Assembly (NCBI GenBank): GCA_963729605.1
Contig: CAVSNY010000007.1
Span: 128,001-192,000, forward strand
Direction of reading: 5' to 3'
From: an uncultured Gammaproteobacteria bacterium
GTDB lineage: Bacteria > Pseudomonadota > Gammaproteobacteria > DRLM01
DNA: 64,000 bases
The notes under the pieces were generated by a model, which saw only the letters and a list, made by a program, of their open reading frames with translations, did no database searches and was not told the DNA's origin. This document shows positions 1-64,000 of this stretch, in pieces. Position 1 is the stretch's first letter. The number at the start of each line of letters is the position of its first letter. Both the position numbers and the translations under genes were made by a program.

Positions 1-430
1 CGCCGAAGCGTTGCGCGGTGGCCGGCATCAGTTGCATCAGGCCCGAGGCCCCTTTGGGGGAAATGGCGCGGTCGTTGAAAGCCGACTCGGCCTGGATGAT
101 GGCATGTACCAGGGCCTTGTCCACTTGGTAATCCGCCGCGGCGCGGGTCACGATGCTGTCGAGGTGAGCCGGCGGCTGCATGGCCCGCAGCGGCGCGCTA
201 AGTTTGCGGCCCGGGCTGTACGACACTTTGGTGGCGCGCGAGCCGGCGGCACGGTATTTCTTCACCTCCACCAAGGTGTCGCGCCGGTCATGGCTGCGGA
301 TGTTGGTGTAGTTGAGCACCCCGTTTTCATCGCGGTAGACGTAGATGTCCGACTGGGCCGGGGCCGGCCCGCTGGTGGCCGCCAAGGCCAGTCCGGCGAC
401 AATGCAATGCAGGAGTTTGGCTGATCTCAT
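1..430 (-). CDS. Lytic transglycosylase (SLT domain) with signal peptide and DUF4124-like N-terminus; runs off the window edge
   Basis: Not in the ORF track. Manual translation from ATG at 430: MRSAKLLHCIVAGLALAATSG...DIYVYRDENGVLNYTN...VHAIIQAESAFNDRAISPKGASGLMQLMPATAQRFG, containing the SLT motifs (ES catalytic Glu, GLMQ). Confidence 0.9.
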   Translation of the reverse strand, partial: MRSAKLLHCIVAGLALAATSGPAPAQSDIYVYRDENGVLNYTNIRSHDRRDTLVEVKKYRAAGSRATKVSYSPGRKLSAPLRAMQPPAHLDSIVTRAAADYQVDKALVHAIIQAESAFNDRAISPKGASGLMQLMPATAQRFG

Positions 431-620
431 GGCATCGTTGTTCTGTTATTGGTACCCGTCTGTGATTCGGCGGAACCCGCAACCCTCGCATCCACCGCCC
501 GTTCACATCGTGGTGGCCTGAACCACCCCTTATCCCCACCGATCCCGTGGGGCCTGCAAAGTATAGCGGGTAATTCAGGCCGTGGCTTGAACGGCCGGCT
601 CGGGCCGCCGCTCGAACCGG

Positions 621-1814
621 TCAGTTTGGCAGCACCCGGCAGATCAAGGCCTTGAGGTATTCGGTCTCCACGACTGCCGGCAGAATGGGGTGGTCCGGCC
701 CCTGCTGGCCTTGTTCGAGGATCACCAGATTGCGGTCGACGTGGCGGCTGGTCTGCTGCAAGACCTGGCGCAGATTGGCCGCCGACAGGTGATAAGAGCA
801 AGAAGCCGAGATCAATATCCCGTCTTTCGCCAGCACCTGCATGGCCTGTTGGTTGAGCCGCTGATAGGCCGCCAGCCCGGCGTGAAAATCCTTTTTGCGT
901 TTGATGAAGGCCGGCGGATCGAGGATCACCACGTCGAAACGTTCGCGCTCTTCGCGCAATTGCTTGAGCACCTCGAAGGCCTCGCCGTGGAGGGTGCTCA
1001 GCCGTCCTTCCACCCCATTCAACGCGGCGTTGCGGCTCACCCGCGCCAAGGCCTGTTCCGAACTGTCGACACATACCACCTGCCCAGCTCCCGCCGCCGC
1101 GGCCTGCACCCCCCAGCCGCCGATGTAGCTGAACACGTCCAGCACCCGCTTGCCGGCCACATACTGCTGCATGCGGGCGCGGTTCATGCGGTGATCGTAA
1201 AACCAGCCGGTCTTCTGGCCGCTGAGGATGGGCGCTACGAAGCGCACGCCGTTTTCTTCCAGCGCCACCTCGTCCGCCGGTTCGCCCCAGGCGGTTTCAA
1301 CGTAATTCTCCAAACCTTCCAGGGCGCGGCTCGAGCCGTCATTGCGAAAGACGATGCGGGCCGGCTGCAATACCTCCCGCAAGGCGATGACGATCTCGTC
1401 TTTGACGCGCTCCATGCCCGCGGTGTTGATCTGCGCCACCAGGGTGTCGCCGTAACGGTCCACCACCAGCCCGGGCAGGCCGTCGCCCTCGCCGAACACC
1501 AGCCGGTAATAGGGCTGGGCGAACAGCCGTTCGCGCAGCGCCAAGGCGATATTGAGGCGGTGCACCAGCAGCGATTTATTGAGCATGTATTTGACGTCGC
1601 GGCTCACCAGGCGGCCGCAGATCAGCGAATGGGGGTTCACGTATCCGCTGCCGAGTGTCTTGCCGGCGTGGTCTTGAAATTCCACCGACTGGCCCGCCGC
1701 GAAGACGGTGAGCGGCGTCGCGGCGATGTCCACCTCGTTGCTGAATACCCAGACATGGCCGGCGCGCAGGCGTTTGTCTTCATGCTGTTTTAAACGGAGG
1801 GGGGCGAGATCCAC
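621..1814 (-). CDS. rlmI: 23S rRNA m5C1962 methyltransferase RlmI-like (PUA + class I SAM domain)
   Basis: GHVWVFSNEV, GQKTGWFYDHR, VLDVFSYIGGWG, DVVILDPPAF and SASCS motifs. Likely start is GTG at 1814 (VDLAPLRLK). Confidence 0.85.
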   Translation of the reverse strand: MDLAPLRLKQHEDKRLRAGHVWVFSNEVDIAATPLTVFAAGQSVEFQDHAGKTLGSGYVNPHSLICGRLVSRDVKYMLNKSLLVHRLNIALALRERLFAQPYYRLVFGEGDGLPGLVVDRYGDTLVAQINTAGMERVKDEIVIALREVLQPARIVFRNDGSSRALEGLENYVETAWGEPADEVALEENGVRFVAPILSGQKTGWFYDHRMNRARMQQYVAGKRVLDVFSYIGGWGVQAAAAGAGQVVCVDSSEQALARVSRNAALNGVEGRLSTLHGEAFEVLKQLREERERFDVVILDPPAFIKRKKDFHAGLAAYQRLNQQAMQVLAKDGILISASCSYHLSAANLRQVLQQTSRHVDRNLVILEQGQQGPDHPILPAVVETEYLKALICRVLPN

Positions 1815-2051
1815 GGGGTGTCCTTCATGCGGCGGGTGGGGGGCAAGCTTAGTGAATTCCCGGCCGGCGGGCAACGCCGGCGGACGGCCTGTCTCGGCGC
1901 CGAACAAGTTTTTTCCGGTAAAAACGTAAAGCGCGTACCATGGAGCACTCTGCGCGTGATGGCGCTATCGCTACGGAGTGAGGCAATTCCGCTTTCGCCC
2001 CGATGATCCAGTGTCACGCCAGACCGAGTTCGACCCCGAGGCGGGTCCGCC

Positions 2052-2714
2052 ATGCCGGATTACCAAGTCAAATTCGCGACCCACGCCATCGGCCGGGTGG
2101 ATATTCAAATCCGCTCCTTGCTGGATAAGCAACAATACGCCGATCCGGCAGGGGTAGCGGAACGGCTGGGCATTTCGTCGGCGACCTGGCCCTTGTTCGG
2201 CGTGGTGTGGCCGGCGGGTTTGATCCTCGCCGAGATCATGAGCCGCTTCCCCATCGCGGGGAAACGCATTCTGGAAGTGGGTTGCGGCATCGCGGTGGCC
2301 AGCATCGTGATCCATCAGCAAGGCGGCGACATCACCGCAAGCGACATCCATCCCCTGGCCGGTCCGTTTCTAGTGAAGAACATCGCGCTCAATCATTTTC
2401 CGCCCATCAAATTTCAAGCCGGCAACTGGCTGACGGAAAATCCCCTGCTCGGCAAGTTCGATCTGATCATCGGCAGCGACGTCTTGTACGAACCCGCCCA
2501 CCCCGGTTTGTTGTCGCGCTTCATCGCCCGCCATTCCAGTGATGAAGTGGAAGTGATCATCGTCGATCCCGGCCGCGGCCTTCACGGCGGATTCACGCGA
2601 GAAATGGCCGCGCTGGGTTACGCCCATTCCTCCGCGAAGCCCGGCGCGCAAGCAACCAAAGGCGTGCCCTTCAAGGGACGAGTTTTGAATTATCAACGCA
2701 AGCTGGACGGCTGA
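2052..2714 (+). CDS. Class I SAM-dependent methyltransferase, METTL21/family-16-like
   Basis: WPLFGVVWPAG, ILEVGCGIAV and FDLIIGSDVLYE motifs. Confidence 0.8.
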   Translation: MPDYQVKFATHAIGRVDIQIRSLLDKQQYADPAGVAERLGISSATWPLFGVVWPAGLILAEIMSRFPIAGKRILEVGCGIAVASIVIHQQGGDITASDIHPLAGPFLVKNIALNHFPPIKFQAGNWLTENPLLGKFDLIIGSDVLYEPAHPGLLSRFIARHSSDEVEVIIVDPGRGLHGGFTREMAALGYAHSSAKPGAQATKGVPFKGRVLNYQRKLDG

Positions 2715-2928
2715 GTTTCCGTTGCGAGAACGGTTGGGATTTTGCGCGCGCGGTTGGTGGACATCCGCGCGATGGAAGAAAAATTCAGTGCAATGGCGCG
2801 TTCCGATCCGCCGCGTCGCTGCTGTTAAATCCGCAATTGAATGATGGACGCACGGATTGCAATAATCCCGCCCCTCGCAAGGGGGAAGGAACGGTTCCAT
2901 TTTTTTGGTTGCCGGGTCAATACCGGTA

Positions 2929-4404
2929 TCAATAACTCTCCGGCCTCGGCCATGTGATCGCTCGATACTCGTGGCAATGGCGCGCATACAATGTGCGCAA
3001 GATTTTGCCGTCCGGGGTGACGGCGGGGACGGCTTGCAAGGGAGTGCAGCGGGCGAAGGCCTGCGTCAATTCCGGCGGCGCGTCGGGCGAGGTGCTGACC
3101 CACAGACCGTCGCGGCCGGCCTCGCGAGTTATGTCGGGCCACAAGTCGTGTTGATTGAAACGGCGCGTGCTGTTGCCCGCCACGTACACCGGCAACTCTT
3201 CCGGCCAATAAAAGGCCATTTCGGCGGCGAGTTTGTAGTTGGGCGTAAGAATGAATTCCACCGGCGGCGTTTGCGCGCTCAATGCGGCGACCGGCGCGCG
3301 CCAGGCCTTGGTGTCCTTGAAAGGGTCCTGGTGATTGTGTAAACCCAAGGCATAGGGAAAGTAGGCGGCGAACATCAAGGCTGAGGCCAACACGAAACCA
3401 GCCACCAACGCACGCCGTTTCCAACACGCCAGCACCGGGATGTAACCCGCGAACAGGATAAGCAAACCGATATAGCCGGCGGCCGGCCAATTCACTTGCA
3501 CCTTGGCGCCGAACGCCTTGAAGACGAAAAAGGCGATCCACGCCAGCGACAGTCCCCATAATAAACGCGGACCGCTGTCTTTAGGCGGTCGCCACAATAC
3601 CGTGAGCGCGATCACCACCACCAGCGGCGACAGCGCGACGGCCTGCCCCACCAGAAAAGACAGGACGCGCAGCACCGAGCCGTCGGTGCCGCCGACGTGG
3701 CCGGCTTCATGGCGCAACATCACCCAATCGTGGGCGGCGTTCCACGCCAATACCGGACTCATGATGACGAGCATGAGCAGCAGTCCGCCCCATAACTGCG
3801 GCGATTTCAGCTGCGCCCGCCAGCGCGGATGGAGCAACACCGCGATGCCCACCGCCGCGGGCAACAGACCGATGCTGAGTTTGGTGAGCGCGCCGAGGCC
3901 TACCGCCGCGCCCACTTCGAACCAGGCGCGCGGCCGCTCGAAAATCAGCGCGCGATAACTCGCCCACAGGCCCCAGGTCCAGCAGAGGAACAGCCAGATG
4001 TCGGTGGTCATCACCAGGCCGAGGGTGAAATACAGCGGCGTGAACAAGGTGAGCCACACCGCCCACCAGGCGGCGGCGCGGCTTTGCCACACGTCGCGGG
4101 CGAAGTGAAACACCACCGCCAGCAGCGCGCCGTGCGCCAGCCAGGCGGGCAGGCGCACTTGCCACTCGCCGTGGCCGAACACGGCTTCGGAAAGGGCGAT
4201 CAGCCACGCCACCAGCGGTCCCTTGGAGTAGTAACTCCAATCCAGCTGCCGCGACCACTCCCAATATTGGGCCTCGTCGTAATGCAGTTCGACGCCGGCG
4301 GCGCGGGTGAGAGCGGCCTTCGCCGCGACTAAACCCAGCGCCAGCGCCGCCAGCCACAGACCGTCGCGGTGGGTCGAGCGCGGCGTTATTCCGGGAGCTT
4401 CCAA
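2929..4404 (-). CDS. ArnT/PMT-like (GT-C fold) membrane glycosyltransferase
   Basis: DEAQYWEWSRQLDWSYYSKGPLVAW motif and many TM segments. Start inferred at TTG 4404; the longer ORF overlaps the GT2 gene. Confidence 0.85.
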   Translation of the reverse strand: MEAPGITPRSTHRDGLWLAALALGLVAAKAALTRAAGVELHYDEAQYWEWSRQLDWSYYSKGPLVAWLIALSEAVFGHGEWQVRLPAWLAHGALLAVVFHFARDVWQSRAAAWWAVWLTLFTPLYFTLGLVMTTDIWLFLCWTWGLWASYRALIFERPRAWFEVGAAVGLGALTKLSIGLLPAAVGIAVLLHPRWRAQLKSPQLWGGLLLMLVIMSPVLAWNAAHDWVMLRHEAGHVGGTDGSVLRVLSFLVGQAVALSPLVVVIALTVLWRPPKDSGPRLLWGLSLAWIAFFVFKAFGAKVQVNWPAAGYIGLLILFAGYIPVLACWKRRALVAGFVLASALMFAAYFPYALGLHNHQDPFKDTKAWRAPVAALSAQTPPVEFILTPNYKLAAEMAFYWPEELPVYVAGNSTRRFNQHDLWPDITREAGRDGLWVSTSPDAPPELTQAFARCTPLQAVPAVTPDGKILRTLYARHCHEYRAITWPRPESY

Positions 4405-5396
4405 TCCACGTCCTTGGGCCCGCCGTTGCCGTCGTCGCGCACTATATAAGAACGGGTATGGCTGGATTCGTAATAGGTACGCGCCATCATCTCGCTCAAC
4501 ACGCCGGTGGTGAGGAATTGCACGGCCATGAGCATCAGCAACACGCTGATCAGCAGCAGCGGCCGGGTGCCGATGTCTTCGCCCAAGAAGAGTTTGACGA
4601 AGGCGAGATAGCCGAGCCCCAACATACCCAGTCCGCCGAAGATCAGACCGATGCGGCCGAAGAAATGACCGGGCCGGCTGCGGAAACGCATGAAAAAATA
4701 CACCACCAGCAGATCGAGTATCACCCGGAAGGTACGGCCGATGCCGTATTTGGATTGTCCGTACTGGCGGGCATGATGATGTACCACTTCTTCCTTGATG
4801 CGGCGCGGCGAGGTGTTGGCCGCCATCCAGGCCGGGATGAAACGGTGCATCTCGCCGTAGAGACGGACGTTCTTGATGATGTTGGCGCGGAACACTTTGA
4901 GACTGCAACCGTAGTCATGCAGTTCGACTTGGGTGATCTGGCCGATCAGCCGGTTGGCGAGACGCGACGGGATCTTACGCAGCAAGGTGTCCTGCCGGTT
5001 CTTGCGCCAGCCCGCCACCAGATCCAAATCCTCTTCCAGCAGCCGTTTCACCAGACGCGGGATGTCGATGGGATCGTTTTGCAGGTCGCCGTCCAGGGTG
5101 GCGATCACGTCGCCGCGCGCGGCGTCGATGCCCGCCTGCATGGCGGCGGTCTGGCCGAAGTTGCGTTGTAAATCGACGAGGCGCACGTGGTTGCCCCATT
5201 GCTGGATGGCCAGCCGCATCTGCTGTTCGGTGGCGTCGCCGCTGCCGTCATTCACCAGCACCAGTTCCCAGGGATTGCGGTAATCGGCCAAGGCTTCGTG
5301 GACCTGCCCGACCAGCGGGGCCACATTGTCCTCTTCGTTATACATGGGCACCACCAGTGAAAGGCGGTGCGGCCGGCCGGTTTGTTCAATTTGCAT
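4386..5396 (-). CDS. GT2 polyprenyl-phosphate glycosyltransferase (ArnC/DPM1-like)
   Basis: SLVVPMYNEE, VNDGSGD, RNFGQTAAMQAG, TLDGDLQNDP and DYGCSLK motifs; two C-terminal TM helices. Confidence 0.9.
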   Translation of the reverse strand: MQIEQTGRPHRLSLVVPMYNEEDNVAPLVGQVHEALADYRNPWELVLVNDGSGDATEQQMRLAIQQWGNHVRLVDLQRNFGQTAAMQAGIDAARGDVIATLDGDLQNDPIDIPRLVKRLLEEDLDLVAGWRKNRQDTLLRKIPSRLANRLIGQITQVELHDYGCSLKVFRANIIKNVRLYGEMHRFIPAWMAANTSPRRIKEEVVHHHARQYGQSKYGIGRTFRVILDLLVVYFFMRFRSRPGHFFGRIGLIFGGLGMLGLGYLAFVKLFLGEDIGTRPLLLISVLLMLMAVQFLTTGVLSEMMARTYYESSHTRSYIVRDDGNGGPKDVDWKLPE

Positions 5397-5985
5397 ATCG
5401 ACACTTCCCTGGCGCGACTTTCGAACGGAGACGCCTTAAAAAAGGCAGATAATTTAATCCGAGCCACGCGCTCGCGTATCCCCAACAGCAACCCATCAAT
5501 GTCCCCGCCCCGATTTGGCTGGGATAATGTTTGCCCAAATAGACGCGCGACAGCGCTACCAGCGCGGCGAGGACGAACAACCAGGCGACGCGTCCGCCCA
5601 GCACCAGGCTGAGAAAGGTCGCGGTGGCGAAGGCGTTGAGCGCATGATTGGAAGGCATGCCGGTGAGGCCGCCGCCGCAGGCCATGCCGGGGGCATGATC
5701 CAGTTGGCGCACATGCTCGGCCAGCGCATAACAGGGCCGGGGTTCGGCGAATACCCCTTTAAGTAAATTGCCCATGAAATCCCCGGCGCCCACCACCAGG
5801 ATCAATACCAGCCAAAATTGAATTCCGATCTTGTGCCAGCGCCAGGCGAACAGCGCCAGCAACAGTAGCGCGAAGGGCAAGGCGAACCCGTCGCGGGACG
5901 ACAGCCAACTGAACAGGCCGTCCAATACCGGATGAGCCCAATCCTGATTGATCCATAACAACAGCACTTCATCCACGCCGTTCAT
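5386..5985 (-). CDS. PAP2-family membrane phosphatase
   Basis: KxxxxxxRP (KGVFAEPRP), PSNH and SRVYLGKHYPSQ catalytic motifs. Confidence 0.9.
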   Translation of the reverse strand: MNGVDEVLLLWINQDWAHPVLDGLFSWLSSRDGFALPFALLLLALFAWRWHKIGIQFWLVLILVVGAGDFMGNLLKGVFAEPRPCYALAEHVRQLDHAPGMACGGGLTGMPSNHALNAFATATFLSLVLGGRVAWLFVLAALVALSRVYLGKHYPSQIGAGTLMGCCWGYASAWLGLNYLPFLRRLRSKVAPGKCRYAN

Positions 5986-6889
5986 CCTTTATCAACACGC
6001 TGGCCGCGCCGCCCGCCAGCGTCGTGCCCAATAAAAACAAATGCAGATTCACCGCCGCCGCCAGCGCCGCCGCCGGCGTTACGCCGTAGGGTAACAAACC
6101 CGCCACCACGCCCGCTTCATAGGTGCCGGCGCCCGCGATGCCGTGCACCGGCAAGACGCTGGTGAGGTCGCCGGCGATGGCGCCCATCCAGGCCGCGGGC
6201 AAGGAAATGTCGATGAAAAAACCCAGCACCCAGGCGAAGGCCGCCAGCTTCACTATCCAATTGATCCAAGTCCAAGCCCAGGCCCGCCAAAAAGCGCCCT
6301 GCTCCGCCGGCAAGCCGGTGAGCAATTGGCCGAGCTGGCGCCGCCAGCCGCCGGCCTCCGGTTTATTCAGCGCCGCGCGCAGGCGCTGCGCGAAGCGGAA
6401 GGCCAGCAACGGCAACCACACCATCAGACCCGCCGCGAGAAAATAAGTCGCGCCGCCGAAAGGCTGAACGGCCAGGGCGATAATCACCAAGGTGTGCAGG
6501 TCGAGGGCGCGAAACCACAGCAGCGCCGGCACCGAGCGCCGCGCCGGTACGCTGAAATAACGCGACATCAGCACCGGAAAACTCAGTTCGCCGCTGCGCA
6601 TGGGCAGGAGGTTATTGAGCAGGTTGTGCTGGAGGGTGAGTTTGAGGCACAGCGCGAAGCCGCCGCGCATTTCGGCGCGGAAATAGTCGAACAACCGCAC
6701 CGTCCTCACCCCATAGCTGAGCGCTGCCAGCCCCGCCGCCAAGAGGATTTCCCACCACGGCAGTTGCCGCCAGGGTGCCAGCAAGGCGGCCCAGCCCAGA
6801 TAGTGCTCGATGAAGACCGCGAAACCGACCAGAATCACGGCGCCGAGCAAGGGCCGCCACAGCTGTTTCAATATCATTCCCGTCCGCAT
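5969..6889 (-). CDS. Lysylphosphatidylglycerol-synthase-TM / flippase-like membrane protein
   Basis: NNLLPMRSGE and LPVHGIAGAGTYEAG motifs; hydrophobic. Start at MRTGMILKQ is inferred. Confidence 0.75.
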   Translation of the reverse strand: MRTGMILKQLWRPLLGAVILVGFAVFIEHYLGWAALLAPWRQLPWWEILLAAGLAALSYGVRTVRLFDYFRAEMRGGFALCLKLTLQHNLLNNLLPMRSGELSFPVLMSRYFSVPARRSVPALLWFRALDLHTLVIIALAVQPFGGATYFLAAGLMVWLPLLAFRFAQRLRAALNKPEAGGWRRQLGQLLTGLPAEQGAFWRAWAWTWINWIVKLAAFAWVLGFFIDISLPAAWMGAIAGDLTSVLPVHGIAGAGTYEAGVVAGLLPYGVTPAAALAAAVNLHLFLLGTTLAGGAASVLIKDERRG

Positions 6890-7186
6890 TGGAGATCGAT
6901 ATGGGTGATGGGGCCGAACTGGATAAAGGCATTTTTCCCGCCGCTCACCACCGGCGCCATGGTAGGGCTTGCGGCGGCCGGGGTAAACCGCAGGCGGCGG
7001 CGTCCGGCTTGTATTTTGCCGATTCAAACCGGGATAATACCACCCACATTAAACGCTGAGGCGCGACGCGGCGAAAATGGTCCGCGCCGGGCCGCCCTTT
7101 TCTATCAGCACGCCCGCCTACCGTCACGGCCGGCGATCTTTGCCGCGGGCAACAACGGTTCATCTCAACTTTAAGGAATCCGCATT

Positions 7187-8197
7187 ATGACAATGGGCAC
7201 GACCATTACCCAATTCATCATCGAAGAGCAGCGCCGCGTCCCCGGCGCTACCGGCGAGTTCACCCTCCTACTCAACGACATCGTGACCGCCACCAAAATC
7301 ATCGCCAACGACGTCAACAAGGGCGCGCTGGCGGGTGTGCTGGGCGGGGCCGGCACCGAGAACGTGCAGGGCGAGGATCAAAAGAAGCTGGACGTGATCT
7401 CCAACGACGTGATGATCCGCACCAGCGAGCGCTCCGGCCACCTGGCGGCGATGGCCTCCGAGGAAATGGAAGAAATCCTGCCGATTCCCCCCCAGTTCCC
7501 CAAAGGCAAATACCTGTTGTTGTTCGATCCCCTCGACGGCTCGTCCAACATCGACATCAACATTTCCGTGGGCACCATCTTCTCGATCCTAAAGGCGCCC
7601 GAAGGCAAAAAAGACGTCACCGCCGACGATTTCCTGCAACCCGGCACCCGTCAGGTGTGCGCCGGTTACGCCCTCTACGGGCCGTCCACCATGCTGGTGC
7701 TCACCACCGGCCACGGCGTCAGCGGCTTCACCCTCGACCGCAACGTGGGCGAGTATTACCTCACCCATCCCAATATGCAGGTCCCGGCCGACACCAAGGA
7801 ATTCGCCATCAACGCCTCCAACAGCCGCTTCTGGGAAGCGCCGGTACAGCGTTACATCAATGAATGCCTGGCCGGTAAGACGGGTGTGCGCGGCAAGGAT
7901 TTCAATATGCGCTGGGTGGCGTCGATGGTGGCGGAGGTGCACCGCATCCTCGTGCGCGGTGGCATCTTCATGTACCCCCGCGACAACAAAGACCCTTCCA
8001 AGGCCGGCAAGCTGCGCCTGATGTACGAAGCCAATCCGATGTCCTTCATCATCGAGCAGGCCGGCGGCGCCTCCTCCACCGGCCGCGAACGCATGCTCGA
8101 CGTCAAACCCAGCGGCCTGCATCAGCGCGTGCCGGTCATCCTCGGTTCCAAAAACGAGGTGGAGCGCGTGGTGTCCTATCACAAGGAAATCGATTAA
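7187..8197 (+). CDS. fbp: Class 1 fructose-1,6-bisphosphatase
   Basis: [21 protein letters not shown] and [11 protein letters not shown] motifs; AAGGA RBS. Confidence 0.97.
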
Positions 8198-8232
8198 CCT
8201 AGACGGCGTAACGCTAGATTTGGCCCTACCCA

Positions 8233-8269
8233 CCCCGGCTTTGAATAGAGGCCGGGGTTTTTTATTTTT
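8233..8269 (+). terminator. Rho-independent terminator after fbp
   Basis: CCCCGGC-loop-GCCGGGG followed by TTTTTTATTTTT. Confidence 0.8.
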
Positions 8270-8403
8270 CCATCCGCCACCCGAGAGGATGCACACCGTT
8301 CGTCGGTCTGGGTAAAGCCCGCCTTTATTTGTCCGATACTTGATAAAGGTTGATACGGACCGGCCGCCGCGGGCATCGATCCCGTCGCGGCAGCCCAAGG
8401 GAT

Positions 8404-10251
8404 ATGAGGATGGAATCAAGGCGTACCTCCCGGCTCGTGGTCATGGCGGCCGGCCTGTTTTGGTTTTTTGCATGGCCCGCCACCGGACTCGCCGCCACCG
8501 CCAGCGAGTCGGCGAACGATGTGCGGGTGCTGATCGACATCTCCGGCAGCATGAAGCGCAACGACCCGAATAATCTGCGGGCACCCGCCCTGCGTCTGCT
8601 CACCGGCCTGCTGCCCAACGGCGCCCGCGCCGGCGTGTGGATTTATGGCCGGCAAGTGAACATGCTGGTGCCGCACGGGACGGTGGACGCGCGATGGAAA
8701 GACCATGCGCAGCAGGCCGCCGCCAAGATCGGCTCCACGGGGTTGTTCACCAACATCGAGGACGCCTTGCTCAAGGCCGGTCAGGATTGGCAAAGCGCCG
8801 ATCCCGCCGCGCAGCGGAGTCTGATCATGCTCACCGACGGTTTGGTGGACATCTCGAAAGACCCGGCCCTCAACAGCGCCTCGCGCGATCGTATCGTCAA
8901 CGAAATCCTGCCCCGGTTGCGCGACGCCGGGGTCAAAATCCATACCATCGCCCTTTCCAAAGATGCGGATCACGCCCTGTTGCGGCAACTCGCCGCCGCC
9001 AGTGACGGCTGGTACGAAAATGTGGACAACGCCGACGATTTGCAGCGGGTGTTTCTGCGGATGTTCGAAAAGGCCACCAAGCCGGATACCCTGCCGATCA
9101 AGGACAACACCGTGCAGGTGGACGCCAGCATCGAGGAGATGACCTTGCTGGTATTCCGCGAGTCGGGAAAATCCATTGAATTGCTTACCCCCGCCGATAA
9201 AATCCACAGCGCCGCCGCGCCGCCCGCGTCCGCGCGCTGGTACAGCGATACCGGTTACGACCTCATCACCCTCAGCAAACCCGAGCCGGGCGCATGGCGG
9301 ATACGCGGCACCCAGGACAGCGACAACCGGGTGATGGTGGTCAGCAACTTAAAAGTACGCGCCACCGGCTTGCCCAATAATCTGAGCGTCGATGCCGCGC
9401 CTTATTATTTCGTGCAACTGACCCAGGACGGTACGGTAATCAACCAGCAAAAATTTCTCGAGCTGGTGAAAATCCGTTTGCTGCGGCAAGACCCGCAGGG
9501 GAAACAAACCGAGTCGCCGCTCTTGGATGACGGTCAGGCGCCGGACATCAGCGCGGGCGACGGCACCTTCAGTTATCGTTTCAGCAACCCCATGAACGAA
9601 GGCCGCCACGAACTGATCCTGCTGGTGGACGGCACCACGTTCAAACGCGAACAGCGCCAGGTGGTCAACGTCTATTCGCAGCCGGCCGCGGCCGGCGTCA
9701 GTCCACACCCGGCGGGCGGCGGACGTTATGTGTTGACGGTGATCCCGCACGCCGGTTTGATCGACACTCAGACCATGCAAGTCACCGCGGTCGTCACCGG
9801 TCCCGACGGCAACACCACTGAAACCGCCCTGGCCCAGAACGGCCCCGCGGAATGGCGGCGCGAGATCACCGTCGATGACGGCGCCGGCCGTTCCCGCGCC
9901 GAATTCACCGTGCAGGGCATGCGCCCCGACGGTAAACCCATCACCGAAAAACTCGACATGATCTCCTTCGGCGCCGACGGCGTGGAGGTCTTGCCGCCGC
10001 CCGCCGCACCCGTCGTGGAACCGGCGGCAGAACCCGCCGCCGAGGCGCCGCCGGCCGCCGAAACGGCCGCAGATAGTCATGCCGAGCCCGCCGCCGAAAC
10101 GCAGCCCGCCGAGCCTGTCGACTGGTTCGCGGTGGCCTGGCAAACCCTGTTGATCAACGCGGTGCTGATCGCGGTCGGCTTCTTCGCCTATAAGCGCTGG
10201 CGCCGGGCGCAGCGGCCGCCGGCGGTGTCTCTGGAGGCCACCGAACCATGA
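8404..10251 (+). CDS. Exported VWA-domain protein with TIGR03503-like middle region, DDG..D..AGDG motif, Pro/Ala/Glu linker and C-terminal membrane anchor
   Basis: Signal peptide, MIDAS motif DISGSM..T..LTDG, LLDDGQAPDISAGDGTFS, PAAE repeats, TM followed by KRWRR. Confidence 0.8.
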   Translation: MRMESRRTSRLVVMAAGLFWFFAWPATGLAATASESANDVRVLIDISGSMKRNDPNNLRAPALRLLTGLLPNGARAGVWIYGRQVNMLVPHGTVDARWKDHAQQAAAKIGSTGLFTNIEDALLKAGQDWQSADPAAQRSLIMLTDGLVDISKDPALNSASRDRIVNEILPRLRDAGVKIHTIALSKDADHALLRQLAAASDGWYENVDNADDLQRVFLRMFEKATKPDTLPIKDNTVQVDASIEEMTLLVFRESGKSIELLTPADKIHSAAAPPASARWYSDTGYDLITLSKPEPGAWRIRGTQDSDNRVMVVSNLKVRATGLPNNLSVDAAPYYFVQLTQDGTVINQQKFLELVKIRLLRQDPQGKQTESPLLDDGQAPDISAGDGTFSYRFSNPMNEGRHELILLVDGTTFKREQRQVVNVYSQPAAAGVSPHPAGGGRYVLTVIPHAGLIDTQTMQVTAVVTGPDGNTTETALAQNGPAEWRREITVDDGAGRSRAEFTVQGMRPDGKPITEKLDMISFGADGVEVLPPPAAPVVEPAAEPAAEAPPAAETAADSHAEPAAETQPAEPVDWFAVAWQTLLINAVLIAVGFFAYKRWRRAQRPPAVSLEATEP

Positions 10252-11093
10252 TGATGATGACCTGGTTGATCGTGCTCGGGGAAGCGGTCCTGATATTGCT
10301 CATCGTGTTGGGCGTCATGGCCTGGAGGGCGTTGCGTAAACGGGCGCGGGAACGCGCCGCCGTCGGCACCTTGGTGAAAAGCATCACCGATAATCAGGCC
10401 GCCCGCGCGGAAAAATTGGCCAGTCGCCTGAAGGACAGCGCCCACCTCGACGACGCCGATGCCTTGGCCAAGGCCCATGAGCTCATCAAAAAACAAAACC
10501 GTTTTTATCAAGACGCGATCGATCTGTATTTCAACCGCAACAATGAAGTGCTGAGCCGGCTCGATCATCGTCTCGAAGATCTCATGGAGCAATATCATAT
10601 CTTCGTGAGCCCGGCTCAACCCGAGGCCAATCCCGGACTGCCCGAAGTCGACAAGGTGGCGCTGGAGAAATTGTCCACAGAGATCGCCGAACTGACCAAA
10701 AACGTGGAAGGCCTGCGTGGGGAAAACGCCGCTCTCCATCAACAGCTCAAGGCGGCGGAACAGGAATTGGATCACCTCGGCCGCGAATACACGTCCGCCT
10801 TCAACAAAGACAAAAGTGCGAAAGCGGAGCCGCGGGGGCTGACCGATGTCGCGCAAACCGCCCCGCTCATGGACGAGTTGTTCACGTCGCCGTCATCCGC
10901 CGCCATGCCGGCCACAGGGTCGGCGAGCAGCCGGGACGGTGACGATGAGCCGCCCAAGGACCGGCGGAACGCCGATGAGCAACGGCCCGCGGACCCCGAC
11001 AATCAAGACCGCGGCCTGCTCGCGGACCTGGATTTAAGTGAATTGATCGGAGAAGACGGCACGCTGAAACCCAATGACGGCAAGCGCGGCTGA
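10248..11093 (+). CDS. Hypothetical membrane-anchored coiled-coil protein
   Basis: N-terminal TM, heptad-rich middle, acidic tail; ATGA overlap with the VWA gene. Confidence 0.75.
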   Translation: MMMMTWLIVLGEAVLILLIVLGVMAWRALRKRARERAAVGTLVKSITDNQAARAEKLASRLKDSAHLDDADALAKAHELIKKQNRFYQDAIDLYFNRNNEVLSRLDHRLEDLMEQYHIFVSPAQPEANPGLPEVDKVALEKLSTEIAELTKNVEGLRGENAALHQQLKAAEQELDHLGREYTSAFNKDKSAKAEPRGLTDVAQTAPLMDELFTSPSSAAMPATGSASSRDGDDEPPKDRRNADEQRPADPDNQDRGLLADLDLSELIGEDGTLKPNDGKRG

Positions 11094-11239
11094 GCGGCGC
11101 GTTTGTCGGCGGGAGACGACGATAATCCGCCCGCCGTCCCTGTCGGTGCCGATAAATCTGTATATAATCATCCCGCTGAGAAAACTAGAACAATCCTTAA
11201 TAAGGAGCAGGCCGCATGCCCGATTCAGTGGAGCGACCC

Positions 11240-11521
11240 ATGGCATCGGAGGAAACCGAAGGGCGCGTGAGGGAGACTTTTCCCATCGAGCAATCTCCGG
11301 AAGAGTTCGCCGCGCGGGATGGTTATGGTTGGTTGGATTTTCCGTTCGCCCGCTTTCGTTTTCGCGACCCTCGGCTCGATGCCTGGATACAAGAAGTGGG
11401 CGACATCCTCCGCGCGCCGGAGAAATTGCGCGAGTGCCAGGCCAAGTACCTCAATGCCGCCGAGATGCAGTTGATCCGCAAATACATGCAAGACGACGAC
11501 GAGCGTTTGGACGGCGATTGA
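11240..11521 (+). CDS. Small hypothetical protein
   Basis: GGAG upstream of ATG 11240; protein-like composition (MASEETEGRVRETFPIEQSPEEFAAR...). Confidence 0.6.
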   Translation: MASEETEGRVRETFPIEQSPEEFAARDGYGWLDFPFARFRFRDPRLDAWIQEVGDILRAPEKLRECQAKYLNAAEMQLIRKYMQDDDERLDGD

Positions 11522-11857
11522 TTAATCGGTTTCGCCGTCGGCGCGCTGCAGGCGCCGCAGATGGTTTAAGGCGATGGGATCGCCCTGCCGCGCCGCGAGC
11601 CGGTAGAGATGCATCGCCTCATCGCGATTGCGGGCGACGCCCTCGCCGCGTTCCAGGAATTCACCCAAGTCCCGTTGTGCCTGAGGATGGCCTTGCTCCG
11701 CCGCGCGGCGCAGCCATTCCAAACCGGCGCCGAGATCACGCGGCACGCCACGTCCCCGCAAAAACCGCAGCGCCAGCAAACGTTGGGCGCGGGCGATGCC
11801 CTGTTCCGCGTCTTCGGTCAACAGGCGGAGTTTCGCTTGATCGTCGCGCGTATTCAT
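11522..11857 (-). CDS. Sel1-repeat protein
   Basis: AEQGIARAQ..L...GRGVPRD and AAEQGHPQAQ..LG...GEGVARN, YRLAARQG. Confidence 0.85.
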   Translation of the reverse strand: MNTRDDQAKLRLLTEDAEQGIARAQRLLALRFLRGRGVPRDLGAGLEWLRRAAEQGHPQAQRDLGEFLERGEGVARNRDEAMHLYRLAARQGDPIALNHLRRLQRADGETD

Positions 11858-11950
11858 CGGATTTCAAGCCGCGCGGCTAAAGGCGGCTCCCTTGGCGGGC
11901 GGGGTGTAAAGGCGTACACTGCGGGCTCGATTTTAGCGAGAGATTTCGAA

Positions 11951-12433
11951 ATGCGCATCGCCAATCACAAAGTGGTTTCCATAGATTACACCTTGACCGA
12001 TGGGCAGGGAACGGTAATCGACAGCTCGAACGGCCACGAGCCGCTGGCCTATATCCACGGCACCGGCAACATCATTCCCGGCCTGGAAACGGCGCTGGAA
12101 GGCAAACAGGCCGGCGAACGCGTCAACGCGGTGATCCCGCCCGAACAGGCGTACGGCGTGCGCGACGAAGCGCGGGTGCAGCAACTGTCGCGCGACGTGT
12201 TCGATACCGATGAGGAAATCACGGTGGGCATGCGTTTTCACGCCATGAGCGAAAACGGTCCCCAGGTGGTCACCGTGGTGGGCGTGGAAGGCGATGAGGT
12301 CACCATCGACGCCAATCATCCGCTGGCCGGCATGACCCTGCATTTCGACGTCACTATCGCCGAAGTGCGCGACGCCTCCGAAGAAGAACTCAGCCACGGC
12401 CACGTGCACGGCCCGGGCGGCCACGATCATTGA
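11951..12433 (+). CDS. slyD: FKBP-type peptidyl-prolyl isomerase SlyD
   Basis: VVSIDYTL, YIHG..NIIPGLE, DANHPLAG and a His-rich tail HGHVHGPGGHDH. Confidence 0.95.
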   Translation: MRIANHKVVSIDYTLTDGQGTVIDSSNGHEPLAYIHGTGNIIPGLETALEGKQAGERVNAVIPPEQAYGVRDEARVQQLSRDVFDTDEEITVGMRFHAMSENGPQVVTVVGVEGDEVTIDANHPLAGMTLHFDVTIAEVRDASEEELSHGHVHGPGGHDH

Positions 12434-12477
12434 GCGTTGCGTGGCAGGGTTTCGGGGAAGCGCTGAAAAAATCTTTT

Positions 12478-12551
12478 AACCGCCGGGGACGCCCAGAAAA
12501 AAGTTTCCACGACTAGAGAAAATCCTTGGTGCTTTTGGCGTCTTGGCGGTT
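12478..12551. repeat. Intergenic inverted repeat, CGCCAAG family (degenerate copy)
   Basis: AACCGCCGGGGACGCCCAG ... CTTGGTGCTTTTGGCGTCTTGGCGGTT; same arms as 62618-62720. Confidence 0.65.
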
Positions 12552-12585
12552 CAAGATGAATCAACCACTCGTATTGCCGCGCTGA

Positions 12586-13395
12586 TTATCCGTCGCGATA
12601 AAAGCGCCGCGTCACGCGCCGCCAGGCGCCCAGTAATAAAATGCCCCAGCCTATTTCCGCGCCGCCTCCGCCACTTTGGGCCGCGGTGCTGACGTTGCCG
12701 GCGGTGCCGCTGTCCGGGGTGGTGCTGCCGGGATCGGTGAGTGTGTACAACGTCACCATCCCTAATTTATCGTCGGGCTGCAAAAATTCGATGTCGCCGG
12801 TGGTGGAGTTCATGATCGCGGTGACCTGCTGCGGCGGGGTCGTCTCGTCGGGGTGATCCAGCCCCAGGGCATGGCCGAACTCGTGGCGCATTACGCGGCG
12901 AAAATCGTAGACGGAACCATTGCTCGGCAGGTTGCCGGCTAAATGGGCGCTCCAGTTGCGGCTCTGGTCGACCACGATGTCGGTGTCGACGTGATAAAGC
13001 GTGTTACCGGCCAGACGATAGGAGCGGGTGGTGATGGCGAGCGCGTCGCCGAAGGAATCGCCGTTGCAGTCCGTGAAACGCCAGCCCGCCGCGTTATTAC
13101 GATCGCCGGAGTTGCAGGGCTGGGCCGCGGTAGTGGCCACCTGCCATTGGAGACGCGTGCCCACCTCGTTCCAGTCGGCCAGCGCCACCTCGGCGCTGGT
13201 GTTGAAGGCGCCGCCGAAATTGAGGGTGAAAGCCACCGAGTTTTCCCGCCAAACCACGGGTGTTCCATTCCCGAGGGTTTGATTGGGTACCGCCCCGCCG
13301 TTACCGTCATGCACGGTATAGGCGAAGGCCGAGGCCAGCGCCGGAAACAGCATGGCCGCCAGGGCGATGAGACGCGGCGCGCGCATAGACCTCAC
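12586..13395 (-). CDS. Matrixin-like (metzincin M10) metalloprotease with GlyGly-CTERM-like tail
   Basis: Signal peptide, HEFGHALGLDH zinc motif, Met-turn AIMNS, C-terminal SGGGGAEIGWGILLLGAWRR. Confidence 0.9.
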   Translation of the reverse strand: MRSMRAPRLIALAAMLFPALASAFAYTVHDGNGGAVPNQTLGNGTPVVWRENSVAFTLNFGGAFNTSAEVALADWNEVGTRLQWQVATTAAQPCNSGDRNNAAGWRFTDCNGDSFGDALAITTRSYRLAGNTLYHVDTDIVVDQSRNWSAHLAGNLPSNGSVYDFRRVMRHEFGHALGLDHPDETTPPQQVTAIMNSTTGDIEFLQPDDKLGMVTLYTLTDPGSTTPDSGTAGNVSTAAQSGGGGAEIGWGILLLGAWRRVTRRFYRDG

Positions 13396-13973
13396 GGCGT
13401 ATCGGCCGGGCCGGTTAGTTTGGCGCGCACCCGCCCTAGAAATCCCGCCAGGGTTTCAGGTTGGGTGGCGGACAATTGGGCGGCCAGGCCGGCGTGCGCC
13501 GCATCGGCGGTGGCGGGCAGTACCACCTCGCGGCCCGCGCCGTCGCGGAGCACCTGATAAACACCTTGGTTGATGCCCACCACCGGAAAAAAGTCCCGGA
13601 AGTTGCCGCGGATGAATAACACGTAGCGCTGGCCGGGGCGCAATTGCGGCAGACCGGGATGGACATCGATCCGGTCACCCACCCGGCCGCCGGCGATCCG
13701 CAAGGTATAGTGCGCCGTGTCCAGCCGGCCCTTCACGATCTCGAGGTCTTTAAGGATGACTTGAGTGCGGATGATTTTGTGGTCGGGGGCGTCGTAGCCG
13801 CTGCGCAGTTCGCTGACCGTGCCCACCAATACCAGCTCCGACAGGGACACCAGTTCATCGAAAGAGCGCGGCACCACGCTGAGCGCGCCGGCCGGGGTCG
13901 CCAGCAATAAGGCCACCACCCCGGCCCAGGCGCAACGAAAGAGGGAGTGGTGATATGCTGCGGACATGACCAT
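13392..13973 (-). CDS. Exported hypothetical protein coupled to the protease
   Basis: Signal peptide (ATPAGA), SFDELV..SELVLVGTV, GQRYVLF and GINQGVY motifs; 4-nt overlap with the protease start. Confidence 0.8.
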   Translation of the reverse strand: MVMSAAYHHSLFRCAWAGVVALLLATPAGALSVVPRSFDELVSLSELVLVGTVSELRSGYDAPDHKIIRTQVILKDLEIVKGRLDTAHYTLRIAGGRVGDRIDVHPGLPQLRPGQRYVLFIRGNFRDFFPVVGINQGVYQVLRDGAGREVVLPATADAAHAGLAAQLSATQPETLAGFLGRVRAKLTGPADTP

Positions 13974-14210
13974 AGCTTACTGAAAGGCGGGCCGATCACA
14001 AGGCCATTCGTCGCGCCGGCGCGGCCGCGCCCTGATCCGGCCGGGCCGGGGGAGCGCGGGAAGTCAACTTTTTTATCGGACGGCCGATCCGCTTGGGGCT
14101 CCCCCCGATCGGCGTATTACCTATTAGGGTCATGAGATAAGCTTGCATGTTCCGCCGCCTTCCGCGCGGCAAGCCCTGCGGTCGCCATCGGCGACTTCGA
14201 GAAGTGAGCC

Positions 14211-14831
14211 ATGGAAGTTCTATTCAATACCTTTGTGGTGTTGTTCATCGTCATCGACCCGGTGGGTCTGGCGCCGATGTTTTTGGGGCTGACCCGCGGC
14301 GGCACGGCCGCCTATCAGCGCAAGATGGCCATCCGCGGCACGGCCTTGGCCAGCGGCATGTTGCTGGTGTTCTTTTTCTTCGGCGATGTCTTGCTCGCCG
14401 CTTTAGGAATAGGCCTGCCGGCCTTCCGCATCGCCGGCGGCGCGCTGCTGTTCCTGCTGGCGATCGACATGGTGTTCGCCCGTCAATCGGGCCTGCGCTC
14501 CACCACCACCCGCGAACAGCGGGAGGCCGAACATAAGGAAGACATCTCGGTATTCCCGCTGGCCTTCCCGCTCATCGCCGGGCCCGGCGCGCTCACCACC
14601 GTGCTGCTGATGTCGTCGAGCTGGAAGGAACCGGTGGTGTTCGCCGGCATGTTGGCCGTGTTGCTGCTGGTGCTGGGTATGACCCTGCTGTCCTTGCTGT
14701 GGGCCGGCGTTCTTTTGAGATTTCTCGGCGAGACCGGTACCAACGTCATCAGCCGGCTGTTCGGTTTGGTGCTGGCCGCCCTCGCCGTCCAGTATATTTT
14801 GGATGGCTTGCGCAGCGCCTGGGCGGGTTAA
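14211..14831 (+). CDS. MarC-family membrane protein
   Basis: LFIVIDPVG, AFRIAGG and VFPLAFPLIAGPGA motifs. Confidence 0.92.
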   Translation: MEVLFNTFVVLFIVIDPVGLAPMFLGLTRGGTAAYQRKMAIRGTALASGMLLVFFFFGDVLLAALGIGLPAFRIAGGALLFLLAIDMVFARQSGLRSTTTREQREAEHKEDISVFPLAFPLIAGPGALTTVLLMSSSWKEPVVFAGMLAVLLLVLGMTLLSLLWAGVLLRFLGETGTNVISRLFGLVLAALAVQYILDGLRSAWAG

Positions 14832-15367
14832 AACATCTCCAATTCCAGTACCAGCTTCCCGTCGCGTACGTTGATGGCCTTGATCTCGCGGCCCAGCGGT
14901 TGTTTTGATTCGCCGAGCTGGCCCAGTACGTAAATGGGCCGACTGTTGAGCATCTCGCGCGCCGCCTGTTCGGCGATCCGGCGGAGCTCGCCGGCATAGG
15001 GTTCGGGTACGCCGTCGATGGCCAATTCCTCCACGGTGGCGTCGCGCAGATAAAACTCGCCGCTCGCCGGCTCGAAACGCAAACCGCCGGTCAGCTGCGC
15101 CCGGCCGGCCACGGGCCATTGCAGCAGCGTGCCCGACAATTTCAAACCCAAACCGATGCGGTCGCCGCCTTCGCGCAGCACCACCCGCGGCTCGCTGAGC
15201 AGCAGGTCGTACAGCGGCTCTTGATGGGAGACCGGAAAAAGCCGCTCGACCTTGCGCTGTAAATCCGCTTGCCCGAGCTCGACCACGTAATTCATGGCCA
15301 GCGCCGGTACCGTCGCCGCCAGCGCGCAGACCGCCGCAGCGCGGGTCAGCCAATGTCGTATTCGCAT
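14828..15367 (-). CDS. DUF1439-like exported protein
   Basis: Signal peptide; LQRKVERLFP, LRFEPASGEFYL and PIYVL pattern typical of DUF1439/YceB-like proteins. Confidence 0.7.
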   Translation of the reverse strand: MRIRHWLTRAAAVCALAATVPALAMNYVVELGQADLQRKVERLFPVSHQEPLYDLLLSEPRVVLREGGDRIGLGLKLSGTLLQWPVAGRAQLTGGLRFEPASGEFYLRDATVEELAIDGVPEPYAGELRRIAEQAAREMLNSRPIYVLGQLGESKQPLGREIKAINVRDGKLVLELEMF

Positions 15368-15466
15368 AGTGTTACCTCGATTGAAGACAGGGTTTCGACC
15401 CCGTGGGACGGGCCGTGTTCAGATGCATTGCAGCACGAATCAGCGAGGGTGCGTGAACGGCGCCGT

Positions 15467-18349
15467 TTACGGTGAACCGGCGGGCGGGTTTTCCGTGTTG
15501 CGATGCTGCTGCAACAGGCGCTGAAATTCCTCGGGCGTGATCTTGGGTTTGGAGAAACGCGGCATCTCCACCTTGAGGGCATTGGGCTGGATGTGCGGCG
15601 CGCCTTGCGCCGGCCGGTAGAGCAAATCGTAACCGCCGATCGCCAGATTCGCGGGCACCGTCAGTTGCGCACGGCCTTGGTCATCGAGCGCGGTCTTGAG
15701 CAGCGGTGACGGCCGCAGCGCGGTCAGACCGGCGTACAACACGCCGCGATGCAGTATCAGGTTGGTGCCCGCGCCCATCCCCGGCTGCGGCGGGACGGCG
15801 AGGGGTCGGCGCGGATCGCTGAGGTCCACGGTCTGCAGGCCCTGCGCGGTGGCGAGGTATAACACGCCCTCGCCCCAGGCCAGATCGAGCAACGGCCGGC
15901 CGAGGTCGAGCTCGGCGAGCAACTCCATTTTTCCGCCGCCGATGCGGTACACGCTGAGTCGCTCGCGGCGGGTTTGATCCAGCGCCGCGAGCAAATCGCC
16001 CTGGCCGCGCAGTGCCGCGGCGGGTCGCGGCGGTTCCAGCGCCGTGATCCCCGCCGCGCGCCAGGCCTCGGCGCCGTATCCCACGTAGACTTGCCCGCCT
16101 TGCGGCCACGGTTCGCCGACCTTGTCCGCCGTGCTGCCGGTCAGGCGGGGTTGCAGCGGCTGGGCGAGATCGAAGACCAGGCCCCGCCCGCCGGCGAGGG
16201 CGTACAAGCGGGCGCCGTCCGCGCGCAGCGTGTCCACCTCATGGTCGGTCCGCAGCCGTGTCACCAGCCGCGCCTCTATCGGCTGGCTGAGTTCGATGAC
16301 CGCGATGCCGCCCTCCGCCAGGCCGACATAGGCGGCGTCGCCGCCGACGGCGACGCTGAGCGCCGCGGCCGGCAGCTCCACGCCGGTGACCCAGGTGGGA
16401 TTGAGCGGATTCTTGATGTCGAAGATTTGCAGCCCGCCTGCGCCGTGGGCGACGTAGAGGTAATCGCCCTGCGCCGCATCCTGCCGCGGCGTGCCGCGCT
16501 CGGCGTAACGAACGAGATCGGGTTCGGCGCGGTCGCGCGGATTCAGCACCGCGAAGCCGCCCCACCAATCCAGCACATAAGCCCGGCCGTCGCCGCCGGC
16601 GCGGATGCCCCACGCCGCGCCGGGGGTGTCGTAGCTGTATTTCACTACCGGCCGCGCCGGGTCGGCGACGTTCACCACGTGCACGCCCGCCAGCCAGTCG
16701 GCGAGATAAAGGTCGTCGCCGTGCAGGTCGAGTCCGCGGGCGTTGCCGGGGGTGGCGAGTTCGGCGAGCACCCGCGGCGCGGCGGGCGCGCTGACGTCGG
16801 CGAGTTTGAGGCCTTGATCGAAATAGGCGAGATAGGCGATGCCGCCGCGCACCAGCACCTCTTCCAAGCGGCCGCCGCTATCGTAGGCGCCGACCGCGCG
16901 CGGCTGCGCCGGGTCGCTCACGTCGTAGATCAGCAAGCCGGCCGCGTCGTCGGCGACGTAGAGCGTGTTGCCGCTGATCGCCAGCGACCAGGCCATGCCG
17001 GGCGTGGCGACGTCGGCGATGAGTTTGGGCGCGGTGGGTTGACGGACGTCGATGATCTGGAAACCGCCGCGGTGGCTGGCGAGGTACAGCAGATCGCCGG
17101 CGAGCTTGGGGGTGTAGGCGAGGCCGGGCGTCGCGAGGTTGGCGACGATGCGCGGCCGGCCGGGGTCGCCGATGTCCACCACTTGCAGGCCGTGGTCGTC
17201 GTCGGCGACGTAGGCGTAATCGCCGCGCACCGCCACGCCTTTGGCCGAGCCCGGCGTGCGCAGGCTGGACAGCAGACGCGGTTGCCGCGGATCGCCGACG
17301 TCGTAAATGTGCAGGCCGGAAAACCAGTCGGCGACGTAGACCCGGTCGCCCACCACGTCGGCGCGGCGCTGGCCGCCGAAATTCACGCCGCGGCCGACGT
17401 CCAGTCCGGCGTTGCTGATTTGCGGCGGCTCGGCGTCGAAGCCGATCAAGGAAATGGCGTTGGGCGTCGCCACCCAGGCCTCGTCGCCCGCCACCGCCAG
17501 GGCCTGAATGCGCGGTTCGGACAAGACCTGTTTCGCGCTGAAGGAAGGCTGCGCGGCGTTGAACACGTCCACCCGGCTGACCGCGCCGTCGTCGCTCGCC
17601 ACCCACACGCTGTCACCGCGCGCCGCGACCTTGACCGCGTTGCCGAGCTGGCCGGTGCTGCCCAGCCACAAGGGATGGGCGGCCTCCTGCACGTCGAGTA
17701 TCAACAGGCCTGCGTCGTGTTGCGCCACGTAAGCCCGGCCTTCGCTGACCGCCACGTCGTGGGTCGCGCCGCGGGTCGGGTAGCGGACGGCGAGGCGGGC
17801 GCGGGCGGGATCGCCGATATCCCAGATCAGCAGCTCCTCGCGGCCGGTGGCCTGCAAGGCGTATTGGCCGGCAATGGCGACGCCGGCACCCGCCTCCGGC
17901 AGGGTGAAGCGCCAGCCCAGTTTGGGGAGGCGCGGATCACTGAGATCCAGGCCGAGAACCTGGCCGTCGTCGAGCCGCAACAGGACATCGCCGGCGTGGC
18001 GCTGCAGACCGGCGATGGGCGCGTCGGCCCGATAGCGGCCAAGCGTGTCGCCGGGCGCGCGGAGGTCGAGGACTTCCAGCGTGTCGTGCGCGACGCGATA
18101 GGCCAGGCCGCGCCGCGGGTCGAGGCCGAGGATGTGATTGTTCGGCAGCGGCAGGGACGCGGTGAGATGCGGACCGCCGGGGACGAGCATCACCTCGCCC
18201 GGACCCGGCGCGCTGATGTGTATGGATGTGACCTTGCCGTTGGGCACGCCGGCCGGTTCCACGATCAAGGCCGCGGCCTGGACGACCGGCGCCAAACAGG
18301 CGGTCAGCCAAATCAAGGTGAGCGCGCGGCGCGCGGTGTAGTCGGGCAT
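15467..18349 (-). CDS. Large exported LVIVD-repeat (beta-propeller) protein, about 960 aa
   Basis: Start MPDYTARR plus signal peptide; many AYVAD..GL.I.DV.DP..P repeats. The ORF-track extension to 19114 overlaps tas. Confidence 0.88.
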   Translation of the reverse strand: MPDYTARRALTLIWLTACLAPVVQAAALIVEPAGVPNGKVTSIHISAPGPGEVMLVPGGPHLTASLPLPNNHILGLDPRRGLAYRVAHDTLEVLDLRAPGDTLGRYRADAPIAGLQRHAGDVLLRLDDGQVLGLDLSDPRLPKLGWRFTLPEAGAGVAIAGQYALQATGREELLIWDIGDPARARLAVRYPTRGATHDVAVSEGRAYVAQHDAGLLILDVQEAAHPLWLGSTGQLGNAVKVAARGDSVWVASDDGAVSRVDVFNAAQPSFSAKQVLSEPRIQALAVAGDEAWVATPNAISLIGFDAEPPQISNAGLDVGRGVNFGGQRRADVVGDRVYVADWFSGLHIYDVGDPRQPRLLSSLRTPGSAKGVAVRGDYAYVADDDHGLQVVDIGDPGRPRIVANLATPGLAYTPKLAGDLLYLASHRGGFQIIDVRQPTAPKLIADVATPGMAWSLAISGNTLYVADDAAGLLIYDVSDPAQPRAVGAYDSGGRLEEVLVRGGIAYLAYFDQGLKLADVSAPAAPRVLAELATPGNARGLDLHGDDLYLADWLAGVHVVNVADPARPVVKYSYDTPGAAWGIRAGGDGRAYVLDWWGGFAVLNPRDRAEPDLVRYAERGTPRQDAAQGDYLYVAHGAGGLQIFDIKNPLNPTWVTGVELPAAALSVAVGGDAAYVGLAEGGIAVIELSQPIEARLVTRLRTDHEVDTLRADGARLYALAGGRGLVFDLAQPLQPRLTGSTADKVGEPWPQGGQVYVGYGAEAWRAAGITALEPPRPAAALRGQGDLLAALDQTRRERLSVYRIGGGKMELLAELDLGRPLLDLAWGEGVLYLATAQGLQTVDLSDPRRPLAVPPQPGMGAGTNLILHRGVLYAGLTALRPSPLLKTALDDQGRAQLTVPANLAIGGYDLLYRPAQGAPHIQPNALKVEMPRFSKPKITPEEFQRLLQQHRNTENPPAGSP

Positions 18350-18360
18350 GGCCACTCGTT

Positions 18361-19401
18361 TCACGGACAGGGATTGGGATGGTTTTGGTGAATCTCTTCG
18401 ATGCCGCTCAACACCGCCGGCGGCAGTTCGAGCTCGAGGCTGGCGATGTTGCGGCCCAGTTGTTCCAGGCTGGTGGCGCCCACCAGGGTGCTGGTCGTGA
18501 AGGGCCGGTGCATCACATAGGCCAGCGCCATTTGCGCGGGATCGAGACCGTGCTCGCGGGCGAGTTTCACGTAGGCCTCGGTGGCGGCCAGCCCGCGCGG
18601 GCCGGTGTAGCGGCGGAAGCGTTCGAAGCGGGTGAGCCGCGCCCCCGCCGGACGCTGACCCTCGAGGTATTTGCCCGAGAGCACGCCAAAGCCCAAAGGT
18701 GAATAGGCCAGCAGGCCGACGTTCTCGCGGTGGGCGATCTCCGCCAGCCCCACTTCGAAGCTGCGGTTGAGCAGGTTGTAGGGATTTTGAATACTCACCA
18801 CCCGCGGCAGATTGTATTCCTTCGCGAGCTGGAGAAAATGCATCACCCCCCACGGCGTTTCGTTGGAGACGCCGATGTGGCGGATCTTGCCGGCGCGCAC
18901 CAGTTCGCCTAGCACCTGCAAAGTCTCGATGATGGGCACGTCGTCGTCGGCGGGCTGATATTCGTAGCCGAGCTGGCCGAAGAAATTGGTCTTGCGATCG
19001 GGCCAGTGCAGTTGATAGAGATCCATGTAATCGGTTTGCAGGCGTTTGAGACTGGCGTCCAGGGCGGCGATGAGGTGCTCGCGGTTGAGACGCGGATTGC
19101 CGTCGCGGATCCACGTGAGATCGGTGGCGCGGCTGGCCGCCTTGGTGGCGAGGATCACCTCGCCGCGGCGGCCGCGCTGTTTCAGCCAGTTCCCGATGTA
19201 TTCCTCGGTACGGCCATAGGTCTCGGCCTTGGGCGGCACCGGGTACATCTCGGCGGTGTCGATGAAATTGACGCCGGCCTCGTAGGCGTAGTCCAGTTGC
19301 TCATGGGCCTCGGCCTCGCTGTTCTGCTCGCCGAAGGTCATGGTGCCGAGGCCCACCGCGCTGACCTTGATCTCGCTGCGACCCAAATGACGGTATTCCA
19401 T
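18361..19401 (-). CDS. tas: NADP(H)-dependent aldo-keto reductase Tas
   Basis: LGTMTFGEQN, FIDTAEMYPVP, DLYQLHWPDR and GVSNETPWG motifs. Confidence 0.93.
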   Translation of the reverse strand: MEYRHLGRSEIKVSAVGLGTMTFGEQNSEAEAHEQLDYAYEAGVNFIDTAEMYPVPPKAETYGRTEEYIGNWLKQRGRRGEVILATKAASRATDLTWIRDGNPRLNREHLIAALDASLKRLQTDYMDLYQLHWPDRKTNFFGQLGYEYQPADDDVPIIETLQVLGELVRAGKIRHIGVSNETPWGVMHFLQLAKEYNLPRVVSIQNPYNLLNRSFEVGLAEIAHRENVGLLAYSPLGFGVLSGKYLEGQRPAGARLTRFERFRRYTGPRGLAATEAYVKLAREHGLDPAQMALAYVMHRPFTTSTLVGATSLEQLGRNIASLELELPPAVLSGIEEIHQNHPNPCP

Positions 19402-19421
19402 GGCACGCCTCCGCTGTGGAT

Positions 19422-20708
19422 TTAGAGTTGCGAGAATACCTGTTCCGACGCGATCAGGGTGTTTTTGATCTCGCGTTTGCCGTGCGCGGCGGAAACGAAA
19501 CCCGCTTCGTAGGCCGACGGCGCGAGGTACACGCCCTGCGCCAGCATGCCGTGGAAGAACAGCTTGAAGCGCTCGACATTGCAGTTGGTCACCTGATAAT
19601 AATCCCGCACCGCTTTTTCCTCGGTGAAGAACAGGCCGAACATGCCGCCGACCTGATTGGTGGTGAGCGGGATGTCGAAGGCCTTGGCGCGCGTCACCAG
19701 GCCGTGGGTGAGGTGTTCGGTGCGGTCACTGAGTTCGGAGAAGAAGCCGGGCTTCTCGATCTCTTTCAACATCGCGAGGCCCGCCGCCATCGCCACCGGA
19801 TTACCCGACAGCGTGCCGGCCTGATACACCGGCCCGAGCGGCGCGATCTTTTCCATGATCACGCGCTTGCCGCCGAAGGCGCCGACCGGCAGGCCGCCGC
19901 CGATCACTTTGCCGAGCGTCGTGAGGTCGGGCGTGACTTTGTAATAGTGCCTGCGCGCCGCCGAGCGCGACGCGGAAGCCGGTCATCACTTCGTCGAAGA
20001 TCAGCACGCTGCCGTAGTCGTCGCAGAGCGTGCGCAGGCCCTCGAGAAAGCCGGGTTTGGGCAGCACGCAGTTCATGTTGCCCGCCACCGGCTCGACGAT
20101 GATGCAGGCGATTCTGGCCGCCGACTTGCGCGAAGGTGTCGCGCACCTGGTCGAGGTCGTTGTAGTCGAGGGTGATGGTGTGTTCGGCGAGCGCCGCCGG
20201 CACGCCGGCGCGAGGTCGGCACGCCCAGCGTCAGCGCGCCCGAGCCGGCCTTGACCAGCAGCGAATCGGCGTGGCCGTGGTAGCAGCCTTCGAATTTGAC
20301 GATCTTGTCGCGGCCGGTGAAACCGCGCGCGAGGCGGATCGCGCTCATGGTCGCTTCGGTGCCGGAACTCACCATGCGCACCATCTCGATCGACGGCACC
20401 AGCGCGCAGACCTTCTCCGCCATCTCGGTCTCGATGCGCGGTCGGCGCGCCGAAGCCGAGGCCGTTGTCGATCGCGCGCCTTCACCGCGGCGATCACCTC
20501 CGGATGCGCATGGCCCGAGAATCATCGGCCCCCACGAGCCGACGTAGTCGATGTATTGCCGGTCGTCCTCGTCGTAGAGATAGGCGCCTTCGCCGCGCTT
20601 GAAGAACAGCGGGTCGCCGCCGACGCCGCGGAAGGCGCGCACCGGCGAGTTGACGCCGCCGGGGATGTGGCGTTGGGCCTGGAGAAATAAATCGTGTGAG
20701 CGGGTCAT
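19422..20708 (-). CDS. hemL: Glutamate-1-semialdehyde 2,1-aminomutase (several apparent sequencing frameshifts)
   Basis: Fragments in different frames: [68 protein letters not shown]. Confidence 0.92.
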
Positions 20709-20737
20709 CGAGACTCCTTAACAAGCAAGATGTAGTT

Positions 20738-21397
20738 TTATTTTATTGCAGTCTGCGCGGCGCGCCGCGGCGGCCTGAACAGGCGTGCGATCTCCATCGC
20801 CGCGCCTTGCGGGTCGGCCTGGCCGAACACGCCGTGGATCACCGCCAGCAGGTCGGCGCCCGCCGCGATCAGCGCGCCGCCGTTTTCGGCGTTGACGCCG
20901 CCGATGGCCGCGACGGGAATCCGCACTGCGCCTTTGGCCTCGCGCAACAAGTCGGGCGACGCCGGCACGGCCTCAGGTTTGGTGCGCGAAGGAAAGAACC
21001 GCCCGAACGCGACGTAACTGGCCCCGGCGGCCTCGGCCTGCACGGCGCGCGGCAATTCATTGTAACAGGACACACCGATGATGGCCGTGGCGCCGAGCCG
21101 CGCCCGTGCGCTGGAGAGCGCGCCATCGTCGCGGCCGAGGTGCACGCCGTCGGCGCCGATGTCGGCGGCGAGTTCGATGTCGTCGTTGATGATCAGCGGC
21201 ACCCGCGCGGCGCGGCACAGGCGCAGCAGCGCGGCGGCCAGCTGGCGCTGATCCGCGGGGTCGCTGCGCTTGTCACGGTATTGAAGCATCGCCGCGCCGC
21301 CGGCGAGGGCGGCGCCGACTTGTTCGGCGAGGCGCGACGGCGCGGTGAGCGCGGGATCGGTGATGGCGTAGAGGCCCCGCTGCCAGGCGGCGTTCAC
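20738..21397 (-). CDS. thiE: Thiamine phosphate synthase
   Basis: GLYAITD, LQYRDK, LIINDD, GVHLG, GVSCYN and AIGG motifs; GTG start 21397 overlaps the thiD stop. Confidence 0.92.
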   Translation of the reverse strand: MNAAWQRGLYAITDPALTAPSRLAEQVGAALAGGAAMLQYRDKRSDPADQRQLAAALLRLCRAARVPLIINDDIELAADIGADGVHLGRDDGALSSARARLGATAIIGVSCYNELPRAVQAEAAGASYVAFGRFFPSRTKPEAVPASPDLLREAKGAVRIPVAAIGGVNAENGGALIAAGADLLAVIHGVFGQADPQGAAMEIARLFRPPRRAAQTAIK

Positions 21398-22215
21398 GTC
21401 TCCTCTTCCTCCTCCGACGACTGCGCCCAGAAGAAGCGGTTGGGCAGGCGCTGGCCCATGCCGAGGCGGTGACCGTGATTGAGCGCGTCCCACGTGTATT
21501 GTTGGGCCTCGCGCACGGCGGAGAGCGGGTCGAGCCCCTGCGCCAGCAGGCCGGCGGCGGCGGCGGCCAGGGTGCAGCCCGAGCCGTGGTAATGGGCGGG
21601 CAGGCGTTCCCAGCTGTAGGTTTCCAATTGGCGGCGATTGCCGTAGAGGGTGTTGACCACGTCGGTGGTGCGTTCGTGGGCGCCGGTGATCAGCACGTAT
21701 TCGCAGCCGGCCTCCAGCAGTTCCTGGGCGCAGGCCTCCAGGCTGTCGGCCTCCGGCGCCAGCATCCGCGCCTCGTGGCTGTTGGGGGTGAGCAGGGTGG
21801 TGTCGGGAAACAGGAGATTGACCAGGGCATCCATTACGTCGTCGTCGGAGAGCGCGCCGCCGCCGCCGGCGAGGATGATGGGGTCGAGCACCACCGGGAT
21901 GTCGGGATAGTCGGTCAAAATGGTGTGGACCGCCTCGACGTTTTCCACGCTGCCGAGCATGCCGATTTTGATGACGGCGACCGACATGTCTTCCAGCACC
22001 GCGCGGGCCTGTTCGATGACCAGGGTGGGATCGATCGCCGAATAGCCTTTGACGTTTTCGGTGTCTTGCACGGTGACGGCGGTGATGACCGGCGCGGCGT
22101 GGCAGCCCATGCTGGCGATGGCCTCGATGTCGGCCTGGATGCCGGCACCGCCGGTGGCGTCGGTGCCGCCGAAACACATGACGACGGGTATCCCTTCCTG
22201 TGCATTCATATTCAT
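21394..22215 (-). CDS. thiD: Hydroxymethylpyrimidine/phosphomethylpyrimidine kinase
   Basis: DATGGAGIQAD, KIGML, VVLDP, LTPN and HGSGCTLA motifs. Confidence 0.9.
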   Translation of the reverse strand: MNMNAQEGIPVVMCFGGTDATGGAGIQADIEAIASMGCHAAPVITAVTVQDTENVKGYSAIDPTLVIEQARAVLEDMSVAVIKIGMLGSVENVEAVHTILTDYPDIPVVLDPIILAGGGGALSDDDVMDALVNLLFPDTTLLTPNSHEARMLAPEADSLEACAQELLEAGCEYVLITGAHERTTDVVNTLYGNRRQLETYSWERLPAHYHGSGCTLAAAAAGLLAQGLDPLSAVREAQQYTWDALNHGHRLGMGQRLPNRFFWAQSSEEEEET

Positions 22216-22337
22216 TCTCCAGCGGCTGCGCGTCCTCGGACGATGACGGCGATTGTAGCACTTCCGGCCTTTTACCGGCGCGGGGGACCGTGCGACAATT
22301 GGCGCCGCGTTTTTGAAATAGTCATTTGGAGGTTACA

Positions 22338-22529
22338 GTGCAATCCGATCTGTCCGGCGCAGACTACAAGCAGTACATGTGCCTCATTTGCGGCTTTATT
22401 TACGATGAGGCGTTAGGACGACCGGAAGAGGGCATCCCGCCGGGCACCCGGTGGGAAGACGTCCCTATTTATTGGAGCTGCCCCGATTGCGGCGCCGTCA
22501 AGGACGACTTCGAGATGGTGGAGATTTAA
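22338..22529 (+). CDS. Rubredoxin
   Basis: [10 protein letters not shown]...[16 protein letters not shown]; GGAGG RBS before GTG 22338. Confidence 0.95.
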
Positions 22530-22778
22530 AATTTAAAAAAGTCTTGAATAATCCCTCTGGAATTCTCAGGGCTGGGAAAGCGAAACATGCGATGTTCGCT
22601 TTCCTTCATTTTCAATGGCGGCGCATCCGGGTGTCGCGGGAACTGAACAAATCAGAGAGCCCCTTAATTTGACATGCCGCGCCGCGGGAGACCCCGCGTG
22701 ACGGCGCGGGTGCGGTTTTTTGATATGCGCAACCGCGTCCGGATTTGATCGCGCGGGCACGGCGTCTATTCCAATCAT

Positions 22779-22817
22779 CGGCCTTGGCCTGCGACCCATT
22801 GCCGCAGGCCAAGGCCG
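22779..22817. promoter_or_regulatory. 15-bp inverted repeat enclosing a RegA/PrrA-type box upstream of regB
   Basis: CGGCCTTGGCCTGCG-ACCCATTGC-CGCAGGCCAAGGCCG; the core GCGAC-N5-GCCGC matches the GCGNC..GNCGC RegA consensus. Confidence 0.55.
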
Positions 22818-22858
22818 GGCGGTTTGTTCATACTTGCGCAAAACTGCGAGCGGGCTAC

Positions 22859-24130
22859 GTGGACGACGACGGATTCAATCTCCCCTCTTCCAGCTTAAAT
22901 CTGCGACGGCTGGTCACCTTGCGCGCCATCACCTTGCTGGCGCAGCTGGCGGTGGTGTTGACCGCCCATTATGGTTTGGACGTGGCGTTGCGGTTGCCGG
23001 CGCTGTTGGGCGTGATCGCGCTGATGGCGGCGCTCAACGGTCTGAGCTGGTGGCGCATGCGCGGCGCGCGGCCGGTGACCGACGCCGAGCTGTTCGGGCA
23101 AATGCTGGTGGACGTGGCCGGGCTCAGCGCGCTGCTCTATTTCGCCGGCGGCGCCACCAATCCCTTCGTGATGTTGATGCTGCTGCCGTTGACCATGGCC
23201 GCCGCGGCCTTGCCGCCGCGGTTCAGCTGGAGCATGGCGGCGGTGATCGTGGCGTGTTACACCTTGCTGATGTTCGTTTATCAGCCCATCGGGGACGACC
23301 GGCACGCGCATAACGATCCCTTCGCCATGCATGTGCTGGGGATGTGGGTGGCCTTTGTGTTGAGCGTCGCGGTGGTGGCGTATTTCGTGGTGCGCATGGG
23401 CGAGACCCTGCGCGACCGCGAACGCCGCTTGGCGCAGGCGCGCGAGCGGGCCTTGCGCGACGCGCAGGTGGTGGCGCTGGGCGCGCTGGCGGCGGGCGCG
23501 GCCCACGAGTTGGGCACGCCCTTGGGTACTTTGGCGATACTGACCGGCGAATTGGAACGCGAACATGGCGGGGTGGCCGGGATCGCCGATACCGCGCGTC
23601 TGATGCGGAGCCAGGTGACGCGCTGCAAAGAGGCGTTGTCGCGCTTGACCGCCGATGCGGATCATCCGTCGGCGGAGGCGGCGTACCCGCAATCCGCCGA
23701 TGCCTTTCTCGACACCGGCCTCGCGCATTGGCGCGCGCTGCGGCCCACCGCCGTGGTCGATACGCGTTGGCGCGGGGCGCGGCCCGGCCCGCAGCTGTTG
23801 GCCGGCGCCGCCTTGCAACAGGCCTTGATCAATGTGCTGGACAACGCGGCGGATGCCTCGCCGCGCGGCGTGACGCTCAGCGGCGACTGGGACGGGGACG
23901 CCCTGGTGATAGAGGTGCATGACCAGGGCGGCGGGTTTTCCGCCGAGGTGCTGGCGGTGGCGGGCCGGCGCATGATCAGTACCAAAAGCGGTGAACAGGG
24001 CATGGGCATCGGTTTATTACTGACCCGCGCCGCGGTGGAGCGTTATGGCGGACGGATGGAATGTTTCAATCGGGGCGGCGGCGCGTGCGTGCGGATCAGC
24101 CTGCCTTTATTGACGGTGCGGACGCCGTGA
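22859..24130 (+). CDS. regB: RegB/PrrB-type redox-sensing histidine kinase
   Basis: Quinone-binding GGATNPF, H-box AHELGTPL, six TM segments, GMGIGL. GTG start is inferred. Confidence 0.9.
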   Translation: MDDDGFNLPSSSLNLRRLVTLRAITLLAQLAVVLTAHYGLDVALRLPALLGVIALMAALNGLSWWRMRGARPVTDAELFGQMLVDVAGLSALLYFAGGATNPFVMLMLLPLTMAAAALPPRFSWSMAAVIVACYTLLMFVYQPIGDDRHAHNDPFAMHVLGMWVAFVLSVAVVAYFVVRMGETLRDRERRLAQARERALRDAQVVALGALAAGAAHELGTPLGTLAILTGELEREHGGVAGIADTARLMRSQVTRCKEALSRLTADADHPSAEAAYPQSADAFLDTGLAHWRALRPTAVVDTRWRGARPGPQLLAGAALQQALINVLDNAADASPRGVTLSGDWDGDALVIEVHDQGGGFSAEVLAVAGRRMISTKSGEQGMGIGLLLTRAAVERYGGRMECFNRGGGACVRISLPLLTVRTP

Positions 24131-24675
24131 TGCCCGGGATCGACCAGACTTTTTTGCTGCTGGTGGATGACGACCCGGTTTATTGCCAGGTATTGGCGCG
24201 GGCCTTGGCCAAGCGCGGTTTCGCGGTGGAGGTCGCGCATGATGTGGCCGCCGCGCTGGCCCGGCTGGAGGACGGCACGCCCCAATTCGCGGTGGTCGAT
24301 CTCAATCTGCCGGGCCCTTCCGGCTTGACCCTGGTGCAGGCGCTGCACGGGCGCAATCCCGCGGCGCGGATCGTCGTCCTCACCGGTTATGCCAGCATCG
24401 CCACCGCGGTGGAGGCCATCAAGCTGGGCGCCACCTATTATCTGGCGAAACCGGCCGAGGCGGATGAGATCGTCGCCGCGCTGTCGAGCGGCGAGGCGGG
24501 GAATCCCGACCTGGAGGTGTTGCCGCGGCCGATGTCGGTGAACCGGCTCGAGTGGGAGCATTTGCAAAAGGTGTTGGCGGAGTGCGGCGGCAATATTTCC
24601 GAGGCCTCGCGCCGCCTGGGCATGCACCGGCGCAGTTTGCAGCGTAAGCTTAAAAAGCGTCCGGCGCGCAGTTGA
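24130..24675 (+). CDS. regA: RegA/PrrA-type response regulator
   Basis: LLVDDD, LTGYASIATAVEAIKLGA..YLAKPA and C-terminal LEWEHLQKVL..CGGNISEASRRLGMHRRSLQRKL. Confidence 0.93.
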   Translation: MPGIDQTFLLLVDDDPVYCQVLARALAKRGFAVEVAHDVAAALARLEDGTPQFAVVDLNLPGPSGLTLVQALHGRNPAARIVVLTGYASIATAVEAIKLGATYYLAKPAEADEIVAALSSGEAGNPDLEVLPRPMSVNRLEWEHLQKVLAECGGNISEASRRLGMHRRSLQRKLKKRPARS

Positions 24676-24695
24676 CCGGCTCGTTGGACGAGTCT

Positions 24696-24730
24696 AAAAA
24701 AACAAAAGCCAGCCCGAGGGCTGGCTTTTG
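24696..24730. terminator. Bidirectional terminator between regA and the cytochrome c gene
   Basis: A-run, then AAAAGCCAGCCC-GA-GGGCTGGCTTTT, between convergent genes. Confidence 0.8.
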
Positions 24731-24752
24731 ATCTGCCACTACTAAAACGAGA

Positions 24753-25088
24753 TCAGGGCAGCGCGAGCAGGAAATCGACCAACTTTTCGATGTCGGCGTC
24801 AGCAACGCGGGGGGAGTACGGAGGCATTGGTACGCCGCCGGTGAGTTCGGTCCAGTTACCCTTGCCGCCTTTTTTCACTTTTTCAACCAAAGTAGCCTTG
24901 GCACCGGCGTCGCCCTTGTATTTTTTGGCGACGTCACCCCAGCTGGGGCCAACGACTTTTTTGTCGACGGCGTGGCAGGCCAAGCAACCGGCCTTCTTCG
25001 CCAAGTCCATGCCCTCTTCGGCGTTCGCCTGAGCGGCCGCCATCATCAACACCGCTGCAGCGGATATGCTCAACAAACGTGCTTTCAT
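24753..25088 (-). CDS. Class I monoheme cytochrome c (c551/c552-like)
   Basis: Signal peptide (AQANA), CLACH, KVVGP and distal ligand in GVPMPP. Confidence 0.93.
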   Translation of the reverse strand: MKARLLSISAAAVLMMAAAQANAEEGMDLAKKAGCLACHAVDKKVVGPSWGDVAKKYKGDAGAKATLVEKVKKGGKGNWTELTGGVPMPPYSPRVADADIEKLVDFLLALP

Positions 25089-25409
25089 CGGTTTCTCCTT
25101 CACTCGTATTGTGTTACCAACATAAAACCGCGCTCCACAGGGAGCTTTGCCCCTTGACTATGAGCGCTTGGATGGTCTTGGGGATTGTTTAAGGACAGTG
25201 AATTCCAGTCGGTAGCACGCCCTCCCCATGCTCCCTCGTCCAAGTCGTATAACGGCTTGCCGGGGCTTTATGCCATGGGCTTGGCAGAAGTGTCAAGGTA
25301 CGGCGCTGGGAATTTACGCAAAGGGCCGTAGCATGGCAAGAGTGAATTGGTTAGAGTTGGAGGTTACGTAGCATTTGGTCGGGGATGTCGGCGCGAGGGA
25401 TGTCGGAAA

Positions 25410-26438
25410 ATGGGGTCGCGGGTTTTGCTGTTGGCAAGCTGGGTGATGGGAGTGGGCATGAGCGCGGCGGCCGCGGTGTCGGCGTCGGAATGCGCGCAGT
25501 GCCATACGGGTATGGATCACCGCCGCCTGCAGGTGACGGTGGGAAGTGAATGCGTCAGTTGCCACCGCGACGCGACTCGGGCCAAGCAAACCGCCATGAC
25601 GGCGCCCAAATCGGCGGGCCACTTACGGCGGGTGGCGGCCCGGGACGAGCCGGTTCACGCGCCGGCCGCCAAAGCCCGGCCCCCGGTGAGCGCCGAGCCC
25701 AATCCGATGGTGCTGATACCCGCCGGCGAGTTCGTGATGGGCAGCGACGACCGTCTGCCCGACGAGGGGCCGCGCCATACAGTGACCTTGGACGCGTACT
25801 GGCTGGATGTCTATGAAGTCACCAATGCGCAGTACAAAAAATTCATCGACGCTAGCGGGCGGCGTTCCCCCGGCCACTTCCGTAACCGCACCTATCCGCA
25901 GGGCAAGGCCGATCACCCCGTCACCGAGGTGACCTGGTATGACGCGGAGGCCTATTGCGCCTGGGCGGGCAAGCGCCTGCCCAGCGATCAAGAATGGGAG
26001 AAGGGCGCGCGCGGCGGCGACGGCCGGATGTTCCCCTGGGGTGATGAGTTCGACGCCGAGAAGGCCAACACGCCGCTGCGCTGGGCCAAGCTCAAGCAAG
26101 AGGGCGATACCCTGCCGGTAGGATCGTTTCCGGACGGGGTGAGTCCCTATGGCCTGTACGACATGTCGGGTAATGTCTGGGAATGGACCTCATCTTGGTA
26201 TCAAGCTTATCCCGGCAATACCCATCCCAGCGAAAATTACGGCGAGCAGTACAAGACCCTCAAGGGCGGTTCGTGGTGGGATTGTTCGTTCTACAAATGC
26301 GGGATCTCGGCGCCGGTGTTCAATCGCAGTTTCTTTTTGCGGGGCACCCACAATAAGAGTTTCGGTTTTCGCTGCGCGAAAGACGCGGCGCCGCAGGATA
26401 AACAAAAAGTCGCCAAAATTCAGGAGAATTTGCCATGA
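25410..26438 (+). CDS. Exported FGE-sulfatase (SUMF1)-fold protein with N-terminal diheme c segment
   Basis: Signal peptide, CAQCH (25491-25505) and CVSCH (25551-25565), then MVLIPAGEFVMG, EVTN, RLPSDQEWEKGARG, GLYDMSGNVWEW, GGSWWDCSFYKC, GFRC. Confidence 0.88.
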   Translation: MGSRVLLLASWVMGVGMSAAAAVSASECAQCHTGMDHRRLQVTVGSECVSCHRDATRAKQTAMTAPKSAGHLRRVAARDEPVHAPAAKARPPVSAEPNPMVLIPAGEFVMGSDDRLPDEGPRHTVTLDAYWLDVYEVTNAQYKKFIDASGRRSPGHFRNRTYPQGKADHPVTEVTWYDAEAYCAWAGKRLPSDQEWEKGARGGDGRMFPWGDEFDAEKANTPLRWAKLKQEGDTLPVGSFPDGVSPYGLYDMSGNVWEWTSSWYQAYPGNTHPSENYGEQYKTLKGGSWWDCSFYKCGISAPVFNRSFFLRGTHNKSFGFRCAKDAAPQDKQKVAKIQENLP

Positions 26439-27409
26439 GATGGAATAACTTCCGGGGGTGGTGGCGGGCGGGTCTGATATTGATGTCCTGCGTCGGCGTA
26501 CTGCGCGGCGCGGCGGCGGGGGACGACATGGTCTTGGTGGCCGGCGGCGTCTTCACCATGGGCAGCGATCGGGTAGCGAGCGAGGATGAAAGTGCCGGGG
26601 TGGGGACCAACAAACCCTGGTATGCGGACGAACGCCCCGCCCACCCGGTGGAATTGCCGGCCTTTCTCATCGACCGCTATGAGACGACCGATGCCCAATA
26701 CTTGCAATTCGTGGTCGCGACGGGCCACACGCCGCCCTTGCTGTGGGTACAAAACGGTTACCTGCTCAGCGCCCGCCGCCAGGAACTGGCCAAGCTCGAC
26801 ATCGAACGGCTGCGCCATTTGGCGGTGAAGACCTTCAAAATCGATGCGGACACCGGGGTCATGAGTAAAGAGAAGTTATTGGCCGCGATCGACGCCCGGC
26901 TGAGCGAGCTGGACAAAGAGCCGGTGACCAATGTGAGCTGGCACGACGCCGAGGCCTATTGCGCATGGGCCGGCAAGCGTCTGCCTAAAGAGGCGGAATG
27001 GGAAAAGGCGGCGCGGGGCCGCGACGGCCTGGAATTCCCCTGGGGCAATCAGTGGGCGGCCGGCCGCAGCAACGCCGGCGAAGAGATCTGGGAGGACGGC
27101 GTGGCGCCGGTGGGTTCTTATCCCAGCGACAAATCGCCCTACGGCGTGTACGACCTGGCGGGCAACGTGGCCGAATGGGTACAGGAGTGGTATCAGCCCT
27201 ACCCGGGCGCCGAATACCAGAGCAAGGATTTCGGCGAAAAATTCAAGGTGGTGCGCGGTGCGGGCTGGGGCCGGGAAGGTCATTACGCCATGCACCAGTT
27301 CCAGCGCGCCGCGTACCGGTTTTATCTGCCGCCGGAGGCGACCCTGGATGACGTGGGTTTCCGCTGCGTGAAAGAAGTGGCCGCCAAAACCGCGCAACCG
27401 GGCGGCTGA
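26435..27409 (+). CDS. Second exported FGE-sulfatase-fold protein
   Basis: MVLVAGGVFTMG, RLPKEAEWEKAARG, DLAGNVAEW and GFRC motifs; ATGA overlap with the previous gene. Confidence 0.88.
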   Translation: MRWNNFRGWWRAGLILMSCVGVLRGAAAGDDMVLVAGGVFTMGSDRVASEDESAGVGTNKPWYADERPAHPVELPAFLIDRYETTDAQYLQFVVATGHTPPLLWVQNGYLLSARRQELAKLDIERLRHLAVKTFKIDADTGVMSKEKLLAAIDARLSELDKEPVTNVSWHDAEAYCAWAGKRLPKEAEWEKAARGRDGLEFPWGNQWAAGRSNAGEEIWEDGVAPVGSYPSDKSPYGVYDLAGNVAEWVQEWYQPYPGAEYQSKDFGEKFKVVRGAGWGREGHYAMHQFQRAAYRFYLPPEATLDDVGFRCVKEVAAKTAQPGG

Positions 27410-27420
27410 CGGGGTGCCGC

Positions 27421-28056
27421 TTAGACGCGGCGGGCCAGATAATTCATCAGGAATTCGACGATCTCGACCCGGTTGTAGGCCTCTTGCAACGACCCGCCCC
27501 ACACCGTGACGCCGTGTTGATGAATCATCAGGGCGGGCACCGGCGGCGGCGCGGCGGCGAAGCGGGCCTCGATCTCGGCGGCGATGGCCGGTACGTCCAG
27601 CCAATTGGCGAAGAGCGGCAGCGCCACCCGCGGGTTTGCCTCCCAGATCCCCAAGCCCTTGATCATTTCCAGGGGCGGCAGCGGCAGGTCCGTCGCTTGC
27701 GGCCCGCTCCGGGCCGCGGCCAGGCTGGCGTCCACCGTGTGGACGTGCAGGCAGGCGCGGGCCGCCGGGAACAGCCGGTATATCGCCTGGTGGATCGAGG
27801 TTTCCGCCGAAGGTTTGATGCCGGCCCGTCCCAGTTCCAGCACCTGCCCGTCGGCCAAGCCCATGCGCAGGAAATCCGCGCTGTCCAGGCGGCCTTTGGC
27901 CTGCCCGCTGGCGGTGATCCAAAAACTGTTCGGATCGGCGCGGTCGCGCGCGCTCAAATTGCCGGCGGTGCCGGCCATCCAGCCCCGCCCGTGAAAGTCG
28001 CGGGCGATTTCGGCCAGGGCCTGGCACGGTTCTAAATCGTCGAATGAGCGAGACAC
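27421..28056 (-). CDS. mtnB: Methylthioribulose-1-phosphate dehydratase
   Basis: GWMAGTAGNLS, ITASG, KPSAETSIH, CLHVH and HGVTVWG class II aldolase motifs. Confidence 0.85.
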   Translation of the reverse strand: MSRSFDDLEPCQALAEIARDFHGRGWMAGTAGNLSARDRADPNSFWITASGQAKGRLDSADFLRMGLADGQVLELGRAGIKPSAETSIHQAIYRLFPAARACLHVHTVDASLAAARSGPQATDLPLPPLEMIKGLGIWEANPRVALPLFANWLDVPAIAAEIEARFAAAPPPVPALMIHQHGVTVWGGSLQEAYNRVEIVEFLMNYLARRV

Positions 28057-28083
28057 AAGAGGTCCTTGGAATGCGCGCTAAGG

Positions 28084-29385
28084 CTAGCCCGGCCGCGCGC
28101 CGGTCTTGGCCCCGCGCGGTGACCGTGCCCGGCGGGGACGCGAGTCGCGGCCGCCTTCACGGCCGCCGCCGCGGCGCGGCGGGTCGGGGCGATGGCGCGG
28201 GGTGTGGGCCGGCCGGGTGATCTCGGCCAGGAGCGCGGGATCGACCGGCGCGCTGGGGATGGGGTGGCCAATGTATTTTTCGATCTCGGGTAAGGAGAAG
28301 GCGTAGGTCTCGCAGACGAAGCTGATGGCGTCGCCGCTCGCGCCCGCCCGCGCGGTGCGGCCGATGCGATGCACGTAATCCTCGGCGTCCTGCGGCAGGT
28401 CGAAGTTGATGACGTGGGTCACGCCGGGAATATGCAGTCCGCGCGCCGCGACGTCGGTGGCCACCAGAATCGGGATTTCGCCCCGCTCGAACTGGGACAA
28501 AAACTGCAAACGTTTTTTCTGCGGCACGTCGCCGGACAACATGGCGGCGGGGAAACCGTTGCATTCCAAATAGGCGTGCACATCCTCGGCGGTGCGTTTG
28601 GTGTTGACGAACAGCATGGTGCGGGTGGCATCCATGGCGCGCAGCAGGCCGATCAGCAGCGGCATCTTCTCTTCGTTGGCCGGATAATAAGTGAGTTCCT
28701 GAATTCGCTCGGCGGTGACTTTATCGGTTTCGATCTTCACCAGTTGCGGATTGTTCATGTGCTCATAGGCCAGTTCGGTGACCCGGAACGACAGCGTGGC
28801 GGAAAACAGCATGCTCAGCCGTTTTTCCGGCTTGGGCATGCGCCGCAGCATGTAGCGGATGTCTTTGATGAAGCCGAGATCGAACATGCGATCGGCCTCG
28901 TCCACCACCACTACCTCCACTTCGCGCAGATCGAACACATGTTGTTTATGGTAGTCGATGAGGCGGCCGGGCGTGCCGATCACCATGTCCACGCCCTCTT
29001 CCAGCTGTTTGCGCTGGGTTTCATAGCCGGCGCCGCCATAAATCAGCGCGAGCTTCAGCCCGGTATATTTACCCAGCAGTTCGGCGTCTTTATGGATCTG
29101 CACCGCCAATTCGCGGGTGGGGGCGATGATCAAGGCCCGCGGCGATTTGCCGGGGCGCGGCGGACGGCGCAACAAATGGGTCATGGTCGCCAGTAAATAG
29201 GCCGCGGTTTTGCCGGTGCCGGTCTGGGCCTGCCCCGCCACATCCTGCCCGGCCAGGGCCAGCGGCAGGGTTTGCGCTTGGATCGGCGTACACTCGCTGA
29301 AACCGGCGTCTTTGATGCCTCGCTGCAAGGGTTCGGGGAAATCGAAACTGGCGAGATGGGTCTCTGTAAGATGTCGTTTACTCAT
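28084..29385 (-). CDS. rhlB: DEAD-box RNA helicase RhlB
   Basis: MSKRHLTE N-terminus, [22 protein letters not shown] and HRIGRTAR; divergent from trxA-rho. Confidence 0.92.
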
Positions 29386-29469
29386 GCGGGCACAGCATAT
29401 CAGAAATGTCCGAATACGCTACGGACTTGCAATCCGCGCCGGTTTGCGCTTGAATCTAAATTCAGTGCG

Positions 29470-29498
29470 TTGCGATTGCAATCGGGATAGGCTATCTT
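29470..29498 (+). promoter_or_regulatory. Putative sigma70 promoter for trxA
   Basis: TTGCGA-17 nt-TATCTT. Confidence 0.45.
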
Positions 29499-29598
29499 AA
29501 CCGGCACGACGCTAAACAAGGTCTTCCGCGCTGGTTCTACTAGAAGTGTGCAGCGGTGTCCTACAAAGAATTACTTTCCTGACTGGAGAATGCCAATA

Positions 29599-29925
29599 GT
29601 GAGCGATCAAATTGTTCATGTCACCGACGCGACATTTGACGACGTGGTGCTCAAAGCGGACGGCCCGGTGCTGGTGGATTTTTGGGCGGACTGGTGCGGT
29701 CCCTGCAAAATGATCGCCCCTATCTTGGACGACGTTTCCAAGGATTATGCCGGCAAGCTTCAAGTCGCCAAGTTGAACATCGACGAAAACCCGGCGACGC
29801 CGCCCAAATACGGTATTCGCGGCATCCCGACTTTGATGCTCTTCAAGAACGGCAATGTCGAGGCGACCAAGGTGGGCGCCGTCTCCAAGTCGCAGTTGAC
29901 CGCGTTCATCGATAGCAATATGTAA
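29599..29925 (+). CDS. trxA: Thioredoxin 1
   Basis: [15 protein letters not shown] and YGIRGIPTL; between rhlB and rho. Confidence 0.97.
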
Positions 29926-30144
29926 GCGGTGCCCCCGGCCGCGGTAAAAAGTGCTGGACGCGGCCGAGGTGTGGTGGTAGCGTGTAAAAAAATTACAATA
30001 TCTCAGTTTGGTCTATCGCCTTAACGGGCATTTCCCCCGATTTAAAAAAGTTGTGCATTTACGTTGGTTCTAGCCCCCGGCCATCCGAGTCGGCCCATTT
30101 CCACAGTTACGTCTTTGATCTGAGTCAATCCGAAAGCAGCGACG

Positions 30145-31401
30145 ATGAACCTCACCGAACTTAAGCAAAAAAGCCCGACCGATTTATTGGGAATCGCCGA
30201 CGAAATGGGCATCGAAGGCATGGCGCGCTCGCGCAAGCAGGATGTGATCTTCGCCATTCTCAAGGCCCACGCCAAAAAGGGCGAGGATATTTTCGGTGAC
30301 GGCGTGCTGGAGATTCTTCAGGACGGCTTCGGCTTTTTACGATCGGGCGACAGCTCCTATCTCGCGGGGCCCGATGATATCTACGTCTCGCCGAGCCAGA
30401 TCCGCCGCTTCAATTTGCGCACCGGCGATACGGTGTCCGGCAAGATCCGCCCGCCCAAAGAGGGCGAGCGTTATTTCGCGCTGCTCAAGGTCGACGAGAT
30501 CAATTACGAGCCGCCCGAAAACGCCAAGAACAAAGTCCTGTTCGAGAACCTCACTCCGCTGTTCGCCAACAAGCGGCTCAGCATGGAACAGGGCAACGGC
30601 AGCACCGAGGACATCACTGCGCGCATCATCGATTTGGTGGCGCCGATCGGCAAGGGCCAGCGCGGCATGATCGTCTCGCCGCCCAAGGCCGGTAAAACCA
30701 TGATGCTGCAGAATATCGCGCAGTCGATTGCGCACAACCATCCCGAGTGTTACCTCATCGTATTGCTCATCGACGAACGTCCCGAGGAAGTCACCGAGAT
30801 GTCGCGCTCGGTGCGCGGCGAAGTGATTTCTTCTACGTTCGACGAACCCGCCACCCGCCATGTACAAGTAGCGGAGATGGTGATCGAGAAGGCTAAGCGT
30901 TTGGTGGAGCATAAGCGCGACGTGATCATTCTGCTGGACTCGATCACCCGTTTGGCGCGCGCCTACAACACGGTGATCCCCTCGTCGGGCAAGGTGTTGA
31001 CCGGCGGCGTGGACGCCAATGCGTTGCAAAAACCAAAACGGTTTTTCGGCGCGGCGCGTAATATCGAGGAAGGCGGTTCGCTGACCATCATCGCCACCGC
31101 GCTGGTCGAAACCGGTTCGCGCATGGACGACGTGATCTACGAAGAATTCAAAGGCACCGGCAACAACGAGATGCATCTCGACCGCAAGATCGCCGAGAAG
31201 CGCATCTATCCGGCCATCAACATCAACCGCTCCGGCACCCGCCGCGAAGAGTTGCTCACCCACCCCGATGAGCTGCAGAAGATGTGGATACTCCGCAAAC
31301 TGCTGCACCCCATGGACGAGTTGGCCGCCATGGAATTCATGCTCGACAAACTCAAGGCCACCAAGACCAACGCCAGTTTCTTCGATTCCATGAAGCGCTG
31401 A
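30145..31401 (+). CDS. rho: Transcription termination factor Rho
   Basis: [31 protein letters not shown] and EEFKGTGN. Confidence 0.98.
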
Positions 31402-31428
31402 TGCCGCGCCGGCGGCGCGGTGAATAGC

Positions 31429-33926
31429 TCACCCCGCCGTCGGCAGCTTGATGTCCACCGGTTTTACATTCCAGATTTCTTCGGCGTACTGACGGATGGT
31501 GCGGTCCGAAGAAAATTTTCCCATGTGCGCGACATTGAGTATGGCCTTGCGCGTCCATTCCTCGCGCTGGGTGTACAAGGCCGCGACCGCCTCCTGGCTG
31601 GTAATGTACGACGCGTAATCGGCCAACAGCAGATAGTGGTCGCCGCCGTGGGTCAGGTTATCCGCGATCGGCCGGTGCAGGTCGGCGTTGCCCGGTGAAA
31701 AATAGCCGTTGGCTATCATGTCCAGCGCCTGTTTCAGTTCGGGATTGCCGTGATAATAATCCCAAGGGTTGTGGCCGCGCGTGTAAGTCTCCGCCACCTG
31801 AGGCGTGGTCATGCCGAAGATGAAGATGTTCTCCTTGCCCACCTCTTCGCAGATCTCCACGTTGGCGCCGTCCAAGGTGCCGATGGTGAGCGCGCCGTTG
31901 AGGGCGAACTTCATGTTGCTGGTGCCCGAGGCCTCGGTGCCGGCGGTGGAGATTTGTTCCGACAAGCTCGCAGGCCGGGATGATCAGCTCCGCCAGCGAG
32001 ACGTTGTAATTGGGGATGAACACCACCTTGAGTTGATCGCCGATGGCGGGATCGTTGTTCACCACGTCGGCGACGTCGTTAATCAGCTTGATGATCTTTT
32101 TGGCCAGCACATAACCCGGCGCGGCCTTGCCGGCGAAGATCGCCGTGCGCGGCACCCGCGGCGCGGCGCTGCCTTGGCGGATACGGTTGTACAAGGTGAT
32201 GACGTGCAGCACGTTGAGCAGTTGCCGTTTGTATTCGTGGATGCGTTTGACGTGCACGTCGAACAGGCTGTCGGGATTGATCTGCACGTTCCAATTGCTG
32301 GCGGATGAAGCCGGCCAGCCGTTCCTTATTGGCCCGTTTCACCGCCGCGAACTCGCCGCGGAAATCCGCGTCGGCGGCGAACGGCGCGAGGCGCCGCAAT
32401 TGATCGAGGTCTTTGCGCCACGCGTCGCCGATGCGTGAGGTGATGAGCTTGGACAGGCCTGGATTGGCCAGATGCAACCACCGCCGCGGCGTGACGCCGT
32501 TGGTCTTGTTGGAAATCTTGCCGGGATAAACTGCGTCGAAGTCGTGAAAGATGGTCGATTTCATCAACTCGGTATGTATGGCGGCCACACCGTTCACCGC
32601 ATGGCTGCCGGCCACCGCCAGGTGCGCCATGCGCACCCGCCGTTCGCCGTCTTCATTGATCAGCGAGACGCGCCGCATCCGCGCGTAGTCGCCGGGGAAC
32701 AGGTGGGTGACGCACTTCAAAAACTGATGATTGATCTCGTAGATGATCTGCAAATGCCGCGGCAGGATCTGCTCGAGCAAGGCCACCGGCCAGGTCTCCA
32801 GTGCCTCCGGCAGCAGGGTGTGATTGGTGTACGAGAAGGTGCGGACCGTGATGTCCCAGGCCTTGTCCCAATCCACGTGATAAATGTCCACCAGCAAGCG
32901 CATCAACTCGGGAATGGCCAGCACCGGATGGGTGTCGTTGAGCTGGATGGCCACCTGGTCGGGCAAGGCGTCGAAATCGTCGTGGGTTTTTTGGTAGCGG
33001 CGAATGATGTCCTGCAGGGTGGCGCTGACGAAGAAATATTGCTGTTTCAAACGCAGCTCGCGGCCCATCAGCGTAGTGTCGTCGGGATAAAGCACCTTCG
33101 ACAAATTCTCCGATTCGTTCTTCACTTCGACCGCTTTGATGTAATTGCCTTCGTTGAAATAACGCAGGTCGAAATCGCGGCTGGCCTTGGCCGACCACAG
33201 CCGCATATTGTTCACGGTGTTGGTGCCGAAACCGGGAATCGGCGTGTCGTAGGCCATGGCCATCACGTCTTCCGTGCCGATCCAGTGATAACGCTTGCGG
33301 CCGCGCTCGTCGGGATACTCCACCACCCGCCCGTAAAATTTCACCGGATATAACACTTCCGGGCGCGGGAACTCCCAGGGATTGCCGTAGCGCAGCCAAT
33401 TTTCCGGGTGCTCCACTTGATAGCCGTTTTCGATGCGCTGGTTGAACATGCCGTATTCATAGCGGATGCCGTAGCCGTAGCCCGGCAGGCCGAGGGTGGC
33501 GATGGAGTCGAGGAAGCAGGCCGCCAGCCGGCCCAGGCCGCCGTTGCCGAGCGCCGCGTCCGGCTCCAGTTCGCGGATGGTTTCCATGTCGAGGCCGATG
33601 GCGCGGAAGGCCTCGGTGAACTCGTCGGCGATGTCCATGTTGAGCACGCTGTTGGTGAGCGTGCGGCCGATGAGAAACTCCAAGGACATGTAATAAATGC
33701 GCTTGGCGTTTTGCCGGTAATAGGTCCGCTGAGTCTCCATCCAGCGTTCCATGAGCCGATCGCGCACCACGTAGGCCGCGACGTGATACCAGTCGCGGTC
33801 GGTGGCGGTGTACATATCCTTGCCGGCGGAATACTCCAGGCGGTTGGCCAGGGATTGTTTGATGGATTCGGTATCGAGGCCGAGGTAATCGTATTTGAGT
33901 TTGGGATTAATGCGTTGCTGGGCCAT
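31429..33926 (-). CDS. glgP: Glycogen/alpha-glucan phosphorylase (frameshifts near 32290 and 31970, probably errors)
   Basis: [38 protein letters not shown] (PLP Lys) and GKFSSDRTI spread over three ORF fragments. Confidence 0.93.
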
Positions 33927-34036
33927 GAGTCCTTTACCCCCTTCGGGTCGTCCTTTGAATCCCGTCGGGATTCATAATAAGCCTTTTTACGGCCCGCCAC
34001 GCCATTTCTTGAAGAAGAGCGTCCCCGCCGCCTCCC

Positions 34037-34065
34037 TTGCCTAGCCGCCGGCTTTTGCGTATGAT
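34037..34065 (+). promoter_or_regulatory. Putative sigma70 promoter for rpmE
   Basis: TTGCCT-17 nt-TATGAT, about 80 nt upstream of the start. Confidence 0.6.
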
Positions 34066-34145
34066 TCCGCGTTCTCTGTGCGGGGGACCCGTCGGAGCGC
34101 CGGCGGAGCTAGCCCCGGCAGTCAGCAAGGCTAAAGAGGTTCACC

Positions 34146-34352
34146 ATGAAAGCGGACATACACCCCGCCTACAGCGAGATCAAGGTCACTTGCAGCTGTG
34201 GCAATACGTTTAACACCCGTTCCACGCTCGGTCACGACCTGCATCTGGACGTGTGCTCGGCCTGCCATCCCTTCTACACCGGCAAGCAAAAGCTGGTGGA
34301 CACCGCGGGCCGCGTGGACAAATTCCGTCAGAAGTACGGTTTGAGCAAGTAA
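34146..34352 (+). CDS. rpmE: 50S ribosomal protein L31 (Zn-binding form)
   Basis: [25 protein letters not shown] and GRVDKF. Confidence 0.98.
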
Positions 34353-34359
34353 TCCGCCG

Positions 34360-35190
34360 ATGGCGGATGACCGCGGAGCAAGGGCGCCTGATCCGGGCGC
34401 CCTTGCTCGTTTCCGGACCCCGGTCCGGCGTCTTTTCCCCTGTTTCGTCCTCCTCATCTGCTGGTCGGATTTCCTCCCGGCGGCGGATTGTCGCGCCGAC
34501 CGCGTCGATGAAACCGCGCAGGTGGATTCCGTATACGACGGCGACACCCTGCACCTGCGCGACGGCCGCCGCCTGCGGCTGATCGGTCTCGACGCCCCCG
34601 AACTGGGCCGCGACGGCCAACCCGACCAGCCTTTGGCCGTGGCCGCGCGCGACGTGTTGCGACATCGTCTGCCGGCCGATGCCGGGCTGCGCCTGCGTTA
34701 CGACGCGGAGCGAGAGGACGCCCACGGCCGCACCCTCGCCCACCTGTTTTTCGCCGACGGCGCCAGCGTCACCGCCTGGTTGCTGGAACAGGGCCTCGCC
34801 ACCTTGCTCCTCATTCCCCCCGATCTTTGGAACGCCGACTGTTACGCCGCCGCCGAGCGGCGGGCCCGCGAGCGCGGGCTGGGGGTATGGGCCTTGCCGG
34901 ATTATCAGCCCGTCGCCGCGGCCCGTCTGCCCCGCACCGCGCGCGGCTATCGGGTCGTGCGGGGCAGCGTCCTGCGGGTACGCGAGGGCGACGCTGCGCG
35001 CTGGTTGATTCTGGAAAACCAGGTCGCGGCGCGTATCGACCGGCATGATCTGGCCCACTTCACCCAGGTCCGGTTAAACGATTTGGCGCGGCGACCAGTG
35101 GAGGTGCGCGGCTGGGTGTACCCGGTGGGCGACGAATTGCATATCAAGCTGCGCCACCCCGCCCAGCTCGATATAGTATCCGCCGAATAA
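34360..35190 (+). CDS. Thermonuclease (SNase)-family protein with C-terminal OB-like domain
   Basis: VYDGDTL, RLIGLDAPE, DAHGRTLA and AERRARERGLGVW. Confidence 0.85.
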   Translation: MADDRGARAPDPGALARFRTPVRRLFPCFVLLICWSDFLPAADCRADRVDETAQVDSVYDGDTLHLRDGRRLRLIGLDAPELGRDGQPDQPLAVAARDVLRHRLPADAGLRLRYDAEREDAHGRTLAHLFFADGASVTAWLLEQGLATLLLIPPDLWNADCYAAAERRARERGLGVWALPDYQPVAAARLPRTARGYRVVRGSVLRVREGDAARWLILENQVAARIDRHDLAHFTQVRLNDLARRPVEVRGWVYPVGDELHIKLRHPAQLDIVSAE

Positions 35191-35349
35191 ACGGGCGACC
35201 CACGCTTCAGCGGTATAGTATTCAGACCGATCAAGAAAGGCGCGGCGCGCCGTGGCCGCCGCCCCGCCTCCTGATACATAATGCGCGCCTGTTTTACCCG
35301 CGCCGTCGCGCCAGAACGAGTTGTCACCGAAACCGAAGCAGGATACCGC

Positions 35350-36594
35350 ATGAGCAAAGACCGCAAACAAGCCGCCCTCGACTACCACGCCCAGCCGCGG
35401 CCCGGCAAAATCGCCATCGCCATCACCAAGTCCTGTCTCACTCAAGAAGACTTGTCGCTGGCCTACACGCCGGGCGTGGCCGAACCGGTGCGCGCCATCC
35501 ACGCCGACCCCGAGGCCGCCTACCGTTACACCTCCAAAGGCAATCTAGTGGCGGTGATCACCGACGGCAGCGCGGTGCTGGGTCTCGGTAAAATGGGCGC
35601 GCTGGCCTCCAAGCCGGTGATGGAAGGCAAGGGCGTGTTGTTCAAAAAATTCGCCGACATCGATGTCTTCGACATCGAAGTCGACGCCACCAGCCCCGAG
35701 CATTTCATCGAGACCGTGGCGGCCATCGCGCCGACCTTCGGCGGCATCAATCTCGAGGACATCGCCGCGCCGCATTGCTTCACCATCGAAGCCGCCTTGA
35801 TCGAGCGGCTCGACATCCCGGTGTTTCACGACGACCAGCACGGCACCGCGATCATCGTCGCCGCCGGCCTGCTCAATGCGCTGGAACTGCAAGGCAAGCA
35901 GTTGCAAGACGCGCGCATCGTCTGCCTCGGCGCCGGTGCGGCGGGCATCGCCTCCATGCATCTCTTGGTGGCGTTGGGCGCGAAGAAGGAAAATCTTTCT
36001 TTGGTGGATCGTATCGGCGTGATTCACAGCGGCCGCGACGATTTGAACATCTATAAACGTGAATTCGCGATCGACACCGCCAAGCGCACCCTGGCCGACG
36101 CCATGCAAAGCGCCGACGCCTTCATCGGCCTGTCGGGACCCGATTTGGTCAGCGAGGCCATGCTCGCCGCCATGGCGCCGAACCCGGTGATCTTCGCCTT
36201 ATCCAATCCCGACCCCGAGATCAGCCCCGAGCTCGCGCACACCGTGCGCAATGACATCATCATGGCCACCGGTCGCAGCGACTATCCCAATCAAGTGAAC
36301 AACGTGTTGGGCTTTCCCTTCATCTTCCGCGGCGCGCTCGACGTGCGCGCCAGCCGCATCAACTCCGCCATGCAAGTCGCCGCCGTCCACGCCTTGTGCG
36401 CACTCGCGCGCGAGCCGGTGCCGGCCGACGTGCTCAAGGCCTATAAATTGGATCATCTCGAATTCGGTCCCGATTACATCATCCCCAAACCGCTGGACCC
36501 GCGTTTGATCGACTACATCGCCCCCGCCGTGGCGCGCGCGGCGGTGGAGAGCGGCGTGGCGCGGCAGAAGTATCCGGAGCATTATCCGGAGTAG
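35350..36594 (+). CDS. Malic enzyme (short form, no PTA domain)
   Basis: [40 protein letters not shown] and [12 protein letters not shown]. Confidence 0.93.
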
Positions 36595-36631
36595 ATGTTC
36601 CGGGAGAAGGAATAAAGAATTCTTAGGCGGG

Positions 36632-37492
36632 TTATAGTAACCCGCCTTGCATTGGTCGGCTGCGGTGTTCGATGACTTTTAGAATAGTCTTTTCAGTTAC
36701 CAGACGTTCGCCCTGTCTATTTTGTTGAATGCGCATCTCCACAATCAGGGAATCACCTTTTGCAAACGCCTCGCCATTGTTAACGCGGGAAATAAAATCC
36801 ACATCAGCGATATCCGCGTGGAACGAACTGGACCCGTCCGAAAAACGCCATTTATTACCATCCTTAAAGACGGGCGCTTCAATGATAAGAGCTGTCTTGA
36901 TGCTGTTGTCGAACAGCGGGACCTCAGGCGCGACTGGTACAAAGGCGCTGGCTTCGCGTTGCGACACCTCGATAATGCGCTCTACCCCTTGTTCATGTTC
37001 AGCATCTACGGATACTGAATCCATCCCTTGTTTTCCGAGAGCATCATGAATGAAACGCTGAGCGGCTTCAGAAGCTTTTTCTTGAAAAACTAGCGACACA
37101 CTTTGTGTGTTGACAGTAAGTATCTGGCCGTTATTGTTAGTGACGTTGATAGTGTTGTGCTGTCCGCGTTCGCTCTTTTGCGGAGGGACGCCACCAAGAT
37201 GCTTCCATAACTTAACTGCCTCATTGATGGTGCCAAACAACTCTCTCATTGTCCCAGCGGTTAGCAAGGTGGCAATAGGGCCACCCACATTGATGACTAA
37301 ATCAGTAACGAACGAACCACGCCCGAAACCCGCCACCTCCGCTCGTGCGCGCGCTTCTTCTCCATAAGTTGCCTTCGCCGCCGCTACTACAAACTCGGAG
37401 AAAGCGATCATGTTTGCAGCGGCATCGTATACATCCATGAGACCAGCCTCGACTGCGGGGCCGCTATAACGAAGGCTAAGACGTGTTTGCAT
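36632..37492 (-). CDS. Hypothetical protein with atypical (AT-richer) composition
   Basis: Intact 286-aa ORF with codon usage visibly different from its neighbours. Confidence 0.8.
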   Translation of the reverse strand: MQTRLSLRYSGPAVEAGLMDVYDAAANMIAFSEFVVAAAKATYGEEARARAEVAGFGRGSFVTDLVINVGGPIATLLTAGTMRELFGTINEAVKLWKHLGGVPPQKSERGQHNTINVTNNNGQILTVNTQSVSLVFQEKASEAAQRFIHDALGKQGMDSVSVDAEHEQGVERIIEVSQREASAFVPVAPEVPLFDNSIKTALIIEAPVFKDGNKWRFSDGSSSFHADIADVDFISRVNNGEAFAKGDSLIVEMRIQQNRQGERLVTEKTILKVIEHRSRPMQGGLL

Positions 37493-37603
37493 GATAATTT
37501 CCCATTCTCGAGCATCACGGCGTATTAAATGTACGTTTATCTTCTGCTAGTTGAATGTCCAATATTCATTCAAGCCATCCTTGATGGCAAGCATAGATTT
37601 AAT

Positions 37604-37843
37604 GCGGGGTCTCGCCCCCGCGGGCGAGGTACTTTCTTTTGCGCGGCCAAAAGAAAGTACCCAAAGAAAAGGCCGCCCGGCGGTGGCGTTCCGCGCGTTG
37701 CGCGGAATACCCTGCGCGCTTCGGGCAGCGCGGGGTTTTTCAGACAGGCCGTCCCTGGCCTGTCTGAAAAAGCTCGCCATCCCTGGCTTCGCCCCTGCGG
37801 GCCTGATCCGCGCCACCCTGCAGTGCTCGGCGCTACCGACGGG
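37604..37843. repeat. Multi-hairpin non-coding element (MITE-like or structured repeat)
   Basis: Perfect inverted repeats GGTACTTTCTTTTG/CAAAAGAAAGTACC (37628-37661) and TTTTTCAGACAGGCC/GGCCTGTCTGAAAAA (37736-37771), plus smaller hairpins. Confidence 0.65.
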
Positions 37844-37876
37844 AGTTGAAAACCAACATCCTCGTCGGCAATAAAT

Positions 37877-38000
37877 GTAGGGTGGGTTAGGCCGAAGGCC
37901 GTAACCCACCAAGCTGTCGCGTAGCGACTCGTTAATCAATTCCCATAAGGTGCGCCTGACGGCGCGGGTTGGTGGGTTACGCTGCGCTAACCCACCCTAC
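37877..38000. repeat. GTAG-family REP doublet (REPIN)
   Basis: GTAGGGTGGGTTAGGCCGAAGGCCGTAACCCACC ... GGTGGGTTACGCTGCGCTAACCCACCCTAC, in inverted orientation. Confidence 0.85.
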
Positions 38001-38209
38001 ATTGATTTTGTGATCCCGAAATAACACCTCGTCCGCGTCGCCGACTTACCTACTTAATCGTTCTTCGCCGCCACACGCCCTTCTTCAGTGCGCCATTCGA
38101 TTGAGCACAAGCAACATTCGTGGATCACCCATGTTAGTGAATCGCGACTTTACAAACCCACATTCGCCGCCCATCATCCTTATGCAGGTGTCAGGCAAAG
38201 GAGTCCGTC

Positions 38210-39133
38210 GTGAGGAAGATCGCCATCGTGGGGCCGGGGCGGGTCGGTGAATCCACCGCGCAGATTCTGGCGAAGGAGTCGCTGTGCCGCGAGTTGGTGC
38301 TGGTGGGCATCGATGACGGTGTGGCGCGCGGCATCGCCTTGGATGTGCAGGAGTCGGCGCCGCTGTTCGGTTTCGATACCAAGGTGAGCGGCGGTGCCGA
38401 TCCCGCGTTGCTGGCCGATGCCGATCTGGTGATCATGACCGCGGGGCTGCCGCGCAAGCCGGGCATGAGTCGCGATCAACTGCGCGACGCCAATCTCGCG
38501 GTGTCGCGCGCGGTGGTGGCCAATGTGCTGCGTCACGCGCCGAACGCAATGTTGCTGATGGTGAGCAATCCGGTGGACGTGCTCACCTATGATGCTTACA
38601 AGCAGACCGGCTGGCCGCGCGAGCGGGTGTTCGGCCTGTCGGGTGTGCTGGACAGCGCGCGCATGGCGAATTTCGTGGCGCAGGCCAGCGGTTATTCGGT
38701 GCGCGACATCACGGCGCTGGTGATCGGCGGTCACGGCGACGCCATGGTGCCCTTGCCGGACTACACCTGTATCAACGGCATCCCCATCAAACATTTTCTC
38801 GACGCGGCGACTATTGCGCGGCTGATCGAACACACCCGCCAGGGCGGCGCGGAGATCCTCGCCCTCAAACAGACCAGCAGCGCCTACGACTCCCCCGCCG
38901 CCGCCATCGCCACCATGACGGAGGCGATCATCCGCGATCGCAAGCGGATACTGCCCTGCGTGGCGGTGCTCGACGGTGAATACGGGCAACGCGATATCGC
39001 GCTCGGCGTACCGGTGGTGTTGGGCGACGCCGGTGTGGAGAAAGTGCTTGAATTGCCGCTAACCGAAGACGAGAGCGCCGCCTTGCTCCGCTCGGCGGCA
39101 TCGGTGCGGGCGAGTCTCGGCGGTTCAAGCTGA
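38210..39133 (+). CDS. mdh: LDH-like malate dehydrogenase
   Basis: GPGRVG, AGLPRKPGMSR (malate-specific Arg), VSNPVD, GVLDSAR and IGGHGD. Confidence 0.88.
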   Translation: MRKIAIVGPGRVGESTAQILAKESLCRELVLVGIDDGVARGIALDVQESAPLFGFDTKVSGGADPALLADADLVIMTAGLPRKPGMSRDQLRDANLAVSRAVVANVLRHAPNAMLLMVSNPVDVLTYDAYKQTGWPRERVFGLSGVLDSARMANFVAQASGYSVRDITALVIGGHGDAMVPLPDYTCINGIPIKHFLDAATIARLIEHTRQGGAEILALKQTSSAYDSPAAAIATMTEAIIRDRKRILPCVAVLDGEYGQRDIALGVPVVLGDAGVEKVLELPLTEDESAALLRSAASVRASLGGSS

Positions 39134-39305
39134 TATCGCGGCACGCATGAGTGCCGCATCGAAAAAGACCGCTGGATTTTTTCAGCATGCCAGGCGACAT
39201 CCGCGCTCACCGTCGCGGCGCCATTTACGCCGACTGAGCCCGCGCGCGGAACGCGGGTGTTTGCCACGGATTTTCTTTTAGCCGCCAGCAACGAGGAGCA
39301 CGGCC

Positions 39306-40667
39306 ATGGGCGATAAAAAACACACCCTGACCCTTACCGACAGCGCCACCGGTAAATCCATCGAACTGCCGGTGCGCTACGGCACCGAAGGCCCGCCCGC
39401 GGTGGACATCGGGCCGCTTTATCGTGAATTCGGTTATTTCACTTACGACCCCGGTTTCGTCTCCACCGGCAGTTGCCGCAGCGCCATTACGTTCATCGAC
39501 GGTGAAAAAGGCGTGTTGCTGTATCGCGGTTATCCCATCGCGCAGCTCGCGGAAAAGAGCACGTTTCTCGAAGTCGCGTATCTGCTGCTCTACGGCGAGT
39601 TGCCCAGCCAGGATCAGCTGGACGGTTTCACCAACGTGATCGTGCGCCACACCATGATCAACGAAAGCCTCAAGAGTTTTTATCAAGGTTTCTATCACGA
39701 CGCCCACCCGATGGCGACCATGGTGGGGGTGGTGGGTTCGCTGTCGGCGTTTTATCACGACTCCACCGACATCCGTAATCCGCATCACCGCGAGATCGCC
39801 GCCCATCGTCTGATCGCCAAGATGCCCACCATCGCCGGCGCCAGCTACAAGCATTCCATCGGCGAACCGTTCGTGTATCCGAAAAACAGTTTGAGTTACG
39901 CCGGCAATTTTTTGCGGATGATGTTCGCGGTGCCGACCGAAGAATACGAAGTGGACCCGGTGGCGGAAAAGGCCCTGGATTTGATCTTCATTCTGCACGC
40001 CGATCACGAGCAAAACGCCAGCACCTCCACGGTGCGCCTGGCCGGCAGCTCCGGCGCCAATCCTTTCGCCTGCATCGCCTCCGGCATCGCCGCCCTGTGG
40101 GGGCCGGCGCACGGCGGCGCCAACGAGGCGGTGTTGCGCATGCTGGCGCAGATCGGCGACGTCAAACACATTCCCCAGTACCTGGCCAAGGCCAAGGACA
40201 AAAACGATCCCTTCCGTTTGATGGGTTTCGGCCATCGCGTGTATAAAAATTACGACCCGCGCGCCCGCATCATCCGCAAGATGTGTCATGAGGTGTTGGA
40301 GAAGGTCGGCGATCAGCACGACCCCTTGTTCGAACTGGCGCTGCGCCTCGAAGAGCTGGCGCTCAAAGACGATTATTTCATCGAGCGCAAACTCTATCCC
40401 AACGTCGATTTTTATTCCGGGCTGATCTACAAGGCGCTGGGCATTCCCACCAATATGTTCACCGTGATGTTCGCCATCGCCCGCACCGTGGGCTGGGTGG
40501 CGCAATGGATGGAGATGATCGGCGAGCCGGATCAAAAAATCGGCCGGCCTCGGCAGATCTACGACGGTCCCGCGGCGCGGGATTATCTGCCCATCCGCCG
40601 CCGCAAGGCCGCGGCCCCCGGTGCGGGCACGGCCGACCTCAACGGCGAGGCGCGTAATACGGATTAG
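39306..40667 (+). CDS. gltA: Type II citrate synthase
   Basis: [40 protein letters not shown] and YPNVDFYSG. Confidence 0.97.
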
Positions 40668-40686
40668 GTTGGGGAAGAAGTCGGCG

Positions 40687-40758
40687 CCGCCAAGACGCGG
40701 GGCCAAAAAACGCTCGAATCAAATCAAAAAATTTTGGCGTGCTTGGCGTCCAATGGTT
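40687..40758. repeat. Intergenic inverted repeat, CGCCAAG family (degenerate copy)
   Basis: CCGCCAAGACGCGGGGCCAA ... TTGGCGTGCTTGGCGTCCAATGGTT between convergent genes. Confidence 0.55.
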
Positions 40759-40761
40759 TTT

Positions 40762-41376
40762 TCAGAGGGTCTCCAGCAACACCCGCAACTCGTCGGCATT
40801 GGCCCGTTCCATCGGCCGGCCGTCCACGTCGCTCTTGAAGGCCTGCCGCGCCGCGACCGGCGGAAACACCACCAACAGCAGCGGCGTCTCTTCGGCGAGG
40901 AAGCGATAGGCCGGATAGGTGGCGGTCTCGCCGCCGCTCAAGGTCAGCCGCTTGTCGCAGAGTTGATGGGGAATGCGGTGTTCCATGAGAAACAGCCCCG
41001 GCTCTTCCGGGGTGTCGGCGAACACATGCAGATTGATCTCCGTGTGCTCATCGGCCGTGCCGCGCAGCACCGGCCCCACCAACCGCGGCTTGAAGCGTTC
41101 GAGAAACAACATGGCGTGCAGCGCGGTTTCCCGCAGGTGTTTTAAGCGCGCCGGCTGGCTGTCGGCGCGGAACAGCCGCTGATATTCCACCAGGGCCCGT
41201 TCGATCTCGTCATTGCGCGGCAGGTTGCGGGTGTTGCCGGCGCCGAGGCGGACCGCCGCCTTGTGTTTGGCTTTGTAAAAATCCGTCAAATGCTCCTCGC
41301 TCATGATGCGGGCGGCCTCGACGGCGATGAGTTGACGCATGCGGACTTCGTTGGTGTGGCCGCGACGGGGTTTCAT
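40762..41376 (-). CDS. Conserved hypothetical protein, nucleotidyltransferase-like fold suspected
   Basis: IAVEAARIM, AKHKAA, LPRNDEIE and PRLVGPVLRGTA...INLHVFAD. Confidence 0.75.
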   Translation of the reverse strand: MKPRRGHTNEVRMRQLIAVEAARIMSEEHLTDFYKAKHKAAVRLGAGNTRNLPRNDEIERALVEYQRLFRADSQPARLKHLRETALHAMLFLERFKPRLVGPVLRGTADEHTEINLHVFADTPEEPGLFLMEHRIPHQLCDKRLTLSGGETATYPAYRFLAEETPLLLVVFPPVAARQAFKSDVDGRPMERANADELRVLLETL

Positions 41377-41388
41377 GGCGTACTCCCC

Positions 41389-43821
41389 TTAAAATAATTG
41401 CTCCGGAATGGCCGATGGCGCGGCGCCCGGTTGCGTGCCGGCGGCGTCGGACGTCGGCGCCGTCGCGCGGGTGGACGGGACGTTGTCGGCGAAAAAGGTT
41501 TCGAACATGGCGTCGTGCTCGCCCGGCTCGGCCTGTAAGCCGGTGCCGGGATCGATGCGCACCGACACCAGGCCCGGCGGCTGTTCCAAAGGCCGGTCCG
41601 GCACATCTTGCAGCGCGGCGCGCATGAAGTCGATCCACATCGGCAGCGCGGCGCGGCCGCCGGTCTCGGCGTTGCCCAGCGGCCGGGTGTCGTCGAAGCC
41701 GACCCAGGCCACGGTGGCCACCGCGGGGCTATAGCCGGCGAACCAAGCGTCGCGCTGGTCGTTGGTGGTGCCGGTCTTGCCGGCGATGTCGTTGCGGCCC
41801 AATTGCGCGGCGCGCTGAGCGGTGCCGAGGCGGATCACGTCTTTCATCATGCTGGTCATCAGATAGGCATTCTGCGCGCTGATCGCCCGCGGTGCCAGCT
41901 TGGCGGCGGGCGCGGTGCGGGTGATGAGATTAGTGGCGGCGGGGACATCGGCGCCGGCCGGGGTGGTCGCGGGGTCGGCGTTATCGCAGTCGGCGCAGAC
42001 CCGGGTCGGCTCGGCCTGCCAGAGGATTACGCCTTGGGCGTCTTCGATGCGGTCGATGAAATAGGGCGTGACCCGGTAGCCGCCGTTGGCGAACACGGTG
42101 TAACCGGCCGCCAGGTTGAGAGGCGTGACGCTGTTGCTGCCCAGGGCGAGGGACAGGTTGCGCGGCAAGGAGGCCTTGTCGAAGCCGAAGCGGCTGACGT
42201 AGTCGATGGCGGTGTCGATGCCCGTCGCGCGCAGCACCCGGATCGACACCAGATTGCGGGAATGGGTCAGCGCCTCGCGCAGGCGGGTGGGGCCGTAAAA
42301 CTCGCCGGAATAGTTTTCCGGGCGCCAAGCGCTCTCCAGCTCGGGGTCGTCGAAGACCACCGGCGCGTCGTTGATGACGGTGGCCGGGGTCATGCCGTGC
42401 TCCAGGGCGGCGGAATAAACGAAGGGTTTGAAGCTGGAACCCGGTTGCCGGAGGGCCTGGGTGGCGCGGTTGAATTTGCTGCGATAGAAATCGAAACCGC
42501 CCACCAAGGCCAGCACCGCGCCGTCGTCGGGTCGCAGCGCGACCAGCGCGCCTTCCGCCTCGGGTATTTGGGCCAGGCGCGCCCGGCCGGTTTCATCGAT
42601 CGCTAAGCGCAGAATATCACCGGGCTTGGCCAGCTCGTTCGGGCGGACCGGGCCGTCGCCCTGCATCCGCCGCGCCCATTCCGTTCCCTCCAATGCCACG
42701 GAGATGAGTGTGCCGTCTCGGAGCGCCACTTGCAGCTGGCGATCGGTATTCACGACCAAGGCGGGCACCAGACCGCCCAAGCTATTGTAGCTGGCCAGGA
42801 GGGCGATCCAATCCTCGGCCCCGGCCTGGGCCGGCAATTTTACGTGGGCTTCGGCGCCGCGATAGCCGTGGCGCCGGTCGTATTCCAGCAGTGCGTTGTG
42901 CAAGGCGCGGTTGGCGGCGGCCTGCAAACGGGTGTCGAGGGTGGTGTAGACCTTCATCCCGGTGGTGTAGACGTCTTCGCCATAACGTTGGAACAGCTCG
43001 GCGCGCGCCTGCTCGGCGAGATAAGGCGCCTCCGCCTCGATGGGCAGGCTGCTGAGCCGGGCGGTGTCCTTCTCAGCGATCGCCGCACGGTAGTCCTCTT
43101 CGGTGAGGAAGTTAAGGTCGCGCATGCGCCCCAGCACATAATTGCGGCGGGTCAGGGCCCGTTCCGGATCGGCGATGGGGTTATAGCGCGACGGGGCCTT
43201 GGGCAGGCCGGCGATCATGGCCATCTGCGCCACGCTCAATTGAGGCAATTCCACGCCGTAATACACCTGCGCGGCGGCGGCCACCCCGTAGGCCCGCTGG
43301 CCCAGGTAGATCTTGTTGAGATACAGCTCGAGGATTTCCTGTTTGGTGAACTGCTGCTCGATCGTGAAAGCCAACAGGATCTCGTTGAATTTCCGAAGAT
43401 AGGTTTTTTCGCGGCCGAGGAAGAAGTTGCGCGCGACCTGCATGGTGATGGTGCTGCCGCCCTGGGTCTTTTGCCCGGTGGAAACCAGGATCCAGGCCGC
43501 TCGCAACAGACCTTGATAATCGACGCCCGGGTGTTGAAAAAAGCGGTCGTCTTCCGCGGCGAGGATCGCCTGCACCAGGGCGTCGGGGGCGTCGTCGAAG
43601 GTGATGGGGGTGCGCTTCATCTCCCCGTATTCGGCCAATAATTTGTGGTCCGAGGTATACACCCGCAAGGGGACTTGGTAGCGTACGTCCCGCAACGCCT
43701 CGGGGGAGGGAAGTTGGGGGGCCAGGTAGAAGTAGAGGGAGGCGGCGGCGATCCCGCCGATCAACAGCAGCCCCGCTAGAACGATCGCACCCAGGCGGGC
43801 CGCTTTTGAAAAAAATGTCAT
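41389..43821 (-). CDS. mrcA: Penicillin-binding protein 1A
   Basis: AAEDDRF, GGSTITMQ, QPGSSFKP, SRN and KTGT motifs; divergent from pilM. Confidence 0.96.
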   Translation of the reverse strand: MTFFSKAARLGAIVLAGLLLIGGIAAASLYFYLAPQLPSPEALRDVRYQVPLRVYTSDHKLLAEYGEMKRTPITFDDAPDALVQAILAAEDDRFFQHPGVDYQGLLRAAWILVSTGQKTQGGSTITMQVARNFFLGREKTYLRKFNEILLAFTIEQQFTKQEILELYLNKIYLGQRAYGVAAAAQVYYGVELPQLSVAQMAMIAGLPKAPSRYNPIADPERALTRRNYVLGRMRDLNFLTEEDYRAAIAEKDTARLSSLPIEAEAPYLAEQARAELFQRYGEDVYTTGMKVYTTLDTRLQAAANRALHNALLEYDRRHGYRGAEAHVKLPAQAGAEDWIALLASYNSLGGLVPALVVNTDRQLQVALRDGTLISVALEGTEWARRMQGDGPVRPNELAKPGDILRLAIDETGRARLAQIPEAEGALVALRPDDGAVLALVGGFDFYRSKFNRATQALRQPGSSFKPFVYSAALEHGMTPATVINDAPVVFDDPELESAWRPENYSGEFYGPTRLREALTHSRNLVSIRVLRATGIDTAIDYVSRFGFDKASLPRNLSLALGSNSVTPLNLAAGYTVFANGGYRVTPYFIDRIEDAQGVILWQAEPTRVCADCDNADPATTPAGADVPAATNLITRTAPAAKLAPRAISAQNAYLMTSMMKDVIRLGTAQRAAQLGRNDIAGKTGTTNDQRDAWFAGYSPAVATVAWVGFDDTRPLGNAETGGRAALPMWIDFMRAALQDVPDRPLEQPPGLVSVRIDPGTGLQAEPGEHDAMFETFFADNVPSTRATAPTSDAAGTQPGAAPSAIPEQLF

Positions 43822-43965
43822 TGCTCGGGAGATGGCTGTGAACTGCGTTAAGTTAAAGTAGATTAAGGTTTAGTATAAAGGTTCCGATATAACGAAGCGA
43901 ACCGAGTTGTGTTCCTTACGCTTATTTATTATGGTTGAGTGCGGGAATTTACGTGCTGAGGATAA

Positions 43966-45634
<1,669 letters not shown>

Positions 45635-45638
<4 letters not shown>

Positions 45639-46234
45639 CGTTCGAAGAACTAAAACAGCAGTTACAAGGACTGGATTTCAGCGACATCGCCAATTGGCCG
45701 GTGTTCGCGAAAGTCGGCGCCGTGGTGATCCTCTGCGGCGTGGTGCTGGGCGCGGGATTCTGGTTCGATACGCGCGGCCAACTGGATCAACTGGAAGCGG
45801 CCGAGAAACAAGAGGCCGAGTTCAAGCAGAGTTTTGAAAGCAAGCAGCACAAGGCCGCCAATCTTCAGGTGTACCGCGAACAGATGGATGAGATGAAACG
45901 TTCGTTCGGGACCATGCTGCGCCAACTGCCTTCCAAAACCGAAATTGCCGAATTGCTGGTCGACATCTCGCAAACCGGCTTGAGCAACGGTCTGGAGTTC
46001 GAATTGTTCAAACCGGATGCGGACAAACCCGCCGAGTTTTATGTCGAGCTGCCGATCAAGATCAAGGTGACCGGCAATTATCATGAATTCGGCAGCTTCG
46101 TCAGCGGCGTGGCGCAGTTGCCGCGCATCGTCACCTTGCACGATATCAACATCGCCCCGGCGAAAGAAGGCGGCGATTTGACCATGGAGTTGACGGCGAA
46201 GACGTATCGTTATCTCGAGGAGGGCGCGCAATGA
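45635..46234 (+). CDS. pilO: Type IV pilus assembly protein PilO
   Basis: LRQLPSKTEI, FYVELPI and LPRIVTLHD. Confidence 0.95.
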
Positions 46235-46800
46235 GCGGGTACGGCGCGCAATTTAAAAATGCAGCTTCCCGGTTTGATGTGCGGCGGGTGGCCTGGATGG
46301 GCTTGCTGAGTTTGGCGCTGGTGGCGTGTAGCGGCGACAATATGGACGACTTGCGCGCCTATGTCGAAGCCACCAAGGCCAAACCCGGCGGCCGGGTGGA
46401 ACCGATCCCCGAGGTGAAGCCTTTCGAATCCTTCGTGTATCAGGTGGCGGGTCGTAAGTCGCCCTTTGAGCCGTGGACCGCCAATACCAGCGGCTCGCGC
46501 AGGAATGCCGTGCCGGGCACCGGCCCGGCGCCGGATGACAACCGCCGCAAGGAGGCCTTGGAGTCTTTCCCCTTGGACACCTTGCGGATGGTCGGCACAC
46601 TCGCCCAAAAAGACGGGATGTGGGCCATTGTTAAGGCCCCGGATGGCCTGGTTTACCGAGTTGCCCGCAATAACTACATGGGACAAAACCATGGCCGGGT
46701 GACGCGGGTGAGCGAGGATCGGATCGACCTGACGGAGATCATCCCCGACGGGCTGGGAGGATGGCAGGAGCGCCAAGCAGGTTTGGCGTTAGCAGAATAA
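46231..46800 (+). CDS. pilP: Type IV pilus lipoprotein PilP
   Basis: Lipobox LVAC, SPF, KEALESFPLDTLRMVG and YMGQNHG. Confidence 0.93.
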   Translation: MSGYGAQFKNAASRFDVRRVAWMGLLSLALVACSGDNMDDLRAYVEATKAKPGGRVEPIPEVKPFESFVYQVAGRKSPFEPWTANTSGSRRNAVPGTGPAPDDNRRKEALESFPLDTLRMVGTLAQKDGMWAIVKAPDGLVYRVARNNYMGQNHGRVTRVSEDRIDLTEIIPDGLGGWQERQAGLALAE

Positions 46801-46822
46801 TCCCAATAGGGGGCCAGATGTG

Positions 46823-48994
46823 ATGAGCGGAACACAACTGATGAGAGTGAAAATAATGGCTAGCGTAGGCAAACGAAGGGCGTTGCTGCATTACTGCACC
46901 TTGGTCGCGATGATGTTGGTGCTGAGTGCGCCGGCGCGGGCGGCCGACGGGGCGATGTCGCAATTGGAAGACGTGACCTTTCTGGCCTTGCCGGGCAACC
47001 GGGTGCAGGTGGAGTTGACCTTATCCGGTCCGGTGCCCGAGCCCAGTAACTTCGCCACCGACACGCCGGCGCGCATCGCCCTGGATTTTCCCGGCACCAC
47101 CAGCAATCTCGCCAAAAAGACCCACCCGGTGGGCATAGGCGCGGTGACCGGCATCGCCGCCGTGCAGGGCAAGGGCCGCACCCGGGTGGTGGTGGATTTG
47201 GTTAAGAAGGTGCCTTACCAGACCCGCATCGAAGGCAATCGCTTTTATATCACCATTGAAAGCGGCGAAGCGGTGGCCGCCAGTGCCGGCGCCCCTTCTT
47301 TGGGTGGTGTCGGCGCCGCGCCCCCCGCGCTGGGCATGCCCGCCTTTCGTATCAACAACGTGGATTTTCGTCGGGGTGAAAAGGGCGAGGCGCGGATCAT
47401 CGTTTCGTTATCCGATCCGGCCACCCCGGTGAACGTGCGCGAACAAGGCGGCAAGCTGCTGCTGGATTTCGCCGGGACCGCGCTGCCCAAAGAATTGGAA
47501 CGGCGTCTCGACGTGGTGGATTTCGCCACGCCGGTGAGCATGATCGACGCCTTTACCCTGGGTCACGATGCGCGCCTGGTGATCAGCGCCTCCGGGATCT
47601 ATGAACACCTGGCCTATCAGACCGATCGCCAGTTCACCTTGGAAGTGAAGCCGGTCAGCAAGGCCGCGCAGGAACAAAAAAAGAAAGAGGAGCAGGGTTA
47701 TACCGGCGAGAAACTGTCGCTCAATTTCCAAGACATCGAAGTGCGTGCCGCGCTGCAAATCATCGCCGACTTCACCGGCTTGAACATCGTCGTGAGCGAC
47801 ACCGTGCAAGGCGCCATCAGCTTGCGTTTGAAGGACGTGCCGTGGGATCAGGCCATGGACATCATTCTGCGCAGCAAGGCCCTCGCCATGCGCAAAAACG
47901 GCAATGTGATCCTGGTGGCGCCCGGCGCGGAAATCGCCGCCCGCGAAAAAGAGGATTTGGAGTCGCAAAAACAAATCACCGAGTTGGAGCCTTTGCGTTC
48001 CGAGCTGGTGCAAGTCAATTACGCCAAGGCGTCCGATTTCGCCGTGCTGATCCGTTCCAAGGAAAGTTCCTTGTTGTCCGAGCGCGGCAACGTCACGGTG
48101 GATGAGCGCACCAACTCGCTGCTCATCCAAGACACCGCCGGCCGCCTGGGCGAGATCCGCAAGGTGGTCACCGAGCTGGACATCCCGGTGCGGCAGGTGC
48201 TCATCGAATCGCGAATCGTGATCGCCAACGACGATTACAGTCGTGAACTGGGTGTTCGTTTCGGGGCGACCAGCATTCAAAGGAACGGCAATAGCGGCGT
48301 GGTCAGCCTCACCGGGTCGGCGGCCGGCAACGATACCGTGGTGGGAAGCGCGATCAACAATCTCGCCACCACCGGCCAGGCCTTCCCCGTGACCGCTCCC
48401 AGCCTGACCGACCGGCTGGGCGTGAATCTGCCGGTGGCCTCGCCCGCCGGCCGCATCGGCTTGGCGCTGCTCGGCCGGGATTATTTGGTGGATCTCGAAT
48501 TGTCCGCCTTGCAGGCCGAAGGGCGCGGCGAAGTGGTGTCCAATCCCCGGGTGATCACCGCCAACCAAAAAGAGGCCCTCATCGAGCAAGGCGTGGAGAT
48601 TCCCTATCAGGAAGCCAGTTCCAGCGGCGCCACCTCGGTGTCCTTCAAAAAGGCGGTGCTGGGTTTGAGGGTCAAACCGCAAATCACCCCCGATGATCGG
48701 GTCATCATGGATCTCAATGTGAGCAAGGATACCGTGGGTGAGATATTCAACGGCGTGCCCAGCATCAACACCCGCGAGATCAATACCCAGGTGCTGGTGG
48801 AAAACGGCGAGACCGTGGTGCTCGGCGGGATCTACGAACAGACCCGCAGTAACGAAGTGACCAAGGTGCCTTTGTTGGGCGATCTGCCCGTGTTGGGCGC
48901 CTTGTTCCGCAGCACGCGCACTGTCGACGACAAGGTGGAATTGTTGATTTTCATAACGCCGAAGATTTTGAAAGAGAGCCTGGGTGGTCGTTGA
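46823..48994 (+). CDS. pilQ: Type IV pilus secretin PilQ
   Basis: AMIN domains, YTGEKLSLNFQDI, VPWDQA and KVPLLGDLPVLGALFR. Exact start uncertain. Confidence 0.96.
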   Translation: MSGTQLMRVKIMASVGKRRALLHYCTLVAMMLVLSAPARAADGAMSQLEDVTFLALPGNRVQVELTLSGPVPEPSNFATDTPARIALDFPGTTSNLAKKTHPVGIGAVTGIAAVQGKGRTRVVVDLVKKVPYQTRIEGNRFYITIESGEAVAASAGAPSLGGVGAAPPALGMPAFRINNVDFRRGEKGEARIIVSLSDPATPVNVREQGGKLLLDFAGTALPKELERRLDVVDFATPVSMIDAFTLGHDARLVISASGIYEHLAYQTDRQFTLEVKPVSKAAQEQKKKEEQGYTGEKLSLNFQDIEVRAALQIIADFTGLNIVVSDTVQGAISLRLKDVPWDQAMDIILRSKALAMRKNGNVILVAPGAEIAAREKEDLESQKQITELEPLRSELVQVNYAKASDFAVLIRSKESSLLSERGNVTVDERTNSLLIQDTAGRLGEIRKVVTELDIPVRQVLIESRIVIANDDYSRELGVRFGATSIQRNGNSGVVSLTGSAAGNDTVVGSAINNLATTGQAFPVTAPSLTDRLGVNLPVASPAGRIGLALLGRDYLVDLELSALQAEGRGEVVSNPRVITANQKEALIEQGVEIPYQEASSSGATSVSFKKAVLGLRVKPQITPDDRVIMDLNVSKDTVGEIFNGVPSINTREINTQVLVENGETVVLGGIYEQTRSNEVTKVPLLGDLPVLGALFRSTRTVDDKVELLIFITPKILKESLGGR

Positions 48995-49105
48995 ACGGGT
49001 TGCTAGTGTTGGCGAATCGATGAGGCCGATGTACGAAATTATTGAGCGGCGGATCAACGGGGCGTGCAAAAATTTGCCGTCATTTTTCGCTGCTGGAGGT
49101 CAGGT

Positions 49106-51282
49106 ATGCTGAACATGATAAAAATGACAGGGTTGTTTCTGATGATCGCCGCATTGAGCGCCTGCGGCGGCGGAGATGGGTTTAGCGGCGGGGGAACCAC
49201 AGAGCCCGAACAGCCCCCCAGTCATTCCACTCCGCGGTCACCGCGGCGGTCAGTCTCTCGACCAGTCAAGTGTCCATTAAATCGGACAATTCGGACAACG
49301 CCACCGTCACCGCCACGGTGCTGGACGCCAATAACGCGGTGGTGCCCGGCGTCGCCGTGGCCTTCAGCGCCAGCGGCGGTCAATCGACCGCCTCGGCGGT
49401 GCAGACCGATGCCTTGGGCAAGGCCACGGTGATCCTCTCCTCCGGTACCGCCGATCCAAGCAATCGCATCGCGACCGTGACCGCCACGGTCACAGGAATC
49501 ACCCCGGCGCAAATACCCGTCCAGATCAGCGGTTCGACTATCACCATTGCGACGAATACCACATCTCTTATTCCCGGTACCGCACCCACCGCGACCTTGA
49601 CCCTGACCGCCAAGAACGCGAGTGGCCAAGGTGTTTTCAATACCCCTTTGACCTTGAGTGTTGCCGGTGTTGGCGCCACCCCGGGTGCGGCCACGCTGTC
49701 CGCCACCACGGGCAATACCGATGTGTCGGGCTTGCTGGGTGCGACCATTACCGGGACCTCGCCGGGCACCGTGCGCCTGACGGTCACTGGCTTGGGCTTC
49801 ACAGCTATCCAGGATTTCACCGTGGTGTCGGCGGAAGCGCCTTCCAGATCACGGCCCCGGCCTCCAGTCCGGCCTCCTTGTCCATCGGTTCCAATCTCAC
49901 TGTCACGGTCTCGGCGCCCAGTTCAAGCACGGTCCGTTTCGTCACGACCCTGGGCGCCTGGGACGGCTCGGCCAACCCCATGGTGGTCAAGACGGTCAGC
50001 GGCGGGGTGGCCTCCGCCGTACTGAATTCGGCGGTTAATGGCGGCGTCGCCAATGTGCAGGTTTTGGATGGCAGCGATTCGACGATCCAGGATTCCACCG
50101 CGGTATTGATAGCCGCCCCGGCCAGCACCGCCACCGCTATCACCCTGCAATCGGATGTCAGTGTCCTGGCGCCGAGTACCGGCAGTTTGGCGAATCAGGC
50201 GATTTTGACCGCGACGGTGAAAAACGCCAGCCTGCAACCCGTCGCCAGCGCCCCAGTGATATTTTCCATTTCCAGCGCCACCGGCGGCGGCGAGTCCTTG
50301 TCGATAGCCTATGGGCTCACCGATTCCGCCGGCGAATCAGATCGACCTTCACCTCCGGCAATTTAGCCTCCACGCAAACGCGGTGTGGTGGTGACGGCAA
50401 CGGTGGTGGACGCTTCAGGTGCGACGATTGACTCCGATCAAAAGAGCATCGTGATCGGCGGTACCGCGGGGTCCGTGGTGGTGGGTGGCGGCACCGTGGT
50501 CGGTGAACTCGACCCGGCGACCTATTCTTATCCCATGTCGGTGCTGGTGGCGGACACCAACGGTAACGCCATCAGTGGCGCGGTGGTGACCTTAAGCGTC
50601 TGGCCCGCCTTTTACGCCAACGGCTATTGGCTGGATACGGATATCGATCCTTCTCCGGATCAAATTGTATGCGCGGCGCAGCGATTCGGCGCCTTCCCGA
50701 ACGAGGATATCAATGAGAATCTTACGCTGGACGCGGGTGAGAACATTGGACCCAACGAGGATCTGAACAATAATGGAATTCCTGATAGCGTGACCTATGT
50801 CGACAATGGAGTAACGATTGCTTTGGACGAAGATTTGAATGGTAATGGTCAGTTGGATACGGCAGCGGATGAAGATATTAATGGAAACCGCATACTTGAT
50901 GCGGTTGAGGACCTGGATGGGGATGGTTTCTTGGATACGAATGAAGACCTGAATAATAACGGTGCCTTGGATTCGGGTGAGGATCTAAATGGTAATCTGG
51001 TTCTCGATGCGCGCGTAACTGACGGCCAACTCACACCGGGCAATTCCGGCGGTAAGCGGCGCCGCCCCCCGCACACTGACCACCGACTCCAACGGGGTGG
51101 CATCCTTCAATCTGGTCTACCTCAAGGCCCACGCAGTCTGGATCAAGTCTCGCATCCGCGCCAGTGTCGAAGTCTTCGGCACCGAGACTACCGGTACTTT
51201 AAGTTTCTGGCTCCCGGCGGAGAGGACAGAGGCGGAAGATTGTCTGTTGCCGGATTCGCCATTTAATCCGGCGGGGCTGTAA
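49106..51282 (+). CDS. Large Ig-like (Big_1/intimin-type) domain lipoprotein with EDxNxNGxLD repeats; about 4 apparent frameshifts
   Basis: Lipobox LSAC-GGG, repeated TATVLDANN..V.GV.V.F / TDxxG Ig motifs across five ORF fragments, 7 Asp/Asn-rich repeats, C-terminus ending DSPFNPAGL. Confidence 0.8.
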
Positions 51283-51289
51283 TTGGAGA

Positions 51290-51328
51290 GCTGAAGGCAG
51301 GCGGTAAGGCCTGCCTTCAGCCCTCTTT
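51290..51328 (+). terminator. Hairpin terminator after the Ig-like gene
   Basis: GCTGAAGGCAGGC-GGTAAG-GCCTGCCTTCAGC followed by CCTCTTT. Confidence 0.65.
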
Positions 51329-51404
51329 AAATCGTATTACCTAAATTCTCCACAAACTCTTTTGCCTTGCCTACTCCCCCGTCTCATAACGCAAGGATAG
51401 GCCC

Positions 51405-51935
51405 GTGAACACTCCCCGCAACATCTTCCTCATCGGCCTCATGGGCGCCGGCAAGTCCACCATCGGGCGGCAGCTGGCCAAGGAACTGGGCTGGGCCTTC
51501 GTCGACAGCGATCACGAGATCGAGGCGCGCACCGGGGCGAGTATCCCGCTGATCTTCGATGTGGAGGGCGAGGCGGGTTTCCGTCTGCGGGAAAAAAAGG
51601 TGATCGACGAACTGACCCAGCGCGAGCGCATCGTGCTCGCCACCGGCGGCGGGGTGGTGCTGGACCCGGAAAACCGCGCCCATCTGGCGGCGCGCGGGAC
51701 GGTGGTGTATCTCTCGGCGACGGCGGATCAGCTCTTCGCGCGCACCGCCAAGGACCGCAACCGCCCGCTGCTGCAAATCGCCGATCCGCGCGCCAAGCTG
51801 GAGAGTCTGCTGGAGATCCGTGACCCGCTTTACCGCGAGATCGCCGACCTGGTGGTGGATACCGGCAAACGCTCGGTGCGCACCGCCGAACGGGAAATCC
51901 TTGCTAAAATGCGCGAGTGCGGTCTGACGGATTGA
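51405..51935 (+). CDS. aroK: Shikimate kinase
   Basis: [27 protein letters not shown] and RPLL. Confidence 0.96.
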
Positions 51936-52085
51936 GCGCGGCCGAAATCCGCCAGGCCGCTAGACGCGGAGGACGCCCAGATGAAAATTTTAGGAGAGCT
52001 TGATCGATTCGCCAGATCGGGTGTGACCTAGGATAGGTCAACAGGCCCTAGTGTGTAGCGCGTCGTGAATTCAGGAACGGAGATA

Positions 52086-53400
<1,315 letters not shown>

Positions 53401-53407
53401 CCCGAAT

Positions 53408-54581
53408 ATGAAAGATGCCCGACACAATGAACCGGAGATCGCGCCTTATGCCGCGGGACGGGAGCCATTCCCGCGGTCGGCGTCACTGCGAGCCGCCGCC
53501 GCACTATCGAACCGAATATCAGCGTGACCGGGATCGCATCATCCATTCCGGCGCCTTCCGCCGTCTGGAATACAAGACCCAGGTCTTCGTCAATCATGAA
53601 GGCGACATGTTCCGGACGCGTCTGACGCATTCGGTCGAGGTGGCGCAGATCGGCCGCACCACCGCCCGCACTCTGCAACTCAATGAGGATCTGACCGAGG
53701 CCATCGCCCTCGCCCACGATCTCGGCCACACCCCGTTCGGCCACGCCGGCCAGGACGCGCTCAATCATTGCATGAAAGAGTTCGGCGGCTTCGAACATAA
53801 TCTCCAGTCGCTGCGGGTGGTGGATAAATTGGAGGAGCGTTACGCGGAATTCAGCGGGCTTAATCTCACCTTTGAGACCCGCGAAGGTATTTTGAAACAC
53901 TGCGCCTTGAGCAAGGCCATCGAAATCGGCGACGTTGGTGAACGTTTTCTCCATAAGCGGCAGCCCAGCCTGGAGGCCCAGCTCGCCAACGTCGCCGACG
54001 AGATCGCCTACAACAATCACGACGTGGACGACGGTTTGCGCTCCGGACTGATAAATCTGGAGCAGCTGCAAGAAATCCGGCTGTTCCATGAGCGATACGA
54101 GGCGGTCAAGCGCGCCTACCCGGACTTGTCGCAGCGGCGGACGATCCATGAAGTGGTGCGGCGCATGATCAATATCCAGGTCACCGACTTGGTGGAATCC
54201 AGCCGCCGGCGATTGTCGGCCGCGGCTCCCTGCGACATCGACGCGGTGCGCGCGCAGGCGGCGCCTTTGATCGGTTTCAGCGATGACATGCGCGAGCAGA
54301 ATCTGGAGCTGAAGCGTTTCCTGCGCAAACACCTCTATCAGCATTACCGGGTGCGGCGCATGAGCGCCAAGGCGCAGCGGGTGATCCGCGCCTTGTTCGA
54401 GGTCTTCATGGAAGATTCGCAACTGTTGCCGCCGGAGTACGCGCTGCACAGCGCGCGCCTGCACGATAAACACGGCGAGGCGGGCCACGCCCGCGCCTGC
54501 GCCGATTACATCGCCGGCATGACCGACCGTTACGCCATCGCCGAATACGAGCGGGTACTCAATCCCGCGCAATTGACGTAA
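53408..54581 (+). CDS. dgt: Deoxyguanosinetriphosphate triphosphohydrolase (HD family); probable frameshift near 53455
   Basis: IAPYAA in one frame, then [39 protein letters not shown] and DYIAGMTD. Confidence 0.92.
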
Positions 54582-54613
54582 CATGCCGCATAGCGTGAGC
54601 GGGCACGAATTGT

Positions 54614-54874
54614 ATGCGTATTTATCTCCAAATACCGGCGAGCGAGGATAATCCGCCGCGTTATTGCCAGTTTATATTGCAGGAAGATTTATTGGGCGGC
54701 TGGACGCTGGTCAAGGAAGCGGGACGGCAGGACGGCGGCGGGCGGATCAAGCGTGAATATTATGGCAGCCGCGACGAGGCGGAGCGCGCGCTGATGAAGG
54801 CGCGAGATGTCCAAGTGGCGCGCGGCTATCAAGTCGTGTTCGTGCAAGGCGAACGCCCGGTCCAGGGCCGCTGA
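54614..54874 (+). CDS. Stand-alone WGR-like domain protein
   Basis: RY...LQEDLLGGWTLVKEAGR and a RGY C-terminal motif. Confidence 0.7.
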   Translation: MRIYLQIPASEDNPPRYCQFILQEDLLGGWTLVKEAGRQDGGGRIKREYYGSRDEAERALMKARDVQVARGYQVVFVQGERPVQGR

Positions 54875-54928
54875 AGCGGCCGCCGCGGCTCCCGCGTTTT
54901 GACAGCGGCATCACAGCGAGGTGAGGAT

Positions 54929-56500
54929 ATGACTTCGGAACACGGTGGTTTGCCGCACGACGATGTGGCGCCGCATATCACGCGGCTGGGCTTGCTCAGC
55001 GAACCTTTCGCGGGAACCGACGACGGCCAGCACTTTTTCTACGCCGACGCCAACCGCGAACAGCGCCTGGACCTCATGCAGCATCTCGCGCCCTACAGCG
55101 AACTGCTGGTGGTGATCGGCGTGCCCGGCGTCGGCAAAACCACGCTCTTGCAGCAATTCGTGGCCCGCGCCAGCGAGACCTGGCGCGTGGCGGTGGTGAC
55201 GGCCCAATCCGGCATGGACCGCGATGAATTCATGGCGCGGATGATGGAAGCCTTCGGTCTGCCCGGCGACGACCGGTCCCCCGCCGAGGCGCAACGCGTC
55301 CTCTTGATCACTCACCTGCGTGCCCTGCGGCAAAGCGCGCAAGTGCCCATGCTGTTGGTGGATGACGCCCATCAGCTCGACGCCGAGGTGTTGGAGCTGG
55401 TCCTGAGCCTGGTCGAGGAAAACGACGCCGGCCACCTGCTGTCGGTGATGTTGTTCGGCAATCCCGCCTTGCAATCCAATCTGGCGGCCCCCGCCCTCGC
55501 CGCGCTGCAAAGCCGTATCGCCCACAGCTTCGACATTCCGCCGCTCAATGAACAGGAGACCGCCCGCTACATCCGCCACCGTATGCGCGCCGCCGGCGCC
55601 CAGGACGACGGGCCGTTCAATCCGGTGGTGACCGCTAAAATTCACGACGCCTCCGGCGGCATCCCCTCCGCCATCAATGAAATGGCGCACCACTTTTTAT
55701 CCGACGCGCCGGGCGCCAGATCCGAGGAACGCGGCCGATCGCCCGGCCGGCAACACGCCGTCTCCGGCGCGAAAACCGGCGTCGACAAACGCTGGATCGC
55801 CGTCGCGGTGGCGGGTGTGGCGGTCATCGCCGTGTTGGTAGCCGGGCGCCTGGGCGAGGAGGATACCGGCGGCGCGCCGGGTGAAGTCCCGTCCATCGCC
55901 CTGCCTCTGCCGCCGCCCGGCGAGGGTGAAGGCGAGTCGCGGGTGTTGCGCGACGAAGGTGAACTGGCCTTGGGCGAGGCGCCCGCGGATACCGTGCTGT
56001 CCGAACCCTTGCCCGAACAGGCCGCGTCCGGCGCGTCTGTTCCGCCGCCGGAAGTCGCCCCAGAAATGGCGGTCGAGGCGACGCCTCCCCCCGCGCCGGC
56101 TGCCCCCGTCAAACCGGCGCCGGTCGCACCACCGCCCAAAGCGGTTGAACCGCCGGCGAAGAAGCCCGCCATGGCGCCGGCCCCCGTCTCCGTCGCGCCG
56201 GGTGACATCAAGCGCGAGGACTGGCTGCGGGAGCAGCCGCCCGGCAATTTCACCCTGCAACTGATGGCGCTCAAAAATGAGAACGACGTGCGCCGTACCG
56301 TCGAACGGCACGCATTGCAGGATCAGGCCGCCTATTTCACCATCCAGCGCAACGGTCAGACCCTGTATGCCCTGGTTTATGGGACCTATCCGTCGCGGGA
56401 CGAGGCCGTGCGCGCCGCTAAAAAATTGCCGGCCGGCCTGGTGTCCGGCCAGCCGTGGGTGCGGACCTTCAAGAGTATTCACGACGATATCCGCCAATAA
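54929..56500 (+). CDS. ExeA-like AAA ATPase + TM + Pro-rich linker + SPOR domain (DamX-like)
   Basis: GVPGVGKT, LLVDDAH, SGGIP, TM helix, FTLQLMA..YALVYGTYPSRDEA..PWVR. Confidence 0.85.
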   Translation: MTSEHGGLPHDDVAPHITRLGLLSEPFAGTDDGQHFFYADANREQRLDLMQHLAPYSELLVVIGVPGVGKTTLLQQFVARASETWRVAVVTAQSGMDRDEFMARMMEAFGLPGDDRSPAEAQRVLLITHLRALRQSAQVPMLLVDDAHQLDAEVLELVLSLVEENDAGHLLSVMLFGNPALQSNLAAPALAALQSRIAHSFDIPPLNEQETARYIRHRMRAAGAQDDGPFNPVVTAKIHDASGGIPSAINEMAHHFLSDAPGARSEERGRSPGRQHAVSGAKTGVDKRWIAVAVAGVAVIAVLVAGRLGEEDTGGAPGEVPSIALPLPPPGEGEGESRVLRDEGELALGEAPADTVLSEPLPEQAASGASVPPPEVAPEMAVEATPPPAPAAPVKPAPVAPPPKAVEPPAKKPAMAPAPVSVAPGDIKREDWLREQPPGNFTLQLMALKNENDVRRTVERHALQDQAAYFTIQRNGQTLYALVYGTYPSRDEAVRAAKKLPAGLVSGQPWVRTFKSIHDDIRQ

Positions 56501-56692
56501 TCCCGCCCGGCGGGCCGCCGATTAGCGGAAGTCCGCCGGGATGGAGCACTTTTGCCGGCATTGCGTTGAAATGCCGGGCCCCGCGCTTGTATACTCCTGT
56601 CCCATTTCGCCTCCGGCGGGGGATGGGTTCGCGCGCCCTTTAGGTTTAGGGCATGCTATGAAATCGGTCAGCGAGCGAGACAGGCGAATAGA

Positions 56693-62612
<5,920 letters not shown>

Positions 62613-62617
62613 AGATT

Positions 62618-62720
62618 AACCGCCAAGGCGCCAAGGACGCCAAGGCCGGCAAAGTTTTTTGAAATAAATTATTTCAAAAATAATTCCACTTCTTTCCTGG
62701 CGTCCTTGGCGTCCTGGCGG
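62618..62720. repeat. Intergenic inverted repeat, CGCCAAG family (best-preserved copy)
   Basis: AACCGCCAAGGCGCCAAGGACGCCAAGG ... CCTGGCGTCCTTGGCGTCCTGGCGG, with an inner AT hairpin TTTTTGAAATA-AAT-TATTTCAAAAA. Confidence 0.8.
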
Positions 62721-62731
62721 CTGGAACATAG

Positions 62732-63799
62732 ATGACAGAACTTAAAAACGACCGTTTTCTCCGCGCCCTGCTCCGCCAGCCGGTGGACCGCACGCCGATT
62801 TGGATCATGCGCCAGGCCGGGCGTTATCTGCCCGAGTATCGCGCGACGCGCGCCAAGGCGGGATCGTTCATGGATCTTTGCACCAATCCCGACTTGGCTT
62901 GCGAAGTGACGCTGCAACCGCTGGCGCGTTTCGATCTCGACGCCGCGATTTTATTTTCCGACATCCTCACCATCCCCGATGCCATGGGTTTGGGCCTGAG
63001 CTTCGCGCAGGGCGAAGGCCCGCAATTCGCTCGCCCCGTGCGCAGCGCGGCCGACGTCGAAAAACTCGCTGTGCCCGATCCGGAAGTCGAACTACGTTAC
63101 GTGATGGACGCGGTGCGGGTGATTCGCCGCGAGCTCGACGGCCGCGTGCCGCTCATCGGTTTCTCCGGCAGCCCGTGGACGCTGGCGACATATATGGTGG
63201 AAGGCAGCGGCAGCAAGGAATACTCGCATGTCAAAGGCATGTTGTTCGATCGCCCCGACTTGCTGCATAAATTATTGGACACCACCGCGCGGTCGGTGAC
63301 CAGTTATCTCAACGCCCAGATCGCCGCCGGCGCGCAGGCGGTGATGATCTTCGACACGTGGGGCGGCGTGCTCAGCCCGCGCGACTACATCGAATTTTCC
63401 CTGCGCTACATGGCGCAGATCGTCGATGGTCTGACCCGTGAGCACGAAGGTCGCCGCGTGCCGGTGATCCTCTTCACCAAGGGCGGCGGCGCTTGGCTGG
63501 AGTCGATGGCCGAGACCGGTTGCGATGGCTTGGGCGTGGATTGGACCACCGACCTCGGCGCGGCGCGGGCGCGGGTCGGTCACCAAGTGGCGCTGCAAGG
63601 CAATATGGACCCTTGCGTGCTGTATGCCGCGCCGCAGCGCATCCGCGCCGAAGTGGCGACCATACTCAAATCCTACGGCGGCGGTACGGGCCATGTGTTC
63701 AACCTCGGTCACGGCATTCATCAACATATCAATCCCGAACACGTGAAGGTGTTGGTGGACAGCGTGCACGAGTTGAGTAAACCGTATCATCAAAGGTAG
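62732..63799 (+). CDS. hemE: Uroporphyrinogen decarboxylase
   Basis: [31 protein letters not shown] and FNLGHGI. Confidence 0.97.
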
Positions 63800-63984
63800 G
63801 GTGGATTAGCGTTTTTTATGTAACCGCCATGGCGCGCCGTGAGGCGCACTTTATGTGCACACAATAAATCGCCGCGCGACGGTTGCCGAGTTACGGCGCG
63901 GCCTTCACCCCACGCCTCTCTCGCTCGCGGGGGAGGGGGAGCCGGCCCAGAGTGTGATTTAGAGGGGCGCCTAACCCACCCTGC
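63796..63984. repeat. Degenerate GTAG-family REPIN with a nested CCCTC-type palindrome
   Basis: GTAGGGTGGATTAGCG... at the hemE stop and CTAACCCACCCTGC at 63971-63984; CCTTCACCCCACGCCTCTCTCGCTCGCGGGGGAGGGGGAG lies in between. Confidence 0.7.
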
Positions 63985-64000
63985 AGCGAGTCGGCGCAAC

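Follow-up and report, generated by a model that had tools for sequence, protein, structure and literature searches.

The locus described here lies in a 64-kb window (C7:128001-192000, the whole stretch of DNA that was analysed). It consists of a cytochrome c gene on the minus strand that is divergent from two genes of the formylglycine-generating enzyme (FGE) fold on the plus strand, which overlap each other by ATGA. A preliminary description of this DNA had outlined the same arrangement, and all of the elements it named are present. The open reading frame of the cytochrome c gene covers 24753-25103; its likely start is the ATG at 25088, which has an AAGGAG box ahead of it, and the gene at 24753..25088 encodes 111 amino acids. 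The product bears a signal peptide, which like all signal peptides of the locus proteins was read from the sequence by eye, a single CxxCH motif (CLACH) and a PMPP stretch with the likely Met ligand, and it scores 43.6 bits against the Pfam family Cytochrom_C (PF00034, cut-off 21.3). With one CxxCH, a Met ligand region and the PF00034 match, all the marks of a class I cytochrome c are found. The best solved relatives in the PDB are cytochromes c-552 and c-551 (E 1e-22 to 1e-16), and the likeness to 2D0S and 351C extends over the whole mature protein, with nothing unusual about it. We therefore assign the gene to the monohaem c-551/c-552 type.

Contigs of the RNA libraries X18 and X19 cover the cytochrome c gene with 0-2 differences, which speaks for its presence in RNA libraries and is not proof of transcription. 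A consensus scan alone gave a terminator-like hairpin on the minus strand 3' of this gene (24703..24730, with a 12-bp stem and a T run) and, within the 321-bp divergent intergenic region (25089..25409), a single weak, sigma-70-like minus-strand match (25339-25311), where 0.5 would be expected by chance. RegB/RegA-like two-component genes upstream of the locus were not found beside its relatives, where only weak and unrelated response-regulator matches occur.

The first plus-strand gene, which we call dihaem-FGE, occupies 25410..26438 and encodes 342 amino acids. Its open reading frame spans 25347-26438, with the stop codon TGA at 26436-26438, and translation probably begins at the ATG at 25410, which gives the same N-terminus as in a 95%-identical relative (P0001). 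A signal peptide of residues 1-25 (25410..25484, cleavage at AAAVSA/SE) is followed by a compact dihaem module (25491..25565) with the motifs CAQCH (residues 28-32, 25491-25505) and CVSCH (residues 48-52, 25551-25565), a variable and poorly conserved linker (residues 53-96, 25566..25697) and an FGE-sulfatase fold domain (residues 97-327, 25698..26390; PF03781, E 5.9e-63, 213.3 bits against a cut-off of 23.3). Within the domain lies the active-site loop GGSWWDCSFYKC (residues 286-297, 26265..26300), so that the two CxxCH motifs after a signal peptide and the GGS loop with its Cys pair are where they had been described. Relatives have equivalent hydrophobic N-termini. RNA libraries X18, X19 and X20 contain only short pieces that touch the dihaem-FGE gene and continue into unlike sequence. 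Separate contigs from X14, which may be DNA, cover most of the stretch.

These motifs are strongly conserved. Of the 120 best relatives in the database, 115 have both CxxCH and the Cys pair, so these motifs are not a chance occurrence, and both CxxCH and the C-x4-C are invariant in 128 aligned relatives from Pseudomonadota, Thermodesulfobacteriota, Nitrospirota and Nitrospinales-type clades. Conservation had been named as one of the checks on the idea of a module, and it holds. In the dihaem module C28, C31, H32, C48, C51 and H52 are invariant (alignments of 25 and of 128 sequences), and the two motifs are 15 residues apart in 97 of 115 relatives (range 14-21). The linker ranges from 31 to 63 residues, with a median of 45 in 112 relatives. 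Pfam matches of the module to models of the c3/c7/MtrC types all stay below threshold (19.5, 18 and 17.3 against cut-offs of 25, 24.8 and 30).

The AlphaFold model used here was built from the 128-sequence alignment and has a mean pLDDT of 82.5, compared with 56 for the 25-sequence alignment. Most of the FGE domain is modelled at pLDDT >90; its sole low-confidence part is the active-site loop (59). The dihaem module is modelled at about 55 and linker residues 59-78 at <50. Foldseek matches to the model are FGE-fold proteins only (TM by target 0.62-0.71). They do not separate true FGEs from CalU17, ToxD, pFGE and EgtB, so the fold gives no answer on membership.

Active-site loop and sulfatase substrates

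True FGEs are unusual mononuclear Cu(I) oxygenases and a widely used tool for bioconjugation. Dihaem-FGE shares its fold with the canonical aerobic enzymes (SUMF1 1Y1E, Thermomonospora curvata 6S07, Streptomyces coelicolor 6MUJ), the human FGE being matched at E 1.3e-35 to 1.6e-35. Like them it has a C-x4-C following GGS, and the O2/anion-pocket Ser and Trp are also shared. In the HMMER alignment to 1Y1E, C292 and C297 align with human C336 and C341 and S288 with S333, and both tryptophans of the GNVWEW motif are conserved. Across 128 sequences G286, G287, S288, C292, Y295, C297, G298, S300, N305 and R306 are invariant. According to PMC6676471, C269 and C274 of the T. curvata FGE are the copper ligands, S266 and W228 form the O2 pocket and Arg276 contacts the thiolate of the substrate cysteine.

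The surroundings of the Cys pair are different. Compared with the T. curvata FGE, His270, Tyr273 and Arg276 are replaced by S293, K296 (Y295 being shifted by one) and I299. The dihaem-FGE loop reads S-W-W-D-C-S-F-Y-K-C-G-I where true FGEs have S-x-[LM]-C-H-x-x-Y-C-x-R, so the second-shell and substrate-contact residues are not matched, and the spacing from the Ser to the first Cys is one residue longer. These three replacements and the extra residue indicate a remodelled site, which might be unable to activate O2. Alternatively, the two cysteines could form a redox-active disulfide.

The canonical role also calls for a type I sulfatase with C/S-x-P-x-R in the same genome as its substrate. The window contains no PF00884 sulfatase, as had been noted from the sequence, and a search of the whole genome gave a single PF00884 match, far outside it (C7:992802-993830). 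This protein has 712 amino acids, an N-terminal hydrophobic region and TAPSL at the position of the CxPxR motif. No CxPxR sulfatase was found in the window's genome, which is 94-94.5% complete, and none of its credible genes contains the motif C-x-[PA]-x-R-x4-[TS]-G. No Cys-type sulfatase was found in 9 of 11 family-bearing genomes, those other than the window's being possibly incomplete. The two exceptions are G004 (CSPTR twice, CTAGR) and G006 (CGPYR).

We considered whether dihaem-FGE is nevertheless a genuine periplasmic FGE that matures exported type I sulfatases or other proteins of the alkaline phosphatase superfamily and uses its haems as a built-in reductant. The conserved Cys pair, Ser and Trp would suit this role, among solved structures the human FGE is the closest in sequence, and in G004 and G006 the dihaem proteins are the only FGE-fold proteins with a Cys pair that were found. 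But no FGE-fold gene stands beside the sulfatases of these two genomes, no sulfatase occurs in the Pfam-annotated neighbourhoods of the family, and Foldseek places true FGEs no higher than CalU17, ToxD and pFGE. Together with the Ile and Lys at the positions equivalent to Arg276 and Tyr273 (T. curvata numbering) and the lack of a Cys-type sulfatase in its own genome, this makes such a role very unlikely in our estimate. Dihaem-FGE is not a canonical FGE: three residues of its active-site loop are changed and no Cys-type sulfatase was found in most carrier genomes. As most of these genomes have no sulfatase to mature, the family points to another class of substrate. It further departs from the canonical enzymes by being exported, by its fused N-terminal two-haem module on a tether of 31-63 residues, by being encoded with a Cys-less paralog and by occurring in genomes without CxPxR sulfatases.

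Other named families with this fold were compared by their models. The sulfoxide synthases EgtB, SenA and OvoA were rejected (TIGR03440 116.2 against 360, SenA 107.6 against 420, ovoA 46.2 against 400); membership would also call for an N-terminal DinB-type domain, and the models match only the FGE-domain part of dihaem-FGE. A true EgtB is encoded elsewhere in the genome, on C3. Identity with PvdO (NF051459, 71.8 bits against a cut-off of 500) and with the type IX secretion (T9SS) proteins PorK/GldK and GldJ (GldK 98.9 against 350, GldJ 24.5 against 458) was likewise rejected.

The Cys-less paralog FGE2

The second plus-strand gene (26435..27409) encodes a Cys-less FGE-fold protein of 324 amino acids, which we call FGE2 (PF03781, E 1.6e-59). 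Its ATG overlaps the TGA stop of dihaem-FGE (..CCATGAGA..) and an AGGAG box lies upstream. FGE2 is 34% identical to dihaem-FGE and is predicted from its sequence to be exported, with a signal peptide that would end near AAA/GDD or at a lipobox-like ILMSC19. It has an insertion of about 60 residues and, at the position of the Cys pair, an invariant GHY; the invariant residues in 34 sequences are G282, H283, Y284, R291 and R295. Neither a CxxCH nor a Cys pair occurs in any of 120 FGE2 relatives.

Of 26 family loci, 15 have a Cys-less partner gene that follows dihaem-FGE on the same strand; within the window's clade the count is 12 of 14. This supports the proposed co-occurrence of the two FGE-fold genes. 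In the remaining 11 loci the partner is absent from all seven of the Nitrospinales type and both of the Nitrospirota type, and two are not assessable. The window's genome contains a second dihaem-FGE/FGE2 pair, and genome G006 contains three. The preliminary description had named three outcomes that would speak against it, namely motifs not conserved in homologues, the two genes not co-occurring, and grouping with the canonical sulfatase-maturing FGEs or another characterised family; none of these was observed, and the altered loop and the failure to find Cys-type sulfatases in most carrier genomes set the protein apart from those canonical enzymes.

It had also been suggested that the two proteins form a heterodimer. 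Complex prediction gave a score of 0.40 against 0.01 for the best control, a value that passes but lies in the weak range. Of 157 solved complexes 116 reach the mark, as do 2 of 215 mismatched pairs; at ≤0.60 it is reached by only 18 of the 157, together with both of the passing mismatches. This calibration was made without user-supplied alignments and without haems riding along. Agreement between the runs covers at least 61% of contacts, and FGE2 is modelled at a pLDDT of at least 86. A homodimer of the human paralog has been solved (1Y4J, 2 chains), so the pass may reflect likeness to it. The model gives weak support to a heterodimer.

In humans SUMF2 pairs with SUMF1. FGE2 is similar to SUMF2 (pFGE, 1Y4J; E 3.1e-27) in being an FGE-fold protein without the Cys pair beside a Cys-bearing paralog. 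It is unlike SUMF2 in its insertion of about 60 residues and invariant GHY, and in being bacterial, periplasmic and encoded by a gene with an ATGA overlap to that of its partner.

The lack of a Cys pair in FGE2 raises the question whether one or both proteins are merely binders or scaffolds, like the T9SS lipoproteins PorK/GldK or the Tsi3 immunity proteins of type VI secretion (T6SS). FGE-fold proteins without catalytic cysteines are known as immunity proteins, as described in bioRxiv 10.1101/2021.05.21.445229, and PorK/GldK offer a further example. We consider this highly improbable here. A protein that merely binds would hardly need an invariant Cys pair and two covalent haem sites, and the FGE2 gene has an ATGA overlap with the dihaem gene. 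Genes for T6SS or T9SS are missing next to the pair, and the GldK and GldJ scores are far under their cut-offs.

Family spread and neighbouring genes

The dihaem-FGE family is widespread. It is abundant in metagenomes, with >7,500 matches in one search, and near-universal in the bacterial family of the window's genome, where 10 of 11 other genomes have the gene. In an all-against-all search of representatives giant multi-domain FGE-repeat proteins dominate the matches; among the 150 matches listed, ten have the loop of the family and seven of those have two CxxCH. The family is frequent in lineages of sulfur, iron and nitrite oxidisers and in metagenome-assembled genomes (MAGs) of anaerobe-rich phyla. 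Its carriers also include MAGs with the labels Thermodesulfobacteriota and Deltaproteobacteria, a distribution less in keeping with an enzyme that depends on O2, although one of these loci adjoins COX1-like and haem O synthase genes.

The cytochrome c gene had been regarded as a member of the module, and this part of the proposal does not hold for the family. Only 4 of 26 related loci have a verified monohaem cytochrome c at a distance of up to 4 kb; it is divergent as here in L005 and upstream in L003, L008 and L012, and is therefore not a fixed part of the module. The c-551-type neighbour is probably a general electron carrier and an occasional companion of the pair. No neighbours that would indicate a substrate were seen in the Pfam-annotated neighbourhoods examined. 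At L008 a spermine-synthase-like gene stands between dihaem-FGE and FGE2, and in the window's genome an FGE-fold gene is followed about 630 bp downstream by a spermine-synthase-like gene. An OmcE-nanowire cluster is absent from the window, and FGE, sulfatase and spermidine go unmentioned in the related mBio paper (PMC13712944).

Some neighbouring genes bear on a role in copper handling, which is often guessed for NirV. The bis-Cys site would then bind Cu(I) tightly and the haems would reduce Cu(II) to Cu(I) or keep the site reduced, so that the pair would serve in the periplasm as a cupric reductase or would deliver Cu(I) as a chaperone to respiratory cuproenzymes. In true FGE, Cu(I) is bound by this Cys pair. 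Other FGE-fold paralogs of the genome are found in a COX1/FixO haem-copper oxidase cluster and also directly upstream of ccmABCEFG, but these are not of the dihaem type. L012 adjoins genes for COX1-like and UbiA (haem O synthase family) proteins, and NosD-like genes lie within a few kb of L006 and L025, yet no cuproenzyme recurs as a neighbour in the 26 family loci or at the genome's own second pair. Furthermore, the invariant O2-pocket Ser and the long family-specific loop (C..Y.CG.S....NR) suggest substrate chemistry, and the presence of two or three diverged pairs in a genome is easier to reconcile with several substrates than with a single metal. On balance we regard copper handling as rather unlikely.

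The lineages that carry the family also allow for a dehydrogenase, in which the Cys pair, with or without copper or as a redox-active disulfide, would need no O2 to oxidise a periplasmic substrate such as a thiol or persulfide. Two electrons would pass through the haems to cytochrome c and on into the respiratory chain. Two haems could accept both electrons of a two-electron oxidation, the neighbour is a cytochrome of the respiratory c-551 type, and sulfur, iron and nitrite oxidisers and anaerobe-rich phyla are among the hosts. We know of no FGE-fold enzyme that has been shown to work as such a dehydrogenase, which counts against the idea. PvdO has this fold and is named 'dihydropyoverdine dehydrogenase' by NCBIfam (NF051459), but the match to its model is far under the cut-off. 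No energy-metabolism genes accompany the pair, and in FGE the abstraction of C-H requires a copper-oxygen species, according to PMC12123546. A dehydrogenase therefore seems to us quite unlikely.

A possible haem-wired enzyme

The explanation we favour, with a confidence not quite reaching an even chance, is that the pair forms a haem-wired copper-thiolate oxidase in which one subunit is a non-catalytic partner and whose target is something other than a sulfatase. The overlapping genes would encode a two-protein redox enzyme of the periplasm. Its catalytic subunit would be the FGE-fold domain of dihaem-FGE, which keeps the Cys pair that would bind Cu(I) and the Ser and Trp of the O2/anion pocket. 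The two-haem module on its flexible tether may link the Cys-pair site to the periplasmic pool of cytochrome c, the donor here probably being the c-551-type cytochrome encoded next door. Canonical FGE needs two external electrons per turnover, and dihaem-FGE would need them too if its chemistry is the same. The two haems could carry two electrons, and the module may thus supply those that true FGEs take from an external reductant in each O2-dependent cycle. FGE2 would be a non-catalytic partner subunit, like SUMF2 beside SUMF1, and would probably aid substrate binding or haem docking. As substrate one would expect a thiol, or else a molecule or protein that carries a cysteine and is not a CxPxR sulfatase.

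A Cys pair with a two-haem relay, in a compartment without thiol reductants, offers a testable model for how an FGE-type site is re-reduced. The physiological electron donor of true FGE is still unidentified, as stated in PMC12123546. A further possibility, to which we assign a modest chance, is a self-powered copper oxygenase of the FGE type that would introduce formylglycine or another Cys-derived modification into non-sulfatase proteins of the periplasm or envelope, with electrons drawn from respiratory cytochrome c through its own haems. If true, this oxygenase would answer what reduces FGE-type copper sites and would reveal a new class of targets for post-translational modification in chemolithotrophic bacteria. 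The two or three diverged pairs of a genome might then each serve a different target.

The pair had been proposed as a new module, and the literature searched on FGE-fold or formylglycine proteins with c-type haem modules contains no description of it; a loose search gave unrelated cytochrome papers. As judged from sequence, dihaem-FGE and FGE2 thus appear to be a widespread family that is new within this literature. NirV and PvdO are likewise exported FGE-fold proteins tied to redox and to roles other than sulfatase maturation. To our knowledge PvdO has neither the Cys pair nor a haem module, and no nirK or pyoverdine genes lie near the FGE pair. Other natural haem-FGE fusions occur in clusters of the Atlas, mostly from Bacteroidota, in which a c-type multihaem module (PF03264, Cytochrom_NNT) is fused to an FGE-sulfatase domain (PF03781). 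PF03264 is present on 80% of the members in one Atlas cluster of 50 and on 25% in another of 63. These fusions differ from dihaem-FGE in having a haem module of the NapC/NirT type and in being longer (396-456 amino acids).

A cytochrome c gene and two coupled FGE-fold genes

The preliminary description placed a cytochrome c gene divergent from two ATGA-overlapping genes with the fold of the formylglycine-generating enzyme (FGE), the first of them with two haem motifs, and every part of this arrangement was confirmed. The cytochrome c gene (24753-25088, minus strand) encodes 111 aa with a single CLACH motif and scores 43.6 bits against Pfam Cytochrom_C (cut-off 21.3); among solved structures it is closest to cytochromes c-552 and c-551 (E 1e-22 to 1e-16). 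We prefer as its start the ATG seven bases past an AAGGAG to the GTG that opens the listed ORF farther upstream, and 3' of the gene lies a hairpin with a 12-bp stem and a T run. On the opposite strand, 321 bp away, the dihaem-FGE gene (25410-26438, plus strand) encodes 342 aa. Its product starts with a hydrophobic signal peptide, judged by eye to end between AAAVSA and SE, and a 95% identical relative (P0001) has the same start. The haem motifs CAQCH (residues 28-32) and CVSCH (residues 48-52) are followed by a poorly conserved linker and an FGE-sulfatase domain (PF03781, E 5.9e-63), within which lies the loop GGSWWDCSFYKC (residues 286-297). The ATG of the second exported FGE-fold gene, FGE2 (26435-27409, 324 aa; PF03781, E 1.6e-59), is preceded by an AGGAG box and overlaps the TGA of the dihaem-FGE gene (CCATGAGA). 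FGE2 is 34% identical to the dihaem-FGE and contains neither the Cys pair nor a haem motif. All three genes are intact and full-length compared with their relatives. Contigs of the rhizosphere metatranscriptome libraries X18 and X19, both from one study, match the cytochrome c gene with 0-2 differences and one 317-nt X18 contig matches FGE2 with 6 differences, matches which record presence in an RNA library and are not proof of transcription.

In the genome (3.48 Mb, 94.5% complete, about 62% G+C) the window, at C7:128001-192000, is a housekeeping stretch. Immediately upstream of the cytochrome c gene, overlapping listed ORFs (22745-24675) encode a RegB/PrrB/ActS-like histidine kinase and a RegA/PrrA/ActR-like response regulator, both below the NCBIfam equivalog cut-offs (255 vs 350 and 194 vs 250 bits); no counterpart of these two-component genes was seen beside the dihaem-FGE in the related loci. 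A rubredoxin-like ORF was identified by eye at 22326-22529. The genes gltB (56570-61157), aroB (52136-53399), hemL (19300-20742) and that of glycogen phosphorylase (31355-33971) are each split across consecutive frames, which suggests assembly indel errors, pseudogenes being less likely. Also in housekeeping surroundings, 36632-37492 matches the NCBIfam model 'LAPAL motif-containing putative phage structural protein' with 215.9 bits (cut-off 60).

Conservation of the family and its likeness to true FGE

A word-indexed search with the dihaem-FGE returned more than 7,500 matches, of which the best 120 were examined. Exactly two CxxCH motifs together with the Cys pair (C292/C297, C-x4-C after GGS) occur in 115 of these 120; the other five keep the Cys pair, have no CxxCH and are probably short entries, covering 66-71% of the query. 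In 97 of the 115 the spacing between the haem motifs is 15 residues (range 14-21), and the linker to the FGE domain, measurable in 112 relatives, has 31-63 residues (median 45). We aligned 128 sequences, including 41-49% identical members from Thermodesulfobacteriota, Nitrospirota and Nitrospinales-type loci. The haem-motif residues C28, C31, H32, C48, C51 and H52 are invariant among them, as are the loop residues G286, G287, S288, C292, Y295, C297, G298, S300, N305 and R306; the conservation of both CxxCH motifs and the CxxxxC, which the preliminary description had left to an alignment, thus holds throughout these 128. At one Nitrospirae locus (L007) the family loop is present and the haem module absent.

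Among solved structures the nearest in sequence is human FGE (E 1.3e-35 to 1.6e-35). In the HMMER alignment C292/C297 lie opposite its catalytic C336/C341, S288 pairs with S333 and R306 with R349, and both tryptophans of GNVWEW match. For the FGE of T. curvata, excerpts of PMC6676471 give C269 and C274 as Cu(I) ligands, S266 and W228 as the O2/anion pocket, Y273 as a substrate contact, and R276 as hydrogen-bonded to the substrate cysteine thiolate, with one copper face shielded. Human and T. curvata FGE share the canonical loop S-x-[LM]-C-H-x-x-Y-C-x-R, whereas the dihaem-FGE reads S-W-W-D-C-S-F-Y-K-C-G-I: one extra residue precedes the first Cys, and relative to T. curvata FGE His270 is replaced by Ser, Tyr273 by Lys, with the Tyr sitting one place earlier, and Arg276 by Ile. 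The alignment thus indicates that the putative metal-binding core is retained and the substrate-facing shell rebuilt, in a form that is family-specific and invariant. Copper reduction or chaperoning by the pair is another reading of such a core, and one that we consider unlikely.

An AlphaFold model built from the 128-sequence alignment has pLDDT above 90 in the FGE domain, falling to 59 in the Cys loop, to about 55 in the dihaem module and to below 50 in the tether. Foldseek with this model returned FGE-fold proteins only, namely CalU17, ToxD, pFGE, EgtB, OvsA, PvdO and the human, T. curvata and S. coelicolor FGEs; their scores are all similar, and therefore the fold leaves membership unsettled. 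The NCBIfam models for EgtB, SenA, OvoA, PvdO, GldK and GldJ all score far under their cut-offs. The literature searched yielded no description of a haem-fused FGE. The roles listed in the excerpted parts of bioRxiv 10.1101/2021.05.21.445229, on FGE-like T6SS immunity proteins, are those of FGE, EgtB, PvdO, NirV and kinases, and none there resembles the dihaem-FGE pair. That the pair has a non-enzymatic role seems to us very improbable. The ESM Atlas holds other haem-FGE fusions, in Bacteroidota, but their haem module is of the NapC/NirT type.

Partner gene, a proposed electron supply and the question of a sulfatase substrate

Genome and metagenome scans yielded 26 loci encoding the family loop: 17 have two CxxCH, six a C-x3-CH and a CxxCH, one no haem motif, and two have lost the N-terminus at a contig end. 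The co-occurrence of the two paralogs, proposed in the preliminary description, holds for part of this set. Fifteen of the 26 have, within 4 kb downstream and on the same strand, an FGE-fold gene without the Cys pair; in the clade nearest to the window (CSFY-type loop; L001-L006, L094-L101) the figure is 12 of 14, the unpaired loci being L002, without a partner, and L096, where the contig stops 238 bp past the gene. No partner was found in the seven Nitrospinales-type loci (L102 stops about 100 bp past the gene) or in the two Nitrospirota-type loci (L011, L013). In the Nitrospinales-type subclade L009 and L102-L106, again with no FGE partner gene, the first haem site is C-x3-CH (e.g. CQTTCH) and the loop is GGSWFDCLSYGC; five of the six carry a divergent LplA/LipB-like ligase gene (neighbours in L102 are not annotated), and a following FG-GAP gene is present in L103, L104 and L106, with TerB as well in the first two. 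The partner family is itself large, with an invariant G-H-Y at the Cys-loop position and an insertion of roughly 60 residues; CxxCH and the Cys pair are absent from all of the best 120 relatives of FGE2.

The preliminary description also suggested a heterodimer, to which structure prediction lends weak support. Predicted together as mature chains, with custom alignments and two haems, the dihaem-FGE and FGE2 scored 0.36, 0.40 and 0.46 (median 0.40) against 0.01 for the best control. In the calibration, which unlike this run had neither ligands nor custom alignments, the mark was reached by 2 of 215 mismatched pairs and by 116 of the 157 complexes with solved structures; with scores of at most 0.60 it was passed by only 18 of the 157 and by both of those mismatches. 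The runs share at least 61% of contacts, and the pLDDT of the partner is at least 86. The human paralog has been solved as a homodimer (1Y4J), so likeness may contribute to the score.

The cytochrome c gene, envisaged as part of the same module, is not a regular companion of the pair: a Pfam-confirmed monohaem cytochrome c lies within 4 kb in only four of the 26 loci. It is divergent, as in the window, and 47% identical in L005, directly upstream in L008 and L012, and 2.4 kb upstream in L003, with two beta-propeller genes between. In L003, from a Gallionellaceae MAG (3126-7969), the cytochrome c and both beta-propeller (Reg_prop) genes precede the pair on the same strand and may form a larger operon with it. 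A further locus, L025, combines a cytochrome c gene with genes for a dihaem protein of the FGE fold and an FGE-fold paralog, and lacks the Cys pair. Other neighbours are unrelated housekeeping genes that vary from locus to locus.

The periplasm does not offer DTT or glutathione; it does offer reduced cytochrome c. For this reason the tethered two-haem module is a plausible built-in reductant relay for an FGE-type site, our best reading, held at slightly less than even confidence. Such a site would bind copper and use O2, and electrons would pass from cytochrome c through the two haems to the FGE site. If they ran the other way, the protein could be an O2-independent dehydrogenase or disulfide enzyme delivering electrons to cytochrome c, which we think rather doubtful. 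Excerpts of PMC12123546 state that the FGE cycle ends in a species requiring two-electron reduction, that DTT and glutathione serve FGE in vitro, and that the physiological reductant is not known.

A true periplasmic FGE would be expected to have a sulfatase substrate. The whole genome holds one match to the sulfatase family PF00884, a protein of 712 aa whose N-terminal region is hydrophobic (by eye), with TAPSL at the C/S-x-P-x-R position of fGly sulfatases. Among all 17,768 six-frame ORFs, C-x-[PA]-x-R-x4-[TS]-G and a stricter form matched nothing but short, spurious frames and two longer ORFs, unrelated and of 721 and 532 aa, which we take from sequence context to be GlgB-like and PanC-like proteins. 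Of ten other genomes with the dihaem-FGE family, four have no PF00884 match, four have motif-less matches only, and two encode Cys-type sulfatases: G004 (CSPTR twice, CTAGR) and G006 (CGPYR). No candidate substrate was thus found in 9 of 11 genomes, this one included; the other ten are of unstated completeness, and absence there is therefore unproven. In G004 and G006 no FGE-fold gene adjoins the sulfatases, and among the FGE-fold proteins of these genomes a Cys pair occurs in the dihaem ones only, which tells against our reading; the dihaem proteins may therefore act as true FGEs in these two organisms. Overall we regard that role as improbable.

Distribution and other FGE-fold genes of the genome

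Of 11 other genomes in the same bacterial family, 10 have the dihaem-FGE (E <= 1e-60); of 29 genomes representing as many other families of the class, none does. Seven genomes of the bacterial family, this one counted, have two matches, and G006 has three pairs. The dihaem-FGE is therefore core to the lineage, though patchy in distribution, with multiplication of the pair.

Nine FGE-domain genes are present in the genome. A second dihaem-FGE with a partner lies on the same contig (C7:281990-284187; L089:7742-10188); it is 60% identical to the first and has CGRCH, CLRCH and the loop GGSWFDCSFYKC. Its partner, lipoprotein-type and Cys-less, starts 210 bp downstream, and the pair adjoins divergent luxI/luxR-type quorum-sensing genes, with a gene for a four-CxxCH (c554-like) cytochrome about 4 kb downstream. 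Two more partner-type genes with the GHY motif and the insertion stand singly, and the true EgtB is encoded on contig C3. In the stretch C7:766184-772426 (L093) an FGE-fold gene of 289 aa without the Cys pair directly precedes the cytochrome c maturation genes ccmABCEFG, among them ccmA, ccmC, ccmE, ccmF and a ccmG-like redoxin gene. The stretch C7:656840-666322 (L092) has a third kind of FGE-fold gene, whose 355-aa product is hydrophobic near the N-terminus and lacks the Cys pair. It ends a cluster that also encodes a COX1-type oxidase, a FixO-like monohaem subunit and two small proteins, of which one has a CxxCH. About 630 bp downstream of it a 909-aa spermine-synthase-like protein is encoded; in L008 the gene order is dihaem-FGE, spermine-synthase-like, FGE2.
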